This document shows, piece after piece, positions 1 through 60,715 of a DNA stretch of 60,715 bases. The stretch's first letter is position 1, and every line of letters begins with the position of its first letter. Source of the stretch: Gemmatimonadales bacterium (lineage in GTDB: Bacteria; Gemmatimonadota; Gemmatimonadetes; Palauibacterales; Palauibacteraceae); NCBI GenBank assembly GCA_037385645.1, contig JARRMU010000024.1:1-60715 (forward strand), given 5' to 3'. The position numbers and the translations under genes were made by a program. The notes beneath the pieces are model-generated. The model had not been told where the DNA came from. It did not search any database and was given only the letters and a program-made list of their open reading frames with translations.

Positions 1-1
1 T

Positions 2-1147
2 GGAAGAAACGGCATAGAGAGCCACAAGCTCTCCTCCGTCCAGGATGGGGAGAGGGGGGCGGCCGAGGGGGGCCCCTTCGACTGGGTGGCAGTGAAGAAC
101 AAGTACTTCCTGATTGCATACTTGGAGACCGAGGGAAGCCCGGGCTTCTCCGGGGTTCTCCTGGACGGTCTGCCCGACCAGAACGCGGCCCGGATGACGG
201 CCACGCTTCCCGTGCCTGCGGGATCTCCGCAGTTCTCCTTCGACGGCTACCTCGGACCGCAGGACTACGGACGCCTGAGGGCGATCGGCAACGACCTGCA
301 CAACGTGAACCCGGTCGGCTGGCGATGGCTCCAGCCCGTGATCCGGCCCCTGGTCGCGATCGTCATGGTGATCCTGAGCTGGATGCACGAGACCTTGAGT
401 CTGGCGTACGGCTGGGTGCTCATCCTATTTGGCGTCCTGATGCGGATCGTCCTCTTTCCGCTGTACCAGAAGTCGATGCGTGCGCAGATGGCGCAGATGC
501 GGGTGCAGCCGCTGATGAAGGACATTCGGGAGAACTACAAGGACGAGCCGCAGCGCATGCAGCAGGAGATGATGCGACTCTATAAGGAGCACAACATCAA
601 CCCGCTGGCTGGCTGCCTGCCGATGATGCTCCCCTTCCCGGTTCTGATCACGCTCTTCTTCGTCTTCCGGAACACGATCGTGTTCCGGGGAGTCCCGTTC
701 CTCTGGCTCCCGGACCTCTCTCTCAAGGACCCGCTTTACATCATCCCGTTGCTCATGGGGGGCTCGATGTTCCTGCTCACGTGGATCGGCCAACGGGGTA
801 TGGAGCAGACGGCACAGACGAGAATGATGGGCTACGGGATGCCGATTATGTTCACCTTCCTGTTCGCCAATTTCCCTTCCGGGCTGAACCTCTACTACGC
901 TACAAGCAACTTCGCCTCCCTTCCGCAACAGCTCTACATAGCTCGGGAGCGACAGAAGGCTAAGGTCACCGGGCCATCCGCCGATGGAGGTGGGGCGACT
1001 ACGGTGGCGGACAAGCCCGCAGGTTCGGCGGACGCTCGGAAGCCGGGGGGCGGAAAGGCCGGGAAGAAGGGGGGCGGGGGAGGCAGGAAGGCCGGTGAGA
1101 GGAAGAAGCGTGCTTCTTCGGCCAGGAAGCGCTCCTCCAAGCGATAG
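2..1147 (+). CDS. yidC: Membrane protein insertase YidC (5' part outside window)
   Basis: Frame is open from base 2. Motifs [51 protein letters not shown]. Lies upstream of mnmE as in the usual origin cluster. Confidence 0.97.
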
Positions 1148-1176
1148 TCGGCCGTAGTCGCGTCAGGCAAAGGAGA

Positions 1177-2571
1177 ATGAAGGGACGAGACGGGGCCCTT
1201 CCGGCCGACACGATCGCCGCCATCTCGACGGCTCCCGGGCGAGCGGGAATCTCGGTCGTGCGTGTCAGCGGACCGGAGGCCGTCAAGGTGGCGGGGAGGT
1301 TGAGTATTCCGGACCTTCCTCCGCGCCAAGCCACGCTCGCACCCGTTCATCATCCCGAAGACGGCCGGATGGTGGACCGAGCCGTCATCACGCTTCATTG
1401 CGCTCCGTCATCCTACACAGGTGAGGATCTCCTCGAGATCAGTGGGCACGGAGGCTATCTCGTGCCCCAGTTGATCCTCGACGCTGCGTGCGCGGCCGGT
1501 GCCCGTCTCGCGAGGCCTGGCGAGTTCACGCTGCGAGCCTTTCTAAACGGCAGAATCGACCTCGTGCAAGCCGAGGCGACGTTGGACCTCATCGACGCCC
1601 GCTCCGAGGCGGCACACAAGTCGGCGCTCTTCCAGCTGGAGCGAGGGCTTTCACGGCGGATCGACGCGCTGCGAGATGAGCTGATAGGCCTGTTGGCGCT
1701 GCTCGCGTACGAGATCGACTTCCAAGAAGAGAATGAGGACTCCGTCCCGGCTTCAAGGATTACAAGCGCCGCCGATTCGCTAACCCGAGGCCTCCGCGAG
1801 CTTCTGCTGCACGCGCCGGAGGGCGAGATGGTACGGGACGGAGCGCTCACGGTGATCGTTGGCCGCCCCAATGCCGGTAAGTCTAGTTTATTCAACGCGT
1901 TACTGGGTGAGGACCGGGCGATCGTTACGGAGCTCCCGGGAACGACGAGGGATGCGATCGAGGCCATCCTCAGCATCGAGGGCTATCCATTTCGTCTGGT
2001 AGACACGGCTGGGATAAGAAGCCGACCTGGAAAGGTCGAGGGCCTTGGTATCGAGGTGGCCGAGAGCTATTTGCAGAAGGCCGATATGGTCTTGTTCTGT
2101 GCCGAGGCAGGCCGCCCCCTGGGCGCCGAGGAGCGGGCGTTCCTAGAGAGGTGGACGGATGAGGGGACGGCGGTCCGGCTGGGAAGCTCGAGACCTGTCG
2201 TGATCACGGTGCGAACCAAGGCGAGTGTATCGGCGCCGAACGCATCGGTAGCCGCGGGCGAGGTGGAGACCTCTGCGGTCGAGGGCCGAGGCCTCGAGTC
2301 GTTACGAAGCCGTATGCTGGATGCTGCCTACGCGGGTCTGCGCGATTCCGGCGAGATGCCGCTGGTGACCCGCCGACGACAGTCGAGGGCTCTAAGAAAA
2401 GCGCTGGAAGATGTGGAAGCCTTTGTGTTACAACGCGATACGGGACATCCGCCTGAGATTGCCGAGACCCATCTACAGGACGCGCAGCATGCTCTCGAAG
2501 AGCTCCTGGGTGTTGTCGACACCGAAGATGTTCTGAGCGAACTTTTCTCGGGTTTCTGCGTCGGGAAGTGA
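1177..2571 (+). CDS. mnmE: tRNA modification GTPase MnmE
   Basis: [42 protein letters not shown] and C-terminal FCVGK. AAGGAG RBS. Confidence 0.98.
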
Positions 2572-2695
2572 ATTCCCGACGGCCGGTATCAGGGCGGAAG
2601 GGGCTCGCAGGCGTGGATCGCCGCCTCACGCCACCACTTTACCGCTCTGCAAAGCGGCCGGAGACCTCGTGGACGTCCCCTGGCCCGGCGTCCAA

Positions 2696-3490
2696 CTAGG
2701 CCGCGCGCTGGCAGCGCACGCAGACGAACGTCTTGCGGCCCTTGAGAGTGATGGTGGTGAGCTCCGTGCTGCAGCGGGGACACGCGGCTCCGTTCCCACG
2801 ATGGTTGATCAACCAGCCGGGATCTGCATGTGCCGCCTGCCAGTGGAGGGTCGCCCTGCGAAGGACGCGCCGTAGATAGAGGTGCACACGCTCCAGCTGG
2901 CGCTCGCTCATCGCGCCGATCTTCAGATCGGGCCGATAGCCGGCCTGAAAGCAGATCTCGTCTGCGTACTCATTCCCGATGCCGGCAATGGCGGCGGGAT
3001 TCATCAGGAAGCCCTTGAGGGAGCTGCGTGGGTGCGCGATGGCGAGCTCCACGAAGGTCTCGACCGTCAGGTCTTCGCTCAGCGGGTCGATGCCGAGACT
3101 CTCCGGCCCACCCAAGGCGGCAAGGTCGCTGCCCTCGACGAGGCGCACCGTGTCGCGCGTTCCGGGCGCGTCAAACCGCAATTCGCGACCCGCGGCGAAT
3201 TGCAGCCGGATGCCGCTGCTCTCGTCGGGCGGTACCGTCTGCGATTCCAGATAGATTCGGCCTTCGTCGCCCATGTCGAACACGAGACTGTACTCGGAGC
3301 GGAAGCGAAGGACGATATTCTTCCCGTGTCTCTCGATGGTGTCGATCGCGTGGGACTCGATCTTCTCGCTCGCGAGCTTGGGGTCGACGTCCAAATCCGG
3401 ATCATCGATGAGGACGGCCGAGATCGTCTTGCCGGTCGCGTAGCCGGCGAACCCCTCTATCATGCGCTCTACATCGGGAAGCTCTATCAC
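2696..3490 (-). CDS. Fpg/Nei-family DNA glycosylase-like protein (atypical N-terminus MIELPDVE)
   Basis: GTG start 6 nt after GGAGGT. ELPDVE, RHGK, H2TH motif IAGIGNEYADEI and C-terminal CPRC...CVRCQ zinc finger. Confidence 0.88.
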   Translation of the reverse strand: MIELPDVERMIEGFAGYATGKTISAVLIDDPDLDVDPKLASEKIESHAIDTIERHGKNIVLRFRSEYSLVFDMGDEGRIYLESQTVPPDESSGIRLQFAAGRELRFDAPGTRDTVRLVEGSDLAALGGPESLGIDPLSEDLTVETFVELAIAHPRSSLKGFLMNPAAIAGIGNEYADEICFQAGYRPDLKIGAMSERQLERVHLYLRRVLRRATLHWQAAHADPGWLINHRGNGAACPRCSTELTTITLKGRKTFVCVRCQRAA

Positions 3491-3591
3491 CGCGTCACCT
3501 CCAAAGCCCAAAGGAAGGTCGCCGCCCGTCGAAAGTGGGCCGAAAGGGATACACCGGATATTCTCGAAAGTGCCGGCGGAGTCCGCTGCGC

Positions 3592-3900
3592 TCAGAGAGC
3601 GATCTGGAAGCTCTCCGGCAAGCCGCCTCGGCATGGAATCTCCTCGACCGAGACGACCCTCGCTTGGCGCGGGCCGGTCCGAATCCTCTCGATGAAGGCC
3701 TGAACTCGAGCGATCGGACCCGCCACGTGGATCTCCACCGAGCCGTCGGGAAGGTTCCTCACCGTTCCCCGCAGCGAAAGTTCCCCAGCTAGCTCTCGCG
3801 TCCACCACCGGAATCCGACGCCCTGCACGCGGCCGCGGATCAGCATGCCGCGGCGTGCCTCCTCGGGCGGGGCGTTGTCCAAGGTATCGTTGGCTATCAT
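3592..3900 (-). CDS. acyP: Acylphosphatase
   Basis: GRVQGVGFR and GTVRNLPDGSVE signatures. About 100 aa; start approximate. Confidence 0.93.
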   Translation of the reverse strand: MIANDTLDNAPPEEARRGMLIRGRVQGVGFRWWTRELAGELSLRGTVRNLPDGSVEIHVAGPIARVQAFIERIRTGPRQARVVSVEEIPCRGGLPESFQIAL

Positions 3901-4026
3901 GGGACCCATTCTCGAGGTGCAAGGTAGTGCGATCGGCTGCGAACTGCGCGCATGCGGCGCGGAGGTCGGCCAGCCATATTCACGAGCGATCTGACCCGCA
4001 TCGGTGTCACGGTAATCTGGCGAGGC

Positions 4027-5952
4027 ATGGCGAGACGTATGAGGACGAGCTACGACGTGATCGTTGTGGGAGGCGGCCACGCGGGGTGCGAGGCCGCGAA
4101 CGTTGCGGGCAGGTTGGGTGCAAGTACGCTGCTGATCACGAGTGTACTGGCGCGTGTCGCTCAGATGTCGTGCAACCCGGCCATAGGGGGGATCGCAAAA
4201 GGCACCGTCGCGCGGGAGGTGGATGCGCTGGGAGGCCTGATGGGCCGGGCGACCGACCGCTCTACCCTACATTTCAGGATGCTCAATCGATCCAAGGGAC
4301 CGGCCGTCTGGGCTCCACGGGCGCAGTGCGACCGTGGGCTCTATCCCAGGGCCATCCGCACGCTGCTGGAGGAGAACGAGCGCGTTGATCTCTACCAGGG
4401 CATGGTCGCCGCGCTCCGGCTCCGCGGAGGCCGCGTGTGCGGTGTCTCGTGCGCCGATGGCAGCGAGTTCAGGTCGGAGCGAGTAATCCTCACAGCGGGG
4501 ACGTTCCTGCGGGGCAGCATCAAGATGGGTGTGAGCAGGAGCATCGCCGCAGGTCGCGCGGGGGATCCTCCTTCCGTCGCGCTCGCCGAACAGCTGCAGG
4601 AGATCGGGCTGGCCGCCGAGCGATTCAAGACGGGAACACCTCCGAGGGTGGACGGCCGGAGCGTGGACTTTACGAAGTTTGCGCGACAGGAGAGTGAGCA
4701 GGGGCCACTGAGATTCTCTCATTGGGAAAGAACGGGGGGTCTCGCCCGGATGCCGTGCTGGATTGGCGCTGCAGGCCCGGGGGTTCGCGAGGTCGTCGAG
4801 GAGAATCTGAGCCAATCCGCGATGTACGGCGGGGCCATCGCCTCGCGTGGTCCGCGCTACTGTCCCTCGATCGAGGACAAAGTCAAGAAGTTCCCGGAGG
4901 CGGAGAGCCACCAGCTCTTCCTTGAGCCCGAAGGTCTGGAGACGAACGAGCTCTACGTGAACGGACTCTCCACGTCGATGCCGCCCGACGTCCAGCGCGA
5001 GTTCCTGGCGCGGGTGCCCGGCCTCGAGAATGCCCGGATGACACAGCCAGGCTACGCCATCGAGTACGACTTCTTCCCGCCACAGCAGCTCGATCCGACC
5101 CTGGAGCTCAAGCTTCTGCGGGGCCTCTACTTGGCGGGCCAGATCAACGGAACCACGGGTTACGAGGAGGCGGCGGGACAAGGAATCGTAGCCGGCATCA
5201 ACGCCGGGCTTGCCGCTCTCGAGCGGGAGGCCTGGATACCGGGCCGCGATGAGGCATACCTCGGCGTCCTGGTCGATGATCTGGTGACCAGGGGAGTGGA
5301 CGAGCCATATCGTCTTTTCACGTCTCGGGCAGAGTTTCGCCTCACACTGCGGCAGGACAACTGCCTGGAACGGCTGGGCCCCGTCGCAGAGAGGCTTGGA
5401 ACGCTCACCGAGGAAGAAGTCGGACATCTTCACCGGTTCCAGGAGGAGCTGGGGCGGGCGAGAACCTGGGCCAGAACGACGAGCCTTGAGCCGAAAGCCG
5501 TGAACGGGCACCTGCAGGAGTGGGGCACGACCCCGCTGTCGCAGAAGCAACCGCTGCACGTCCTGCTGAAGCGACCGCAGGTGCGGCTCGAAGACCTGGT
5601 GGGCGCAGGCGGGCCGCTTCAGACGATGAGCTTCGATCCCGACGTACTTGCGCTGGTCGAGATGGAGCTGAAGTACGAGGGTTACCTTGGCCGCGAGCGG
5701 GAGCGCGTGGAATCGCTACGTCGTCGCGAGAGCATGCCGCTGCCTGCAGCGCCGCTCTATCTGGAGATGGGATCGCTTTCTATCGAGGCGCGGCAGAAGC
5801 TCGAGCACGTACGACCACGGACGCTGGGTCAAGCGGCCAGAATTCCAGGGATTTCGCCGGCTGACTTACAGAACCTCCTCGTGGAACTAAGGAGGCGTCA
5901 GCTTTCGGGATCGTTGGGGGATATCGGCGAAAGCGAAGCGGCGACGAGGTGA
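4027..5952 (+). CDS. mnmG: tRNA uridine 5-carboxymethylaminomethyl modification enzyme MnmG (GidA)
   Basis: YDVIVVGGGHAG, MSCNPAIGG, SKGPAV, RFKTGTPPR, GPRYCPSIEDK, AGQINGTTGYEEAA. Confidence 0.98.
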   Translation: MARRMRTSYDVIVVGGGHAGCEAANVAGRLGASTLLITSVLARVAQMSCNPAIGGIAKGTVAREVDALGGLMGRATDRSTLHFRMLNRSKGPAVWAPRAQCDRGLYPRAIRTLLEENERVDLYQGMVAALRLRGGRVCGVSCADGSEFRSERVILTAGTFLRGSIKMGVSRSIAAGRAGDPPSVALAEQLQEIGLAAERFKTGTPPRVDGRSVDFTKFARQESEQGPLRFSHWERTGGLARMPCWIGAAGPGVREVVEENLSQSAMYGGAIASRGPRYCPSIEDKVKKFPEAESHQLFLEPEGLETNELYVNGLSTSMPPDVQREFLARVPGLENARMTQPGYAIEYDFFPPQQLDPTLELKLLRGLYLAGQINGTTGYEEAAGQGIVAGINAGLAALEREAWIPGRDEAYLGVLVDDLVTRGVDEPYRLFTSRAEFRLTLRQDNCLERLGPVAERLGTLTEEEVGHLHRFQEELGRARTWARTTSLEPKAVNGHLQEWGTTPLSQKQPLHVLLKRPQVRLEDLVGAGGPLQTMSFDPDVLALVEMELKYEGYLGRERERVESLRRRESMPLPAAPLYLEMGSLSIEARQKLEHVRPRTLGQAARIPGISPADLQNLLVELRRRQLSGSLGDIGESEAATR

Positions 5953-5997
5953 GCGTGCGAGCCGACGGGGGGCAGCCGGTCTGTTTGGCGGAGAAGA

Positions 5998-6013
5998 TGT
6001 TCCACGTGAAACA
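5998..6013. promoter_or_regulatory. parS site 1 (TGTTCCACGTGAAACA)
   Basis: Matches the 16-bp parS consensus TGTTNCACGTGAAACA; lies upstream of parAB. Confidence 0.93.
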
Positions 6014-6116
6014 CGCCCCGCGCGCGTACGCATCCGCGGGCGTTTCGCCCTCTCCTCGACCCCGCGGATGAGAGGGTTGTTCGGGTTAAGATCATGATAT
6101 CAAGGCACATCGGTTG

Positions 6117-6125
6117 TTTTCCACA
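6117..6125 (+). promoter_or_regulatory. Possible DnaA box (TTTTCCACA)
   Basis: Matches TTWTNCACA between the two parS sites; only one copy seen. Confidence 0.4.
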
Positions 6126-6139
6126 AACGTGGAACGCTG

Positions 6140-6155
6140 TGTTCCACGTGGAACA
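6140..6155. promoter_or_regulatory. parS site 2 (perfect palindrome TGTTCCACGTGGAACA)
   Basis: Perfect 16-bp palindrome of parS type about 200 bp upstream of parA. Confidence 0.95.
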
Positions 6156-6351
6156 GTCTACGCTTGGCGCGGCTACCGACCCGGCTCTATATTGCCCCGT
6201 CCCGATCATCCGTCCTCAACCAAGCGGCGGTTTCAGCTGTCTTCGACTCGACACGATACGCGCGAATATGGCAGGGCAATCTCCCGCACTCGCTGTGGGC
6301 GATGGGCCATGAAGGCGCTGGAGCCCGCTGCTTGATCCCGCAGAGGAACGA

Positions 6352-7137
6352 ATGAGCCGGATCATCTCTATCGCCAATCAGAAGGGCGGTGTCGGGAAGA
6401 CCACGACGGCTATAAACCTCGGTGCTTCGCTCGCGATCGCGGAGCGACGGACCTTGGTGGTTGACTGCGATCCCCAAGGGAACGCGACCAGCGGCTACGG
6501 GATTCGCAAGAACGCAAGCAGGCCATCGGTTTACGAGTGCGTCGTCGAGGGAAAGCCGCTGTCTGACGCGATCCACCACGAGGTCCATTTTCCGTATCTG
6601 GACGTAGCCCCCGCGAGCAGAGACCTGGCGGGCGCCGAAGTGGAGCTCATGGAACGGCCCAACCGCAACCGGCGACTGCGGAGGGCCCTCGAGCCGATTC
6701 GCGGCTCGTACGACTACGTTCTTGTGGATTCACCGCCTTCGCTGGGCGTATTGACCCTGAATGCGCTCACCGCCTCGGATTCCGTCATCATACCCATTCA
6801 GTGCGAGTTCTACGCGCTCGAGGGACTGAGTCAGCTTCTTAACACCGTGCGTTTAGTGCAGCGTAACATCAACCAGGAGCTACAGATCGAGGGTGTGCTC
6901 CTCACGATGTACGATTCCCGCCTCAATCTGTCGAAGCAAGTGGCGGCCGAAGCCAGGGAGTATTTCGGTAGAAAGGTCTTCGACACCATGATACCGAGGA
7001 ACATCCGGTTGGCCGAAGCGCCGAGCTTCGGTAAGCCGATCGCCTTATACGACGTGCTTTCAACCGGAGCCCGTGGCTATCTGAGCCTCGCGAACGAACT
7101 GATCGAGCGCGACGAACCGACGAGGAAGGTTGGCTAA
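6352..7137 (+). CDS. parA: Chromosome partitioning ATPase ParA/Soj
   Basis: Deviant Walker A NQKGGVGKTTT, DPQGNAT, DSPPSLG, PRNIRLAEAPSFGKP. Confidence 0.97.
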   Translation: MSRIISIANQKGGVGKTTTAINLGASLAIAERRTLVVDCDPQGNATSGYGIRKNASRPSVYECVVEGKPLSDAIHHEVHFPYLDVAPASRDLAGAEVELMERPNRNRRLRRALEPIRGSYDYVLVDSPPSLGVLTLNALTASDSVIIPIQCEFYALEGLSQLLNTVRLVQRNINQELQIEGVLLTMYDSRLNLSKQVAAEAREYFGRKVFDTMIPRNIRLAEAPSFGKPIALYDVLSTGARGYLSLANELIERDEPTRKVG

Positions 7138-8011
7138 GAGCGACACGCGCCTCGGGAGGGGGCTGGGTGCCCTTCTGAGCGAGAATCTGGATGACTTGGA
7201 TGGCTCGGAGTTCGAGCTCGCGCTCGATGACCTGAGTCCGAACCCATATCAGCCCAGGAGTTCCCTCTCCGAAGAGGCGCTCGGGGAGCTGGTGGCTTCG
7301 ATTCGAGAGCACGGGCTTCTTCAACCTCTCGTCGTGCGCAGCCGGGACGCAGGGTGGGAGATCGTCGCGGGTGAGCGTCGCTGGCGGGCGCTGAAGCTGT
7401 TGGGGTGGAAGAGCGCCCCGGTCATCGTGCGCGACCTGACCGACGAGCAGATGCTGCTCGTGGCCCTCGTCGAGAACCTGCAGAGAGAGGAGCTGTCGGC
7501 ACTCGAAGAGGCACGCAGCTACAAGCAGTTGGCGGACCAGTTCGGACTCACCCAGCAGAAGATCGCCGCGCGAGTCGGAAAGGACCGTTCCACAGTCGCC
7601 AACGCCCTGCGGCTGCTCACGCTGCCCGCGTCGGTACAGGAGATGGTGCACGATGGGCGGCTCAGCGCCGGGCACGCGCGCGCTATTCTCGGCTTTCGAG
7701 GCGAGTCTGCCCAGCAGCGCCTGGCCGAGGAGATCGTCTCTCGAGGGCTCTCGGTCCGACAAGCCGAGAGAAAGGTACAGCGGGACCGCGAGCCCCCTTC
7801 GGCTAAGGAGACGCCGAAGAAGGGGACGGGTCCGACCGCAGATCCTTATGTTCGGCGAGCCGAGCAGGTCCTGGAGCGAGCGCTCGGAACCGAGGTGAGC
7901 GTGAAGCTCAAACGGGGGGATGCGGGGGAGATCCACGTCCGGTTCCACGATGCCGAAGACTTTGATCGACTCCTAGGTCTGATGACGGGCCGAACGGCGT
8001 CGGAGCTCTAA
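7130..8011 (+). CDS. parB: Chromosome partitioning protein ParB
   Basis: [47 protein letters not shown]. Overlaps the end of parA. Confidence 0.97.
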
Positions 8012-8024
8012 GCGGGCAAGCGTC

Positions 8025-8792
8025 GTGCTGCGGAATCTGCGGGAACGTACGTGGACGGTCGTCTTTCTCTCCGGGAAGGACACGGAGTCGCACTCCTTTC
8101 GGCTACGGGCCGGCACGGTGGTCCTCGTTGCCTCGGGCGCGGTGGCCCTTCTCATCTCGATTGGGTGGCTGACGGGACGAGCCTGGGAAAGGGTTAGCGA
8201 GGCGGCAAGGACACGCGAACTGGCCGCGGAGGTGGAACGGCTCTCGGCCGAGCGGACTCAGATGATGGAGTTGGCGTCGAGGCTCGAGAGGATGGAGGGA
8301 GATTACCGCCGCCTGCAGAGGGTCCTTGGCAGCAGCTCGGCCGAGGACGCCGGCGATATCTGGCTGCCGCCGCTCGACCCCTCCGGCGAGGCGTTCGGGG
8401 CGGCGGTCCCCTCGGACGGGTCGCTCCAGTGGCCACTCGCGCAGCGAGGATACATCACGCGCTCTCACAGAGCGGACGCAGGGGCGGCACATGCCGGGAT
8501 TGACATCGCAGTGCCAGCGGGCACGTATGTTCGCGCGAGCAGGGGCGGTGTCGTGGCGGATGTCGGGGTGAACAGCAGTTACGGTCGCTACGTGCGAATC
8601 GAGCACGGCGACGACCTCTCCACGCTATACGGTCACAACGCCTGGACGTTCGTGTCGGAAGGTGATTCGGTTGAGACGCTGGAAGTGATAGCGCTTTCAG
8701 GGAGCACGGGACAATCGACGGGACCCCATCTGCACTTCGAGGCGCGGCAGGGAGGCCGAATGATAGACCCGCTGGAGCTGGTGAGTCCGTGA
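8025..8792 (+). CDS. Membrane-anchored M23 family peptidase
   Basis: N-terminal TM helix, coiled coil, HAGIDIA, LYGH, STGPHLHFE. Confidence 0.92.
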   Translation: MLRNLRERTWTVVFLSGKDTESHSFRLRAGTVVLVASGAVALLISIGWLTGRAWERVSEAARTRELAAEVERLSAERTQMMELASRLERMEGDYRRLQRVLGSSSAEDAGDIWLPPLDPSGEAFGAAVPSDGSLQWPLAQRGYITRSHRADAGAAHAGIDIAVPAGTYVRASRGGVVADVGVNSSYGRYVRIEHGDDLSTLYGHNAWTFVSEGDSVETLEVIALSGSTGQSTGPHLHFEARQGGRMIDPLELVSP

Positions 8793-8866
8793 GAAACGCC
8801 GAGTACGAACCCGAGCCCGCCGCCAGACGAGATCTGAGCGCCAACCGTATTGGAAAAGGATAGACG

Positions 8867-9346
8867 ATGGCGAAGGATAACCGAACGGAAAGCCGAGAGC
8901 TGAGTGACGTCGTCTCGATCATCGGGCCCGGGATGCAGGTTGTTGGCGACTGCACGAGCGACGGGGTCGTCCGGATCGAGGGACGCGTGGAGGGGATCAT
9001 CAGAGCTGCGAAGTCGGTCGTAGTGGGGAAGGACGGCTTCGTGACCGGCGACATCGAGACGCAGGACCTCATCGTTGCCGGACGCGTGGCCGGCACGATC
9101 ACGGCGCAGAGCCGCGTTGAGTTGCAGGCCTCCTGCCACGTCGAAGGCGATATACGCAGCCGACGGGTGAAGCTTGAGGAGGGTGGACGGGTCGAGGGTC
9201 GGTTGCACATGGGTGCCGAGACGGCAAAGCGGGAGACGATGCCGAGGAAGGGAGCCGGGCCGACTCCGATCTCTCGTCCCGCCCCTGGCGCCGGGCAAAA
9301 AGGCACCTCTCAGGGCGCACAGGAACCTTCCGGGTCGGACTCCTGA
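8867..9346 (+). CDS. Bactofilin (polymer-forming cytoskeletal protein)
   Basis: Beta-helical repeats SIIGPGMQVVGD / RIEGRVEG / VAGRVAGTI / VEGDI. Confidence 0.93.
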   Translation: MAKDNRTESRELSDVVSIIGPGMQVVGDCTSDGVVRIEGRVEGIIRAAKSVVVGKDGFVTGDIETQDLIVAGRVAGTITAQSRVELQASCHVEGDIRSRRVKLEEGGRVEGRLHMGAETAKRETMPRKGAGPTPISRPAPGAGQKGTSQGAQEPSGSDS

Positions 9347-9503
9347 CGGGCGGCTACACGGTGAGCTGGCGGCAGCTCGTCGGCGCCGTCGCGCTGCGGT
9401 ACGGACGGCCCCGGCTCGCGATCTTCCCTCCGGCGTGCCCGTGCGACCAGCCACCGCGCTGGCCGGACGGCGTGCGACCTCATACCACATCTAGTGCCGG
9501 GTC

Positions 9504-10541
9504 GTGGTGGCTCGGCGCGGGTCTCCGACCACAGCCTTGACGGACGCGCTTCTTTTCCTCGCCGGTTTGATCGCGATCACGTTCGGTGCGGATTGGCTCG
9601 TGACCGGCTCGTCCCGGGTCGCCGCCCGATTAGGCGTGAGCCCTCTGGTCGTCGGCCTCACCGTCGTGGCGTTCGGGACGTCGGCTCCGGAGCTGTTCGT
9701 GAGCAGCTTGGCGGCGCTGCGTGGGCAGGCGGGATTGGCCGTCGGAAACATCATGGGCTCGACCGTTGCCAATGTCGGCCTGATCGCCGGACTCGGAGCC
9801 TTGATACGACCCATCGATGTGAAACGACGCCTGTTGGCGCGTGAGAGCCCGCTCCTGATTCTCGTTCTGATCATCGTGATGCTTCTCTCGTGGAACGACG
9901 CGTTGGGACGGCTCGACGGTTTGGCCCTGATGGCCGGATTCATCATCTACCTGGGCGTCATGCTTCGGATGGAGGGCAGCGGCGCCTTTCATGGCGCGGC
10001 GACGCCGGCGTTGGAACCGGGAGCGACTGCGGACAAAGCTGCCATAGGAGCGGCGGAGCCCGGCACCGCGAGTGGACGCGGCGCGGACCGGACGGTGGCG
10101 CTGCTGTGGTTGCGCACGCTCGTCGGTCTGGTTGCCCTCCTCGTCGGTGCCCATTGGCTCGTCGAGTCGGCGGTGACGATCGCCCGGGTGTTTCAGGTGC
10201 CCGAGGAAGTCATAGGGGCGACGATGGTGGCCCTGGGCACGTCGATCCCGGAGCTGGCGTCGACCGTGGCTGCAGCGATACGTGGTCTGGGCGACATAGC
10301 GATCGGGAACATCATCGGTTCCAACATCTTTAACCTGGGGCTGGTTCTCGGCACGGCGGCCCTTTTAAGCCCCCTGCGCCTCCCGCCTGAAGTCGTTGTG
10401 CGACAGGTTGTTCCAGCGCTTTTCTTCTGCGTGCTGCTCATCCCTCTCGCCTATACAGGCCGTCGGGTGAACCGTGCCGAAGGCTTCGTGCTCCTTTCCC
10501 TCTACGGCGTGTTCGTTTTCACGGTCATCTGGCAGGTCTAA
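9504..10541 (+). CDS. Calcium/sodium antiporter (YrbG family)
   Basis: Two alpha repeats VAFGTSAPE...GNIMGSTVAN and VALGTSIPE...GNIIGSNIFN. Start uncertain. Confidence 0.93.
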   Translation: MVARRGSPTTALTDALLFLAGLIAITFGADWLVTGSSRVAARLGVSPLVVGLTVVAFGTSAPELFVSSLAALRGQAGLAVGNIMGSTVANVGLIAGLGALIRPIDVKRRLLARESPLLILVLIIVMLLSWNDALGRLDGLALMAGFIIYLGVMLRMEGSGAFHGAATPALEPGATADKAAIGAAEPGTASGRGADRTVALLWLRTLVGLVALLVGAHWLVESAVTIARVFQVPEEVIGATMVALGTSIPELASTVAAAIRGLGDIAIGNIIGSNIFNLGLVLGTAALLSPLRLPPEVVVRQVVPALFFCVLLIPLAYTGRRVNRAEGFVLLSLYGVFVFTVIWQV

Positions 10542-10646
10542 GAACCAGGCGAGCCGGGCCTGCGCAGTACCGCAGGCCTCCTGCTCCGACACGGGCGATC
10601 GCCGGGCAGGGAGATCCGACGGCAGACCCGACCGGCGGTGCTCCTT

Positions 10647-10674
10647 GTAAAGCACGTCTGTAAAGCTTAGCTTT
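10647..10674 (+). promoter_or_regulatory. Candidate operator: GTAAAG-N7-GTAAAG with overlapping palindrome AAAGCTTAGCTTT
   Basis: TGTAAAGC at 10646 and 10659, inverted repeat at 10662-10674, 50-80 bp upstream of the AbrB-type gene. Confidence 0.45.
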
Positions 10675-10725
10675 CACCAGCGCTTCGGTAACCCATCGAC
10701 GCCTGTGTGCCTAAGGAATACCCGA

Positions 10726-10941
10726 ATGTCTCTCTCGGTAAAGATGAGCAGCAAACACCAAATCGTCGTGCCTCGGGAGGCGCGCGAGGCACTGGCCCTG
10801 AAGGCGGGCGACCGTCTGCTGGTCACGGTGCGCGACGATGGGGTCATCGAGCTGGAACGGGAGCCGACAGATCTCGTCGCCGAGCTGGAGGGCCTCTTCG
10901 CCCCCTTGGGGAAGAGCGTCTGGCCGGAATTGGGTGAGTAA
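10726..10941 (+). CDS. AbrB/MazE/SpoVT-family antitoxin or DNA-binding protein
   Basis: VKMSSKHQIVVPREAREALALKAGDRL. AAGGA RBS. Confidence 0.9.
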   Translation: MSLSVKMSSKHQIVVPREAREALALKAGDRLLVTVRDDGVIELEREPTDLVAELEGLFAPLGKSVWPELGE

Positions 10942-11392
10942 ACGATCCGCGTTCCACCGCCGCGTCGAGGAAGCTCGAAGGATCCACATCGATCCGGTTG
11001 TGATAGCCTATCATTTGATGGGTCAGACGCCTGGCGTTGATCTCACAAGGCTATTGTTCACAAGCGTTCGCGGGGGACGCGTCCGGGCGCAAACATCGGC
11101 CCTATCGATCTACCAATTGCTTACTGAGCCCTATCGGGAGGGGGAGGGGGAGCTGGCGGAGCGGGCGTTCAAGTACCTGAACGGTCATCCGGGGCTCGAG
11201 ATCCTGCCCGTCACCGCGTCGGTCTCGCGTCAGGCTGCGGAGGTACAGGCGAGCCTGGGAGGCACGCCTGAGCGAGCGATCCAGGTGGCCACGGCACTCC
11301 TGGGAGGCGCGAAGGCCTATGTGGCTTATAAGACGCCACTTAGACGGATCGCTGGGATGGAGATCATCAGCCTGGACGATTTTGTAGCGTAA
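10934..11392 (+). CDS. PIN-domain (VapC-like) protein with degenerate active site
   Basis: GTG start overlaps the antitoxin end. VapC-like pattern IDPVVIAYHL / TSALSIYQLL.EPYR / AIQVATAL. Confidence 0.8.
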   Translation: MSKRSAFHRRVEEARRIHIDPVVIAYHLMGQTPGVDLTRLLFTSVRGGRVRAQTSALSIYQLLTEPYREGEGELAERAFKYLNGHPGLEILPVTASVSRQAAEVQASLGGTPERAIQVATALLGGAKAYVAYKTPLRRIAGMEIISLDDFVA

Positions 11393-11431
11393 TGGAACGG
11401 TGGCTGAAGCCCGTCTGACAACACCGGCCGC

Positions 11432-12679
11432 TCAGATGGGCCGGAAGAGCAGTCCGGACGGCATCTTCGGTGTGAAATAGGTCGACTTAGGGGGCAGGCG
11501 TCCGCCTTCGCGAACGACCGCCCAGAGGCTGGGCATCGAGACCGGAGGCAGGAGGAAGGCAGCGGCATCGGGTGCTGGCTCGGCGGCAGTGGCGGGATCC
11601 TGGTGGTACGAGAGGAGGCCGGCCGCGGAGGCGGCGTCCGCTTCCTGCCCTGTATAGCGGCGCAGAATGAGGCGGTCGAAAAGCACGCAAGCAAGGGCAG
11701 CCTCGTTGGGCGTGAGACCGGCGTGTGCGACGGCCGTGGGCCGCGCCTGCAGAACGAGCCCACGACGGCCCGCTTCCGCCGGGGCCTGGCGGGAAGCCCA
11801 GCAGACGCCGATCGCCGATCCTCCCAGCTTCCGGACTTCCTCGGCAAGGGCTTGTGGATCCTCGGGGCCGGCCTCGATCTCGAAGGAATCCGGGAGTCGC
11901 AAGTGCCAGTCGGGCGGGAGGCCACCGAGTCTTCGATGGGTCGCCCGGACGATCAGTCCGTCGTCGTGCTCGCTCACGATGGCTGCTAGAACGCGCCGAG
12001 CACCGTCTCGGTCCTGGCGTTGCCGGGCGAGCTCGAGGGCCGTCTCATATCGGTGATGTCCATCCGCGATTAGGAGATCGTCTGCAGCCACAACAGCGAG
12101 GATCTCGTTTTGCTGCTCGCGCGGAACCACGCGAACGATATGCGTGATGCCGTCCTCGGACGTCGCCTTGATCATCGGCGGCACGGACCCCGCCTGGGCG
12201 AGCAGCTCCGGGAGTTGCCGCTCGGAGTCGCGGGCGATGAAGAAGATCGGAGAGAGCTGCGCCTCGCAGGCTTTCATCAGCGCGAGGCGGTCCTCCTTGG
12301 GCCCGCGGTGCGTGCGCTCGTGCGGGAGGACCTCGCCGGTCTCGAACGTGGCCAGGCCGACAGCCGCCAGGGCAGCATGGCGAACGACCGGACGCCCCCT
12401 GTACGAGAACTCCTGCGTGTAGGAGTAGATCTCGTCGCGGTGGGCGCGGGCCAGAATCCCTGAAGCCAGCCACTCGCTCATCCGGTCCGAAGCCAGGCGG
12501 TAGCGCTCCGGAGCGCCGCCTTCGGGCAGGACGAGGCGGACCGCGTTGAACGGGCTGAGGTCTCGGAGGTGCTGCGCCTCCTCCGTGTCGATGACGTCGT
12601 AGGGAGGAGAGATCAGCTGCGATGGATCTCCGGCGGCTGCGGTGTAGTGGATTGCTGCGGTCGGGAAGATCGCTGCCAT
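11432..12679 (-). CDS. DUF1015 family protein
   Basis: PPYDVI, VLPHERT, SPIF, IADGHHRYETA, LPPKSTYFTPK. Confidence 0.92.
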   Translation of the reverse strand: MAAIFPTAAIHYTAAAGDPSQLISPPYDVIDTEEAQHLRDLSPFNAVRLVLPEGGAPERYRLASDRMSEWLASGILARAHRDEIYSYTQEFSYRGRPVVRHAALAAVGLATFETGEVLPHERTHRGPKEDRLALMKACEAQLSPIFFIARDSERQLPELLAQAGSVPPMIKATSEDGITHIVRVVPREQQNEILAVVAADDLLIADGHHRYETALELARQRQDRDGARRVLAAIVSEHDDGLIVRATHRRLGGLPPDWHLRLPDSFEIEAGPEDPQALAEEVRKLGGSAIGVCWASRQAPAEAGRRGLVLQARPTAVAHAGLTPNEAALACVLFDRLILRRYTGQEADAASAAGLLSYHQDPATAAEPAPDAAAFLLPPVSMPSLWAVVREGGRLPPKSTYFTPKMPSGLLFRPI

Positions 12680-12871
12680 TATGGTGCTCCTGGGCGCGAG
12701 TCACGGTCTGAGAGCGACGCGAAGATATCGGCCGGAGTCCCGGTCGAACCAGAGTTGCCGAGTCTTGCCGGGTACATCGGCCGAGCTAGGTTGCCCCGCC
12801 TGGTGAGGCGAGAGCTTCTGATCAACCGGGCGGTCGACGAGAAAACGCCGAACAGGGAAGGAGAATTGGCA

Positions 12872-13672
12872 TTGCCGGATCGCTCAGGCGTCAACGACGG
12901 TCCCTCGTGGCGGTTGATCCGAGGGCTCTTGGTGGACATCGACGGCACGCTTCAGGTCGCCGGGAGGCCGATCGCGGGGGCCGCAGAGGCTCTCGCCGCG
13001 CTTCGGGGCCGCCTTCCCTTCCTGTTCACGACGAACACGAGCCGGATGCCGCGGAGCGAGGTGGCCGCCGTTCTCGACGCCATGGGCTTCGACGCCAGCG
13101 CGGACGAGGTGCTGACGGCCGCAATGGCGGCTGCTCTGCGCCTTCAGCAAGAAGGCGTCACGCGCGTACAGCTTCTTGCTCCGGATTCGGTCATGCGCGA
13201 TTTCTCCGCTTTCGAGATCACGGACGCCGCTCCCGAAGCGGTCGTCGTGGCAGACATGGGACCGGGCTTCACCTTCGAGATCCTGAACGCCGCCTTCCGC
13301 AACCTGCTGGATGGGGCGCGCCTCGTGGCGATCCACAGAAACCGATACTGGATCACGGAGGCCGGGCCGACGCTGGACGCTGGGCCCTTCGTCGCGGCGC
13401 TCGAGGTCGCGGCACAGACGGAGGCGGAGTTGGTAGGGAAGCCGGAACCGGCATTCTTCGAGATGGCGGCGGCGACCCTCGGCGTTGCCGTGGATCGGCT
13501 CGCCGTGGTGGGTGACGATCCGGAGACGGACGTCGAAGGCGCCCGTCGCGCTGGCCTTTTCGCGATCCAGGTGCGGACTGGGAAAGGCGAGACGGCGAGG
13601 CCACGGGATGCTGATCTGATCATCGACTCGATTCGAGACCTTCCACCCCTACTCCTCGGAGCGGGTTCATGA
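12872..13672 (+). CDS. HAD-IIA hydrolase (LHPP/HDHD2-like)
   Basis: DIDGTL, TTNT, GKPEP.FF, VGDD.ETDV.GA. TTG start after AAGGAG is inferred. Confidence 0.9.
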   Translation: MPDRSGVNDGPSWRLIRGLLVDIDGTLQVAGRPIAGAAEALAALRGRLPFLFTTNTSRMPRSEVAAVLDAMGFDASADEVLTAAMAAALRLQQEGVTRVQLLAPDSVMRDFSAFEITDAAPEAVVVADMGPGFTFEILNAAFRNLLDGARLVAIHRNRYWITEAGPTLDAGPFVAALEVAAQTEAELVGKPEPAFFEMAAATLGVAVDRLAVVGDDPETDVEGARRAGLFAIQVRTGKGETARPRDADLIIDSIRDLPPLLLGAGS

Positions 13673-16014
13673 GCTGCCTGCGACACTCCAGACTCCTTGT
13701 CGGCGCGCTGGCAACGGCCTTGAGTCTCGGCTCGATGGAGGAGGCGAGGGCTCAACGATCGCCCTCCGAGTATCTCGGATACCCGGTGGGTGCGGATCGC
13801 AAGCTCGCCGATTGGACGGAGATCACGGGCTACCTGGCCGAGCTCGCGAACGGGAGCGAGCGGGTCCGGATAGACACGTTGGGACGAACCACATTGGGAC
13901 GTCCGTTCGTGGTCCTGACGATCAGCGATTCGCCGAACCTCGCGTCCCTGGAGAGGATCCGGGAGACACAGCTGCAGCTCGCGGACCCGAGGCGGATTCG
14001 GGATCCGGAGCACCTCGAGGAGCTCATCGAGGCCGGCCGGAACATCGTGCTCATCACTTGCTCCGTCCACTCCACGGAGGTGGGCAGCACACAGGTTCCG
14101 CTTCGCATCGCCTACCGGCTGGCGACCTCCAACCAGCCGGATATCAACGAGATCCTCGCGAATACGGTCGTCCTGCTGATCCCATCCCTCAACCCGGACG
14201 GGGTGGACAAGGTAGTCGCCTGGTACAGGAGCTCTCTCGGTACGGAATGGGAGGGAGCGTCCCCGCCCTTCCTCTACCACCATTACATCGGCCACGATAA
14301 CAACCGGGATTGGTACGCCTTCACCCAGCTCGAGACCCAGCTGACGGTGGATCAGGTCCACAACGCGTGGCACCCGCAGATCGTCCACGACATCCATCAG
14401 CAGGGACGCTACGGGAGTCGCTTCTTCGTGCCGCCCTGGATCGATCCGATCGAGCCGAACGTGGATCCCATGCTCGTGGCGTCGGGGAACGCTCTCGGCT
14501 CCGAGATCGCGTGGAGCCTCCTGCGCGAGGGCAAGAAGGGCATCGTGCTGAATGCGACATACGACGCCTGGACGCCGGCGCGTGCGTACCAGCACTATCA
14601 CGCCGGAGTCCGGATCCTCACGGAGACAGCGAGTGCGAAGCTGGCAACGCCTGTAGAGGTGGACCCCGACGAGCTGGAGGTCGGTCGCGGCTTCGACCCG
14701 CGGGAGAGATCATGGAACTTCCCCGTCCCGTGGGAGGGGGGAAGTTGGCATCTCGCGGACATCGTGGACTACATGGAGGCCGGAGCGTTCGCCCTCCTCA
14801 GACATGCTGCCCGGAATCGCGAGGCCTGGCTCCGCAATTTCGTCGGCATCGGAGAGCGGGCGGTTGCCGGCTGGCCGAGCTGGCCGGCGGCCTGGATCGT
14901 TCCGCCGGCAGTGGGCGACGGCGCGAATGGTCCGTGGCCCGCGATTGGGGTGGCTCGGCTGATCCGCGTGCTGCGAATGGGAGACGTGGAGGTGGGCCGG
15001 GCGCTCGAGCCCTTCGACGCAGCGGGTCGGCGCTTCCCCGCCGGATCGTACATCGTGGAGATGCGACAGCCGTACGCGGCGTTTGCCCAGACCCTGCTTG
15101 AGGTCCAGCGATACCCTGACCGCCGAGCCTACGAGGGGGGGCCTCTTCTGAAGCCCTATGACGTGACGGCTCACACCCTTCCGTTGTTGTTCGGCGTCGA
15201 AGCGGTGCCGGTGGAGGAGCCGCTCGAGGTCGAGAGCGAGGTGGTCCTCGAGGCGCCGGCCTATCCCGTGCCGCTCTCTGAAGCCGCCGGATTTGTGGGT
15301 TCGGACGAGCGCGTCGCCCTCTACCAGCCGTGGGTACCTTCCATGGATGAGGGCTGGACCCGCTGGATCTTCGATCAGTACGGCGTGCCCTATGGCACGG
15401 TCCGGAACGCGGAGATCAACCGCGGTGATCTAGAGGGCTTTACGTCTGTCCTCCTGGCCTCGATACCGGCCGATGTGCTGCGCGATGGGCGCGGCCAGGA
15501 CTCGCTACCGCCGGAGATGACGGGCGGATTGACGGCCGATGGCGTCGCAGCGTTGCGGCGATTCGTTGAGGGCGGCGGAACGCTGGTCGCCTTGGATCGA
15601 TCGGTCGAGTGGGCGGTCGAGGAGCTGGGCCTTCCTGTCAGGAACCTGTTGTCGGATCTGGAGGAGGAGACGTACGCGGCCCCCGGTTCGCTCGTCCGGA
15701 TCGAGTTGGAATCTCGAGAGCCGATGGCCGGGCTCTTGCCCCGTTACGTGCCCGGCTGGCTGCAGGGAGGGCAGGCGCTGGAAGCAGCCCGGGATGGCCG
15801 GGTGCGAGTCGTGGCGCGCTACGCGAGCGACGGGCTGTTGCTGAGCGGTTGGCTTCAGGGCGAAGAGTATCTGGTGGGGCATCCTGCGATTGTCGAGGTA
15901 CCACTGGGCGAAGGGCGCGTGGTCCTCTTCGGCATCCGGCCCCAGTATCGCGGCCAGTCTCTCGCCACTCTGCCCCTGCTGTTCGACGCTCTAAGGACGG
16001 CGCCCCGGGATTAG
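13669..16014 (+). CDS. Secreted M14 zinc carboxypeptidase-like protein
   Basis: Signal peptide, HSTE zinc motif, NPDG, HDNNRD, DIHQ. ATGA overlap with the HAD gene. Confidence 0.9.
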   Translation: MSCLRHSRLLVGALATALSLGSMEEARAQRSPSEYLGYPVGADRKLADWTEITGYLAELANGSERVRIDTLGRTTLGRPFVVLTISDSPNLASLERIRETQLQLADPRRIRDPEHLEELIEAGRNIVLITCSVHSTEVGSTQVPLRIAYRLATSNQPDINEILANTVVLLIPSLNPDGVDKVVAWYRSSLGTEWEGASPPFLYHHYIGHDNNRDWYAFTQLETQLTVDQVHNAWHPQIVHDIHQQGRYGSRFFVPPWIDPIEPNVDPMLVASGNALGSEIAWSLLREGKKGIVLNATYDAWTPARAYQHYHAGVRILTETASAKLATPVEVDPDELEVGRGFDPRERSWNFPVPWEGGSWHLADIVDYMEAGAFALLRHAARNREAWLRNFVGIGERAVAGWPSWPAAWIVPPAVGDGANGPWPAIGVARLIRVLRMGDVEVGRALEPFDAAGRRFPAGSYIVEMRQPYAAFAQTLLEVQRYPDRRAYEGGPLLKPYDVTAHTLPLLFGVEAVPVEEPLEVESEVVLEAPAYPVPLSEAAGFVGSDERVALYQPWVPSMDEGWTRWIFDQYGVPYGTVRNAEINRGDLEGFTSVLLASIPADVLRDGRGQDSLPPEMTGGLTADGVAALRRFVEGGGTLVALDRSVEWAVEELGLPVRNLLSDLEEETYAAPGSLVRIELESREPMAGLLPRYVPGWLQGGQALEAARDGRVRVVARYASDGLLLSGWLQGEEYLVGHPAIVEVPLGEGRVVLFGIRPQYRGQSLATLPLLFDALRTAPRD

Positions 16015-16068
16015 GCCCGGAAGACCTCCGGTTCGCCAGCCACGACCCAGGAATCCTGGGGATCCCTG

Positions 16069-17619
16069 TTAGACCACGTCCTCCGGAAAGGTCTCGAGCA
16101 CTTCCTGGACCTTGTTCAGGAAGAACGCGGCCATCGCGCCGTCGACGACCCGATGGTCGTAGCTGAGTCCGAAGTAAGACATGTGTCTGATGCCGAGGGC
16201 GTCCGCTCCCAGGTCATCCCTGACGACGACCGGACGCTTCTCGATCACCCCCGTGCCGAGAATCGCCACCTGGGGCTGGTTGATGATCGGGGTTCCGAAC
16301 AGGTTTCCAAACACGCCGACGTTCGTGATCGTGAACGTGCCGCCCTGTATGTCGTCGAAATCGAGCGTCCTCGTGCGCGCCTTCTCCGCAAGGGCGTTGG
16401 CTCCCTCCGCCAGGCCCATCAAGCTGAGTCGGTCCGCGTTCTTCAGCACCGGCACGATCAGCTCGCGACCGTCGTCAATGGCCACCGCGATCCCGAGGTT
16501 GATGTCGCCGTGATAGACGATCCGGGTGCCGTCAACGGAGGCGTTGAGAATGGGGTAGGCCTTGAGGCCCTCCACGATCGCCCTCATGATGAACGGCCCG
16601 TACGTGAGCTTCACCCCTTCAGCCTCGAACGCCGGCTTGAACTTCCTGCGCAGCTTCACGACACGTTCGAAGTCGATCTCGGTGACCGACGTGACGTGCG
16701 CCGAGACATGCTGCGACATGAGCATGTGCTCCATCGTGCGAAGCCGGACCCGGCTCATGTCCTCCACGCGATCGGCCTCGCGGATCGGGACGCGGGGCAG
16801 CTTGACCTCCAGCGTCGCTCCGTGGATCGGCAGATGCATTACGCCGGGCGGCCCTGCCGGCGCTGCCGCGGCCGATGGCACGCCGGGCGCCGGAGGGGAC
16901 GGTGCGGCCGCGGCCGGGACCTCCTCGGCGCGGGGAGCGGCATCGACCGGCTGCATCCCACGCTCGTCGATAAAGGCGAGGATATCGTCTCGCGTGACCC
17001 GTCCGGCGATGCCGGAGCCCTCGATCTGCGCGATGTCCACCCCATGCTCGGCGGCGATCTTCCGGACGAGCGGCGTGGAGCGGGTTCGCAGCCGCTCTTC
17101 TCGCGACAGGGGTGTCCCGGCCGCCGGCGGGACGGGAGGCGCTTCGACCGTCTGCGTGGACGGAGCCGTAGCGGTGATGGGCGCATCGCTGACCGGCGCC
17201 GCTGGCGCGGAGGGAGCCGTCGGCGCGCCGGAATCCGCTGCCTCGGCGGCAAGGGCTGAAGCATCCGTCATCTCCGCAGCTGGAGCCTCGGCGATCTCCG
17301 CAGCTGGAGCCGAAGGCGGTGCTTCCTCAGGGACAGCAGTCGGAGCTGCCTCCTCGGCGTCTGTCGTCACCGCCCCCTTCTCCGTCTCGATACGCGCCAC
17401 GATCGTGTTCACCTCCACCGTGTCGCCCTCCGCGACGAGGATCTCAGCGAGGACTCCGCTGGCCGGAGATGGGATATCGGCGTCGACCTTGTCGGTCGAG
17501 ATCTCGAACAGATCTTCGTCACGCTCGACTTCCGCGCCCACCTCCTTGAGCCACCTGGTGAGAGTGCCCTCGGCGATCGACTCGCCCATCTGAGGCATGA
17601 TCACATCGACCTTGGCCAT
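16069..17619 (-). CDS. 2-oxoacid dehydrogenase E2 (dihydrolipoamide acyltransferase)
   Basis: Lipoyl domain EISTDKVDADIPSP, E3-binding STPLVRKIAAEH...GRVTRDD, catalytic DHRVVDG. Confidence 0.96.
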   Translation of the reverse strand: MAKVDVIMPQMGESIAEGTLTRWLKEVGAEVERDEDLFEISTDKVDADIPSPASGVLAEILVAEGDTVEVNTIVARIETEKGAVTTDAEEAAPTAVPEEAPPSAPAAEIAEAPAAEMTDASALAAEAADSGAPTAPSAPAAPVSDAPITATAPSTQTVEAPPVPPAAGTPLSREERLRTRSTPLVRKIAAEHGVDIAQIEGSGIAGRVTRDDILAFIDERGMQPVDAAPRAEEVPAAAAPSPPAPGVPSAAAAPAGPPGVMHLPIHGATLEVKLPRVPIREADRVEDMSRVRLRTMEHMLMSQHVSAHVTSVTEIDFERVVKLRRKFKPAFEAEGVKLTYGPFIMRAIVEGLKAYPILNASVDGTRIVYHGDINLGIAVAIDDGRELIVPVLKNADRLSLMGLAEGANALAEKARTRTLDFDDIQGGTFTITNVGVFGNLFGTPIINQPQVAILGTGVIEKRPVVVRDDLGADALGIRHMSYFGLSYDHRVVDGAMAAFFLNKVQEVLETFPEDVV

Positions 17620-17681
17620 CTACGTCGTCTCTCTTTCTGTTCTTCTGGGCGCCCAGGCCCGAGCCGGCACCCCGGACGCTT

Positions 17682-18731
17682 TTAATACGCGAGCAGCCAA
17701 CGCGCCGCCGCCACGATGTCATCGGTTTGGGGCAGGTAGTACTCCTCCAGGGGAGGAGAAAACGGGATCGGAGTATCCAGTGCGGTCACTCGCCGAATCG
17801 GCGCGTCGAGCCACTCGAACGCCTCCTCACAGATTTGCGAGGTGATCTCGCCGGCGAAACCTCCGAAGCGTGACGCCTCGTGAACGATCAGTACACGTCC
17901 CGTTCGCCGAACGCTCTCCACGATGGTGCTGATATCGAGTGGGCGAAGCGTCCGCAGATCCAGAACTTCCAGCTCCGCCCCGTCCTCCTCGGAGATGCGT
18001 GACGCGGCCTCCTCGGCCTTGTAGACCATCGCCCCGTAGGTCACGATCGTGAGATCCGATCCCGCTCGGTGTGTCCGCGCCGCCCCCAGGGGCACGATGA
18101 TCTCCTCATCGATCGGCAGTTCCTCCTTGATGCGGCGATACAGATACTTGTGCTCGAAGTACAGGACGGGATCGGGATCGCGGATTGCCGCTCGCAGGAG
18201 GCCCTTGGCATCACGGGCGGTCGCCGGCGCCACCATCTTCAGACCAGCCACGTTGGCGAAGTACGATTCCACATTCTGCGAGTGAAACGGACCGGCGTGC
18301 GCCCCGCCGCCGCACGGGCCCCTTATGACTAGCGGTGCCCCGATGCCGGTTCGGTAACGGACCTTTGCGGCGAAATTGACGATCATGTCGAAGGCCGGCG
18401 CGATGAAGTCAATGAACTGCATCTCCGCGATCGGCTTGAAGCCCATCTGCGCCGCGCCGATCGCGGCGCCGACGATCGCGGCTTCGGAGATCGGCGTGTC
18501 GATGATGCGCCCGGGACCGAACTCATCCAGAAACCCTTCGGTGATCTTGAAGGCCCCGCCGTAAGTTCCCACATCCTCACCGAGAAGGAAGACGGTCGGG
18601 TCGGTCGTCATCTCTTCCCACATCGCCTCGCGTATCGCCTCGAGGTACGTCGTTTCTTTCGCGCCATCCCCGACCCTCTTGTCCTCCGGCGGCCGGTTCT
18701 GCACGACGGATTCCAGCTTCGAGTCGCTCAT
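17682..18731 (-). CDS. 2-oxoacid dehydrogenase E1 beta subunit
   Basis: GEDVG, DTPISE, EMQFIDF, HSQ, DLRTLRPLD. ATG overlaps the E1 alpha stop. Confidence 0.96.
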   Translation of the reverse strand: MSDSKLESVVQNRPPEDKRVGDGAKETTYLEAIREAMWEEMTTDPTVFLLGEDVGTYGGAFKITEGFLDEFGPGRIIDTPISEAAIVGAAIGAAQMGFKPIAEMQFIDFIAPAFDMIVNFAAKVRYRTGIGAPLVIRGPCGGGAHAGPFHSQNVESYFANVAGLKMVAPATARDAKGLLRAAIRDPDPVLYFEHKYLYRRIKEELPIDEEIIVPLGAARTHRAGSDLTIVTYGAMVYKAEEAASRISEEDGAELEVLDLRTLRPLDISTIVESVRRTGRVLIVHEASRFGGFAGEITSQICEEAFEWLDAPIRRVTALDTPIPFSPPLEEYYLPQTDDIVAAARWLLAY

Positions 18732-19765
18732 GGTCCGATACTGGGTTGGCCGAGCTCCTGGTAGACCGGGTGCCGACGGGTCCACGGAATCGGTATGACC
18801 TCTCCCTCCACCGTCTTGAATCGCGCGCCTTCGGGCTCGGGCATGGGCGCGGACAGAGCCTGCTCCACCGCCGCCGAGAGCTCGCGTCGCACTTCCTCCT
18901 TCACGACGGCCAATGAAGGACGCGACTCGAACCCCGAGTCGACGAGGTAACGTTCAAACAGGTCGATGGGGTCGCGCTCACGCCATTTGCGCAGCTCTTC
19001 CTCCGGCACGTACTCCTGAGCGTCGTGCTGGGCGTGACCGTGCATGCGGTACGTTTCGGCCACGATCAGCGTGACGCCCTCGCCGCGCCGCGCCCGATCT
19101 ACCGCGCGTCGGGTCTGGTCGTACACGTGCAGGACGTCATTGCCGTCTACGGAGGTCGCGGAGACGCCGTAGGCCGCGGCGACGTCGAGCCAGTCGGAGA
19201 CCGCGGCCTGCTGGTCGCTGCGCGTGGCGAACGCCCACCGGTTGTGGATGAGGATGACCACCAGCGGCAGCCGCTGGACCGCTGCGAGATTGAGTCCCTC
19301 GTGGGCGGCGCCCGTCCGACTCGCCCCGTCTCCGAGATAGGCCAAGCATACCCGCCGCTCACCTCGCATACGGAACGCGAGCGCCACTCCGTTCAGAACG
19401 CACAGGTGTGCTCCGAGCGGACCTATGGGACCGAGGAGCCCCAAGTGGGGCATGGTGAGGCGAAGCGCCTTGTCCCTCCCGCCCGAGGGCGAGCCGTCGC
19501 GGGCCAGATGCTGGAGGAGCAGCAGTCGAGGATCGAGTCCGCGCGCGAGAACCGCTCCCATCTCTCTCAGCGAAGGCGCCAGCCAGTCGCCCTCCTCTAA
19601 CGCGAAGGCACTGCCCACGACCGCCGCCTCCTGCCCTCGGCCGTCATACAGGTCGCCGATCACGTAACCCTGCTTGAGCAGATGCTCGAGTCGCTCCTCG
19701 AGCCCACGACTCAAGACGAGGTACCGGAACAAATCTCGGAGCTCTTCACCGGTCAGTGATGACAA
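18728..19765 (-). CDS. 2-oxoacid dehydrogenase E1 alpha subunit (TPP-dependent)
   Basis: GQEA, TPP motif GDGA...HEGLN...N, ETYRMHGHAQHD. Confidence 0.94.
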   Translation of the reverse strand: MSSLTGEELRDLFRYLVLSRGLEERLEHLLKQGYVIGDLYDGRGQEAAVVGSAFALEEGDWLAPSLREMGAVLARGLDPRLLLLQHLARDGSPSGGRDKALRLTMPHLGLLGPIGPLGAHLCVLNGVALAFRMRGERRVCLAYLGDGASRTGAAHEGLNLAAVQRLPLVVILIHNRWAFATRSDQQAAVSDWLDVAAAYGVSATSVDGNDVLHVYDQTRRAVDRARRGEGVTLIVAETYRMHGHAQHDAQEYVPEEELRKWRERDPIDLFERYLVDSGFESRPSLAVVKEEVRRELSAAVEQALSAPMPEPEGARFKTVEGEVIPIPWTRRHPVYQELGQPSIGP

Positions 19766-19938
19766 GACGCTACTCCACCGGGTGATCGCCGGCCCACCAG
19801 AAGAGGTCGGCCTCGTTCTCTCAGCCCCGTCCTCGGAGGCGAGTCACGCGAACATACCTTGTCGCGGGGCCGGTTTCAATCGGAGGGTCGAAGTCGAGGC
19901 AGAAACTCGCCCGTCCGAGATCAAAGCACCGCTGCTCA

Positions 19939-19960
19939 CTTTACGTCAACGCTTTACGTC
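19939..19960 (-). promoter_or_regulatory. Direct repeat GACGTAAAG-N4-GACGTAAAG (contains GTAAAG-N7-GTAAAG)
   Basis: CTTTACGTC at 19939 and 19952 on the + strand, in the intergenic region upstream of E1 alpha. Confidence 0.4.
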
Positions 19961-20058
19961 CGAGGGATGAAGGAGCACCAGGGCGCCCGCTGGAGCCTGT
20001 AATCATAGAAGGATGTCCGAATGGCTGGTGTAGGCCCGGCGGGTCGTCGCTCTACCTC

Positions 20059-21099
20059 TCAGGTAGGATCCTCGACCCCCACAGGTTCGAAGGGGAGCTC
20101 GACGATCTCGACGAGCCCGTCACCACCGGGCTCGAAGGCCAGTCGACGCCCAGGCTCGATCTCGGTCCGCGCGAGACCGAGCGCTATGCGGCCTAAGCGG
20201 GGGGAGTCGACAGCCGAGGAGATCACACCGCGTTCCCTCCCACCTTCGAACAGGGGCTGTCCGGGTTCGAGAGTCGGCGAACTAGATGGGCCGACGGAGG
20301 GTCGGAGCTGTCGGAACCCTCTCAGGACCCGGTTGACGTGTCCCCTGAAGTGGATGCGTGCCACGACTTCCTGCCCGGTGTAGCAGCCCTTGTCGAAGCT
20401 TATGGCCCGGGCATCCTGCCCCGCCTCCTGCGCCAGGTCATCTTCGCTGAAATCGCTCCCGAAGGCAGGAATACCACGTTCGACGCGGAGGATCTCCCAG
20501 GCATACGCGCCGACTTCTCTTCCCCCGCGCTCCGAGACCGCGGTCGCAAGCCCGGAGCGCACGTCCTCTCGCGCATCAGGCGGCACATAAAGATCGAAGC
20601 CCGGCCCTTCGATCTCCTCACGACGGGCGATGAGGACCTCGGTTTCCCGTATCTCCAGGGATCGCGACTGCAGGGGTTTCAGGGCGTTCGTGACGGCAGC
20701 GCCGGCCCAGCCGTCGACCGCCGCCGCGGCCAATGGGCCGATGACCGCCAGTCGGCAGGTATCGGTTTCGTTGAACGTTGCATAGATCGGCGGAAGATAC
20801 TTGCGGAGGTGGGCGAGCGCCGAGCCCAGACAGCTCACCGGCATGTCCATCCAAAACTCCGACTCGAGTCGGAGCAACCTCATCTCGGCGACCGGCCGGC
20901 CCTTGGGCGTCAGCATGAAGGCGTAGAGGCCGTCGCCGGTGGCGAGGCCCTTCACGTCGTTGGTCAGCAGCCCGTGCAACATCTCGCCGGCGTGGTCTCC
21001 CTGTACGCTGACGATCGTCCGGGTGCGCTCGTCGAGAACTCCTGCGCTCTCGACCAGTGCCCGATGCTCGGAGGAACTGTCCGGTTCGGCCTCACGCAC
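20059..21099 (-). CDS. ygfZ: Folate-binding YgfZ/GcvT-family protein
   Basis: Signature KGCYTGQEVVAR; LTPKGR; LRVERGIP. Confidence 0.92.
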   Translation of the reverse strand: MREAEPDSSSEHRALVESAGVLDERTRTIVSVQGDHAGEMLHGLLTNDVKGLATGDGLYAFMLTPKGRPVAEMRLLRLESEFWMDMPVSCLGSALAHLRKYLPPIYATFNETDTCRLAVIGPLAAAAVDGWAGAAVTNALKPLQSRSLEIRETEVLIARREEIEGPGFDLYVPPDAREDVRSGLATAVSERGGREVGAYAWEILRVERGIPAFGSDFSEDDLAQEAGQDARAISFDKGCYTGQEVVARIHFRGHVNRVLRGFRQLRPSVGPSSSPTLEPGQPLFEGGRERGVISSAVDSPRLGRIALGLARTEIEPGRRLAFEPGGDGLVEIVELPFEPVGVEDPT

Positions 21100-21236
21100 T
21101 GCTATTGACTCCTCTTAGCACCTTCGTAACAGGCCTGGTCCCCGGCGCAAACCGGGGACCGAGAGATTAGGCCGCGCGCTTGGCTTACATCAGCGGAGGC
21201 CTGAGCCGCCGCGCGACGGCCATCGGTAAGAAGGAG

Positions 21237-21887
21237 CTACATCCCGATCTCACCGGCACGACCATCCCACTCGAGGACGAACGTCACGCGCCGGTTCTCG
21301 ATGCCGCTCTGCGGATTCTGCGCGCCCGTGTTGCCCGGGAACACCTGACGGTTGTTCACCTCACCGTAGCTCACGGCGCGGACCCGGTCGCTGTTCATAC
21401 CGGCGTCGATCAGATAGGCCCGAACGTTCTCGGCACGACGCCGACCGAGGTCGTAGTTATACGCCACCGATCCTGCCTGGTCGGTGAAGCCCTCGAGCGT
21501 CACCAGAGCGTTGCCGTGCTCTTGCTGCATGACCCTGGCGAACTCATCCAAGACCGGCATATCCACGTCCCGGATCGCGTCGTCGTTGAAGTCGAAGTAA
21601 ACGGGCAGGCCGAGAGCCATGCCACCGCAGCCGCATTCCTCGAACGCACGACGCAGCGCTGCGAGATCGTCCTCGAGCGCGCTCACGCGGCCCTCGAGAT
21701 CGGCGACCGCTCCAGCCAGACCGGCAAGCCCGGCCAGCTGCGCAGCGTGCTCGTCAAGGCTGCTGTTGATGGCGGCGAAGCGCGCATCAAGCTCCTCTAC
21801 GTGCACCAGGTGGCTGCAACCACCCGCCAGCACGACGGCAGCCAGCGCCGCGACCGCTGTCTTGAGCGAACTTCCCTTCTTACCCAT
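21237..21887 (-). CDS. OmpA/Pal-family lipoprotein with N-terminal coiled coil
   Basis: Lipobox LAGGC, VYFDFN, EGFTD..GS..YN..LG.RRA, NRRV. Confidence 0.93.
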   Translation of the reverse strand: MGKKGSSLKTAVAALAAVVLAGGCSHLVHVEELDARFAAINSSLDEHAAQLAGLAGLAGAVADLEGRVSALEDDLAALRRAFEECGCGGMALGLPVYFDFNDDAIRDVDMPVLDEFARVMQQEHGNALVTLEGFTDQAGSVAYNYDLGRRRAENVRAYLIDAGMNSDRVRAVSYGEVNNRQVFPGNTGAQNPQSGIENRRVTFVLEWDGRAGEIGM

Positions 21888-22154
21888 GCAGGCCTCCCTT
21901 TCAGGGATACTTGAACCCGTGTCGAGCGCAGACGTCGCGTCTCGATATATATGTTAACGCGAATGGGGGGGCCAATAAACCTGTAAACCCGAGCCCGTTC
22001 GCGCAAGGGCGGACGAATGTCGCGCGCCACACAGCGCGCGTGCAAATACGAGGCCAGGCAAACCTGTCCAAGCCCTCAAGCTCCCATACTTTAGCTCGAT
22101 TGACCTCTCAGCGGAACCCCTACAGCGGGAGCACCGCGGACGGTACCTCGGGCC

Positions 22155-23324
22155 TCAGGCCTCGTTGCGCACTTCCAGACCTGTGGAGGCCTTGCGGGCC
22201 ATGTAGGCGCGGTACCATTCCACCGACCTGCGCCAACCGTCCTCCGTGGACACGGTCGGCTTCCAACCCAGCTCCTCGCGGATGAGCGCTCCGTCGTACG
22301 GATCCCCCTCCGTGAAGAGTCGGATGCGGCGGGGGGTGAGCACGCCCGGACGCACACCCGGGATGATTCGGCCGAAGACCGTCCCGATACGACATGCGGC
22401 GGCGACGAGCGGCACGGGAACCGGCAGAACGGGCGCGTCGGGACCCCGGCCGGCGGCGATGCGGACCAGTGTCTTCTGGGTGAGCTCGCCGTCATCCGTC
22501 ACGTTGTAGGTCTGCCAGGCAGCCGCGTCTTGCGTGGCGGCGAGCCAGACTGCCAGCGCCACGTTGCCGGCGTAGACGAGAGGGAGATCGTTCGCCCCCA
22601 TTCCCAGTGTGCTAAGCACCGGACGAGAGGCCCACCGCAGGATACGGGGCGTGAACAGACGGTCCCGCTCGCCCATCACGATATCCGGCCTCAAGATGCA
22701 CCATTCGATACGCCGGCCGACCTTCCGAACCACCTCCTCGGCCATTCGCTTGGTGAGGCTGTAGTGATCCTCCTCGGGGATCGGGTCATCGAGGGGAGTC
22801 TCTTCGTCCAGAGGCAGGATGCTCTCGTCGAAGGGCGCTCCGTATGCCGCCACGCTGGAGATGTGAACGAAACGCCGTACGGCGGAGTCGATGGCCTCCT
22901 TGAGGATCCGGCGCGTGCCTTCGACGTTCACCTCGACGTGGCGATCCATGGAGGCGGGCTTGCCGAGCTGTGCCGCCGAGTGGACGACGACCTCGCAGCC
23001 CGCCGCCGCGCCGCTGACGGCGTCCGGATCCGTCAGGTCGGCGACGACGAACTCGCAGCCGAGCTCCTCTAGAAACGCGGCGTCGCTCGTCGGCCGGATG
23101 AGGGCGCGAACCCTCCAGCCCATCTCGCGGAAGAGGGCCGCCGCGTGGCTGCCAATGAGCCCGGTGCCGCCGGTGAGCAGGACGGTGGCCGACATAGCGT
23201 CGAGATCGGACTCGGACTCCAGCTCGGCCTCGGGGGCCGGTTCGGCTTGAGTCTCGGAGGTGGAATCGGGCTCATCCGGGGTGTCGAACAGCGAGTAGGA
23301 ATCGCCCTCGGGAGGGACCAACAT
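22155..23324 (-). CDS. NAD-dependent epimerase/dehydratase (extended SDR)
   Basis: TGGTGLIG, HSAA, SSVAAYG, YSLTK. Alternative start at 23195. Confidence 0.9.
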   Translation of the reverse strand: MLVPPEGDSYSLFDTPDEPDSTSETQAEPAPEAELESESDLDAMSATVLLTGGTGLIGSHAAALFREMGWRVRALIRPTSDAAFLEELGCEFVVADLTDPDAVSGAAAGCEVVVHSAAQLGKPASMDRHVEVNVEGTRRILKEAIDSAVRRFVHISSVAAYGAPFDESILPLDEETPLDDPIPEEDHYSLTKRMAEEVVRKVGRRIEWCILRPDIVMGERDRLFTPRILRWASRPVLSTLGMGANDLPLVYAGNVALAVWLAATQDAAAWQTYNVTDDGELTQKTLVRIAAGRGPDAPVLPVPVPLVAAACRIGTVFGRIIPGVRPGVLTPRRIRLFTEGDPYDGALIREELGWKPTVSTEDGWRRSVEWYRAYMARKASTGLEVRNEA

Positions 23325-23444
23325 GCCGCCTACCTCTCTCCAATTACTATCGGGTTGGTGCAAAGTTTTCCGGCACCGGGATGTGCATGGCATGCAAGGT
23401 ATGATTCTCGGCTGGACGAGTCAGACCACACAAGGTGGGAGACC

Positions 23445-23480
23445 AAAAAAAGAGGGCGCGACCCTGGGGTCGCGCCCTTT
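23445..23480 (-). terminator. Rho-independent terminator
   Basis: GC-rich stem AGGGCGCGACCC/GGGTCGCGCCCT followed by a U7 tract on the minus strand, downstream of the beta-barrel gene. Confidence 0.88.
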
Positions 23481-23535
23481 GAGCGCCGGGACAGCCTGAA
23501 GCTAAGGCAACGTCCGGCCGACCGTCGTCCCCGGC

Positions 23536-24282
23536 CTAGAGGACGTTGAATCGGATGTTCAGCCCTACCGGGATGTCCTGGAAGGTGCCAAACGGGCTCG
23601 TGTTGTACAGGCTGGTGATCGGATCGGTGTCGTCCTCGTTGCCGAACATCCAGTGGACGCCGCCGAAGACCGAGATCTCACCGCAGATCCGCGCCCGTGC
23701 CGGCGTGCAGTCGCCGACCTCGAACCCGAGTCGGATCCCGCCCCGGAACTCGGGATAGGCGTCCTGCCAGTCGATCAGGCAGTAACCGCCCGGCGCGCCC
23801 TCGCATCCCAGATCGCTCGTGTCGGTCGGGTTGGAGTCGCGGAAATCCACCTTCTGCGAGTTCACGAACACGGCGCCGCCGAGCAGGAAGAGCTGGAACT
23901 TAAACTTGTTGTCCGGCTGGTTGATGAAATTGAAATCGAGGCCGCCGGTTAAGTGAGTCAGCGTAATGTTCGGTCCCCCATCGATGTCGCTGCTGCTCGG
24001 ACCCAGTGGAGTCGCCACGAGCACATCTTCACCCTTGAGCAGGTCCCAGCTTCCTTCGAGCCTGACGCTGAACAGATCGCTGACGAAATAGTTGGCGCCG
24101 GCCCCGAACGTGGGCCCGCCCTTCGCGATATCCTTCAGATCGCCAAGCGGAATCGCGTAGCCGCCCTGCACGTCGAACGACCAGATCTTCGACGCGTAGG
24201 CTTGGGCGTTCGCGGCCTGCGGGATGGCCACCATGACAACAGCCGCCATCAGGAGCGAGCGGAGTAATCTGTAGCGGAGCAT
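23536..24282 (-). CDS. Outer-membrane beta-barrel protein (OmpW/OMP_b-brl-like)
   Basis: AAGGAGG RBS, signal peptide ending ANA-Q, alternating beta strands, C-terminal IPVGLNIRF. Confidence 0.75.
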   Translation of the reverse strand: MLRYRLLRSLLMAAVVMVAIPQAANAQAYASKIWSFDVQGGYAIPLGDLKDIAKGGPTFGAGANYFVSDLFSVRLEGSWDLLKGEDVLVATPLGPSSSDIDGGPNITLTHLTGGLDFNFINQPDNKFKFQLFLLGGAVFVNSQKVDFRDSNPTDTSDLGCEGAPGGYCLIDWQDAYPEFRGGIRLGFEVGDCTPARARICGEISVFGGVHWMFGNEDDTDPITSLYNTSPFGTFQDIPVGLNIRFNVL

Positions 24283-24658
24283 GTCAGTTTTCCTCCTTGG
24301 CTTCAGTGCGTCCCGAGTATTAGTGCCGTTGTCACGGATGGGACGGGAGAGCATATGTCTCTTCGCCGCACGCGGCCCGTCTGCCCTAGAACACACGACC
24401 GCCGCGCAGACGCAAGTTTGTGTCATTATAGGGAATCACGCAAGTACCTGCGCATTCCCCACAGCAAGATAGATGCCCTTTGTCGACAGGTTAATCCGCG
24501 GGACCAGGCCACGATAGAAGGGCGCCAAGCACCCCGCGGCACCAACCCGATCCCCGCATTGGACGCGTCTCGAGACGACTCCCACGAGTAAGACGTCCCG
24601 TTCGACCGCAAAATGTAACCCAAAAGGCGAAATAAAGGAACAGCAGCGGCGAGATCCG

Positions 24659-25594
24659 TCAGCGGCGTCTCGCGTAGGCCTGCAGCGCTTCCGGCAAGGG
24701 CGTCAGCCGTTGATCGAACAGCTTGCGAAATCGAGAGTTGTCGGCAACGGCGCTTTGAAGAAGAAAGTCGACGGCGTCGCGGGAGAGCAGCTGTCCGGGC
24801 GCCAGCTCCGCCAGCCATGCCGCGACCTTGACGAATGAGACGGGGAAATGGACGATCGGTTTCGACTGGGCGGTCACCTCCATGGCGATCCGGATGATCT
24901 CGTCCAGCGAGTAGACGATGGGCCCCCCGAGCTCGAAGATCTCGCCCGGTGCCGATCGGGTTTCGACGGCGTCTGCGACGACGGCTGCCAGATCCCCGAC
25001 GTACAGGGGGTTCAACCGCTGAGCCCCGTCCCCGATCTGCGGGAAAAACAGCGGGTTGAGTCGAAGCGCCCGGATGAAGAGGTTCAGACTCCGGTCCTCG
25101 GGGCCATAGACCCAGGAGGGGCGGATGATCGTATACTCGAGCCCCGAGTCGCGGACGGACCCCTCGGCGAACGCCTTGGCTCGGTACCACGTCCGATCAG
25201 AAGATGGATCCGCACCGACGCCGGATAGGTACACAAAGCGTTGAACACTGGCCGCCCGGGCGCCCTCCACCAGGTTCCGCGTGCCTCGACCATCGACCTC
25301 CATGAAGGTGAGGCCCCGGGAGGGATCCTCGACGGGAAACCCGGAGAACTGAACGCATTGAATGACGGTGTCCACATCCTGGAAGGCATCACGGAGGCTG
25401 TCGGGCCGAGTCACGTCTCCCGACCGCGCTTCCAGGGCCAGCCCCTGGAAACGTCGTCGGATACGATCTTGATCACGGCCGAGGGCGACGACGCGATGTC
25501 CTCTGGCCGCGAGCTCTCGTACAAACGAAGAGCCCAAGAATCCCGTGGCACCGGCGACCAGAACAGCTGGCCGTCCCTGTTCACTCGCGCTCAT
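24659..25594 (-). CDS. Atypical SDR / NAD(P)H-binding protein (NDUFA9-like)
   Basis: AGATGFLG, WYRAK..AE, IIRPSWVYGPED. Confidence 0.88.
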   Translation of the reverse strand: MSASEQGRPAVLVAGATGFLGSSFVRELAARGHRVVALGRDQDRIRRRFQGLALEARSGDVTRPDSLRDAFQDVDTVIQCVQFSGFPVEDPSRGLTFMEVDGRGTRNLVEGARAASVQRFVYLSGVGADPSSDRTWYRAKAFAEGSVRDSGLEYTIIRPSWVYGPEDRSLNLFIRALRLNPLFFPQIGDGAQRLNPLYVGDLAAVVADAVETRSAPGEIFELGGPIVYSLDEIIRIAMEVTAQSKPIVHFPVSFVKVAAWLAELAPGQLLSRDAVDFLLQSAVADNSRFRKLFDQRLTPLPEALQAYARRR

Positions 25595-25621
25595 CGCCTC
25601 TCCTTGAGATAGGATTTCCTG

Positions 25622-27538
25622 ATGCCGGACTTTCGCGAGGCACTCGACAGCGGACGCGTCATCCTCCTGGACGGCGCCATGGGCACCGAGATTTACCGCC
25701 GCGGGGTCTTCATCAACCGCTGCTTCGATGACCTCTGCCGGACCGATCCGAATCTAGTCCGCGAGGTCCACGCCGAGTACCGCAAAGCGGGCGCTCAGGT
25801 CCTGGAGACGAACACCTTCGGTGCCAACCGCTTTCGCCTGCAGGGCTACGGCCTCGAATCCCAGGTCGGCGAGGTCAATGCCGCGGCCGCTGCTCTCGCT
25901 CGGGAGGTGGCCGGCGACGGGCTCTTCGTGGCGGGAAGCATCGGTCCGATCGGAGTCCGGCTGGAGCCGTACGGAGCCACGGCGCGCTCCGAGGCCCGCG
26001 AGGCGTTCCGCGAGCAAGCCGCCGCCCTCGCAGAGGCCGGTGTGGATCTCTTCACCCTGGAGACTTTCAGCGACCTGGAGGAGATCCGCCAGGCGATCGA
26101 AGGCTGCCATGCTGCGTCCGATCTTCCCATCATCGCGCAGGTAACGATCCAACCGAACGGCGAAACGACGTACGGCGATCAACCCGAGCATATCGCCGAG
26201 TCCGTACGTGCATGGGGCGTCGACGCGATCGGGCTCAACTGCAGCGTCGGTCCCGCCATCATTCTGGCCGCGATCCAGAAGATGGCCAGGGTCACGGATC
26301 TGCCGCTCTCCGCCGTGCCGAACGCCGGTCTGCCGCAGGAGGTGCACGGGCGCAAGATCTACCTGGCCGATCCCGAGTACATGGCGGGCTATGCCCGGCG
26401 GCTCGTGCAGGCGGGCGTGCGTATCGTCGGCGGATGCTGCGGGACCACTCCGGCCCACATACGGGAGATGGCGACCCAGGTCCGCGTGGTGGCCCAACGC
26501 GCACCGCGGGTCAGAGTCGGGCCGACCCACGGGGCCGAGAGCCCCGTCTCTCTGGCGGTCCGCGACGAAGAGGCCACCGAGCCGGCTCCGATCGCGGATC
26601 GCTCGGCCTGGGGGCGAAAGCTCGGAGCCGGAGAGATGGTGACCAGCGTCGAGATTCTTCCACCGCGAGGCACGGACGCCAGCGACATGCTCGAGTCCTG
26701 CCGGTGGCTGAAGGGAGCAGGCGTCGACGCGGTGAACGTGCCCGACGGGGCGCGCGCGATGATGCGCATGGGGGTGATCGCGGCTTCCGCGCTGATCGAG
26801 CGGGAGGTCGGGATCGAGACCGTCGTCCACTACTGCTGCCGGGATCGGAACCTTCTCGGCATGATGAGCGATCTCATCGGAGCACAGGCGCTCGGCCTGA
26901 GGAACATGCTGCTGATCACGGGCGATCCGCCGAAGATGGGCCCGTATCCGGACGCGACGGCGGTTTTCGACATCGATTCGGTGGGCCTGACGAACCTGGT
27001 CTCGCACCTCAACCACGGCCTGGACCTCGGTGGCAACGCCCTGGGCAGTTCGACCTCCTTCGTGGTCGGCGTGGGTGTGAATCCCGGGGCCGTGGACGTG
27101 GACGAGGAGATCGAGCACTGGTACTGGAAGGTGCAGGCCGGCGCGGAGTTCGGCGTCACGCAGCCGGTCTTCGACGTGGAGACGCTCGTCGCGTTCCTCG
27201 AGCGGATTGAGAAGGCAGGAACACGGATACCGATCGTCGCCGGAATCTGGCCGCTCGTCAGCCTGCGAAACGCGGAATTCCTGAACAACGAGGTTCCGGG
27301 GATCGAAGTCCCCGACCGGTACATGGATCGAATGCGGGATGCGCAGGAGCGTGGTAAGGAGCAGGCCAGAGGAGAGGGATGCGCGATCGCGCGCGAGATG
27401 CTCTCCGAGGTCGCCGACCTCGTGGAAGGCGTGCAGGTGAGCGCGCCGTTCGGCAAGGTGCCCTACGCCCTCGACGTCTTCGCCGCTCTGGAAGGGTACC
27501 CGACCCTGGCGGAGCTGGAAGAGCAGATGAAGGGTTAG
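25622..27538 (+). CDS. yitJ: Bifunctional homocysteine S-methyltransferase / methylenetetrahydrofolate reductase
   Basis: DGAMGT, ETNTFGAN, LNC and GGCCGT zinc ligands, then an MTHFR domain with CRDRN, ITGDP, TQPVFD. Confidence 0.94.
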   Translation: MPDFREALDSGRVILLDGAMGTEIYRRGVFINRCFDDLCRTDPNLVREVHAEYRKAGAQVLETNTFGANRFRLQGYGLESQVGEVNAAAAALAREVAGDGLFVAGSIGPIGVRLEPYGATARSEAREAFREQAAALAEAGVDLFTLETFSDLEEIRQAIEGCHAASDLPIIAQVTIQPNGETTYGDQPEHIAESVRAWGVDAIGLNCSVGPAIILAAIQKMARVTDLPLSAVPNAGLPQEVHGRKIYLADPEYMAGYARRLVQAGVRIVGGCCGTTPAHIREMATQVRVVAQRAPRVRVGPTHGAESPVSLAVRDEEATEPAPIADRSAWGRKLGAGEMVTSVEILPPRGTDASDMLESCRWLKGAGVDAVNVPDGARAMMRMGVIAASALIEREVGIETVVHYCCRDRNLLGMMSDLIGAQALGLRNMLLITGDPPKMGPYPDATAVFDIDSVGLTNLVSHLNHGLDLGGNALGSSTSFVVGVGVNPGAVDVDEEIEHWYWKVQAGAEFGVTQPVFDVETLVAFLERIEKAGTRIPIVAGIWPLVSLRNAEFLNNEVPGIEVPDRYMDRMRDAQERGKEQARGEGCAIAREMLSEVADLVEGVQVSAPFGKVPYALDVFAALEGYPTLAELEEQMKG

Positions 27539-27643
27539 CCCAGCCGAGGCGGTTCGGCCTAAGTTGCCGGTCCGCCTCGCCGGTGGGATGGCATCGCTAG
27601 GAGGAAGACGAGCCCATTCTGGAGACCTGGCACGGATGAAAAC

Positions 27644-29659
27644 ATGTTGACGAAGCTGCTGGAGCGAGACGTCACGAAGCGACCGAGCACAGTTCGGCTT
27701 CAGGGCCGGATCCTTTTCCTCACCGAAGATCCCGGGCTGATCCGACGCCAGCTGGAGGGCGAGGATCTGGAGTGGGACCCCTCGATTCCCCTCAGGGACG
27801 ACATCAGCACGGACGAGATCACACCCGGCTGGGTCTGCTACTACTACGACGACAAGCTGGGCGAGTACCCGTACGTCGGTCTTCGGTGTTCCGGCGAACT
27901 GCCCATCGGGCGAAACGACGTGAAGAACGGCCGCTTCGTCTGCTCGGTATCCGGCAAGCGACGCGGCAAGGGCTCGAGCCGCGAGGCGGCGCCCTACGCA
28001 GAGCAGGCGGCCGGGATCCGCGTCGTCATCGCCGAGAACATCGAGCGTATCTACCGGGAGAACTGTGAGAATCGCGGCATCCTCGCGTCGACGGACTTCT
28101 CCCTCATCGACAAGATCCGGCGGGGCGAAGAGATCCCGCTCGAGGCGTTCATCGGAAATGCCGGCCGGATCGAGCGCGACATCATCGAATACGGCGGACT
28201 GCTGGACTACGCGGTCGCCCGCCTCAAAGGGCTGGTCCAGGTGCCGGAGATCCGAACCGCGCCGCGGCCGACGACAGTCGCGGAGAAGATCCTCGCACGG
28301 CACTGGGTCGCGGATCTGGCCAAGGATGCGGTCGGCGTAGCCGCCGTGCAGCCCGGCGACACCGGGTTCGTGCGCACGGATCTCCGGTTCAGCCACGAGT
28401 ACGTGACCCCGATGGCAGCCACGTTCTGGGAGGATTTCGCCGGCGCCGAGGCGGGCCTCAACGACCCGGAGAGCATCGTCTTTTTCCGCGACCACCTCGC
28501 GTTTCTCGACCAGGTGATGACGGAGGAGAGGAAGCGGATGGGACTGCTCGACGCGGCCCACGCGCTTCACGACCGGCAGCGCGAGTTCTCCGAGCGGCAG
28601 GGAGTCCGCCTGCACGGGGAGCTCCCCGACCGGGTGGGCAGCGAGGCGATCTGCCACGTGATGGTCCAGGACCGGTACGCGCTTCCGGGCACGGTGATCA
28701 TCGGGAGCGACTCACACACACCCCACTCGGGCTGCATCGGCTGCGTCGCTTTCGGGGTCGGCACGTCGGCGATCGTCAACTCGTGGACAACGCGAGACGT
28801 TCGGCTGGAGGTGCCCCGCTCCGTGCGGGTTCGCGTCTCCGGCGTTTTGCCGGAGAACGTCACCGCCAAGGATCTGATCATCGAGGTTCTGCGTCATCCC
28901 TATGTGGTGGGCGGCGAAGCGATCGGGAAGATCATCGAGTACTGCGGCGAAGCGATCGAGGCGTTGGGCATCGACGAGCGGGCGACGCTGACCAACATGG
29001 CGGCGGAGGTCGGTGGCTTCACAGGGATCGTGGCGCCGGACGAGCGAACCGTGGAGTGGCTCATCGAGCGTCGCGGTATGGAACGCGCCGAGGCCGAGGA
29101 GATGATCGCCGGACTCTCCAGCGATGAGGACGCCGAGTACGAGTGGACCCTCGAGATCGATGCCTCGAGTCTGCGCCCGATGGTGGCTCGGCCAGGGGAT
29201 CCAGGCAACGGGATCTTCGTGGACGAGCTCGCGGACGAGGTGCCGGTGGACATCGTCTATGCCGGCTCGTGCACGGGCGGGAAGCGGGAGGACTTCGACA
29301 TGTACGCGGAGGTCGTCCGCGAGGGCCTGCAAGCCGGTCGGCGGGTGCCGGAGGGCGTGTCGGCCTACATCCAGTACGGATCGATCGATGTCGAGGCGTA
29401 CGCCCGGAAGCGGGGTTACGACAGGCTGTTCGAGGAAGCGGGCCTGACGGTGCTGGCGCCCGGATGCGGAGCCTGCATCAACGCCGGCCCCGGGGTTAGC
29501 ACCTCATCGGAGCAGGTCACGGTCAGCTCGATCAACCGCAACTTCCCGGGCAGGAGCGGGCCGGGAAAGGTCTACCTGGGCAGCCCCTACACCGTCATGG
29601 CATCTGCCCTGGCCGGCCGGCTGGCGACCTACGAGCCCGAGGCGGCCGTGCGGGCGTGA
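27644..29659 (+). CDS. Aconitase-family hydro-lyase, LeuD-like swivel domain fused N-terminally to a LeuC-like domain
   Basis: N-terminal DDISTDEITP and GSSRE.A; C-terminal DH, GSDSHT, ATLTNM, GSCT, PGCGAC, SINRNFPGR. Confidence 0.9.
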   Translation: MLTKLLERDVTKRPSTVRLQGRILFLTEDPGLIRRQLEGEDLEWDPSIPLRDDISTDEITPGWVCYYYDDKLGEYPYVGLRCSGELPIGRNDVKNGRFVCSVSGKRRGKGSSREAAPYAEQAAGIRVVIAENIERIYRENCENRGILASTDFSLIDKIRRGEEIPLEAFIGNAGRIERDIIEYGGLLDYAVARLKGLVQVPEIRTAPRPTTVAEKILARHWVADLAKDAVGVAAVQPGDTGFVRTDLRFSHEYVTPMAATFWEDFAGAEAGLNDPESIVFFRDHLAFLDQVMTEERKRMGLLDAAHALHDRQREFSERQGVRLHGELPDRVGSEAICHVMVQDRYALPGTVIIGSDSHTPHSGCIGCVAFGVGTSAIVNSWTTRDVRLEVPRSVRVRVSGVLPENVTAKDLIIEVLRHPYVVGGEAIGKIIEYCGEAIEALGIDERATLTNMAAEVGGFTGIVAPDERTVEWLIERRGMERAEAEEMIAGLSSDEDAEYEWTLEIDASSLRPMVARPGDPGNGIFVDELADEVPVDIVYAGSCTGGKREDFDMYAEVVREGLQAGRRVPEGVSAYIQYGSIDVEAYARKRGYDRLFEEAGLTVLAPGCGACINAGPGVSTSSEQVTVSSINRNFPGRSGPGKVYLGSPYTVMASALAGRLATYEPEAAVRA

Positions 29660-29724
29660 CTCGGCGTGCCGGCTAGCTCCGTCCTGGACCCCGCCATGCC
29701 AGCCCGCCGGCGCCGCTTCCTGTC

Positions 29725-30711
29725 ATGAAGGGTCTCCGTCTCGACGCCCGCGAGCTGCGTTTTTTCCCCGATCTTCCAACCCCGGAGCTGCCGGCCGGCG
29801 AGGCGCTCGTGCGGGTTGTCGTAGCGGGCATCTGCAACACGGATCTCGAGCTCGCACGAGGCTACTACCCGTTTGAGGGGGTGCCCGGCCACGAGTTCGT
29901 GGGCGTCGTCGAGCAGCTCGGGAGTGGAGTGACGGCGGCCGAGGCGGATCGGCTCCTGGGCACGCGCGTGGTTGGCGAGATCAACGCCGTCTGCGGGGTC
30001 TGCACGGCGTGCTCGAGAGGCTTCGGGACACACTGCGAGAGTCGGACGGTGCTGGGGATCTCGGGCCGGGACGGCGCGTTCGCCGAGCTCCTCACGCTCC
30101 CGGCTTCGAACCTCCATCCGGTCCCGGACGACCTCCCGACCGAGGCGGCCGTCTTCACCGAGCCCCTCGCCGCCGCGCTACGGATCCAGGAGCAGGTGCG
30201 GATCGGTCCGGGCGATCGCGTCCTTGTGGTCGGCGCCGGCAAGCTGGGGATGCTCATCGCCCAGACCCTCGCCGCAACCGGCAGCGACCTGACGGTGGTC
30301 ACGCGGCGAGATGCGTCGATGCGGGATCTCCTGCAGGCACGAGGGGCCGCCGTCTGCCTTGAGAACGAGGTCGAGCATGCCGGCTTCGATCTGGCGGTGG
30401 AGTGCACCGGCAATCCCGCTGGGTTCGCGATGGCGCGGCGTGCGGTGCGTCCGAGAGGCACGCTTGTCCTCAAGAGCACCTATGCGGGACGGCTCGAGCT
30501 GGACGCGTCGGCCGTGGTGGTGGACGAGATTACCGTGATCGGTTCGCGCTGCGGGCCTTTCGCGCCGGCGCTGCGCCTTCTGGCGGAAGGCGGCGTGGAC
30601 GTCGCTCCGCTCGTCGCTGCACGCTACCCGCTGGAGGAGGGAGCGGCGGCGTTCGAGCATGCTTCGCGACGCGGCGTCCTCAAGGTGCTGCTACAGATGG
30701 GAGCCGAATAG
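29725..30711 (+). CDS. Zinc-binding alcohol dehydrogenase (MDR family)
   Basis: GICNTD, GHEFVG, structural CGVCTAC...HC, GAGKLG. Confidence 0.94.
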   Translation: MKGLRLDARELRFFPDLPTPELPAGEALVRVVVAGICNTDLELARGYYPFEGVPGHEFVGVVEQLGSGVTAAEADRLLGTRVVGEINAVCGVCTACSRGFGTHCESRTVLGISGRDGAFAELLTLPASNLHPVPDDLPTEAAVFTEPLAAALRIQEQVRIGPGDRVLVVGAGKLGMLIAQTLAATGSDLTVVTRRDASMRDLLQARGAAVCLENEVEHAGFDLAVECTGNPAGFAMARRAVRPRGTLVLKSTYAGRLELDASAVVVDEITVIGSRCGPFAPALRLLAEGGVDVAPLVAARYPLEEGAAAFEHASRRGVLKVLLQMGAE

Positions 30712-30754
30712 AGGACGACCGGCATGCGGCCCAGCCGCCTGCCGCGAGCCGCGG

Positions 30755-32389
30755 TCAGGAGGTGCTCAGCGAGTCGATCGCGCGCGCCGTGGCCCAGCGG
30801 CGCAGCGCTGGCTTCCAGGCAAATCCGAACAAGCTGCCCAGAAAGCCCGCGTCCAGCTCGCCGATCGTGCGGTCGACCTCGCCTTCGATCAGCTTCTCCA
30901 GGCGCCGCCGCTGCTCGGGTCTCAGTGCGTCGTTGGAGCCGACGATCTCCGGTACCTCGTACTCCGCCTCATCGGCTGCCTCGTAGTCCACGATATCGGC
31001 CAGGGACGTCTCGAGGAGCCTTCTGGCGTCCCTCCGTCCGGCGCGATAGTCCGCCTCGCGCCACTCGCGGGAGAACAGTCCGCCGAAGTTACCGAGGAAG
31101 TCGCCGGCAAGCCTTCTGTTAGGAGCGATGAGATAGAGGGGAAGCTCCTCCTTGTCGCCGAGGCCTCCGGCCGCCTCGATGAGGAAGATCAGCTTGGCCA
31201 GGCGGCTGCGCGCCGCGCGCGAGCCGACCCGGGCGAGGACCCTCGCGTACCGTCGCTCGATGCGGCCGAGGCTCTCCTCCAAAAGCTCCAGAACGGGGTC
31301 ACTGCCCTCGGCTCGTCCGTTCCCACGGCGAGATCGTCCTGCGCCGCACACGAGACGCCATTCGCACACGTTCTCGGCCATCTCGCCGACCGATCTGCCG
31401 AGCTCGAACGCCTCCGGGTCGGTGAGGGAATCGGCGATCTCCGGCAGCCGGTCGACCAGAGAGTCGAGAATCGCGAGGCGCTCGTTGGTCCGGTTTGCGC
31501 GGATCCAGTCCTTCGCGCTTCCCTGCCCCAACAGGGCGCGGGCGACGAGGCTACCCACCTGCACGGCGGAGTCGGGCGCGGCAGCGTCGGCCACGTCGCC
31601 GGTCGGGGGGTCCCGGAGCGTAGGGTCGACGAAAACGAATCGCCAGTCGTCGTCCTCGCCCCCCGCCCGGGCGACAAGCCGCTTGGCGAGGCGAACGGGC
31701 TCGTTGTTGAACAGCCCGCCATCCGCATACCACAGATCGATGTCGCCCAGATCCTCCAGCACCGATCCGCGGAAGTGGCTTCCACGCCGTTGGAGCCGAC
31801 GAGGCGGAAAAGCGAACGGGAAGCTCGCCGAGGCGACGGCGGCCTGGCGGATTTCCTCCCAGATCGGCGCGCCCGCGACATCAGCCGGGCTCAACTCGAA
31901 GGCGGCCCAATCGTCGAACATGCGCGTCCCGAAGGACCGTGCAGGGCGGTTCTGAAATCCGTATCGGAGCTCGTAGCCGATCCCGTGCAGGCTCGAGAGG
32001 GTGATCCCCAGTTCGAGCGGCTCGGCGAGGACCGGCGAGGGCTCATCGTCCGAAGCAGGCCCGGCCGTGATCAGCGCCCGGCTCATCTCCTCCAGCACCG
32101 CGGCGTCCAGGAGAGATGAGCGGGAGCGATTCCCGCCCAGCAGGACGTCGGCGTCCATCCCCCGGATCCACGCCGTACCGATCCAGGGGACGAGGTTGGG
32201 GTTCACGACCAGGGCGCGCGCGGCAAGTGCCGCGGTGAGCGCGCCTGAGGAAGCTCCCGCCAAAGCGCCGATCCGTGCGGTGGCGCCACTGCGGTTCCCT
32301 GCGAGGCCCCGGAGCAGCTCTGTCACGGCGCCGGCGGTGTACGTGCCCAGCGAGCCGCCGCCGCTCAGGATGAGTGCGATCTTCGTCAT
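30755..32389 (-). CDS. Patatin-like phospholipase
   Basis: SGGGSLG oxyanion motif, GASSG nucleophile, ASASFP, DGG. Confidence 0.9.
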   Translation of the reverse strand: MTKIALILSGGGSLGTYTAGAVTELLRGLAGNRSGATARIGALAGASSGALTAALAARALVVNPNLVPWIGTAWIRGMDADVLLGGNRSRSSLLDAAVLEEMSRALITAGPASDDEPSPVLAEPLELGITLSSLHGIGYELRYGFQNRPARSFGTRMFDDWAAFELSPADVAGAPIWEEIRQAAVASASFPFAFPPRRLQRRGSHFRGSVLEDLGDIDLWYADGGLFNNEPVRLAKRLVARAGGEDDDWRFVFVDPTLRDPPTGDVADAAAPDSAVQVGSLVARALLGQGSAKDWIRANRTNERLAILDSLVDRLPEIADSLTDPEAFELGRSVGEMAENVCEWRLVCGAGRSRRGNGRAEGSDPVLELLEESLGRIERRYARVLARVGSRAARSRLAKLIFLIEAAGGLGDKEELPLYLIAPNRRLAGDFLGNFGGLFSREWREADYRAGRRDARRLLETSLADIVDYEAADEAEYEVPEIVGSNDALRPEQRRRLEKLIEGEVDRTIGELDAGFLGSLFGFAWKPALRRWATARAIDSLSTS

Positions 32390-32407
32390 CTCTCTCTGTC
32401 TACCGTT

Positions 32408-33448
32408 TTACCGTTGCGCGTCCGGCTCGCTGCTCGCGGCTTCTCGGGATCCGGCCTCTGCCGCTTCCCGATCGATCTCCCCGGACTCCGGCACGATGAG
32501 ATCGAGCACGCTGCTCGCGTCGAGCCTCTCGCCGCCGGCGAAGAAGCTCCAGTGGAGGTGCGGCCCCGTCACGCGGCCAGTGGCGCCGACCCGTCCGATC
32601 ACCTGGCCTCGCTCAACGACATCTCCCTCGCTCACATCCATTTGCGACAGGTGGTAGTAGCCGCTGAACACGCCCATGCCGTGATCCACGTAGATGGCGT
32701 TCCCCGCATAGTAGAGGTTGCGCGCGATCGCGATTCGGCCGCGGCCCGCGACGCGAACGGGCGTCCCGACCTCACCGGCCAGATCGACCCCCCAGTGCCG
32801 GCTCTGAAGTTCGCCGTTGAAGAGGCGCTTCTGACCGAAGGGACTCGTAATGCGTGTGTTCCGCGGCCGGACGAAGTTGCCGTCTATCAGCCACCCGGCC
32901 GTGACCTCGCCGAGGGTGGATCGGACGAGCTCGCGCTCCCTGGCGATCCGCTCCTGCACCTCCGCGGGCGGGCTCGTGAAACGAGGGGCGACGCTGAGCT
33001 GCGTCTCCGAGTAGGTTCGGGGCCTCACCTGGACCGTCCAGCGGGTCGTCACCTCCGGCTCACCGTTACGAGAGTGGGAGACGACGAGCTCCACCGGCCC
33101 TGCCTTGTCGGTCGGCAGCGCCACGATGCCGAACCACTCCCCACCCAGCTTGCCCATGCGGACGGGGCGTCCATCCAGCTCCGCGCTGACCCGGGTCTCC
33201 CCGCCACCGGCCGGCGTCCGAACCGTCACGGCCATCGCCGTTCCGTCGGTCGGACTCTCCGGCTCCCACTGTACCGCGATCTCGTCGGACGTGATCTCCG
33301 CCGCCGTCTCGGCCGACGAAAGCTCCGCCTCGCTCTCCGCGACCTCGGCGTCCACGGTATCCCTTGCCGCCACCTGCCCGAACGCGGCAGACGTGATCGT
33401 CCCTAACGCAGACATGCCTGCGAGGAGGAGCACGAACAGGAAGCGCAT
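32408..33448 (-). CDS. Secreted M23 family peptidase
   Basis: Signal peptide from MRFLFVLL, HWGVD, YYHL, TGPHLH. Start inferred. Confidence 0.9.
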   Translation of the reverse strand: MRFLFVLLLAGMSALGTITSAAFGQVAARDTVDAEVAESEAELSSAETAAEITSDEIAVQWEPESPTDGTAMAVTVRTPAGGGETRVSAELDGRPVRMGKLGGEWFGIVALPTDKAGPVELVVSHSRNGEPEVTTRWTVQVRPRTYSETQLSVAPRFTSPPAEVQERIARERELVRSTLGEVTAGWLIDGNFVRPRNTRITSPFGQKRLFNGELQSRHWGVDLAGEVGTPVRVAGRGRIAIARNLYYAGNAIYVDHGMGVFSGYYHLSQMDVSEGDVVERGQVIGRVGATGRVTGPHLHWSFFAGGERLDASSVLDLIVPESGEIDREAAEAGSREAASSEPDAQR

Positions 33449-33477
33449 GCCGGCCGTCCGCTGCCCGCCAGCCCTCC

Positions 33478-33782
33478 TCATGCCGAGAGCCGGTGCGTCA
33501 GCCTGAAGTAGCGGTCCAGCCATCGTGTCGATCGATCGGTCAGCTTCCCCCCGGTAGTGCATATCAGCCGCTCTCCGAATTCCTTCGCTCATAGTCGGGT
33601 ATGGATGGATCAGCGTCGAGAGGGCGGCGTTCCGAGTCCGTGACGCATGGCGAGCGCGCCCTCCATGTCCGGATCTCTCCGTGCTGGTCCCTCGCCTCCT
33701 CCTCCGTCAAACCCACCCGGGCGAGCGGAGGATCCGTGAAGACCGCCCAGGGGACCACAGAGTAGTCCACCGCCGGCCGAAG
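33478..33782 (-). pseudogene. Remnant of a pyridine nucleotide-disulfide oxidoreductase (mercuric reductase/Lpd-like) C-terminal domain
   Basis: Successive segments with frame changes between them: VDYSVVPWAVFTDPPLARVGLTEEEAR / LAMRHGLG / LIHPYPTMSEGIRRAA..HYRG / KLTDRSTRWLDRYF*. The FAD/NAD domains are absent. Confidence 0.8.
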
Positions 33783-33821
33783 TCACCAGGCCGTCCGTCC
33801 GTCCGCCGAGGCGTCTCGCGA

Positions 33822-35342
33822 TTACAGCTCGAGGAAGCACCACTCCCTCGTTGCGGGAGTCGTTCCCATCTGCAAGCCCGCGTCGCGCGAGACGAGGATG
33901 TTGTTGGAGTGGTTGAAGCCAAAGCCGTTTTCCGGATCGTAGAGACCGGGCTCGTTCGAGAAGTGCATGCCCTCACGCATCAGGGTGTAGTCACCGAGGG
34001 CCTGATAGGGCGGCTGGTGCCCTTCCATGCCCTCTCCGTGGCCGGGCCGATGGTAGATGAGGTGCTCCACGCCGTTCTCGACCTGATAGTCGTGGACGGC
34101 CTTGGCGACGTTCGAGCACGTGTTGCCTGCGTAGGATTCCTCCGCCTGGATCTCGTAGCAGCGGGTGTGTACGTCCCACACGCGCTCCTGCCACTCCGTC
34201 CATGGGGAGATCAGGAAGGAGCGATACAGCTCTCCCCCGTATCCGCCTACCCTGACGACCCCGGCGATCTGCAGCGCGTCACCGGGCTCGACTTTCTTCC
34301 AGAACATCTGGTTCGGGTGGGGATACGCCGTGGTGCGGCCGGTGCGGCAGCCGACGCCGACCGAGATGCCGACGGCATCGTGCGGCACGCCTGTCTGCGG
34401 GATTTCGTCCATGATCCGTGCCGTGCCCCAGAGGCGGGCCGCGTTGGCGATTTCCCAATCCACGGCCTCCGTTCCCCGCTCGAGCAGGTAGTCGCGTGCG
34501 AACGCGTGGATCTCCGACCAGAAATCCATCGCACGCTGGGTGAGCCGGCTCTCCGCCTCGTCCTTGACGATCCGGCTCCGGATCATGATGTCGTTGATGT
34601 CGACGAAACTGGCGTCTGGCATGACGGCGGCCATCTGCCCGAAAGCTCCGCTCTCCGGACGCTTGCTCTCGGGGGTCTCGATCACGCCCCACATGTCCAG
34701 CCGCGCGACACTTTCCTGGCCCGGGAGGACGCCGATCTCCGCGAGCCCGCTTCCATCGACCCCGATCGTTCCGCTGCCGTAGCCGAGCTCGCCGAGCGTC
34801 TCTCCCCACCACCTGTAGAGATTGACGGTGTCGCCCTGGAGGACCTCGCCCCGGCTGGGGAAAGCGCCGCGCGCGTGATGGTAGTCGAAGTAATAGCTGG
34901 ACCGAGTCGTCCACCAATCGTTGACGAGCTGTTGGTCCAGGTAGGGGTTGAGCCAGATGAGCGCGTCGTCGTCATCCATCGGAAGGAAGCAGGCAAACGG
35001 TCGCTCGGTCGTCGAGTGGAACAGGCCCGTGGCGTAGATGATGTTCCACCTCCGGGTCAGGAAGAGGCCGCTGTCGACACCTCGTTTCCTCGCCTCGCTC
35101 TTCAGCTCCCGGATCTTCGCCTTGTACCAGGAGAGCGGAAGGCGATGAAAGTCGGCCGGCTCCGGCAGCTCGGGCCGGCGGGCTCGCTGCTCTCGACGCA
35201 GCAGCTCGAAGCTGTCGGCTCGGCCCTCGGCCCGCGCCATCGCGCGTTCGTCCGGCCAGAGCGCGGGTGGGCCGATGATGGCCGCTCCGGCCAGACCGCT
35301 TCCTGAGGCTGAAACGAAATCGCGGCGGCTCCAGCGCTGCAT
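33822..35342 (-). CDS. Tat-exported M24-fold (Xaa-Pro peptidase/creatinase-like) protein
   Basis: SRRDFV Tat motif, RIVKDEAE, HRPGHGEGMEGH, NEPGLY. Confidence 0.85.
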   Translation of the reverse strand: MQRWSRRDFVSASGSGLAGAAIIGPPALWPDERAMARAEGRADSFELLRREQRARRPELPEPADFHRLPLSWYKAKIRELKSEARKRGVDSGLFLTRRWNIIYATGLFHSTTERPFACFLPMDDDDALIWLNPYLDQQLVNDWWTTRSSYYFDYHHARGAFPSRGEVLQGDTVNLYRWWGETLGELGYGSGTIGVDGSGLAEIGVLPGQESVARLDMWGVIETPESKRPESGAFGQMAAVMPDASFVDINDIMIRSRIVKDEAESRLTQRAMDFWSEIHAFARDYLLERGTEAVDWEIANAARLWGTARIMDEIPQTGVPHDAVGISVGVGCRTGRTTAYPHPNQMFWKKVEPGDALQIAGVVRVGGYGGELYRSFLISPWTEWQERVWDVHTRCYEIQAEESYAGNTCSNVAKAVHDYQVENGVEHLIYHRPGHGEGMEGHQPPYQALGDYTLMREGMHFSNEPGLYDPENGFGFNHSNNILVSRDAGLQMGTTPATREWCFLEL

Positions 35343-35473
35343 CGTCGACTCCTTTCCAGAGATTCCCGAGAGGGTGCTCGCACGTGGCGGCACTCCCACG
35401 TGCCGTGCGTTTCCCCCGATAGAAGTTATCTTTCAACCTGAGAGCTGCTGTTGGCCAGACGTCTGGAGGCGCG

Positions 35474-36265
35474 ATGCTTCTGACAGACCTCGTGCCGGGG
35501 CCTCTCACGAGGTTTGTTGCATCGTTTCTCGTGAGCTTCCTGAGCCTCGTGCCCGTGCACGCGGGCTTCTCCCAGGAGAGCGGGGATCGCGTGCTCACGG
35601 GGAGGGTGGTTTCGGAGGACACCGGCGAGCCTCTCACGAACGTCCTCATCGAGCTGGAAGCGCAGGGGGTTCAGGCGCTGACGGACTCCGCGGGGAGGTT
35701 CAGGATGTCCGGAATCGCTCCAGTCGTGGACACGGTGAGGGCCAGCTACTTCAACCTCGCTTCCAGCCGCGCTCCCGTGGATCTGACGGGTTCCGGTCCC
35801 CACCAGCTCGAGCTTTCGCTCAGCGGTGCGGCGTTCAGCGTTGCCGACCTCGTCGTGCAGATAAGTGGCTCACCTTGGGCGGCCTCCCAGTTCGCGCGCC
35901 GGATCGAGGGCAGGCAAGGCGAGATCGTCTTCTATCCGGAGATCCGTCGGCGCTCGACGCTGCGTTTGATCGACTTCTTTCGCTCGGTCAGACGGGCACG
36001 GGTCAGGTACGAGAGGGGCGAGTGGAGGTTGTTCATGCGCGGCCTCACCTCGTCCCGATACTGCCGGCCGGCCATCTTCTGGAATGGCGTCCCGGCCCCG
36101 GACTGGGTAGTCGACGCCACGACCGTCTTTGACGTCCTGGCTCTCGAGATCTACTGGGAGCCCAACGTGCCCGGCGAGTTCAAGCGCTTCACCAACTGCG
36201 GTGCGGTGAACATCTGGACCGGGGTGCCCCCCGCCCTCGCGAACGGCTCACCGGGAGAGCGCTGA
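35474..36265 (+). CDS. Secreted carboxypeptidase-regulatory-like domain protein
   Basis: Signal peptide, LTGRVVSEDTGEPL...TDSAGRF, C-terminal C.PA...G / LEIY / CGAVNIWT plug-like motif. Confidence 0.75.
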   Translation: MLLTDLVPGPLTRFVASFLVSFLSLVPVHAGFSQESGDRVLTGRVVSEDTGEPLTNVLIELEAQGVQALTDSAGRFRMSGIAPVVDTVRASYFNLASSRAPVDLTGSGPHQLELSLSGAAFSVADLVVQISGSPWAASQFARRIEGRQGEIVFYPEIRRRSTLRLIDFFRSVRRARVRYERGEWRLFMRGLTSSRYCRPAIFWNGVPAPDWVVDATTVFDVLALEIYWEPNVPGEFKRFTNCGAVNIWTGVPPALANGSPGER

Positions 36266-36283
36266 CCCGGGCAGAAGCGCCCT

Positions 36284-37654
36284 TCATCTCTCAGCGCCCG
36301 GAGGCGTGGAGGAGGAGCAGAGGTATACGCCGGGGATCGGGGTGGCGTACGGGTCGCGCTTGGGAAAGGGCCTCGCCAGGGTCTGCCGCAGCGTGTTGGC
36401 GCCGCCCGCGATGTCGCCGCCGATGTAGTTCGCGTTCAGGGCGGTGAGGCCGGCCGGCCGGAGCATGCTTCTCGCTAGGATGCAGTCCCTGAACCCCGGC
36501 GCAAAACGCTCGACCTGGGACTCGATCCGTTCCGTCATATCAACATCGCTGCCATGCGGTACGTGGCAGTAGGCCCATCCCGTGTGCTTTCCCGCCGGAG
36601 CTCGAGACGGGTCGAACAAGCTCTGCTGGGCGAGAAGGACGAACGGCCGCTCCGGGACACGACCCTCCCAGGCTTGGCGCTCCGCCTCCGAGATCTCGTC
36701 GAAGGTGCCTCCGACGTGGACGGTACCCGCCCGGCTGCAGGCGGCGGCGGTCCACGGGATGGGGTCGCTCAACGCCCAGTCCAGCTTGAAGGCGCCCGGT
36801 CCGTACCGATAGCGCGAGAGGCGCCTCCGGTAGCGCGGAGGGAGTTCCTCCCCTGCGAGCGCCAGGAGCTGCTTGGGGGTTACCGACAGGAGCTTGATGG
36901 CACCCTCCGGCAGATCCTCGAGAGCCTCGACCGGTCGCGTCGTGACGATCTCGCCGCCCAACGAACGCAGCACGGAGATGAGGCCATCGGCCAGTCGTTG
37001 GGATCCTCCCTCCGGAAACGGCCAGCCGACGACGTGCCCCAAGGAGCCGAGTACAAGCGCGATGGCCGCGCTCGGGCGCATCTCCAACGGGATCACGGAG
37101 TGTCCCGCCAGGCCGGCGAGCAGGGCTCGGCCCCGGATTCCCTCGAAGGAGCGCGCCAGGCCGCGGGCGGACCGAAGTCCGCGCAGCCCGAAGCGCGAGA
37201 AGCCAACGGGATGCCGCGGCACCCTTATCGGAGCCAGAAGGTCGTTCGCCAGCTCGTCCCATTTCTCGACGAGCGGGTCGAGCAGGCGGCGGTAGGCCTG
37301 TCCGTCGGAGCCGAGCCCCGCCGCGGTCTCCGCCAGCGAGCGTTCCAGCACGACGGCCGAGCCATCGTCCAACGGATGGGCGAGTGGCGCCTCCGGTTGT
37401 ATCCAGCGGACGCCATGCGCTTCCAGGTCCAGGCCGCGAAACAAGGGCGACGCAAAGCCGAGAGGATGGATCGCCGAGCAGACGTCGTGACGGAAGCCGG
37501 GGAGAGTGAGCTCGGCGCTACGCAGGCCGCCTCCCGCCGTGTCGCTCGCCTCGATCACCGCTACGTCGCGGCCCGCCTGAGCGAGCACGATAGCGGCGGC
37601 CAGCCCGTTGGGCCCCGAGCCTACAACGACATACTCTTGTCCGGGCCGATTCAT
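36284..37654 (-). CDS. Phytoene dehydrogenase-like FAD oxidoreductase (C-terminus apparently truncated)
   Basis: VVGSGPNGLAAA, HDVCSAIHP, WAYCHVP, GGDIAGG. Ends SSSTPPGAER instead of the family's PPGGGVHGMCG motif. Confidence 0.88.
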   Translation of the reverse strand: MNRPGQEYVVVGSGPNGLAAAIVLAQAGRDVAVIEASDTAGGGLRSAELTLPGFRHDVCSAIHPLGFASPLFRGLDLEAHGVRWIQPEAPLAHPLDDGSAVVLERSLAETAAGLGSDGQAYRRLLDPLVEKWDELANDLLAPIRVPRHPVGFSRFGLRGLRSARGLARSFEGIRGRALLAGLAGHSVIPLEMRPSAAIALVLGSLGHVVGWPFPEGGSQRLADGLISVLRSLGGEIVTTRPVEALEDLPEGAIKLLSVTPKQLLALAGEELPPRYRRRLSRYRYGPGAFKLDWALSDPIPWTAAACSRAGTVHVGGTFDEISEAERQAWEGRVPERPFVLLAQQSLFDPSRAPAGKHTGWAYCHVPHGSDVDMTERIESQVERFAPGFRDCILARSMLRPAGLTALNANYIGGDIAGGANTLRQTLARPFPKRDPYATPIPGVYLCSSSTPPGAER

Positions 37655-37735
37655 CCGTCGGTCATCCGATTGCCGCGACCTCTTGCCTCGGGTAGCTTCC
37701 CGTGCTCCGCTCTGCCATCGGAAAGGTCACACGTC

Positions 37736-38738
37736 ATGCACGTTTTCGCTAAGTGCGAGAACTTCACCACCTCCCGAGAGCTCCGAGCGATCGGCCTGTA
37801 TCCGTACTTTCAGCCAATCGAGGAGTCGTGCGACACAACCGTCGTGATCAACGGTGAGCGAAAGGTGATGGTGGGGTCCAACAACTACATGGGCCTCACG
37901 CACGATCCGCGCATCCTCGAGGCGGCCAGAGACGCTCTGAACCGGTACGGCAGCGGCAACACGGGTAGCCGCTTCCTGAACGGCAACCTGGATCTCCACG
38001 ATCGGCTTGAGCACGAACTGGCCGCTTTCGTCGGCAAGGAAGCGGCGCTGGTCTTTTCCACGGGTTACCTCACCAACCTGGGGACTCTCTCGGCTTTGGT
38101 CGCTCGGAACGATACGGTCTTCGTGGACAAGCTCGACCACGCCTGCATCCAGGACGGAGCCCGATTGGGCTTTGGCCGGGTCCAACGCTTCAAGCGTCGT
38201 CGGCCCAGATGGCAACGGGACGGCGGCTCACTTCGGCCTGACCGACGAGGTGGATCTGATCACCGGCACCTTCTCGAAGTCGTTCGCCTCGATCGGCGGG
38301 TTCGTGGCCGGCACCGACACGATCTGCGAATACCTTCGCAACAACGCGCGCGCCCTCATTTTCAGCGCAAGCATGCCTCCGACGGCCGTTGCCACGGTGC
38401 TCAAGGCCCTGGAGATCATCCGCGAGGAGCCGGAGCGACGCGAGCAGCTGTGGAAGAACACCCGGAAGATGATGGAGGGCTTTCGCACCATCGGCTTCGA
38501 GATTGGGCCGACCGCGACGCCGATCATACCGGTGCTGGTCGGTCCGATGGACAAGACCTTCCGGTTCTGGCGGGAGCTGTTCGACGCCGGCGTCTTCACG
38601 AATCCGGTCGTGCCGCCCGCCGTCCCCGAGGGAAGTTGCCGCCTCCGGACGAGCTACATGGCCACTCACACCGACGAGCAACTGGACTTCGTCCTCGAGT
38701 GCATCGAGAGGATCGGCAGGAAGCTCCAGGTGGTGTGA
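37736..38738 (+). pseudogene. spt: Serine palmitoyltransferase (alpha-oxoamine synthase), split by an internal deletion/frameshift near 38195
   Basis: N half GLYPYF, GSNNYMGL, GSRFLNG.LDLH, DKLDHA. C half in another frame: HFGLTDEVDLITGTFSKS, IFSAS, NPVVPPA, MATH. The HND...DDAH block is missing. Confidence 0.85.
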
Positions 38739-38798
38739 CGCGCCCGCACCCGCCGACGCCGCGCATGCACCAGGCGGCCTGACCCGGCCTCGAATCAG

Positions 38799-39929
38799 AT
38801 GAGCGGCGTCCTCTCCGTGCTTCCCGTGTCACCGCGCAGCGATGGCATGGAGGCGTTCATCCGCCTCCCGTGGTCCATTTACGAAGGCGACGACGTGTGG
38901 GTGCCGCCCCTACTGCGAGACATGCGGACGATGATGGATCCGCAGCGGCACCCGTTTTACGAGCACTCCGAGGTTCAGGCATTCCTGGCCCTTAGGGACG
39001 GCCGCCCGATCGGCCGAGTCGCGGCCATCCACAACCGGCGTCACGTCGAGTTTCAGGGCGAAAGCACGGGCTTCTTCGGCTTCTACGAGTGCGCCCGCGA
39101 CGAGGAGGCGTCGTCCGCCCTCCTGGACGCGGCGGCCGGCTGGCTCCGGGAGCGTGGGCTGAAGGCGATGCGCGGCCCGGCGAGCTTCTCCACCAATGAG
39201 CAGGCCGGTCTGCTCGTGGAGGGTTTCGAGGATCCGCCGGCGGTGATGATGCCGTACAACCCACCCTACTACGCCGAGCAGCTTGAGACGTACGGCCTCG
39301 AGCCTGCCAAGACGCTGGTTGCCTACTTCCTGCACGGCGAGGCAGCGCCCGAGTACCTCGTGCGCGCGGCCGGCCTCGTCGAGCGGCGCACCGGCGTGCG
39401 GGTTAGGTCGCTCAGCATGCGTGAATTCTCGCGGGACCTTGAGATCATTCGTGATCTCTACAACTCCGCCTGGGAGAGGAACTGGGGGTTCGTCCCCATG
39501 ACCGACGCCGAGATCGACCATATGGCGAAGGAGCTGAAGCCCGTCGTCGATCCGAGGCTGACGCTCATCGCCGAGGATGCGGAGAACCGGCCGGTCGGGT
39601 TCGCCCTCGCGCTTCCGGATTTCAATCAGGTGCTGAAGCACCTGAACGGGCGACTTTTCCCGTTCGGAGTGCTGAAGGCGTTGTGGCTGCGCCGAAAGAT
39701 CGACCGGCTGCGCGTGCTGACTCTGGGAGTGGGCCCCGATTACAGGGGGAAAGGGTTGGATGCCCTCTTCTACCTCGGGATCTTTCGGGGCGGCAACTCG
39801 CAGGGGATCCTGCAGGGAGAGTTCTCCTGGGTACTCGAGGACAACGTGCTGATGCGCAGGGCGCTCGAGAGGATGGGGGCGCACGTGTACAAGCGCTATC
39901 GACTCTACGAGACGCCGCTTCGGCGATGA
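38799..39929 (+). CDS. GNAT-fold acyltransferase, bacterial ceramide synthase (bCerS/YghO-like)
   Basis: FIRLPWSIY...WVPPL, GRVAAIHN, GFFGFYE, RGP..FSTNEQ.GLLVEGF, MPYNPPYY, WGFVP, SWVLEDN. Directly follows spt. Confidence 0.85.
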   Translation: MSGVLSVLPVSPRSDGMEAFIRLPWSIYEGDDVWVPPLLRDMRTMMDPQRHPFYEHSEVQAFLALRDGRPIGRVAAIHNRRHVEFQGESTGFFGFYECARDEEASSALLDAAAGWLRERGLKAMRGPASFSTNEQAGLLVEGFEDPPAVMMPYNPPYYAEQLETYGLEPAKTLVAYFLHGEAAPEYLVRAAGLVERRTGVRVRSLSMREFSRDLEIIRDLYNSAWERNWGFVPMTDAEIDHMAKELKPVVDPRLTLIAEDAENRPVGFALALPDFNQVLKHLNGRLFPFGVLKALWLRRKIDRLRVLTLGVGPDYRGKGLDALFYLGIFRGGNSQGILQGEFSWVLEDNVLMRRALERMGAHVYKRYRLYETPLRR

Positions 39930-40882
39930 GCCTCGGACGAACTCTCGTAACCGGTGCCACCGGCTTTCTCGGCAGCCACGTGGCGGCTGCGTGGGTTGAG
40001 GCCCGTCACGACGTGCGCTGCACGCTGCGCGCGACCAGCGACGAGCGCTGGCTGGAGAGCCTGGACGTGGAGTCGGTGGAGTGGGATGTGCGCGATACGG
40101 AGGGCTTGAGGACGGCCCTCCGAGACATCGATACGGTGGTTCACGTAGCCGGTGTGACCCGCGCTCCGCGAAGGCCCGACTACTTCCAGGTGAACGCCGC
40201 CGGCTCGGCCCGACTCGCCGAAGCGGCCGTCAAGGCGGGCGTCTCGCGGTTCGTGCTGGTCAGCAGCCTCGCCGCGCGCGGACCGGACGGAGGGGACGGT
40301 CCGGTGAGCGCCTACGGGCAGAGCACGCGACGGGGCGAAGATCTCGTCCGGCTCTTCGAGGAGAAGATGGAGATCGTAATCCTCCGGCCCGGTGGCATCT
40401 ACGGGCCCCGCGACTCGGATCTCTTCCCCCTGTTCGAGATGGCCGACAAGGGTTGGCTGGTAGCGCCGGCGGGCAGCCCCCCGTTGCAGCCGGTGTATGT
40501 GAGCGACGTCGCCCGACTGACGGTGGCGGCAGGAACGGAGGCGTACGCCGGGCTCGGCCCGTATCCCGTCGCCGAGGAGGGCGAGTATCGCTGGCAGGAG
40601 GTGCGCGACGGTCTGGCGTCGGCCCTCCGCCGGCGCGTCCGGATGGTCTGGCTGCCGAAAACGGCCTTCATAATGGCCGGTGTGATGGCCGAGACCGCGG
40701 CCCGACTGACCCGAAAGGATCCTCCGCTGGACCGGAGAAACGCGGTCGATCTGAGCCGGCACGGCTGGACCTGTGACACGACGCCGACGCGCGACGCCTT
40801 CGGCTGGGAGGCCCAGGTTCGACTCCCCGATGGCCTCGCGCTGACGGCGGAGTGGTACCGACGGGTCGGATGGCTGAAGTGA
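39926..40882 (+). CDS. Extended SDR, candidate oxidized-ceramide reductase (CerR-like)
   Basis: VTGATGFLG, HVAG, VSSLAA, YGQS, RPGGIYGPRD. ATGA overlap with the GNAT gene. The role is inferred from context. Confidence 0.8.
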   Translation: MSLGRTLVTGATGFLGSHVAAAWVEARHDVRCTLRATSDERWLESLDVESVEWDVRDTEGLRTALRDIDTVVHVAGVTRAPRRPDYFQVNAAGSARLAEAAVKAGVSRFVLVSSLAARGPDGGDGPVSAYGQSTRRGEDLVRLFEEKMEIVILRPGGIYGPRDSDLFPLFEMADKGWLVAPAGSPPLQPVYVSDVARLTVAAGTEAYAGLGPYPVAEEGEYRWQEVRDGLASALRRRVRMVWLPKTAFIMAGVMAETAARLTRKDPPLDRRNAVDLSRHGWTCDTTPTRDAFGWEAQVRLPDGLALTAEWYRRVGWLK

Positions 40883-41728
40883 TGGAGCGAGAGCGCCAGG
40901 GGACGGGCCTGCTGGCGATCGACTACGTGGCGATCGGTTACGCGGCGCTGACCGGTGCGCTGTCGTTGGCCGGCGGCCTCAAAGGGGTGGCGTTCGCCGC
41001 CGTCCACGGCTTGGTGATCTTCTTGATCGTCAAGATGTCGCGACGGCCACCCGGTGATCGCGACGCCCCTCCTCTACCACGAGCTTTCATATCTGAACCA
41101 GTTCGTGGTTACGGGCTTCTTCGATCCGATCGTGCAGAGATGGGAGGTGGCGGTCTTCGGATCGCAGATCAGCCAGGAAGCCGCCGGCTGGTTTCCGGCG
41201 CTCTGGCTCTCCGAGTTCATGACGGTCGGCTATCTGACCTATTATTTCGTGATTCCGCTGCTGGCCATCGGGGCCTGGGCATGCTGCGGAAGAGCCGGGT
41301 TTCACCGTATCGGGGTGACGGTCGCACTGGCGTTCGCCGTCTGCTACACATGGTTTATCCTGTTTCCGGTCATGGGCCCGCGCTACTGGTACGGAGCGCT
41401 CGAGGGCGCGCTGTCGGAGGGAAGTATCTATCACTTCGCGCGCGAGCTGCTTGCGGGCGGCTCCTCCAAGGGCACGGCGTTCCCCAGCTCGCACGTCGCC
41501 GGGACGTGCGCCGCCTGGTTCGCGGCCGCGCGTGAGGATGAGCGCGCGTTCTTCCTGGCTGCCGTCCCGGTGGTGACCCTCACACTCGGCACCGTCTGGG
41601 CAGGTTTCCACTACGCGATCGACGCTGCGGCAGGGCTCATGATCGCGTGGGTTGCGTTCGCCGTGGCTCCCCGGCTCACTGCCTGGGCTCCGCTTCCCGA
41701 TGAGTCCTCGGCTTCCGACGCTCCGTAG
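40882..41728 (+). pseudogene. PAP2 / Aur1 (inositol phosphorylceramide synthase)-like membrane phosphotransferase, frameshifted near 41050
   Basis: TGATG coupling to the SDR. N-terminal TMs in one frame; remainder PLLY.EL, PVMGPRY, AFPSSH, HYAID in another (41054-41728). Confidence 0.78.
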
Positions 41729-41791
41729 AGCGTGAGCACAGCGCCGACCATATTTGTGTAAGATCGTGACTCGTCTGAAGAGGACTCGACA

Positions 41792-42100
41792 ATGCCGGCA
41801 CTCGAGCTACTGGCCCCAGTGATCGTGACGGTCACCCTGATCCTGATGATCGGGGCCGTCATCCTGCTCAGGCCACTTTCCAAACAGGGCGCGGCCCTCC
41901 TCGAGCAGATGCTGAAGGACCGCCGGGAGGGTAGGGCAGCGGAGGATATGGAGCGCCTGACCTCTGCAATGGCAAATCTTTCGGAGCGTATGCGACTGCT
42001 GGAGGATCGGCAGAGCTTCACGGAGTCACTCATCGAGGCGAGCCCCGAAAGCCGCGGGCGCATCGCCGAGCACGTCGGGCTGGCGTCTTCGGAGGAATGA
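41792..42100 (+). CDS. Small single-pass membrane protein with coiled coil
   Basis: GAGGA RBS, one TM helix, LSERMRLLEDRQSFTESL. Confidence 0.7.
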   Translation: MPALELLAPVIVTVTLILMIGAVILLRPLSKQGAALLEQMLKDRREGRAAEDMERLTSAMANLSERMRLLEDRQSFTESLIEASPESRGRIAEHVGLASSEE

Positions 42101-42182
42101 ACTCGCCAGTTCGCGGCGGATTCTCGGGCAACCATCGGGCACCGCCAGGCGTCGAAACAGCGGACCAAAGAAAAGGACTCGG

Positions 42183-42737
42183 GTGGAAGAGCGGGCACTC
42201 GTAGACCGCGCCAAGGCCGGCGACCGGAACGCGATGAGTCACCTGTACGAGGCTCATTCGCGGCGCGTGTACGCCGTCGTCAGGCGACTGGCGGGGGATG
42301 ATGATCTGGCGGCTGATCTGTCGCAGGATGCGTGGGTGAGAGCGTTCGAACGCCTCCACCTTTATCGCGGAGACGCGGCGTTCGGGACGTGGATCCATCG
42401 CCTGGCGACGAACGTTGCGTTGAACCGGCTTCGGCGGCGAACGAAGAGGCCGGACGTCGAGCGTTCTGCGGTTGGGATGCGCTCGTACGACAAACCATCC
42501 GACGAAGCCGTGATCAGCCGTCGGATGTTGACGGAGGCGCTGGATAGAATGCCTGAGGGATACAGACGCGTGCTCGTTCTGCACGATGTCGAAGGTTGGA
42601 CGCACGACGAGATCGGAGAGTCGCTGGGCATCGCGCCCGGTACTTCCAAGTCACAGCTGCACAAGGCGAGGGCGCGGATGCGCGCGCTGATCGCACCGAC
42701 CGCCATCGCCGGCGAAACGGGGAACAGCCTGCAATGA
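42183..42737 (+). CDS. ECF RNA polymerase sigma factor
   Basis: Region 2 DLSQDAWVRAF...FGTWIHRLATN; region 4 VLHDVEG...EIG..LG...GTSKSQLHKAR. Confidence 0.95.
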   Translation: MEERALVDRAKAGDRNAMSHLYEAHSRRVYAVVRRLAGDDDLAADLSQDAWVRAFERLHLYRGDAAFGTWIHRLATNVALNRLRRRTKRPDVERSAVGMRSYDKPSDEAVISRRMLTEALDRMPEGYRRVLVLHDVEGWTHDEIGESLGIAPGTSKSQLHKARARMRALIAPTAIAGETGNSLQ

Positions 42738-43435
42738 GTGATACGACGTCAGAGCACCTCACGCTCGAGATGATCTCGGCACTGCTCGAAGAGCCGGAGG
42801 AGCACGAGGAGTCGGCGGCCCACCTGGCGGTCTGCGAGGTTTGTAGCGTGGAGCACTCGCGCATGCGCCGAATGCTCATGGCGCTCTCGGGTCTCGGGGA
42901 GATGCAACCGCCGGTCGACGAATGGGAACGGATAGAGGCCAAGCTCGCACACGAAAGGGGTGTGCTGCCCTTCAGGCGGATCGGCCTCTTCACCGGTTGG
43001 CCCGTCCAGGCGGCGGCGGCGATGCTCGTCTTCGCGGGCGGCATTGCGGCCGGCCTCGTTCTCACAGGCGGTCCGTCGCGTGACGCCACACAGGTAGCCG
43101 GAAGCGAGCGGCTCCAGTACGTCGGAGACGCGGTTGCGAGCGGTCCCGAGACAGCGTCTCCATTCCTTTCGAGTCAGTACTACGAGGCCGTTGCCCAGCT
43201 CGAGAGCCTTAGAGCTCGACCGGTGAACTCCGAAGATCTCATCGAGAATCCCGCGGCCGCGACGGAGCGTCTCGCGCGACTGGATGCTCTCATCCTCGCT
43301 TCTCGCGAAGCGCTTGCGAACTCGCCGACGGATCCGGCAATCAACAACCTTCTCTTCGAGTTGATCGAAGAGCGGGACGACATGGCAGAGGGCCTCGAGG
43401 GAGCGGTTCGCCTGGCGGGGCTGGAGTATCGATAG
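42734..43435 (+). CDS. Zinc-binding (ZAS) anti-sigma factor
   Basis: ATGA overlap with the sigma gene, HLAVCEVC (HxxxCxxC), one TM helix, extracytoplasmic tail. Confidence 0.85.
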   Translation: MSDTTSEHLTLEMISALLEEPEEHEESAAHLAVCEVCSVEHSRMRRMLMALSGLGEMQPPVDEWERIEAKLAHERGVLPFRRIGLFTGWPVQAAAAMLVFAGGIAAGLVLTGGPSRDATQVAGSERLQYVGDAVASGPETASPFLSSQYYEAVAQLESLRARPVNSEDLIENPAAATERLARLDALILASREALANSPTDPAINNLLFELIEERDDMAEGLEGAVRLAGLEYR

Positions 43436-43471
43436 ACATGTACAAACAGAAGTGGAACGGGCATTAGATCG

Positions 43472-44692
43472 ATGCGGAAGTCAAGCTCAAGCTTCGTGCG
43501 GTGCGGGATCGCGGTCGGGCTGGGGGTCATTCCGGTCCTGACGGGCTCGGCCCCCCTTCTCGCGCAGCAGCCCTCGCCCGAGGATGCTCCGAGCGCGCCA
43601 GACGCGCCTAGGCAGGCGCCAGCAGTTCGGCAGGACGGAAAGCCGTGGCTCGGGGTCGGACTCGAGACTCGTCAGGAGTGCCGTCCCGACGCGGAGGAAG
43701 ACTGCCGGGTCATCGTCCTCATTAGGTCCGTCGTTGTCGGGAGCCCGGCCGAGGCCGCAGGGGTCGAGGTTGGCGACATGGTCGTATCGTTGGATGAAGC
43801 CGCGCCGGGAAGCGCCGAGTTCCGTGCTCATCTGGACGGCATGGAGGTCGGGAAGCCGGTGGTCATGAAGGTCACTCGGGCGGGACGGCCGGTCTCGATC
43901 GACGTGGTGCCGGCGCCGCGTCCGCCGAAACCGATGCACGTGAGAGCCCGACCACCTGTTCGAACGTGGACGACGGATGATGGCGAGATTGAGGTGAAGG
44001 TCCCGATCGTCATCGAGCCCGAGGGTGCGCCGGAAGGGCCCGGCTGGGTGTATCGAAGCGATAGCGACAAGGGATTCGTCGTCGTCGTCCCGAGCGAGGA
44101 TGGCTGGCGAGTCCAGGTCTTCAGCGAGGATGCGGAGGGTCAGGCCGAGCTGGAGGAGGCGCTCAAGAAGCAAAACATCGAGCTCCGCGAGCTCGAGCAG
44201 CAAATGGAGAACGTGGAGGAAGAAGCGACGGCGGCTGTCCGAGAGCAGGCCCGGTACTGGGGCCGGGTGAAGGCGGAATTGGGTCCCGAGATGGCGGCTC
44301 TGCGCGACTCCGTCCTGGCCGAAGCCCGCGCGAAGCTCGCGGAGGTGAGAAAGGCCAGGCAGGCCTATCGAACTGCTGAAAGGGCCCGCTACGCACCGCC
44401 CGCCCATCTGGTCGAGGCCACCCGGCGCATAGCGGGCGCGGAGTTCGAGCCGCTCGGACCTGAGCTCCGCCACGAAGGCCTGGAGCAGGGCTTGTTGGTC
44501 CTTCGCGTGATTTCTGGAACGCCGGCGTGGGATCTCGGCCTCCGGCGTGGTGACGTGGTCACGGAGGTGGCGGGCGCCGAGTGCAGGGAGGTGTCGGACC
44601 TCCGGGCGGCACTCCTCAAGCGCGGCGAGGAGAGCGTCACCGTCAAGTGGGTCCGGAACGGCGAGTCCATGACGGGCACCGTCGACGATTAG
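43472..44692 (+). CDS. Exported protein with two PDZ domains
   Basis: Signal peptide, WLGV...GSPAEAAGVEVGD and GTPAWDLGLRRGDVV PDZ motifs around a coiled coil. No protease motif seen. Confidence 0.85.
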   Translation: MRKSSSSFVRCGIAVGLGVIPVLTGSAPLLAQQPSPEDAPSAPDAPRQAPAVRQDGKPWLGVGLETRQECRPDAEEDCRVIVLIRSVVVGSPAEAAGVEVGDMVVSLDEAAPGSAEFRAHLDGMEVGKPVVMKVTRAGRPVSIDVVPAPRPPKPMHVRARPPVRTWTTDDGEIEVKVPIVIEPEGAPEGPGWVYRSDSDKGFVVVVPSEDGWRVQVFSEDAEGQAELEEALKKQNIELRELEQQMENVEEEATAAVREQARYWGRVKAELGPEMAALRDSVLAEARAKLAEVRKARQAYRTAERARYAPPAHLVEATRRIAGAEFEPLGPELRHEGLEQGLLVLRVISGTPAWDLGLRRGDVVTEVAGAECREVSDLRAALLKRGEESVTVKWVRNGESMTGTVDD

Positions 44693-44822
44693 CCCAATCG
44701 TCGAGCCGTAGTCGAAGAGCGCCCTCCAGCACCGACCGCTCCACCCGACCGGCCGCTCCACGCCCCCTCCCAACGCCGCGAGTGCTCTGTCGCGACCGCA
44801 AGACCGGGCAGATCTTTCTCTC

Positions 44823-45965
44823 ATGGATAATCCCACAGCCGCAGAAGACGCATTGGCGGCGCTCGACCACCTCGGCGAGGAGCTGAAGGGCGCGTTCCGG
44901 AGCTGGGAGGAGCATCCCGAGCCTTGGACCGATGAGCGGGTGGACGAGCTCGCTCGTCGATCCTTCAACCTCCAGCTCCAGGGCAACGCGCCCTATCGGC
45001 GCTACTGCCGACAGCTGGGCATCGAGTCCGACCAGGTGGGCGGTTGGCGGGACGTCCCGGCCGTGCCGACCGCGGCCTTCCGGGAGGCCACGCTGATGGT
45101 CGGCGATCCCGGAGATGCCGTCCTCGAGTTCCATACCAGCGGCACCAGTCGAGGCAAGCGCCGCCGAGGTCGCCACCTCGTGCGCGATCCGGCGCTCTAC
45201 CGCTCTTCGCTCGAGGCGACGTTCTCCCGCTTCGTGCTGCACCGCGCGAACGACGAATCGGTGTCGCGGCGTCCGATCGGCTCGCTGGTTCCATCCTTCA
45301 TCGATTCCCCGCACTCCTCGCTCTCCTGGATGGCCGATGCGGTGATCGGCCGCTTCGGAGCGCGCGCTTCCCGCTTCCTCGCCGGGCCGGAGGGCGTGGA
45401 CTGGGAGGACGCGAAGCGTTTCGTCGTCGTCGCCGCGTCGGAGGAGGAAGCCGTCGGCCTCTTCGGCACCACGCTCGCGTTCGACGAATGGACTCGACGC
45501 CTGGAGGCCAGCGACTTCCGAATCGGGCTGCCCGCCGGATCCTTCGTGATGGACACCGGCGGCTCGAAGGGCCTGGAGACGTCGGCTCGCGAGGATCTTC
45601 TGGAGCGCGTCCACCGTTGCCTCGGTGTACCTTCGAGCGCCGTCGTCAACGAGTTCGGGATGACCGAATTGCTCTCCCAGCGTTATGGAACACCTGCGGC
45701 GCTGGTCGGCCCTCCCTGGCTGCGGAGTCGTGCGCTCGATCCCGTGACCCTCGAGGAGCTGCCAGCTGGAGAGGTCGGCGTTCTGGCGCACTTCGATCTG
45801 GCGAACGTGGGGAGCGTGTGCAGCGTGCTCACGGAGGATCTCGGCGCGGTCGAAGGCGGCGCGGTCAGGTGGGTCGGCCGCACGCCCGGATCGCCGCCTC
45901 GCGGCTGCTCGCTGGCCACGGAGGAGTTGCTGCGCTCACAGGAGGCCGGGGGGACGAATCCGTGA
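44823..45965 (+). CDS. LuxE-family acyl-protein synthetase
   Basis: VPAVPT.AF, TSGT, DTGGSKG, EFGMTELLSQ, DLAN, TEDLG, C-terminal GR...PRGCS acylated Cys. Confidence 0.88.
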   Translation: MDNPTAAEDALAALDHLGEELKGAFRSWEEHPEPWTDERVDELARRSFNLQLQGNAPYRRYCRQLGIESDQVGGWRDVPAVPTAAFREATLMVGDPGDAVLEFHTSGTSRGKRRRGRHLVRDPALYRSSLEATFSRFVLHRANDESVSRRPIGSLVPSFIDSPHSSLSWMADAVIGRFGARASRFLAGPEGVDWEDAKRFVVVAASEEEAVGLFGTTLAFDEWTRRLEASDFRIGLPAGSFVMDTGGSKGLETSAREDLLERVHRCLGVPSSAVVNEFGMTELLSQRYGTPAALVGPPWLRSRALDPVTLEELPAGEVGVLAHFDLANVGSVCSVLTEDLGAVEGGAVRWVGRTPGSPPRGCSLATEELLRSQEAGGTNP

Positions 45966-47404
45966 CGATAGGCGTGTCGCCCGAGAAGGTCTTCCATCTG
46001 CCGGGGCTCGATCCGGGGAGCTCTGCAGACAGCTCCGGATGGTACGAGGGTGTGACCGGCGCGGGCCTCCGGTTTCGCTCGCCCAGACTGACGGTTGCCG
46101 GCGCGTCGCGCGTCGCGGATCACGTCCGCGCCGCCGCGCTCGAAGCACGTCGGGAACGGACGCTCGCGCAAGTGGTGAAGGCCGTGGCCGGAGCCGCGGG
46201 TCGGCTGGTGGATTCCGCCTCCGACGTAGACGGCGACGCGGTCCAAACCCTGGCTGATGAGCTGGGATGGCCAGCGTCGCTGGCGCGAGAGACGTTGCTG
46301 GAGATGGGTGAGATCTGGACCGAGGAGTCGCTCTGGGACGTGCTGCGTTCGGAACTGGCGGACCCCGACGTGCTCGACGGATTCCGTCCCGGAGGGGCCG
46401 GCCGTCAGCGACGGGCCGCCGGGCATCCTCTGCTGCTGCAGGTCATGGCCGGCAACGTGCCCGGGGTCGCCGTCACCGGGGTGATGAGGGCGCTGCTCTG
46501 CCGCTCGGGAGTGCTCGTCAAGCTGCCCGAGGTCGAGCCCGGCCTAGTCGTCCTCTTCGCTCGCCTGCTGGCCGAGGCCGACCCGGCGCTCGGGGCCTGC
46601 GTGGCGGCCGCGTGGTGGCCGGCGGATCGGGAGGGACCGATTTGGGATGAATGGACCACACGGGCAGGTACCGTCGTCGTCTACGGGGGAGATGAGGCTG
46701 TGGCCGGGGTCCGAGACCGTGTCCGGGGCCACCAGCCGGTTGTGGCATACGGTCCGAAGCTGGGAGTCGCCGTCCTGCTCTCCGGCGCCGACTCGGGTCC
46801 TGCGGCGTCCGCTCTGGCCCGCGACATATGTGCCTACGAGCAGATGGGCTGCGTGTCCCCTCGACTGGTCCTCGTTCAGGGTCCAGTGGCGCCGTTCGCG
46901 GACGCGCTCGGCGCCGCGCTGGCCGAAGAGACTCATAGGATTCCGCGTCCGCCGTTGCGGGCCGACGAGGCGTTGGCGATTCGAGCGCTTCGGGCCGAGA
47001 TCGAATTCCGCGGCTATGAAGACGGCGGCAGTCGCGTGATCGGGCGACCTGAAGACCTGTCGTGGACGGTGCTGCTCGACGACCAACCCGTGCTCGAGTT
47101 CGATTCCTTGCCGCGAGTCGTCCGCTTGAGCGGCTTCGGGTCCATCTCGGATCTTCGGGAAGCCCTGCAGCCGCTCGGCGGACGGGTACAGGCGATCGGC
47201 TATGCTGGCGACGAGGATGGTCTTTCATCGCTCGCCGAGGCCGCCGTCGATCTCGGCGTTAGCCGCATGGCACCCCTCGGGTGCATGGCCTGGCCGCCGG
47301 CGGACTGGCGGCACGACGGCAGATTCCAGCTGCTTCCGCTGCTCGCATGGACAGAGTGGGAAGGTGGCCAAACGGGATCGGGCGCCCGGCGCCGCGCCGA
47401 TTGA
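45962..47404 (+). CDS. LuxC-family acyl-CoA reductase
   Basis: GTGA overlap with the LuxE-like gene; AGNVP, YGGDEAV, YGPKLG, YEQMGCVSP catalytic Cys, WRHDG. Confidence 0.88.
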   Translation: MTIGVSPEKVFHLPGLDPGSSADSSGWYEGVTGAGLRFRSPRLTVAGASRVADHVRAAALEARRERTLAQVVKAVAGAAGRLVDSASDVDGDAVQTLADELGWPASLARETLLEMGEIWTEESLWDVLRSELADPDVLDGFRPGGAGRQRRAAGHPLLLQVMAGNVPGVAVTGVMRALLCRSGVLVKLPEVEPGLVVLFARLLAEADPALGACVAAAWWPADREGPIWDEWTTRAGTVVVYGGDEAVAGVRDRVRGHQPVVAYGPKLGVAVLLSGADSGPAASALARDICAYEQMGCVSPRLVLVQGPVAPFADALGAALAEETHRIPRPPLRADEALAIRALRAEIEFRGYEDGGSRVIGRPEDLSWTVLLDDQPVLEFDSLPRVVRLSGFGSISDLREALQPLGGRVQAIGYAGDEDGLSSLAEAAVDLGVSRMAPLGCMAWPPADWRHDGRFQLLPLLAWTEWEGGQTGSGARRRAD

Positions 47405-47431
47405 CAGACGGCGAGTCTGTAGATGTAGTTT
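47401..47431 (+). promoter_or_regulatory. Candidate sigma70 promoter with overlapping palindrome ACAGAC-N5-GTCTGT
   Basis: TTGACA at 47401, weak -10 region, inverted repeat at 47404-47420, upstream of the amino-acid dehydrogenase. Confidence 0.4.
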
Positions 47432-47482
47432 CAGCGTTCCTCGCGCAGATGATCCACTGAGAACCAGGCACCAGAGGAAACG

Positions 47483-48796
47483 ATGGAGGGGGTGCTCGCC
47501 ACGGAAACGAGAGATAGACAACCGGCCGGAAGGCAGCGCAGGCTGAGCGACGTGTGGCATCGGTACGCCCGGTACGTCGCGACGCCACCCGAAACGGCGA
47601 TCGAGTGGAACGACTCCGAGAGCGGCGCACGGGGCTGGCTCGCGCTCAACAGCTTGCGTGGAGGTGCGGCGGGGGGCGGCACGCGCATGCGTTCCGGATT
47701 GGGCCGGGACGAGGTCGTCTACCTGGCGAAGGTTATGGAGCTCAAGTTCGCCCTCTCCGGCCCACCGATCGGCGGTGCCAAGTCGGGCATCGCCTTCGAT
47801 CCCTCCGATCCGCGAAAGGAGGAGGTGCTCGGCCGCTGGTTTACCGCGATCAACCCCTATCTGCGGTCCGTGTACGGGACCGCGGGCGACCTGAACGTGG
47901 ACGAGGGCAGGGAGGTGCTTCCGATATGCGGGCGGCTCGGCTTGGCTCATCCGCAGGAGGGGGCTCTGCGCGGGCACTACGGGCTGCATGGTAAGGCCCT
48001 GGCGCGGCGGCTGCGTGCCATGAACGAGGGGATGGGGCAGAAGGCGGGCCCTCCTTTCTCGCCCGCGGGTTGGAACGGAAGCGTCTCCGATCTCGTGACC
48101 GGTTACGGCGTGGCTTCGGCGGCGAAGCATCTTCTGGAGTTACAGGGACGGGATGTCGAGGGCGTACGCGTCCTCATCGAGGGGTTCGGGTGCGTCGGTG
48201 GTGGGGCGGCCCACTACTTGGCGGAAGCCGGCGCCCGGATCGTCGGCATCGTGGACGTCGCGAACGGGCTCGTCGTGCCGGAGGGCTTGGACGCGACCGG
48301 AGTGAGCGAGCTACTGGCGCGTCGGAAGCTAACCGAGCTTCCCGTCAGTTCCGCCGAGGCCGGCAAGGAGGGCCGGACCGCGTTCAGACAGGTTCCCGCC
48401 GACATATTCGTCACCGCGGCTGCCTCGGGGACGCTGACGGCCGAAGCGCTCGACCAGATGGAGAATCAAGGCGTGCGAGCCATCATCTGTGGCTCCAACG
48501 TGCCGTTCGCCGCCGTCTCTCCAGAGGACACGGCGCTGCAGGCGGGCGCGGATACGCGCTTCGCGATCGTCGCGGACTTCATCGCGAATCTCGGGGCCGC
48601 CCACGCGTTCGCGTTCCAGATGGAACGCGACGATCCGGCTTCCGTCTCCGAGTTCTTCGATGCGGTCGCCTCAACGGTGGAAGATGCGCTCGACGAGGCC
48701 CAGCGGCGCGCGGGCTCCGCGGAGTCCCGGCTACTGGCCGCCGCACTCGACATGGCGCTCGAGCGAATCTCCGCGCCGACGTCTGAGAGCGGATGA
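47483..48796 (+). CDS. Glu/Leu/Phe/Val dehydrogenase family protein
   Basis: GGGTRM, GGAKSGI, GDLN, TGYGV, EGFGCVG, DFIAN.G. Confidence 0.9.
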   Translation: MEGVLATETRDRQPAGRQRRLSDVWHRYARYVATPPETAIEWNDSESGARGWLALNSLRGGAAGGGTRMRSGLGRDEVVYLAKVMELKFALSGPPIGGAKSGIAFDPSDPRKEEVLGRWFTAINPYLRSVYGTAGDLNVDEGREVLPICGRLGLAHPQEGALRGHYGLHGKALARRLRAMNEGMGQKAGPPFSPAGWNGSVSDLVTGYGVASAAKHLLELQGRDVEGVRVLIEGFGCVGGGAAHYLAEAGARIVGIVDVANGLVVPEGLDATGVSELLARRKLTELPVSSAEAGKEGRTAFRQVPADIFVTAAASGTLTAEALDQMENQGVRAIICGSNVPFAAVSPEDTALQAGADTRFAIVADFIANLGAAHAFAFQMERDDPASVSEFFDAVASTVEDALDEAQRRAGSAESRLLAAALDMALERISAPTSESG

Positions 48797-48837
48797 TGCC
48801 GACGGAGAGACCGATGCCGCGGAGCAAGGGAGCGGTG

Positions 48838-49551
48838 ATGCTGAGCCAGAAACCGATCCCGCCGCGTGAGCGTCTTATTCTGGCGTTGGATGTTCCCACC
48901 GTTCATGACGCCAAGGATCTCGTCGAGACGCTGGGCGATGCGTGCTGCTTTTACAAGGTAGGGCTCGAGCTGTTGATGACCGGCGAGTACTTCGAGCTCG
49001 TACGCTGGCTCGTGGCGCGCGACGTCCGCGTCTTTGCCGACCTGAAGCTCTTCGATGTCCCAAACACGGTCGCGTCGGCGGTCCGGCAGCTCGTCGGCCG
49101 CGGGATCACGTTCGTCACCGTGCACGGGAACGATGGCATGATCGAGGCGGCGTGCGACGCGAAGGGCGACCTGAAGATCCTCGCCGTGACCGCACTCACG
49201 AGCCTCGACAAGGGGGACATCGAGGATCTGGGCTTTCGGACCGACGTCTCCGCCCTCGTCCTCTCGCGAGCCCGGCGGGCGCTGGAGCTGGGGTGCGACG
49301 GCGTCATCTCATCGGGCCGCGAGGCGAGCGCGATCAGAAGCGAGTTGGGTGACCGGCTTCTCGTTGTGACGCCTGGAATTCGACCCGTCGCCAACGTGGT
49401 CGACGATCAGAAGCGCACGGTGAGCGTCGAGGACGCATTCCGGCTCGGAGCCGACTACATCGTCGTCGGCCGCCCGATCCGGGGCGCGCCCGATCCATTG
49501 CAGGCGGCCGAGGCGATCCAGGCGACGATCCGGTCCGTCTTCCTCGATTGA
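48838..49551 (+). CDS. pyrF: Orotidine-5'-phosphate decarboxylase
   Basis: LILALD, YKVG, DLKLFDVPNTV, VTPGIR, DDQKR, VVGRPI. Start may be 48793. Confidence 0.96.
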   Translation: MLSQKPIPPRERLILALDVPTVHDAKDLVETLGDACCFYKVGLELLMTGEYFELVRWLVARDVRVFADLKLFDVPNTVASAVRQLVGRGITFVTVHGNDGMIEAACDAKGDLKILAVTALTSLDKGDIEDLGFRTDVSALVLSRARRALELGCDGVISSGREASAIRSELGDRLLVVTPGIRPVANVVDDQKRTVSVEDAFRLGADYIVVGRPIRGAPDPLQAAEAIQATIRSVFLD

Positions 49552-49600
49552 CGGGCCGCGCGGCTCGACGGCACCCGTCGGCTCACCCTCCAACCTCGAG

Positions 49601-50116
49601 CTAGTCGGCCGGGATGTAGATACCGTCGAAGACGGTGTTCCAGGAATTCCCCTCGTCCCGGGAGATGCTCCAGACCTGCCGGACCCGTCCTCCGTCGATC
49701 TTCTCCCACGTTACCTCGTGGAAGATAGTGCCGCCGTTCGGGCCGGGATTCTCTCCTTTGAGAACCATCTTCCCGTCTTCGAGCCGGCCATCCAGCTGCA
49801 GCAGCCTGCCTCGATCGTCCACCCAAGTCTGGTGCCAGCTATCCGTTCGCCTGTCGTAGATGCTGTAGCTGAATCCGCGGCCTCCGCCCGCTCCCTCCCA
49901 GCTCTCGTGGAGGGCGCAGTCCTTTAAGACGAGCTCGATCCGGTTGGCTCCCGCCGGTTCGCCAGCTGCGTTCTCGACGGTCCATTCGCCGACCCAGAAA
50001 TCGAACTGGCGGTACTCGGGGGCTTCGCATGAATTGTCACCGGTAGCCTGCGCGTGCGTCGGAGTGGGCAGGAGGGCGAGAGCGACAACGAGCAACGGCA
50101 GGGCACGCGGGCTCAT
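49601..50116 (-). CDS. Secreted beta-rich protein (DUF1579-like)
   Basis: Signal peptide, RQFDFWVGEW, WHQTWVD, VRQ.W..S.D.G.SW...FDG.Y. Confidence 0.75.
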   Translation of the reverse strand: MSPRALPLLVVALALLPTPTHAQATGDNSCEAPEYRQFDFWVGEWTVENAAGEPAGANRIELVLKDCALHESWEGAGGGRGFSYSIYDRRTDSWHQTWVDDRGRLLQLDGRLEDGKMVLKGENPGPNGGTIFHEVTWEKIDGGRVRQVWSISRDEGNSWNTVFDGIYIPAD

Positions 50117-50358
50117 GGGGGCTCCTTTCTCGTCAAGCAGGTTACTGTTGTCGTGTGAAGAACGTACAAGGGGCCTCCGGAGCGACGGTTCGACGCTTTG
50201 GGCTCCTGAACGAAGCCTGGTCGCTCTCACGAAACCGGCACGGAAGTTGATAGAGTAGTATTGGCTGGACTCCGTTCTCGTCAGAGGGCACGCGTACGCC
50301 AATGCTGCTCGTCCGGACGTACGGTGACCCTCGCATCCTCGGAAGCTAAGAGAGGCAC

Positions 50359-51723
50359 ATGACCGCATCGCGAGCGTCAATGGCGGGCCGGGATCGAGCT
50401 TCGGAGGAGGTTTCCGCTCGTTTCGAACGCCGTCCAAACGTCTTGCTCCGGGTTCTTGATCGTGCCACGCGTCCGCCCTGGCTTACCTTGTTTGCGGCGC
50501 TAAACCTGAGCTTGAGCGTGGTGATCGGCGTCCGGCACCACCGCGCCGTGGACGGCCCTATCGGGCCTGAAGGCGATATCGTGTCCGGAGATTTCATGGC
50601 CTTCTACACGGGCGCCGTCTTCGTTCACGAGGGAAAGGGCCGAGATCTCTTCGATCTCGCCACGCAGCGGGAGTACCAGCTGGACCTGACCGGTCCGCCC
50701 AACACACAGTGGCAGCCATACATCAATCCGCCTCTTCTCGCGGTAGCTCTCGCCCCCCTCACCTCCCTTTCGTATCGGTATGCCTACTGGGCCTTTTCCG
50801 GGCTGGCTCTACTCGCCTTCATCGGCTCGATGGTCCTCCTCAAACCGACGCTGACCTACCTGGCGCGTAATTGGCTCACGTGGGTCACGACCCTGGCTCT
50901 GACGGCATCGTGGCTTCCGCTCTTCCGTTCGATGGCGAGCGGCCAGAACAGCCTGTTCACCATCTTCCTGCTCGTGGGTCTGTACGCGGCATGGAAGGAC
51001 AACCGAATGATCCTGGCTGGAGTGTGGCTCGGCCTGATCTCGTACAAGCCGCAGTTCGGGTTGCTGCTGGGCGTCGTCTTCTTGGCAAGAGGGATGTGGG
51101 TAGCTCTGACCGCGGCGGGCGTCACGGCCGCGGCCCACTATGCCCTGGGCGCTGTGTTCATGGGGGCCGACTGGCCGCTTAGGATGGTCGATACCCTCCG
51201 GCTGCATCGAACGCTTGAGCACCAAATCTTCGGCAACCACATATCCATTCTCCCGGTCGCGAGCCACTCGCTCCCAGGCCCGATCGCCGCTTGGGTGGCG
51301 GCGATCGCCATCGCTTGTGTGGCCGTTCTGTGCGTATGGCAGGCACGCCGGATCGGACCGACGGATGTTCGGTTTCCCGTGCTGTATGGCCTGCTGATTT
51401 GCGGGACACTACTCGTCAGCCCTCATCTGCAGCATTACGACGTGGCCGTCCTCGCGATTCCGACCGTTCTCACGTTGGATTACATGCTGAGCCAGGGCCG
51501 GCAGCCGTCACTCCCGTTACGACTTCTGCTCACTTTCGGTTTTCTCTTCTATCCGCTCTATCGCATCGGAGAGTCCATCGGCTTTCAGCCACTATTCCTA
51601 TGGCTGCTTGCGGTATTCATCTGGGATTGGACGCTTCTGGCTTGGAGGCCGTCTGTAAAGGAGCCGAACGCCGAGCAGCTCGAGGCTAGCGTGCGGAACG
51701 CCCTTGACGGCGCGCCGGCCTAG
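50359..51723 (+). CDS. GT87-family (DUF2029) polytopic glycosyltransferase
   Basis: GDFMAFY, YINPP, GQNS, KPQ, SPH...YD; many TM helices. Confidence 0.85.
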   Translation: MTASRASMAGRDRASEEVSARFERRPNVLLRVLDRATRPPWLTLFAALNLSLSVVIGVRHHRAVDGPIGPEGDIVSGDFMAFYTGAVFVHEGKGRDLFDLATQREYQLDLTGPPNTQWQPYINPPLLAVALAPLTSLSYRYAYWAFSGLALLAFIGSMVLLKPTLTYLARNWLTWVTTLALTASWLPLFRSMASGQNSLFTIFLLVGLYAAWKDNRMILAGVWLGLISYKPQFGLLLGVVFLARGMWVALTAAGVTAAAHYALGAVFMGADWPLRMVDTLRLHRTLEHQIFGNHISILPVASHSLPGPIAAWVAAIAIACVAVLCVWQARRIGPTDVRFPVLYGLLICGTLLVSPHLQHYDVAVLAIPTVLTLDYMLSQGRQPSLPLRLLLTFGFLFYPLYRIGESIGFQPLFLWLLAVFIWDWTLLAWRPSVKEPNAEQLEASVRNALDGAPA

Positions 51724-52474
51724 CATACGAGAGGTAGATAGTCAGGAGATCTGCCACCGCTCTCGGGTAATCCGACACGTGCAGCTTCGAGCCGCCCACG
51801 TCCCGCCACATGGGCAGCGGGTACTCGTAGATCGTCCGCAGAGGGTCGGGCAGCGATCCCGGCGGGTCGCTCCACAAGAACCGAGCGAGAAGCTCGACAT
51901 CGAACGTCCAGCGCGCTCGAAACGGCTCTCGGAGGATCTGTCGCAGGCGGTCTGTGTTGCGCAGCATCTTGGCGCCACACTGCGTGTCATAGACGGGTAG
52001 CCGGAGGATGAGCGAGGCGGCCGTGGCGAAGACCCGACCGAGATAGTGTCGGCGTGCGTATCGGTCGATCTGACGCCCCATCAACCTGACGCGCGAGCCG
52101 AGCACCACCTGCACCTCCGGTCGCTCCTCCAGCACGCCGCTGAGCAAAGGGATCGCGCTGAGGGGCGTCGCGAGGTCGGCGTCCCAATAACCCACTGCTA
52201 CGGGCGACTCCTTCAAGGCTTCGATCAAGCCCTGTCGGACAGCCTCGGCCTTTCCGCAATTACGTTCGAGGCTGAGCAGGCCGAGGCGTTCGGGCTCCGA
52301 GGCGGCGAGCTGCGAGAGGATCGAGCCGGTGGCATCACTGCTGCCGTCGTCCACGAACAGGAATCGGGTCAGGCCGTCGGCGACGAATTCGCGGAATTGC
52401 TCGGCGTCGAGCCGTTTCGCCTCGTTGTAGCACGGCACGACGATCGTTCGCGTCAAGTCATTATGGGCGTTCAT
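51686..52474 (-). CDS. GT2 glycosyltransferase (dolichyl/polyprenyl-phosphate glycosyltransferase-like)
   Basis: VVPCYNE, VDDGSSD, GKAEAVR.G, DADL, DTQCGAK, FDVEL. Confidence 0.93.
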   Translation of the reverse strand: MNAHNDLTRTIVVPCYNEAKRLDAEQFREFVADGLTRFLFVDDGSSDATGSILSQLAASEPERLGLLSLERNCGKAEAVRQGLIEALKESPVAVGYWDADLATPLSAIPLLSGVLEERPEVQVVLGSRVRLMGRQIDRYARRHYLGRVFATAASLILRLPVYDTQCGAKMLRNTDRLRQILREPFRARWTFDVELLARFLWSDPPGSLPDPLRTIYEYPLPMWRDVGGSKLHVSDYPRAVADLLTIYLSYARPARRQGRSAR

Positions 52475-52534
52475 CTCACGGCATCCGCTCGGCGGAACGG
52501 CTCCGGGCTCGGGCCGATGTCACGGCGCTGGGTG

Positions 52535-53302
52535 TCATCCGGGCGATGCCAAGAGCGCGATCCCCACACACGCAAGCGCCACGCCGAGTAGGCGCGGGAT
52601 CTGATGCCCTCTCGGCATCACCTTCTCAGCGCACACGATGGCCGTCAGTACGGCCATCCAGCCCAAACTGACCACTCCCACGACGAAACCGAGCGCCATC
52701 AGCCCCCAGCAGCACGCGAGGCAGGTCAGGCCGTGTCGGAGGCCGATCCCGTATCCGGAGGCCGACCCGCGCGTCCAACCGGCAAGCAGAACCCCGAATG
52801 GGGAACGGCAGCGCCGTAGGCACGCATCCTTGACCGGCGAGAGCTCCCACAAGCCGGCCAGCAGAAGGACTCCTCCGGCCGCTCTCCCGCCGAGGCGGAG
52901 CGTGTGGGGCTCCAGGAGCGCGAGTTGCAGCAGGAGCAGTTGCGCGGCCGCGGCGAGGACGCTGAAGAGACCCCAGACGGTCAGGTACCCGAGCAGAAGA
53001 GAGCCCGCGCGCAGATAAGGTCCCGCTGAATGTTGATCCGACCTCGGAATAGCGGCGAGGACGCCGAGCCAGGGAAGGGCCGCCGGCGTCATCATGGCTG
53101 CCATCATCACCATCCACAGCAGTGCCGATACGCCAGCCGTGGCCAGGGAGGGGGACGCCGCAGTCAAGGCAGCATGGCCCTTATGTGTGAGCCACATCGC
53201 CGACCAGAGAACACCCGTCAGGAGGAGGCCGCCGGCCAGGATGTTCCGGTGCACCCTTTCTGCTCGGCCAGAGGCGACGGTGCTCGCGGGACGGAAGGTC
53301 AC
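52535..53302 (-). CDS. DUF2182 metal-binding integral membrane protein
   Basis: WMVMMAAMM.P, K.ACL..CRSP, G..C..CCW.LM, AEK. GTGA overlap with DUF1326. Confidence 0.9.
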   Translation of the reverse strand: MTFRPASTVASGRAERVHRNILAGGLLLTGVLWSAMWLTHKGHAALTAASPSLATAGVSALLWMVMMAAMMTPAALPWLGVLAAIPRSDQHSAGPYLRAGSLLLGYLTVWGLFSVLAAAAQLLLLQLALLEPHTLRLGGRAAGGVLLLAGLWELSPVKDACLRRCRSPFGVLLAGWTRGSASGYGIGLRHGLTCLACCWGLMALGFVVGVVSLGWMAVLTAIVCAEKVMPRGHQIPRLLGVALACVGIALLASPG

Positions 53303-53946
53303 CCGCCTTCCACAGACCAATGAAAGTCGGACCAGAGCCCGTGCGTGCCCTCGTTGCGGAAGCTGATCACTCCGTCGTCGTACTCGCTGTCGCCGCCGGC
53401 TATCACCTGTGTGGGTGCGTGGATCTGGTTGAAGATATTCTCGAAGCGGACCGGCCGGTCCCGGTCACGCCCTCGAATCGCCGTCAGGACCCCCCGCAGC
53501 ATTCCTGCGATCGAGATGCGCTTGGCCATCGGCTCGTCTTCGATCTCGATCGGGGCGATACGGGTCTCGAGGTGTTCTCCCACGAAGCGAGCGAGCACCT
53601 CCCATGGCCCTCCGACCTCGCCACGCAGGATCCTCTCGGCACAACGCCGCTGCTCGGGCGTGGCACCGTCATCGATGATGATCGTCTGGATCCAGCCGCC
53701 GTCGCTCATCCGCTGCGGGCTGTCAGCGGCGATCACCGCCTTCAGCCCACCCAGGCGCACGCCATCCAGCTCGCCGTCGTCGACTCGTATTGCCCACCAC
53801 GCCTCGCAGCGCTCGTGCGTGCACAGCTGGTCGAAGTGCACGTGGCCCGGACAGACGATCTGGCAGCTGCAGTTCTCGAACAGCAAGCCCCGGGCGAACC
53901 AGCCTTGGCTGCCCTCCCGCCGAGTGCCCGGTTTGTGCTCGCTCAA
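53299..53946 (-). CDS. DUF1326 family protein
   Basis: W...G..FENCSC...CP, C, IDD.AT.EQR, GGP. TTG start overlaps the S9 stop. Confidence 0.88.
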   Translation of the reverse strand: MSEHKPGTRREGSQGWFARGLLFENCSCQIVCPGHVHFDQLCTHERCEAWWAIRVDDGELDGVRLGGLKAVIAADSPQRMSDGGWIQTIIIDDGATPEQRRCAERILRGEVGGPWEVLARFVGEHLETRIAPIEIEDEPMAKRISIAGMLRGVLTAIRGRDRDRPVRFENIFNQIHAPTQVIAGGDSEYDDGVISFRNEGTHGLWSDFHWSVEGG

Positions 53947-56090
53947 CGGTTCGTGCCCGCCACCTTCTCCTCCTCGTCGTCGAACGTCCCCCACTTCTCG
54001 AACCAGCTCATCAGATAGAGCGCTGTCCGCATGAAGTTCGAAGGCTTGGAGGTGGTTCCGTGGTATTCTTCGTTGAACCGCAGAAGCACGGTCGGGACGC
54101 CTTCGGCCCTGAGGGCCTGGTAGTACTCCTCCGACTGAGACATCGGGGTCCGCAGGTCCAGCTCACCGGTCATCACGACCGTCGGCGTGGTCACGTTCCC
54201 CGCCAGCATCAGCGGTGAATGCGCCAGGTACGCGTCGGGGTTCGTCCACGGGTAGCCTTCGTAGCGCTCGTACCCCCAGCGGACGATGTCGGCCGTGCCG
54301 GCGAAGCTCATCCAGTTCACCACCGGGCACCGGACGCCAGCCGCGGCGAAGCGGTCGGTCTTTCCGATGACCCAGCTCGACAGGACTCCGCCGCCACTAC
54401 AGCCGGTCACGAACATGTTCTCACTGTCCGCATAGCCCAGATCGATGACCGCGTCCACGCCGGCCATGAGATCGTCGTAGTCGACGCTAGGGTACCCGTT
54501 GTCGATCGCGTTTCCGAAGTCGGTGCCGTACCCCGTGCTTCCGCGCGGATTGGTGTACAGCACGACGTAGTCGTTCGCGGCGAGCGTCTGGAAGAAGAGG
54601 TTGAAGCCGACATTGTACATGGCGTGGGGTCCGCCATGAATGTGAAGGATGAGCGGATACCGGCGGTCGGGATCGAAATTCGGTGGCTTGACGACCCACC
54701 CCTGTATCCGAGCGTCTCCGGACGACTCGTACCAGACTTCCTCGACGTCACCGAGCTCTAGGCCCGCAAGCACGTCGTCGTTCACGGCGGTCAGCCTCTC
54801 GAAGCCGGAGAAGTTCGAGAGCGAGTAGGCAACAACGTCGCCCGGTTCGGTGGCCGACCGGAGGACCCCGGCCGCGAGCCCGCCGGCTGAGATGGAGTTG
54901 AGCGTGAGCATGTGGGAGCCGTCGGTAATCGGCCGCACGGCGCCGTCCAGGGAGGCAAAGTGAACGTTGCTGGTACCTCTATCCGGCACCGTGAAGAAGA
55001 CGCCGCTTCCGTCCCGCGCCCAACGGAGGCTCTGCGGAGAGCGATCCAGATCTCCGGAGATCGTCCGCATGTTCGACCCGTCCAGCCCGATCACATAGAG
55101 GTCGGCAGCTCTGTAGGTCTGACGTGACCACGGATACCCGGTGAACGCGATCAACTGGCCATCGGGAGAGAGTCGAGGTCCCGACCACGGCCCCTTCTCC
55201 CGGGTTATCTGCCGGATGGCGCCGCTTCCCACATCGACGGCGTAGATGTGGGACTCGCGGTAACGTTCCTCCCAGTCCTTCTCGAGAAGGCCCTCGACCA
55301 CGATCGTCAAGCCGTCCGGCGTCCAGCTCAGGCTCGCGTCCGCTGCGACGCCTGCGAACAGCTGTCCGACCGTGCCCTCGCCATGCGTGAGCTGCCTTGC
55401 GGTGCCCCCGGTCGCCGGCACGACGAAAAGGTGGGCGGCGCCGGTCTCGAGGAAACCTCGGCGGTCCCTGCGGAAGTGCACGCGATTGATCTCCCGCGGC
55501 GGCGAGGTCCACGTCGCACCTTCCGGCGCCGCCGGCATGTCGATCTTCCACTTGCTCTCGTCCGGCACGAACATCGTGAACGCGATCCTCGTCCCGTCGG
55601 GCGACCAGCGCAGGCTCGAGGGTGACTGCTGCGTGCGCGTGACCTGTGAGACCGCGCCTTCCGCGTCCATCCAGCGCACGAAGATCTGAGTCCCGCTCTC
55701 CTCCACCTCCGCCAGGTAGGCGATCCTCGTCCCGTCGGGCGACCACCGCGGGCTGGAGCCCTTCGCGAGGAATCGCTGCCGGGAACCATCTGCGTTCATG
55801 ATCCAGAGGGCCGATTGCCAGTCGTCCTCGAGTTGATCGACCCAGCTGCGCGTGTAGACGATCTCCGTACCGTCTGGAGAGATCTGCGCATCCCCAACGT
55901 TCTCCCAGTCCAGGATCGTCGATACGGAGAGTCGGTTCGAATCGTCGGCAGGGTCGCCCGAGGCTACCCGGTTCTGGGCCGTCGCCATCCCCGGCAGTGC
56001 GGCCGACAGCAACGCGGCGACGAGTAGCGCCGAAACCGACCGACCGCTCGCGGGCGATACGAAACCCTCGCCCTCAGTCCTCTCGTTCAT
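53943..56090 (-). CDS. Secreted S9 family peptidase (beta-propeller plus hydrolase)
   Basis: GGAGG RBS, signal peptide, SPDG repeats, IHGGP, NPRGSTGYG, GCSGGG nucleophile, D and H triad residues. Confidence 0.95.
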   Translation of the reverse strand: MNERTEGEGFVSPASGRSVSALLVAALLSAALPGMATAQNRVASGDPADDSNRLSVSTILDWENVGDAQISPDGTEIVYTRSWVDQLEDDWQSALWIMNADGSRQRFLAKGSSPRWSPDGTRIAYLAEVEESGTQIFVRWMDAEGAVSQVTRTQQSPSSLRWSPDGTRIAFTMFVPDESKWKIDMPAAPEGATWTSPPREINRVHFRRDRRGFLETGAAHLFVVPATGGTARQLTHGEGTVGQLFAGVAADASLSWTPDGLTIVVEGLLEKDWEERYRESHIYAVDVGSGAIRQITREKGPWSGPRLSPDGQLIAFTGYPWSRQTYRAADLYVIGLDGSNMRTISGDLDRSPQSLRWARDGSGVFFTVPDRGTSNVHFASLDGAVRPITDGSHMLTLNSISAGGLAAGVLRSATEPGDVVAYSLSNFSGFERLTAVNDDVLAGLELGDVEEVWYESSGDARIQGWVVKPPNFDPDRRYPLILHIHGGPHAMYNVGFNLFFQTLAANDYVVLYTNPRGSTGYGTDFGNAIDNGYPSVDYDDLMAGVDAVIDLGYADSENMFVTGCSGGGVLSSWVIGKTDRFAAAGVRCPVVNWMSFAGTADIVRWGYERYEGYPWTNPDAYLAHSPLMLAGNVTTPTVVMTGELDLRTPMSQSEEYYQALRAEGVPTVLLRFNEEYHGTTSKPSNFMRTALYLMSWFEKWGTFDDEEEKVAGTNR

Positions 56091-56278
56091 CGAGTCCTCC
56101 AAGGTACAGGGAGCCCACTTCCGTTTCCCGTACATACTCGACGCACTTCGAGTCGCGCCGCAACGGTAGCGGCATGCGAGATCTCCGTTCCGATCTTCCC
56201 CAATGGTCGATACCTTTTCTCCGCCAGGATCCGCCCGTCCCGCACGTTGGCACGGTGACAACGAACGGAGATCCTCGA

Positions 56279-57643
56279 GTGACCGATATCGATCTGTACC
56301 TGAGCGAGAATCGTGATCGTTTCGAGGAGGAGCTAAAGGAGCTGCTCCGCATCCCGAGCGTCAGCACGGAGAGCCGCTTCGCCAGCGAGGTGCGCCGCTG
56401 TGCGGAGTGGCTGGCCGCCCATCTCTCGAGCGCCGGCCTGGAGACGGTCGAGGTGATACAAACGGACGGCCACCCGGTGGTCTACGCCGAGCATCAGGCG
56501 CACGTGGAGTCTCCCACCGTCCTGATCTACGGGCACTACGACGTGCAGCCAGCGGACCCCGAGGACCAGTGGACGACACCGGCCTTCGAGCCCGATGTAC
56601 GCGAAGGCCGTGTGTATGCTCGCGGCTCGGAAGACGACAAGGGCCAGGTCCACATGCACGTAAAAGCGCTGGAGGCACGACTGCGCTCCAGCGAAGGGCT
56701 TCCGGTGAACGTCAAGCTGGTGATAGAGGGCGAGGAGGAGATCGGCAGCGAACACCTCGAGAAGTTCCTCCGGAACCACCGCAATCGCCTCTCCTGTGAC
56801 GCGGTGATGATCAGCGATACGACGATGCTCGAGCCCGACTTGCCGGCGATCACGGCCGGCCTTCGCGGCCTCGCGTACATGGAGATCAGCGTGCGAGGCC
56901 CGAACCGCGATCTCCATTCCGGGAGTTACGGCGGCGCCGTCCGGAACCCGGCAAACGCCCTCGCCACGATCATCGCGGGCCTGGAGGATGAATACGGTCG
57001 CGTGACCGTTCCCGGCTTCTACGACAGCGTGAACGAGATGACCGGCGAGGAACGAGCCTCGTTGCGGGCGATCCCGTTCGATGAATCCACCTTCCGCCGC
57101 GATCTAGGGGTGAAGGCGCTGGCGGGCGAGGCCGGTTACGATACGCTGGAGCGGTTGTGGTACCGACCGACCCTCGACGTCAACGGCATGATCAGCGGTT
57201 TCACGGGCGAAGGCGCCAAGACCGTTCTGCCGGGGGAAGCGAGGGCCAAGGTCTCCATGCGGCTGGTGCCGGACCAGGATCCCGAGGAGATCCAAGCCGC
57301 GTTCGCGAAGCACGTGCTCTCTCTCGCACCCGCAGGTGTGGAAGTCCGGATCCAGCACTACCACGGGGCGACGCCCTGGCGAGCCGATCCTCACGGAGCG
57401 GTCTTCGAAGCGGCATCAGCGGCGCTCGAAGAGACCTTCGGAAGGAAGCCTCTCCTGATCCGCGAGGGTGGGTCGATCCCGATCGTTCCGCTCTTCGAGT
57501 CGATCCTCCATGCCCCGGTCATCCTCGTCGGTTTCGGCCTACCGGGCGCCAATCCGCACGCGCCAGACGAGTGGCTGAATCTGGACATCTACCACAAAGG
57601 AATAGCGGCTTTGGCCGGGATGTGGGGCAAGCTGGGAAGCTGA
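56279..57643 (+). CDS. M20 family dipeptidase
   Basis: YGHYDVQP, ARGSEDDKG, EGEEEIGS, DLHSG, GGSIP, HAPDE. GTG start after GGAG. Confidence 0.95.
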   Translation: MTDIDLYLSENRDRFEEELKELLRIPSVSTESRFASEVRRCAEWLAAHLSSAGLETVEVIQTDGHPVVYAEHQAHVESPTVLIYGHYDVQPADPEDQWTTPAFEPDVREGRVYARGSEDDKGQVHMHVKALEARLRSSEGLPVNVKLVIEGEEEIGSEHLEKFLRNHRNRLSCDAVMISDTTMLEPDLPAITAGLRGLAYMEISVRGPNRDLHSGSYGGAVRNPANALATIIAGLEDEYGRVTVPGFYDSVNEMTGEERASLRAIPFDESTFRRDLGVKALAGEAGYDTLERLWYRPTLDVNGMISGFTGEGAKTVLPGEARAKVSMRLVPDQDPEEIQAAFAKHVLSLAPAGVEVRIQHYHGATPWRADPHGAVFEAASAALEETFGRKPLLIREGGSIPIVPLFESILHAPVILVGFGLPGANPHAPDEWLNLDIYHKGIAALAGMWGKLGS

Positions 57644-57862
57644 CCGGTTAGCCGCACCTCGAAGTCGGTCATAGCGGCGCCTCTGCGTGCCCGGCCGTGA
57701 CCTGGGCCGCCTGCGGTGCCCGGCCGGCCCATCAACCTATGGGCTCCCATCCGGTTGATAGTCAGATGACGGTGCGGACTATCTTGGGTGGAGCGGGCGG
57801 CCAGTGTTTTCACCTCGGTGTCGCCCATCGAGCCGTTATCGACCAGGGATGGAGCCGTTCAG

Positions 57863-60715
57863 ATGATTCGCATCCGTTGTTTTGGGGGAATCTCCGTCGA
57901 GGCCACAGACGGTGCGACGATCCACTTCCGGTCCCGCAAGCACGTGGCCCTTCTCACCTTTCTGGCCGCGAACCCGGATCGTGTACACGGGCGCGATGAA
58001 CTGGTACGTCTTCTTTGGGATTCACCGCTCTCCTCCGCCAGGCATTCACTCAGCCAGGCGCTGTACGATCTCAAGCGCAGATTGGGTGAGCTCTCGACCG
58101 AACGTTTCGGGGATGGGTTGCGGCTCGCGAGCGACATCGCGTTCGAGGGACGACAGTTCGAGGAAGCCGTAAAGCGCGACGATCTGCGAAGAGCCGTCGA
58201 TCTGTACCGTGGCGACTTCGCGGCCGCGTACGACCGCGTGGGCACGGATGCCTTCGAGAGTTGGATCGATGACGAGCGGCGCCGTTACCGGATCCTGGCT
58301 CAAGCGGCCCTCCACAGGTACGTCGAGCTGTGCGATGTCCAGGGCGATTGGGGTCAGATGTGTGTCGCCGCGGTGAAGTTGACGGGGATCAATCCGCTGA
58401 GCGAGAAGGCTCACCGGAGCCTGATGAGGGCACTTTGGCTCCACGGCGATCAAGCCTTGGCTCTCCGTCATTTCGCCGAGATCGAGGATCGGCTGTCCAC
58501 TGACTTGCCCGGAGGCATCTCCCCCGAGACGCAGGAACTGGTTCAGCGGATTCGAAGCTCGGCTCCACCGGCGCCCGACGGGATCAGCCGAGCCGAGCCG
58601 CCGATCGTAGGGCGCGAGCGGGAGTTCGCGCAGCTCCGTGAGCTGGTCGACTCGGCTCGCCGAAGCGAAGGAGTCCTGGCGGTCGTGCGCGGTGAGGCTG
58701 GAATCGGCAAGACGCGCTTGAGCGCCGAGCTAGCCCGCTGCGCAGCGGTGGAAGGCGCGCGAGCTTTGAAAAGCCGCTGCTACGCAGCCGAAGAAGATGT
58801 AGCCTACGGGCCGGTTCTGGATGCGCTACGCGAGTTCTCCGATCTCATCTGCTCGAAGGAAGGAGCTGATGGCCCGCTCTACCCTCACATTGGGCAACTA
58901 CTCCGATGCGAGCCGGCCCCGGACGCTGGCGTCGATCTCGAGGCCGATCTCGCGGGCGAGCGCCGCCGGTTGTATGAGGAGATAGTCGGTCTAATCTCCA
59001 CGTTGTGCGAGGATGCCACTACGATTTGGATTGTCGACGACGTCCATTGGATAGATGGCTCCTCCGCTTCGCTGTTAAGCTACTTGATTCGCAGGCTGGC
59101 GGATCGCCGCTTCCTTCTGCTCGTCACCGTTCGAGACCCCGGGGAGCTGAGCGCCGCATGCCGCAAGCTTCTCCGTGACCGCTCGACGGATCAGCAGGCC
59201 ACGACGCTCTCCCTCGATCCGCTGTCGCTCGAAGCCGTACGATCGTTGATCGAGGGGTTCGAGGTTACGACCACCACCGATCTTCCAGAGAGGGTTCACA
59301 GGTTGTCCGGAGGGAATCCTTTTCTCGCACTCGAGCTGCTGCGGGACGCGGGTTCTCTGACGACGCCAGAGACCGAGGGTCTAGCTGGTGAGGCCCTTCA
59401 GTCGGATCGCGTGCGCAGCCTGCTGCAGACGCGCTTGCAGGGACTGGCTCCGAGTTCGATCCGACTCCTCGAGGCGATTGCCGTATTGGGAAGAAACGCG
59501 ACTCCCGCCCATGCGGCGGACGCTGCGGGGCTGACTCTTAAGGAGGCCTCGGATGTGTCGGACGAGCTCTATGCCCGCGGGATCCTCCGCGATGTCGACA
59601 AACAGCTCGAGTTCGCGCATGACATGACAAGGGAGTTCGTATATCACAACCTAGGAGGCGTACGGAGGGCCTCGCTTCACCTTTTCGTCGCCGAGGCTCT
59701 CGCGCGGGACGTCCAGGTGACGCTGCCAACTATCGCACGCCACTTCCACCTCGGCGGCGATCGCGCTCGAGCCTTCGAATACGGGATCCGCGCGGCCAAG
59801 GAGTCCATCGCTTCGTTCGGCCACGAGGAGGCGAAGTCCATGGCTTCCCTCGCCCTCTCACAAGCTGTCAGCAACGAAGAGCGGTATGCGGCGCTTGAGA
59901 TCATCGGTCGCTCTGCGTTTGCCCTTGGCCAGCTTGACGTCGCCGAGGAGCGCCTGAGTCAGATTTTGGGGTTAGACAGCGGTGTCGTCGCGCGGGATCG
60001 AGTACAAGCACATCTGCTGCTAGGCCGCATTCGACTGGAGAACTCAGATTGGCGAGGCGCCAAGGATGTCCTTCAGGCGGCGGACATCGCAAGCCTCAAA
60101 TCGCCAAGCGACCAGCTAGAGACCAAGCTGTGCTCTCTGTCACTGCAACTGAAGGGTGCCATGCGGCAGCTTGACGGTCAGCTTGCTCGCCAGATCAGCG
60201 CCGAGATCCGCCAAACGCACGCCCTCGGAGTGGATCGGCGGATTCTCACCGACGTGGCGGCGGCGCGCAGCTACTATAGCCTGGCCGCCTACGCTGCTTT
60301 CTTTGAATCCGTTACTGAGGCTGATGAGTTAGTGAGTCGAGCGTGGCGGCACTGTTCAGACGTTCCTGACGAGCTGTCTGTCCGCGTTCTGTTAATGCGA
60401 GGTGTGGTGAAGTCGCACAGAGCTTTATGGGACGAGGCGATTGCAGTCTTCCGACAAGCCCTGGCGCTAGCCATGGAGAAAAACCAGGTGCTTGAGACCG
60501 GAATCGCTTTAAACAACCTTGCGTATTGCGCCCTCGAACAAGCCGAATGGGCTCAGGCAGAAGAGTACTGTCGCGCCAGTATGGGTACCTACAGCCAGTT
60601 GCCACCCGACACGTATGTCACCGCACCGCCTCTGACCAATCTGGGAGACGTCTTTTTCTTCCAGGGATTTGCTCGAAAAGCACTCCCCGTTTATGAGAAA
60701 GCACTTCGCGAGACA
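57863..60715 (+). CDS. SARP/BTAD-AAA ATPase-TPR transcriptional regulator (runs off window end)
   Basis: Absent from the ORF track because it has no stop in the window. Translated by hand: RDELVRLLW...SLSQALY, LYRGDF, FESWI..ER, VGRERE, Walker A GEAGIGKT at 58691, VDDVHW, GGNP, TPR-like tail. Confidence 0.9.
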   Translation, partial: MIRIRCFGGISVEATDGATIHFRSRKHVALLTFLAANPDRVHGRDELVRLLWDSPLSSARHSLSQALYDLKRRLGELSTERFGDGLRLASDIAFEGRQFEEAVKRDDLRRAVDLYRGDFAAAYDRVGTDAFESWIDDERRRYRILAQAALHRYVELCDVQGDWGQMCVAAVKLTGINPLSEKAHRSLMRALWLHGDQALALRHFAEIEDRLSTDLPGGISPETQELVQRIRSSAPPAPDGISRAEPPIVGREREFAQLRELVDSARRSEGVLAVVRGEAGIGKTRLSAELARCAAVEGARALKSRCYAAEEDVAYGPVLDALREFSDLICSKEGADGPLYPHIGQLLRCEPAPDAGVDLEADLAGERRRLYEEIVGLISTLCEDATTIWIVDDVHWIDGSSASLLSYLIRRLADRRFLLLVTVRDPGELSAACRKLLRDRSTDQQATTLSLDPLSLEAVRSLIEGFEVTTTTDLPERVHRLSGGNPFLALELLRDAGSLTTPETEGLAGEALQSDRVRSLLQTRLQGLAPSSIRLLEAIAVLGRNATPAHAADAAGLTLKEASDVSDELYARGILRDVDKQLEFAHDMTREFVYHNLGGVRRASLHLFVAEALARDVQVTLPTIARHFHLGGDRARAFEYGIRAAKESIASFGHEEAKSMASLALSQAVSNEERYAALEIIGRSAFALGQLDVAEERLSQILGLDSGVVARDRVQAHLLLGRIRLENSDWRGAKDVLQAADIASLKSPSDQLETKLCSLSLQLKGAMRQLDGQLARQISAEIRQTHALGVDRRILTDVAAARSYYSLAAYAAFFESVTEADELVSRAWRHCSDVPDELSVRVLLMRGVVKSHRALWDEAIAVFRQALALAMEKNQVLETGIALNNLAYCALEQAEWAQAEEYCRASMGTYSQLPPDTYVTAPPLTNLGDVFFFQGFARKALPVYEKALRET

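Follow-up and report, generated by a model that had tools for sequence, protein, structure and literature searches.

A marsh Gemmatimonadales bacterium probably possesses an intact, translationally coupled four-gene operon that would direct the synthesis of a phosphosphingolipid, inositol phosphoceramide being its likeliest product. This proposal is drawn from comparisons of sequence, modelled fold and gene context and includes the reading that the defects present in the window (the whole stretch of 60,715 nucleotides analysed here, which stems from a Gemmatimonadales MAG) are an artefact of the record or a rare variant. In the predicted pathway, close homology suggests that a serine palmitoyltransferase (Spt) would join serine and an activated fatty acid to 3-ketodihydrosphingosine, which, as fold and conserved adjacency indicate, would then be N-acylated by a bCerS-like tandem-GNAT enzyme. 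An NDUFA9-like SDR is predicted to reduce the 3-keto group via a Tyr/Lys pair. Finally, judging from fold, catalytic triad and operon context, a PAP2_3 protein may take a phospho-alcohol from a glycerophospholipid by way of a phospho-histidine intermediate, using His222, His261 and Asp265 (numbering of the near-identical database protein P0007), and may pass the head group on to the C1 hydroxyl of ceramide with release of diacylglycerol. The likeliest donor would be phosphatidylinositol, which would yield inositol phosphoceramide as with Bacteroides BT_1522 and yeast Aur1 and could be provided by two neighbouring genes of the same genome, one for a CDP-alcohol transferase and one for inositol-phosphate synthase (MIPS).

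Gene layout and defects of the deposited copy

A sequence-only reading had described four co-oriented genes at 37736-41728, the last three of them translationally coupled, together with the motifs GLYPYF, GTFSKS, GPRY, AFPSSH and HY..D. All of this was recovered from the open reading frames and their translations (Table 1). Genes 2 and 3 overlap in ATGA (39926-39929) and genes 3 and 4 in TGATG (40880-40884); an alternative in-frame ATG for gene 4 at 40870 is the start of P0007. While the family assignments for the four-gene set stood, genes 1 and 4 proved frame-broken and the lysine of gene 3 replaced, none of which had been mentioned.

Table 1. Features of the four-gene region in the window.
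Feature	Coordinates	Strand	Basis
Gene 1 (Spt-like), N-terminal part	37736..38193	+	Frame of ATG 37736; 196.8 bits to NF047600, positions 7-155; has GLYPYF
Gene 1 break, 179 nt absent from window, frame shift	38193..38194	+	Relatives L016-L020; contigs of 4/4 runs
Gene 1, C-terminal part	38196..38738	+	Next frame; 230.9 bits to NF047600, positions 216-394; GTFSKS and stop codon
Gene 2, bCerS-like tandem-GNAT N-acyltransferase, 376 aa, intact	38799..39929	+	ORF, PF00583, structure model
Gene 3, NDUFA9-like extended SDR (CerR-like), 318 aa, open frame	39926..40882	+	ORF, solved relatives
Gene 3 codon 134, ACG (Thr) at the Lys position of YxxxK	40325..40327	+	Runs and 55 homologues
Gene 4 (Aur1-like PAP2_3), N-terminal part	40870..41050	+	Start at ATG 40870 or ATG 40882; 100% identity to P0007 residues 5-59
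Gene 4 break, 41 nt absent from window, frame shift	41050..41051	+	Relatives L016, L017, L019; contigs of 4/4 runs
Gene 4, C-terminal part	41051..41728	+	Next frame; GPRY, PSSH His, HYxxD His and Asp; 99.1% identity to P0007 residues 74-299

The reading frame of gene 1 holds as far as about 38195 and shifts to the following one at 38196, and the two pieces of the gene leave about 60 positions of the 395-position Spt model uncovered. The gap of 179 nt is exact in all five aligned relatives and corresponds to about 60 codons including the DDAHS pyridoxal-phosphate site; this segment is present in the relatives and, judged by length, in four metagenome runs as well, whereas the window retains only the GTFSKS motif with the PLP-binding lysine. 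Gene 4 switches frame at about 41050, one frame starting at 40870/40882 and another leading to 41728. When compared with three relatives that align straight through, it lacks 41 nt, which costs 14 residues (P0007 residues 60-73) including the family-invariant Arg71. The third defect concerns codon 134 of gene 3, where the window reads YGQST while the lysine of the YxxxK motif is present in 55 of 55 homologues; it is the sole departure of gene 3 at columns that are at least 95% conserved.

Near-identical contigs from four out of four public marsh metagenome runs, originating from four studies, carry the additional 179 and 41 letters as well as an A at 40326, which turns the gene 3 codon into AAG (Lys). 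The comparison covers one long contig of 8-13 kb per run at a depth of 7-25. Restoring the 179 nt results in a gene 1 of 1182 nt (393 codons plus stop) matching the relatives, and restoring the 41 nt results in a gene 4 of 900 nt (299 codons plus stop) matching P0007. Since all four runs contain these letters and the lysine codon, the operon is very probably intact in the natural population, and since near-identical DNA in the runs is free of every one of the three defects, these most likely represent an artefact of assembly or record, or a rare variant, and not a property of the organism. Judged by its sequence, the window copy as given is nevertheless unable to encode the pathway: with a 179-nt gap, a 41-nt gap and threonine in place of the catalytic lysine it contains three disabling differences, and the claim that this very copy encodes ceramide synthesis and head-group transfer had to be abandoned.

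In principle, the defects could also be real, in which case the window would represent a natural sphingolipid-null strain whose operon is decaying or selected for loss. The deposited assembly apparently holds the window sequence as given, the share of sampled words found in a listed run never exceeds 0.95, and the runs were compared as Logan contigs, from which rare variants are dropped, thus leaving room for a minority strain with all three defects. Still, we consider this explanation unlikely. Seven differences are common to all four runs; three of them are disabling and four synonymous, and one of the former strikes exactly the single catalytic lysine codon. Once a first knock-out was present, two further ones would have been unselected. 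Neither gap joint has letters shared across it. Furthermore, the remainder of the 47 kb aligning with the related genome G008 is free of frame-broken real genes: of 40 ORFs with a match, five were flagged as multi-frame, and these flags trace back to the two operon genes, two wrong-frame ORFs and one start overlap. Because none of the three disabling defects of the window copy recurs in independent assemblies, an intact homologue is preferable as experimental material.

Family assignment of the four genes

Profile comparisons support gene 1 as a Bacteroidota-type Spt, in agreement with its initial assignment. An intact homologue from the same genus scores 523 bits with NF047600 versus 391 bits with bioF and 359 bits with Kbl, the Spt model also ranking ahead of HemA; both window pieces reach their top score on NF047600, and the closest solved relative of the intact homologue is Sphingobacterium Spt (3a2b, a full-length match of 437.6 bits, compared with 291.7 bits for the next structure). 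The equivalog cut-off of NF047600, 640 bits, is reached in none of 41 genomes, with intact relatives scoring 480-550 bits and the window pieces 197 and 231 bits. Scores below the curated cut-off would also fit a BioF/Kbl paralogue in a cluster with a product other than a sphingoid base. This is very improbable, given that the Spt model is ahead by 132 bits over bioF and by 164 bits over Kbl, that the nearest solved structure is a bacterial Spt and that a true Kbl, the only other family member in the genome, is encoded elsewhere (511 bits versus a cut-off of 460), while no bioB in the genome reaches its cut-off. The linkage seen across many phyla with bCerS-like and SDR genes points in the same direction; it includes Myxococcus, a producer of ceramide phosphoinositol according to a citation in PMC9246714.

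For the bCerS family there is neither an NCBIfam model nor a specific Pfam model. Gene 2 matches PF00583 (E 1.5e-6), and its structure model (pLDDT 91.4) shows a tandem-GNAT fold with Foldseek E-values of 7e-14 to 1e-13 to tandem-GNAT acyltransferases. All conserved columns are kept, and three of the four runs show zero differences from the window. In 53 of 80 loci selected by their bCerS-like gene, those of Myxococcus and Corallococcus included, spt lies directly upstream. Modelled fold, GNAT family and spt adjacency together support the proposed bCerS-like identity. The product of gene 3 is an extended SDR that shows the Rossmann GxxGxxG motif; among solved structures, NDUFA9/NUEM-type subunits are closest to it. 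As CerR has been described as NDUFA9-like (PMC11087976), the sequence resemblance supports a CerR-like assignment; this part of the sequence-only reading holds for the family, while the window copy is devoid of the catalytic lysine.

Gene 4 reaches 59.1 bits with PF14378 (PAP2_3), for which the gathering cut-off is 27. When the structure model of P0007 (pLDDT 92.7) was searched with Foldseek, yeast Aur1 ranked first (9ivc_A, E 1.7e-4; 9vj4_A, E 2.4e-4), followed by BsPgpB (E 1.7e-2). VIA-align gave Z scores of 17.6 (253 aligned residues) and 17.1 for Aur1 and of at most 13.2 for PAP2 phosphatases. PSSH and HYxxD are kept in all 66 family sequences and align with PSLH and HYFVD (H294/D298) of Aur1, in which the His-His-Asp triad is essential (PMC13133130). 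These data support an Aur1-like fold and catalytic triad for the gene 4 product and are in line with its initial designation as an Aur1-type PAP2 protein. By sequence alone, the resemblance of the PAP2 protein to Aur1 falls short of significance (profile E 0.23).

It is conceivable that the PAP2 protein acts as a lipid phosphatase, with ceramide-1-phosphate, lipid A or a phosphorylated intermediate of the head group as substrate, for instance, and thereby trims a product instead of transferring a head group. The database name "phosphatase PAP2 family protein", the C2/C3 catalytic residues common to PgpB and LpxE, the position of LpxE as third-best structural match (Z 13.2) and the best raw profile E-values, which belong to PgpB (0.027-0.043), would all agree with such a role. 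We regard it as quite unlikely, because the phosphatases align only over residues ~96-290, the C-terminal core, whereas Aur1 covers residues 18-286 including the N-terminal helices, and because the FP.aGP.Y block of the family is of Aur1 type and pairs with FPAAPPWY of Aur1. K..RP and SR..H are the classical motifs of PAP2 phosphatases, and neither is seen in the family consensus. Tight coupling of the gene to the end of the ceramide operon likewise speaks against a phosphatase.

Distribution and the head-group question

Conservation of the gene order in related genomes, which had been suggested as a check, was found. Among 151 Gemmatimonadota genomes surveyed, 79 encode both Spt and the PAP2 protein, seven only Spt, three only PAP2 and 62 neither; for 70 of the 79 both genes reside on one contig at a spacing of 2.5-3.4 kb. 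The complete four-gene order occurs in 18 of the 80 bCerS-selected loci, i.e., in Gemmatimonadota, Sumerlaeota, Eisenbacteria, Latescibacterota and further MAGs. Synteny conserved both inside Gemmatimonadota and beyond thus supports a functional link between the four genes. The operon-linked PAP2_3 clade comprises some 1000 clusters with E-values of 1e-30 or lower. Our literature search returned no paper tying Gemmatimonadota to Spt or sphingolipid genes, consistent, though only in a narrow sense, with the view that the lineage is not known for sphingolipids. The novelty is tempered by Ding et al. 2024 (PMC11334938), who inferred, for MAGs from 38 phyla, Spt-like genes that have bCerS and CerR at the same locus; the main text of that paper does not name Gemmatimonadota.

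A CDP-alcohol transferase gene is located directly upstream of the MIPS gene in the same genome, on a contig other than that of the operon. MIPS is present in 142 of the 151 Gemmatimonadota genomes, and among distant genomes in four of five with an adjacent PAP2 gene and in four of five without. Because MIPS fails to mark operon carriers and is absent from G082, a 99% complete genome in which spt adjoins the PAP2 gene, inositol is one head-group option among others. Within the same pathway, the PAP2 protein could instead move phosphoethanolamine or phosphoglycerol from PE or PG and would then be a ceramide phosphoethanolamine/phosphoglycerol synthase. We treat this as a possibility of lesser weight than the inositol route. 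Besides the MIPS distribution and G082, it would accord with the location of the examined Bacteroidota homologues of the gene 4 protein outside inositol gene clusters and with the use of PE by SMSr, an enzyme of related fold (PMC13133130). Moreover, PE-dihydroceramide is unaltered upon deletion of BT_1522 in B. thetaiotaomicron, which implies a separate enzyme for that lipid (PMC9246714). On the other hand, the structure comes closest to that of PI-specific Aur1, SMSr reaching Z 10.4, and MIPS and the CDP-alcohol transferase are encoded in the genome studied here as well as in 78 of the 79 that combine Spt with PAP2. We retain phosphatidylinositol as the likeliest donor. Our more tentative suggestion is that the operon-linked PAP2_3 clade as a whole comprises stand-alone ceramide phospho-head-group transferases without a Kei1-like partner that use a non-inositol donor. 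If true, the clade would be the sought bacterial ceramide phosphoethanolamine/phosphoglycerol synthase, and Gemmatimonadota along with several operon-bearing candidate phyla would be major environmental sources of phosphosphingolipids.

The membrane lipids of Gemmatimonadota, a phylum frequent in soils and sediments, have been little studied. The conserved operon predicts ceramide-based phospholipids in much of the phylum, as the marker pair is found in 79 of the 151 sampled genomes. It also offers a compact and easily cloned set for testing bacterial head-group transfer onto ceramide, for which BT_1522 is the only characterised case found in the literature searched.

Comparison with known systems

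The bacterial ceramide pathway of Caulobacter crescentus is formed by Spt, bCerS and CerR (Stankeviciute et al. 2022, as cited in PMC11087976 and PMC11334938), and clustering of the three genes has been called common (PMC11334938). In both systems a genomic cluster encodes an alpha-oxoamine synthase together with a GNAT-type N-acyltransferase and an SDR resembling NDUFA9. In contrast to Caulobacter, Spt is here of the Bacteroidota/Sphingobacterium type, the operon comprises neither an acyl carrier protein nor an ACP synthetase gene, and a coupled fourth gene for the head group is present. A periplasmic location has been reported for CerR of Caulobacter (PMC11087976), whereas the SDR encoded here has no signal peptide obvious from its sequence. 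Both the Caulobacter phosphosphingolipid route (PMC11324152) and the one proposed here would end in an anionic phosphosphingolipid; the former begins with a ceramide kinase and involves further genes, whereas the operon contains nothing kinase-like.

With yeast Aur1, the catalytic subunit of IPC synthase (PDB 9ivc, 9vj4; PMC13133130), the gene 4 product shares a fold that extends along almost its entire length, as well as the His-His-Asp triad and the FP..P.Y block. Identity amounts to just 15-18%, however, the protein has about 300 residues compared with 401, and no gene for a Kei1-like partner is evident.

The claim that an Aur1-type route sets this organism apart from Bacteroides is contradicted by BT_1522, a published AUR1 homologue that makes inositol phosphoceramide and the deletion of which abolishes phosphoinositol dihydroceramide (Heaver et al. 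2022, PMC9246714). By its description, BT_1522 resembles the gene 4 product as a bacterial homologue of yeast AUR1 acting on ceramide, and the B. thetaiotaomicron genome likewise encodes MIPS and a CDP-alcohol transferase of the PIP synthase type. The arrangement differs: BT_1522 resides in an inositol-lipid cluster apart from spt, whereas in the Gemmatimonadales genome the PAP2 gene is part of the ceramide operon, with the inositol genes located on another contig.

Operon layout and defects of the window copy

Reading of the window frames located the four genes of the putative ceramide operon on the + strand and in the same orientation, as claimed by the sequence-only reading, and every motif quoted for them was found. 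Genes 2 and 3 are joined by ATGA, while genes 3 and 4 overlap in TGATG (40880), with a further in-frame ATG at 40870. Pfam assigns gene 1 to Aminotran_1_2, gene 2 weakly to GNAT, gene 3 to Epimerase/3Beta_HSD and gene 4 to PAP2_3 (59 bits versus a cut-off of 27). Scans of positions 37400-42300 returned no promoter-like sites (0.5 expected by chance) and three terminator-like sites (2.6 expected by chance).

Location of the operon, neighbouring genes and loci in other contigs and genomes
Feature	Location	Strand	Remark
Four co-oriented coding regions	37736-41728	+	Reading of window frames
Gene 2, 376 aa	38799-39929	+	Open frame
Gene 3, 318 aa	39926-40882	+	Open frame
ECF sigma factor, then probable anti-sigma protein without Pfam match	42183-43435	+	Directly downstream of operon
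Two-PDZ protein	43472-44692		Downstream of operon, after anti-sigma protein
LuxE-like acyl-protein synthetase (PF04443, E 2e-9), then LuxC acyl-CoA reductase (PF05893, E 1.4e-53)	44823-47404	+	3 kb downstream of operon
About 230 nt between M23 and M24 peptidase genes	33592-33822		
511-aa pyridine nucleotide-disulphide oxidoreductase between M23 and M24 peptidase genes	G008:C1 ~153150-154521 (L024 16962-18500)		Nearest genome (same genus)
CDP-alcohol phosphatidyltransferase (234 aa), then directly myo-inositol-1-phosphate synthase (MIPS)	G000:C20:3832-5929 (L116)		Window's own genome
Second, longer PAP2_3 paralogue, 390 aa, 81.5 bits	G000:C114:235-1407 (L117)		Window's own genome; adjoins ABC-transporter ATPase with TOBE domain
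Spt and PAP2 (family f5)	G082:C83:37037-40430		PAP2 start 2.5 kb after Spt start
spt, bCerS-like and SDR genes flanked by MMPL/sterol-sensing-domain transporter, MlaC and outer-membrane efflux protein	L070 298-10991		Myxococcus
PAP2 homologue beside two extended SDRs, Rce1-like protease and B12-binding radical SAM enzyme	L129 (G052:C16) 1906-7066		Bacteroidota MAG

Among the neighbouring genes, the LuxE-like/LuxC pair may form a fatty aldehyde or alcohol module. The interval between the M23 and M24 peptidase genes is about 1.1 kb longer in the nearest genome; the extra length may reflect a difference between species, or the window may lack a further stretch here.

In the window, genes 1 and 4 are each divided between two reading frames. 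Gene 1 is hit by the Spt model NF047600 in two parts, at positions 7-155 (197 bits) and 216-394 (231 bits), with about 60 positions absent. Exactly 179 nt are lacking between 38193 and 38194 when the window is compared with five relatives from the same genus and family, and 41 nt are lacking at about 41050 in comparison with three relatives that align straight through. Both losses shift the frame. Once restored, gene 1 comprises 1182 nt (393 aa) and gene 4 comprises 900 nt (299 aa), the same as in the relatives. An intact database protein, P0007 (299 aa), is identical to the N-terminal piece of gene 4 (100%) and almost so to its C-terminal piece (99.1%), and it bridges the gap with 14 residues, among them the family-invariant Arg71.

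Public marsh, salt-marsh and sediment metagenomes contain the 4.4-kb operon stretch in 20 runs (17 studies), with the share of its sampled words reaching at most 0.95 in any run. For four runs, each from a different study, the contigs were aligned to it. A single long contig (8-13 kb, at depth 7-25 and with 1-3 mismatches in each piece) spans the stretch in every one of them, and all four runs carry the 179 letters between 38193 and 38194 as well as 41 letters between 41050 and 41051. There are no shared letters at either joint. The window differs from all four runs in five bases, four of them synonymous. At the fifth, position 40326, the window reads ACG (Thr134 of gene 3) and all four runs read AAG (Lys). 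This residue is the lysine of the catalytic YxxxK pair of SDR enzymes, it is lysine in 55/55 homologous SDR genes of the loci compared, and it is the sole departure of the window from a column conserved to at least 95% in any of the four genes.

Over 47 kb the window aligns with the nearest genome (82-85% identity), and in this part no real gene besides those of the operon is frame-broken; other flags raised there proved to be wrong-frame ORFs or overlapping matches. Three of the seven differences between window and population are disabling and all three lie inside the operon, which is not expected of neutral drift. The defects may be an artefact of assembly or of the record, may come from a record that was altered, or may mark a rare strain with a degenerate operon, and a minority variant could escape the contigs. 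Whichever origin they have, the operon is intact in the organism as it is met repeatedly in nature, while the window copy is disabled in a manner that independent data do not reproduce. What the sequence-only reading observed is confirmed in part.

Assignment of genes 1 to 3

The decision between serine palmitoyltransferase and BioF/Kbl for gene 1 was made on the intact homologue in the nearest genome. The Bacteroidota-type Spt model gave the best score (523 bits versus 391 for bioF and 359 for Kbl), and the closest solved structure is Sphingobacterium Spt 3a2b (437.6 bits over the full length; the next reached 291.7). In addition, a separate true Kbl is encoded in the window's genome (511 bits; cut-off 460), where no bioB passes its own cut-off. 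Assignment of gene 1 as BioF/Kbl is therefore rejected.

For gene 2, the search of curated family models returned no matching family and a protein-atlas look-up yielded solely generic GNAT clusters. The predicted structure is that of a tandem-GNAT acyltransferase (pLDDT 91.4) and fits a predicted bacterial-type ceramide synthase. The best solved relatives of gene 3 are the NDUFA9/NUEM subunits of complex I, a likeness that agrees with the description of CerR in PMC11087976.

Relation of gene 4 to Aur1 and the putative head group

A single-sequence search of the PDB with the gene 4 PAP2 protein gave no matches and a profile search only weak ones. Structural likeness was judged on the model of P0007 (pLDDT 92.7, pTM 0.91). 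Foldseek ranked yeast Aur1 first (E 1.7e-4 and 2.4e-4, TM 0.53-0.60), followed by BsPgpB (E 1.7e-2). In VIA-align, Aur1 scored Z 17.6 and 17.1 over residues 18-286, as compared with Z 10.4 for SMSr and Z of at most 13.2 for PAP2 phosphatases, which aligned with the C-terminal core alone. The histidine of PSSH and the histidine and aspartate of HYxxD are invariant in 66/66 family members and align with PSLH and H294/D298 of Aur1, although the profile alignment (E 0.23) does not by itself reach significance. According to PMC13133130, Aur1 cannot make IPC without these three residues, and it forms a phospho-histidine intermediate. Gene 4 is thus Aur1-like in fold and catalytic triad. Its family is a large one, with 1023 cluster representatives matching at E 1e-30 or better, and is named in databases solely as 'phosphatase PAP2 family protein'.

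PMC9246714 describes a CDP-alcohol phosphatidyltransferase and an inositol-phosphate synthase as the phosphatidylinositol-making pair of Bacteroides and mycobacteria. The corresponding pair in the window's genome predicts inositol phospholipids on the basis of gene content, and its presence would make inositol phosphoceramide a feasible product of the operon. This evidence is not specific, because MIPS is near-universal, occurring in 41/41 relatives and 142/151 genomes of the phylum, and because among distant genomes it is found in 4/5 with an adjacent operon PAP2 and in 4/5 without one; MIPS presence was accordingly discarded as a test of the head group. Transfer of phosphoethanolamine or phosphoglycerol by the PAP2 protein is a serious alternative, with which the equal frequencies are in line. 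The same holds for G082, a 99% complete genome in which Spt adjoins PAP2 and no MIPS was found; its gene arrangement is a different one and speaks against inositol being obligatory as the head group. A BT_1522-like context was looked for around PAP2 homologues of four Bacteroidota MAGs and of one Myxococcus genome, and none of these homologues lies beside MIPS or a CDP-alcohol transferase. The cluster in one such Bacteroidota MAG (L129) is lipid-like.

Distribution and comparison with known systems

The nearest loci are titled as Gemmatimonadales or Gemmatimonadota MAGs. An Spt-like gene is present in 40/40 relatives of the genus, family and order, mostly in full length with 480-550 bits and in a few cases clipped by contig ends; none reaches the NF047600 cut-off of 640 bits. 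Each of the 40 also has a second, Kbl-like paralogue. We surveyed 151 Gemmatimonadota genomes, including the window's own and the unpublished G111 and G149, with thresholds of at least 450 bits for Spt-like genes and E 1e-20 or better for the operon type of PAP2. Both genes occurred in 79 genomes, Spt alone in seven, PAP2 alone in three and neither in 62; since related genomes are not independent, these counts are descriptive and carry no statistical test. Of the 79, 70 have both on one contig, with PAP2 at a distance of 2.5-3.4 kb from the Spt start. One stop codon falls within the matched range of several PAP2 hits from relatives.

Among 80 loci from many phyla, selected by similarity to gene 2, Spt is located directly upstream of the bCerS-like gene in 53. 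The full order Spt, bCerS-like, SDR, PAP2 is seen in 18, which are titled as Gemmatimonadota, Sumerlaeota, Eisenbacteria or Latescibacterota or bear titles without a name. In Myxococcus and Corallococcus, Spt, bCerS-like and SDR genes stand in a row that has MMPL, MlaC and outer-membrane-factor genes on its flanks, and a weak PAP2-like match is found 3.5 kb upstream. The Myxococcus locus L070 suggests combined sphingolipid synthesis and export.

In the main-text literature searched, we found no account of sphingolipid genes in Gemmatimonadota and no description of a ceramide operon whose fourth gene, coupled to the others in translation, is Aur1-like. That Spt, bCerS and CerR genes cluster is already published, and PMC11334938 infers, for MAGs of 38 phyla, Spt-like genes that have bCerS and CerR located alongside. 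The interpretation of the operon as encoding ceramide synthesis plus a headgroup transferase is supported in part. What does not stand is the claim that an Aur1-type route sets it apart from Bacteroides: BT_1522 of Bacteroides thetaiotaomicron is already reported, in PMC9246714, as a bacterial AUR1 homologue making phosphoinositol dihydroceramide, and the claimed contrast is therefore wrong.
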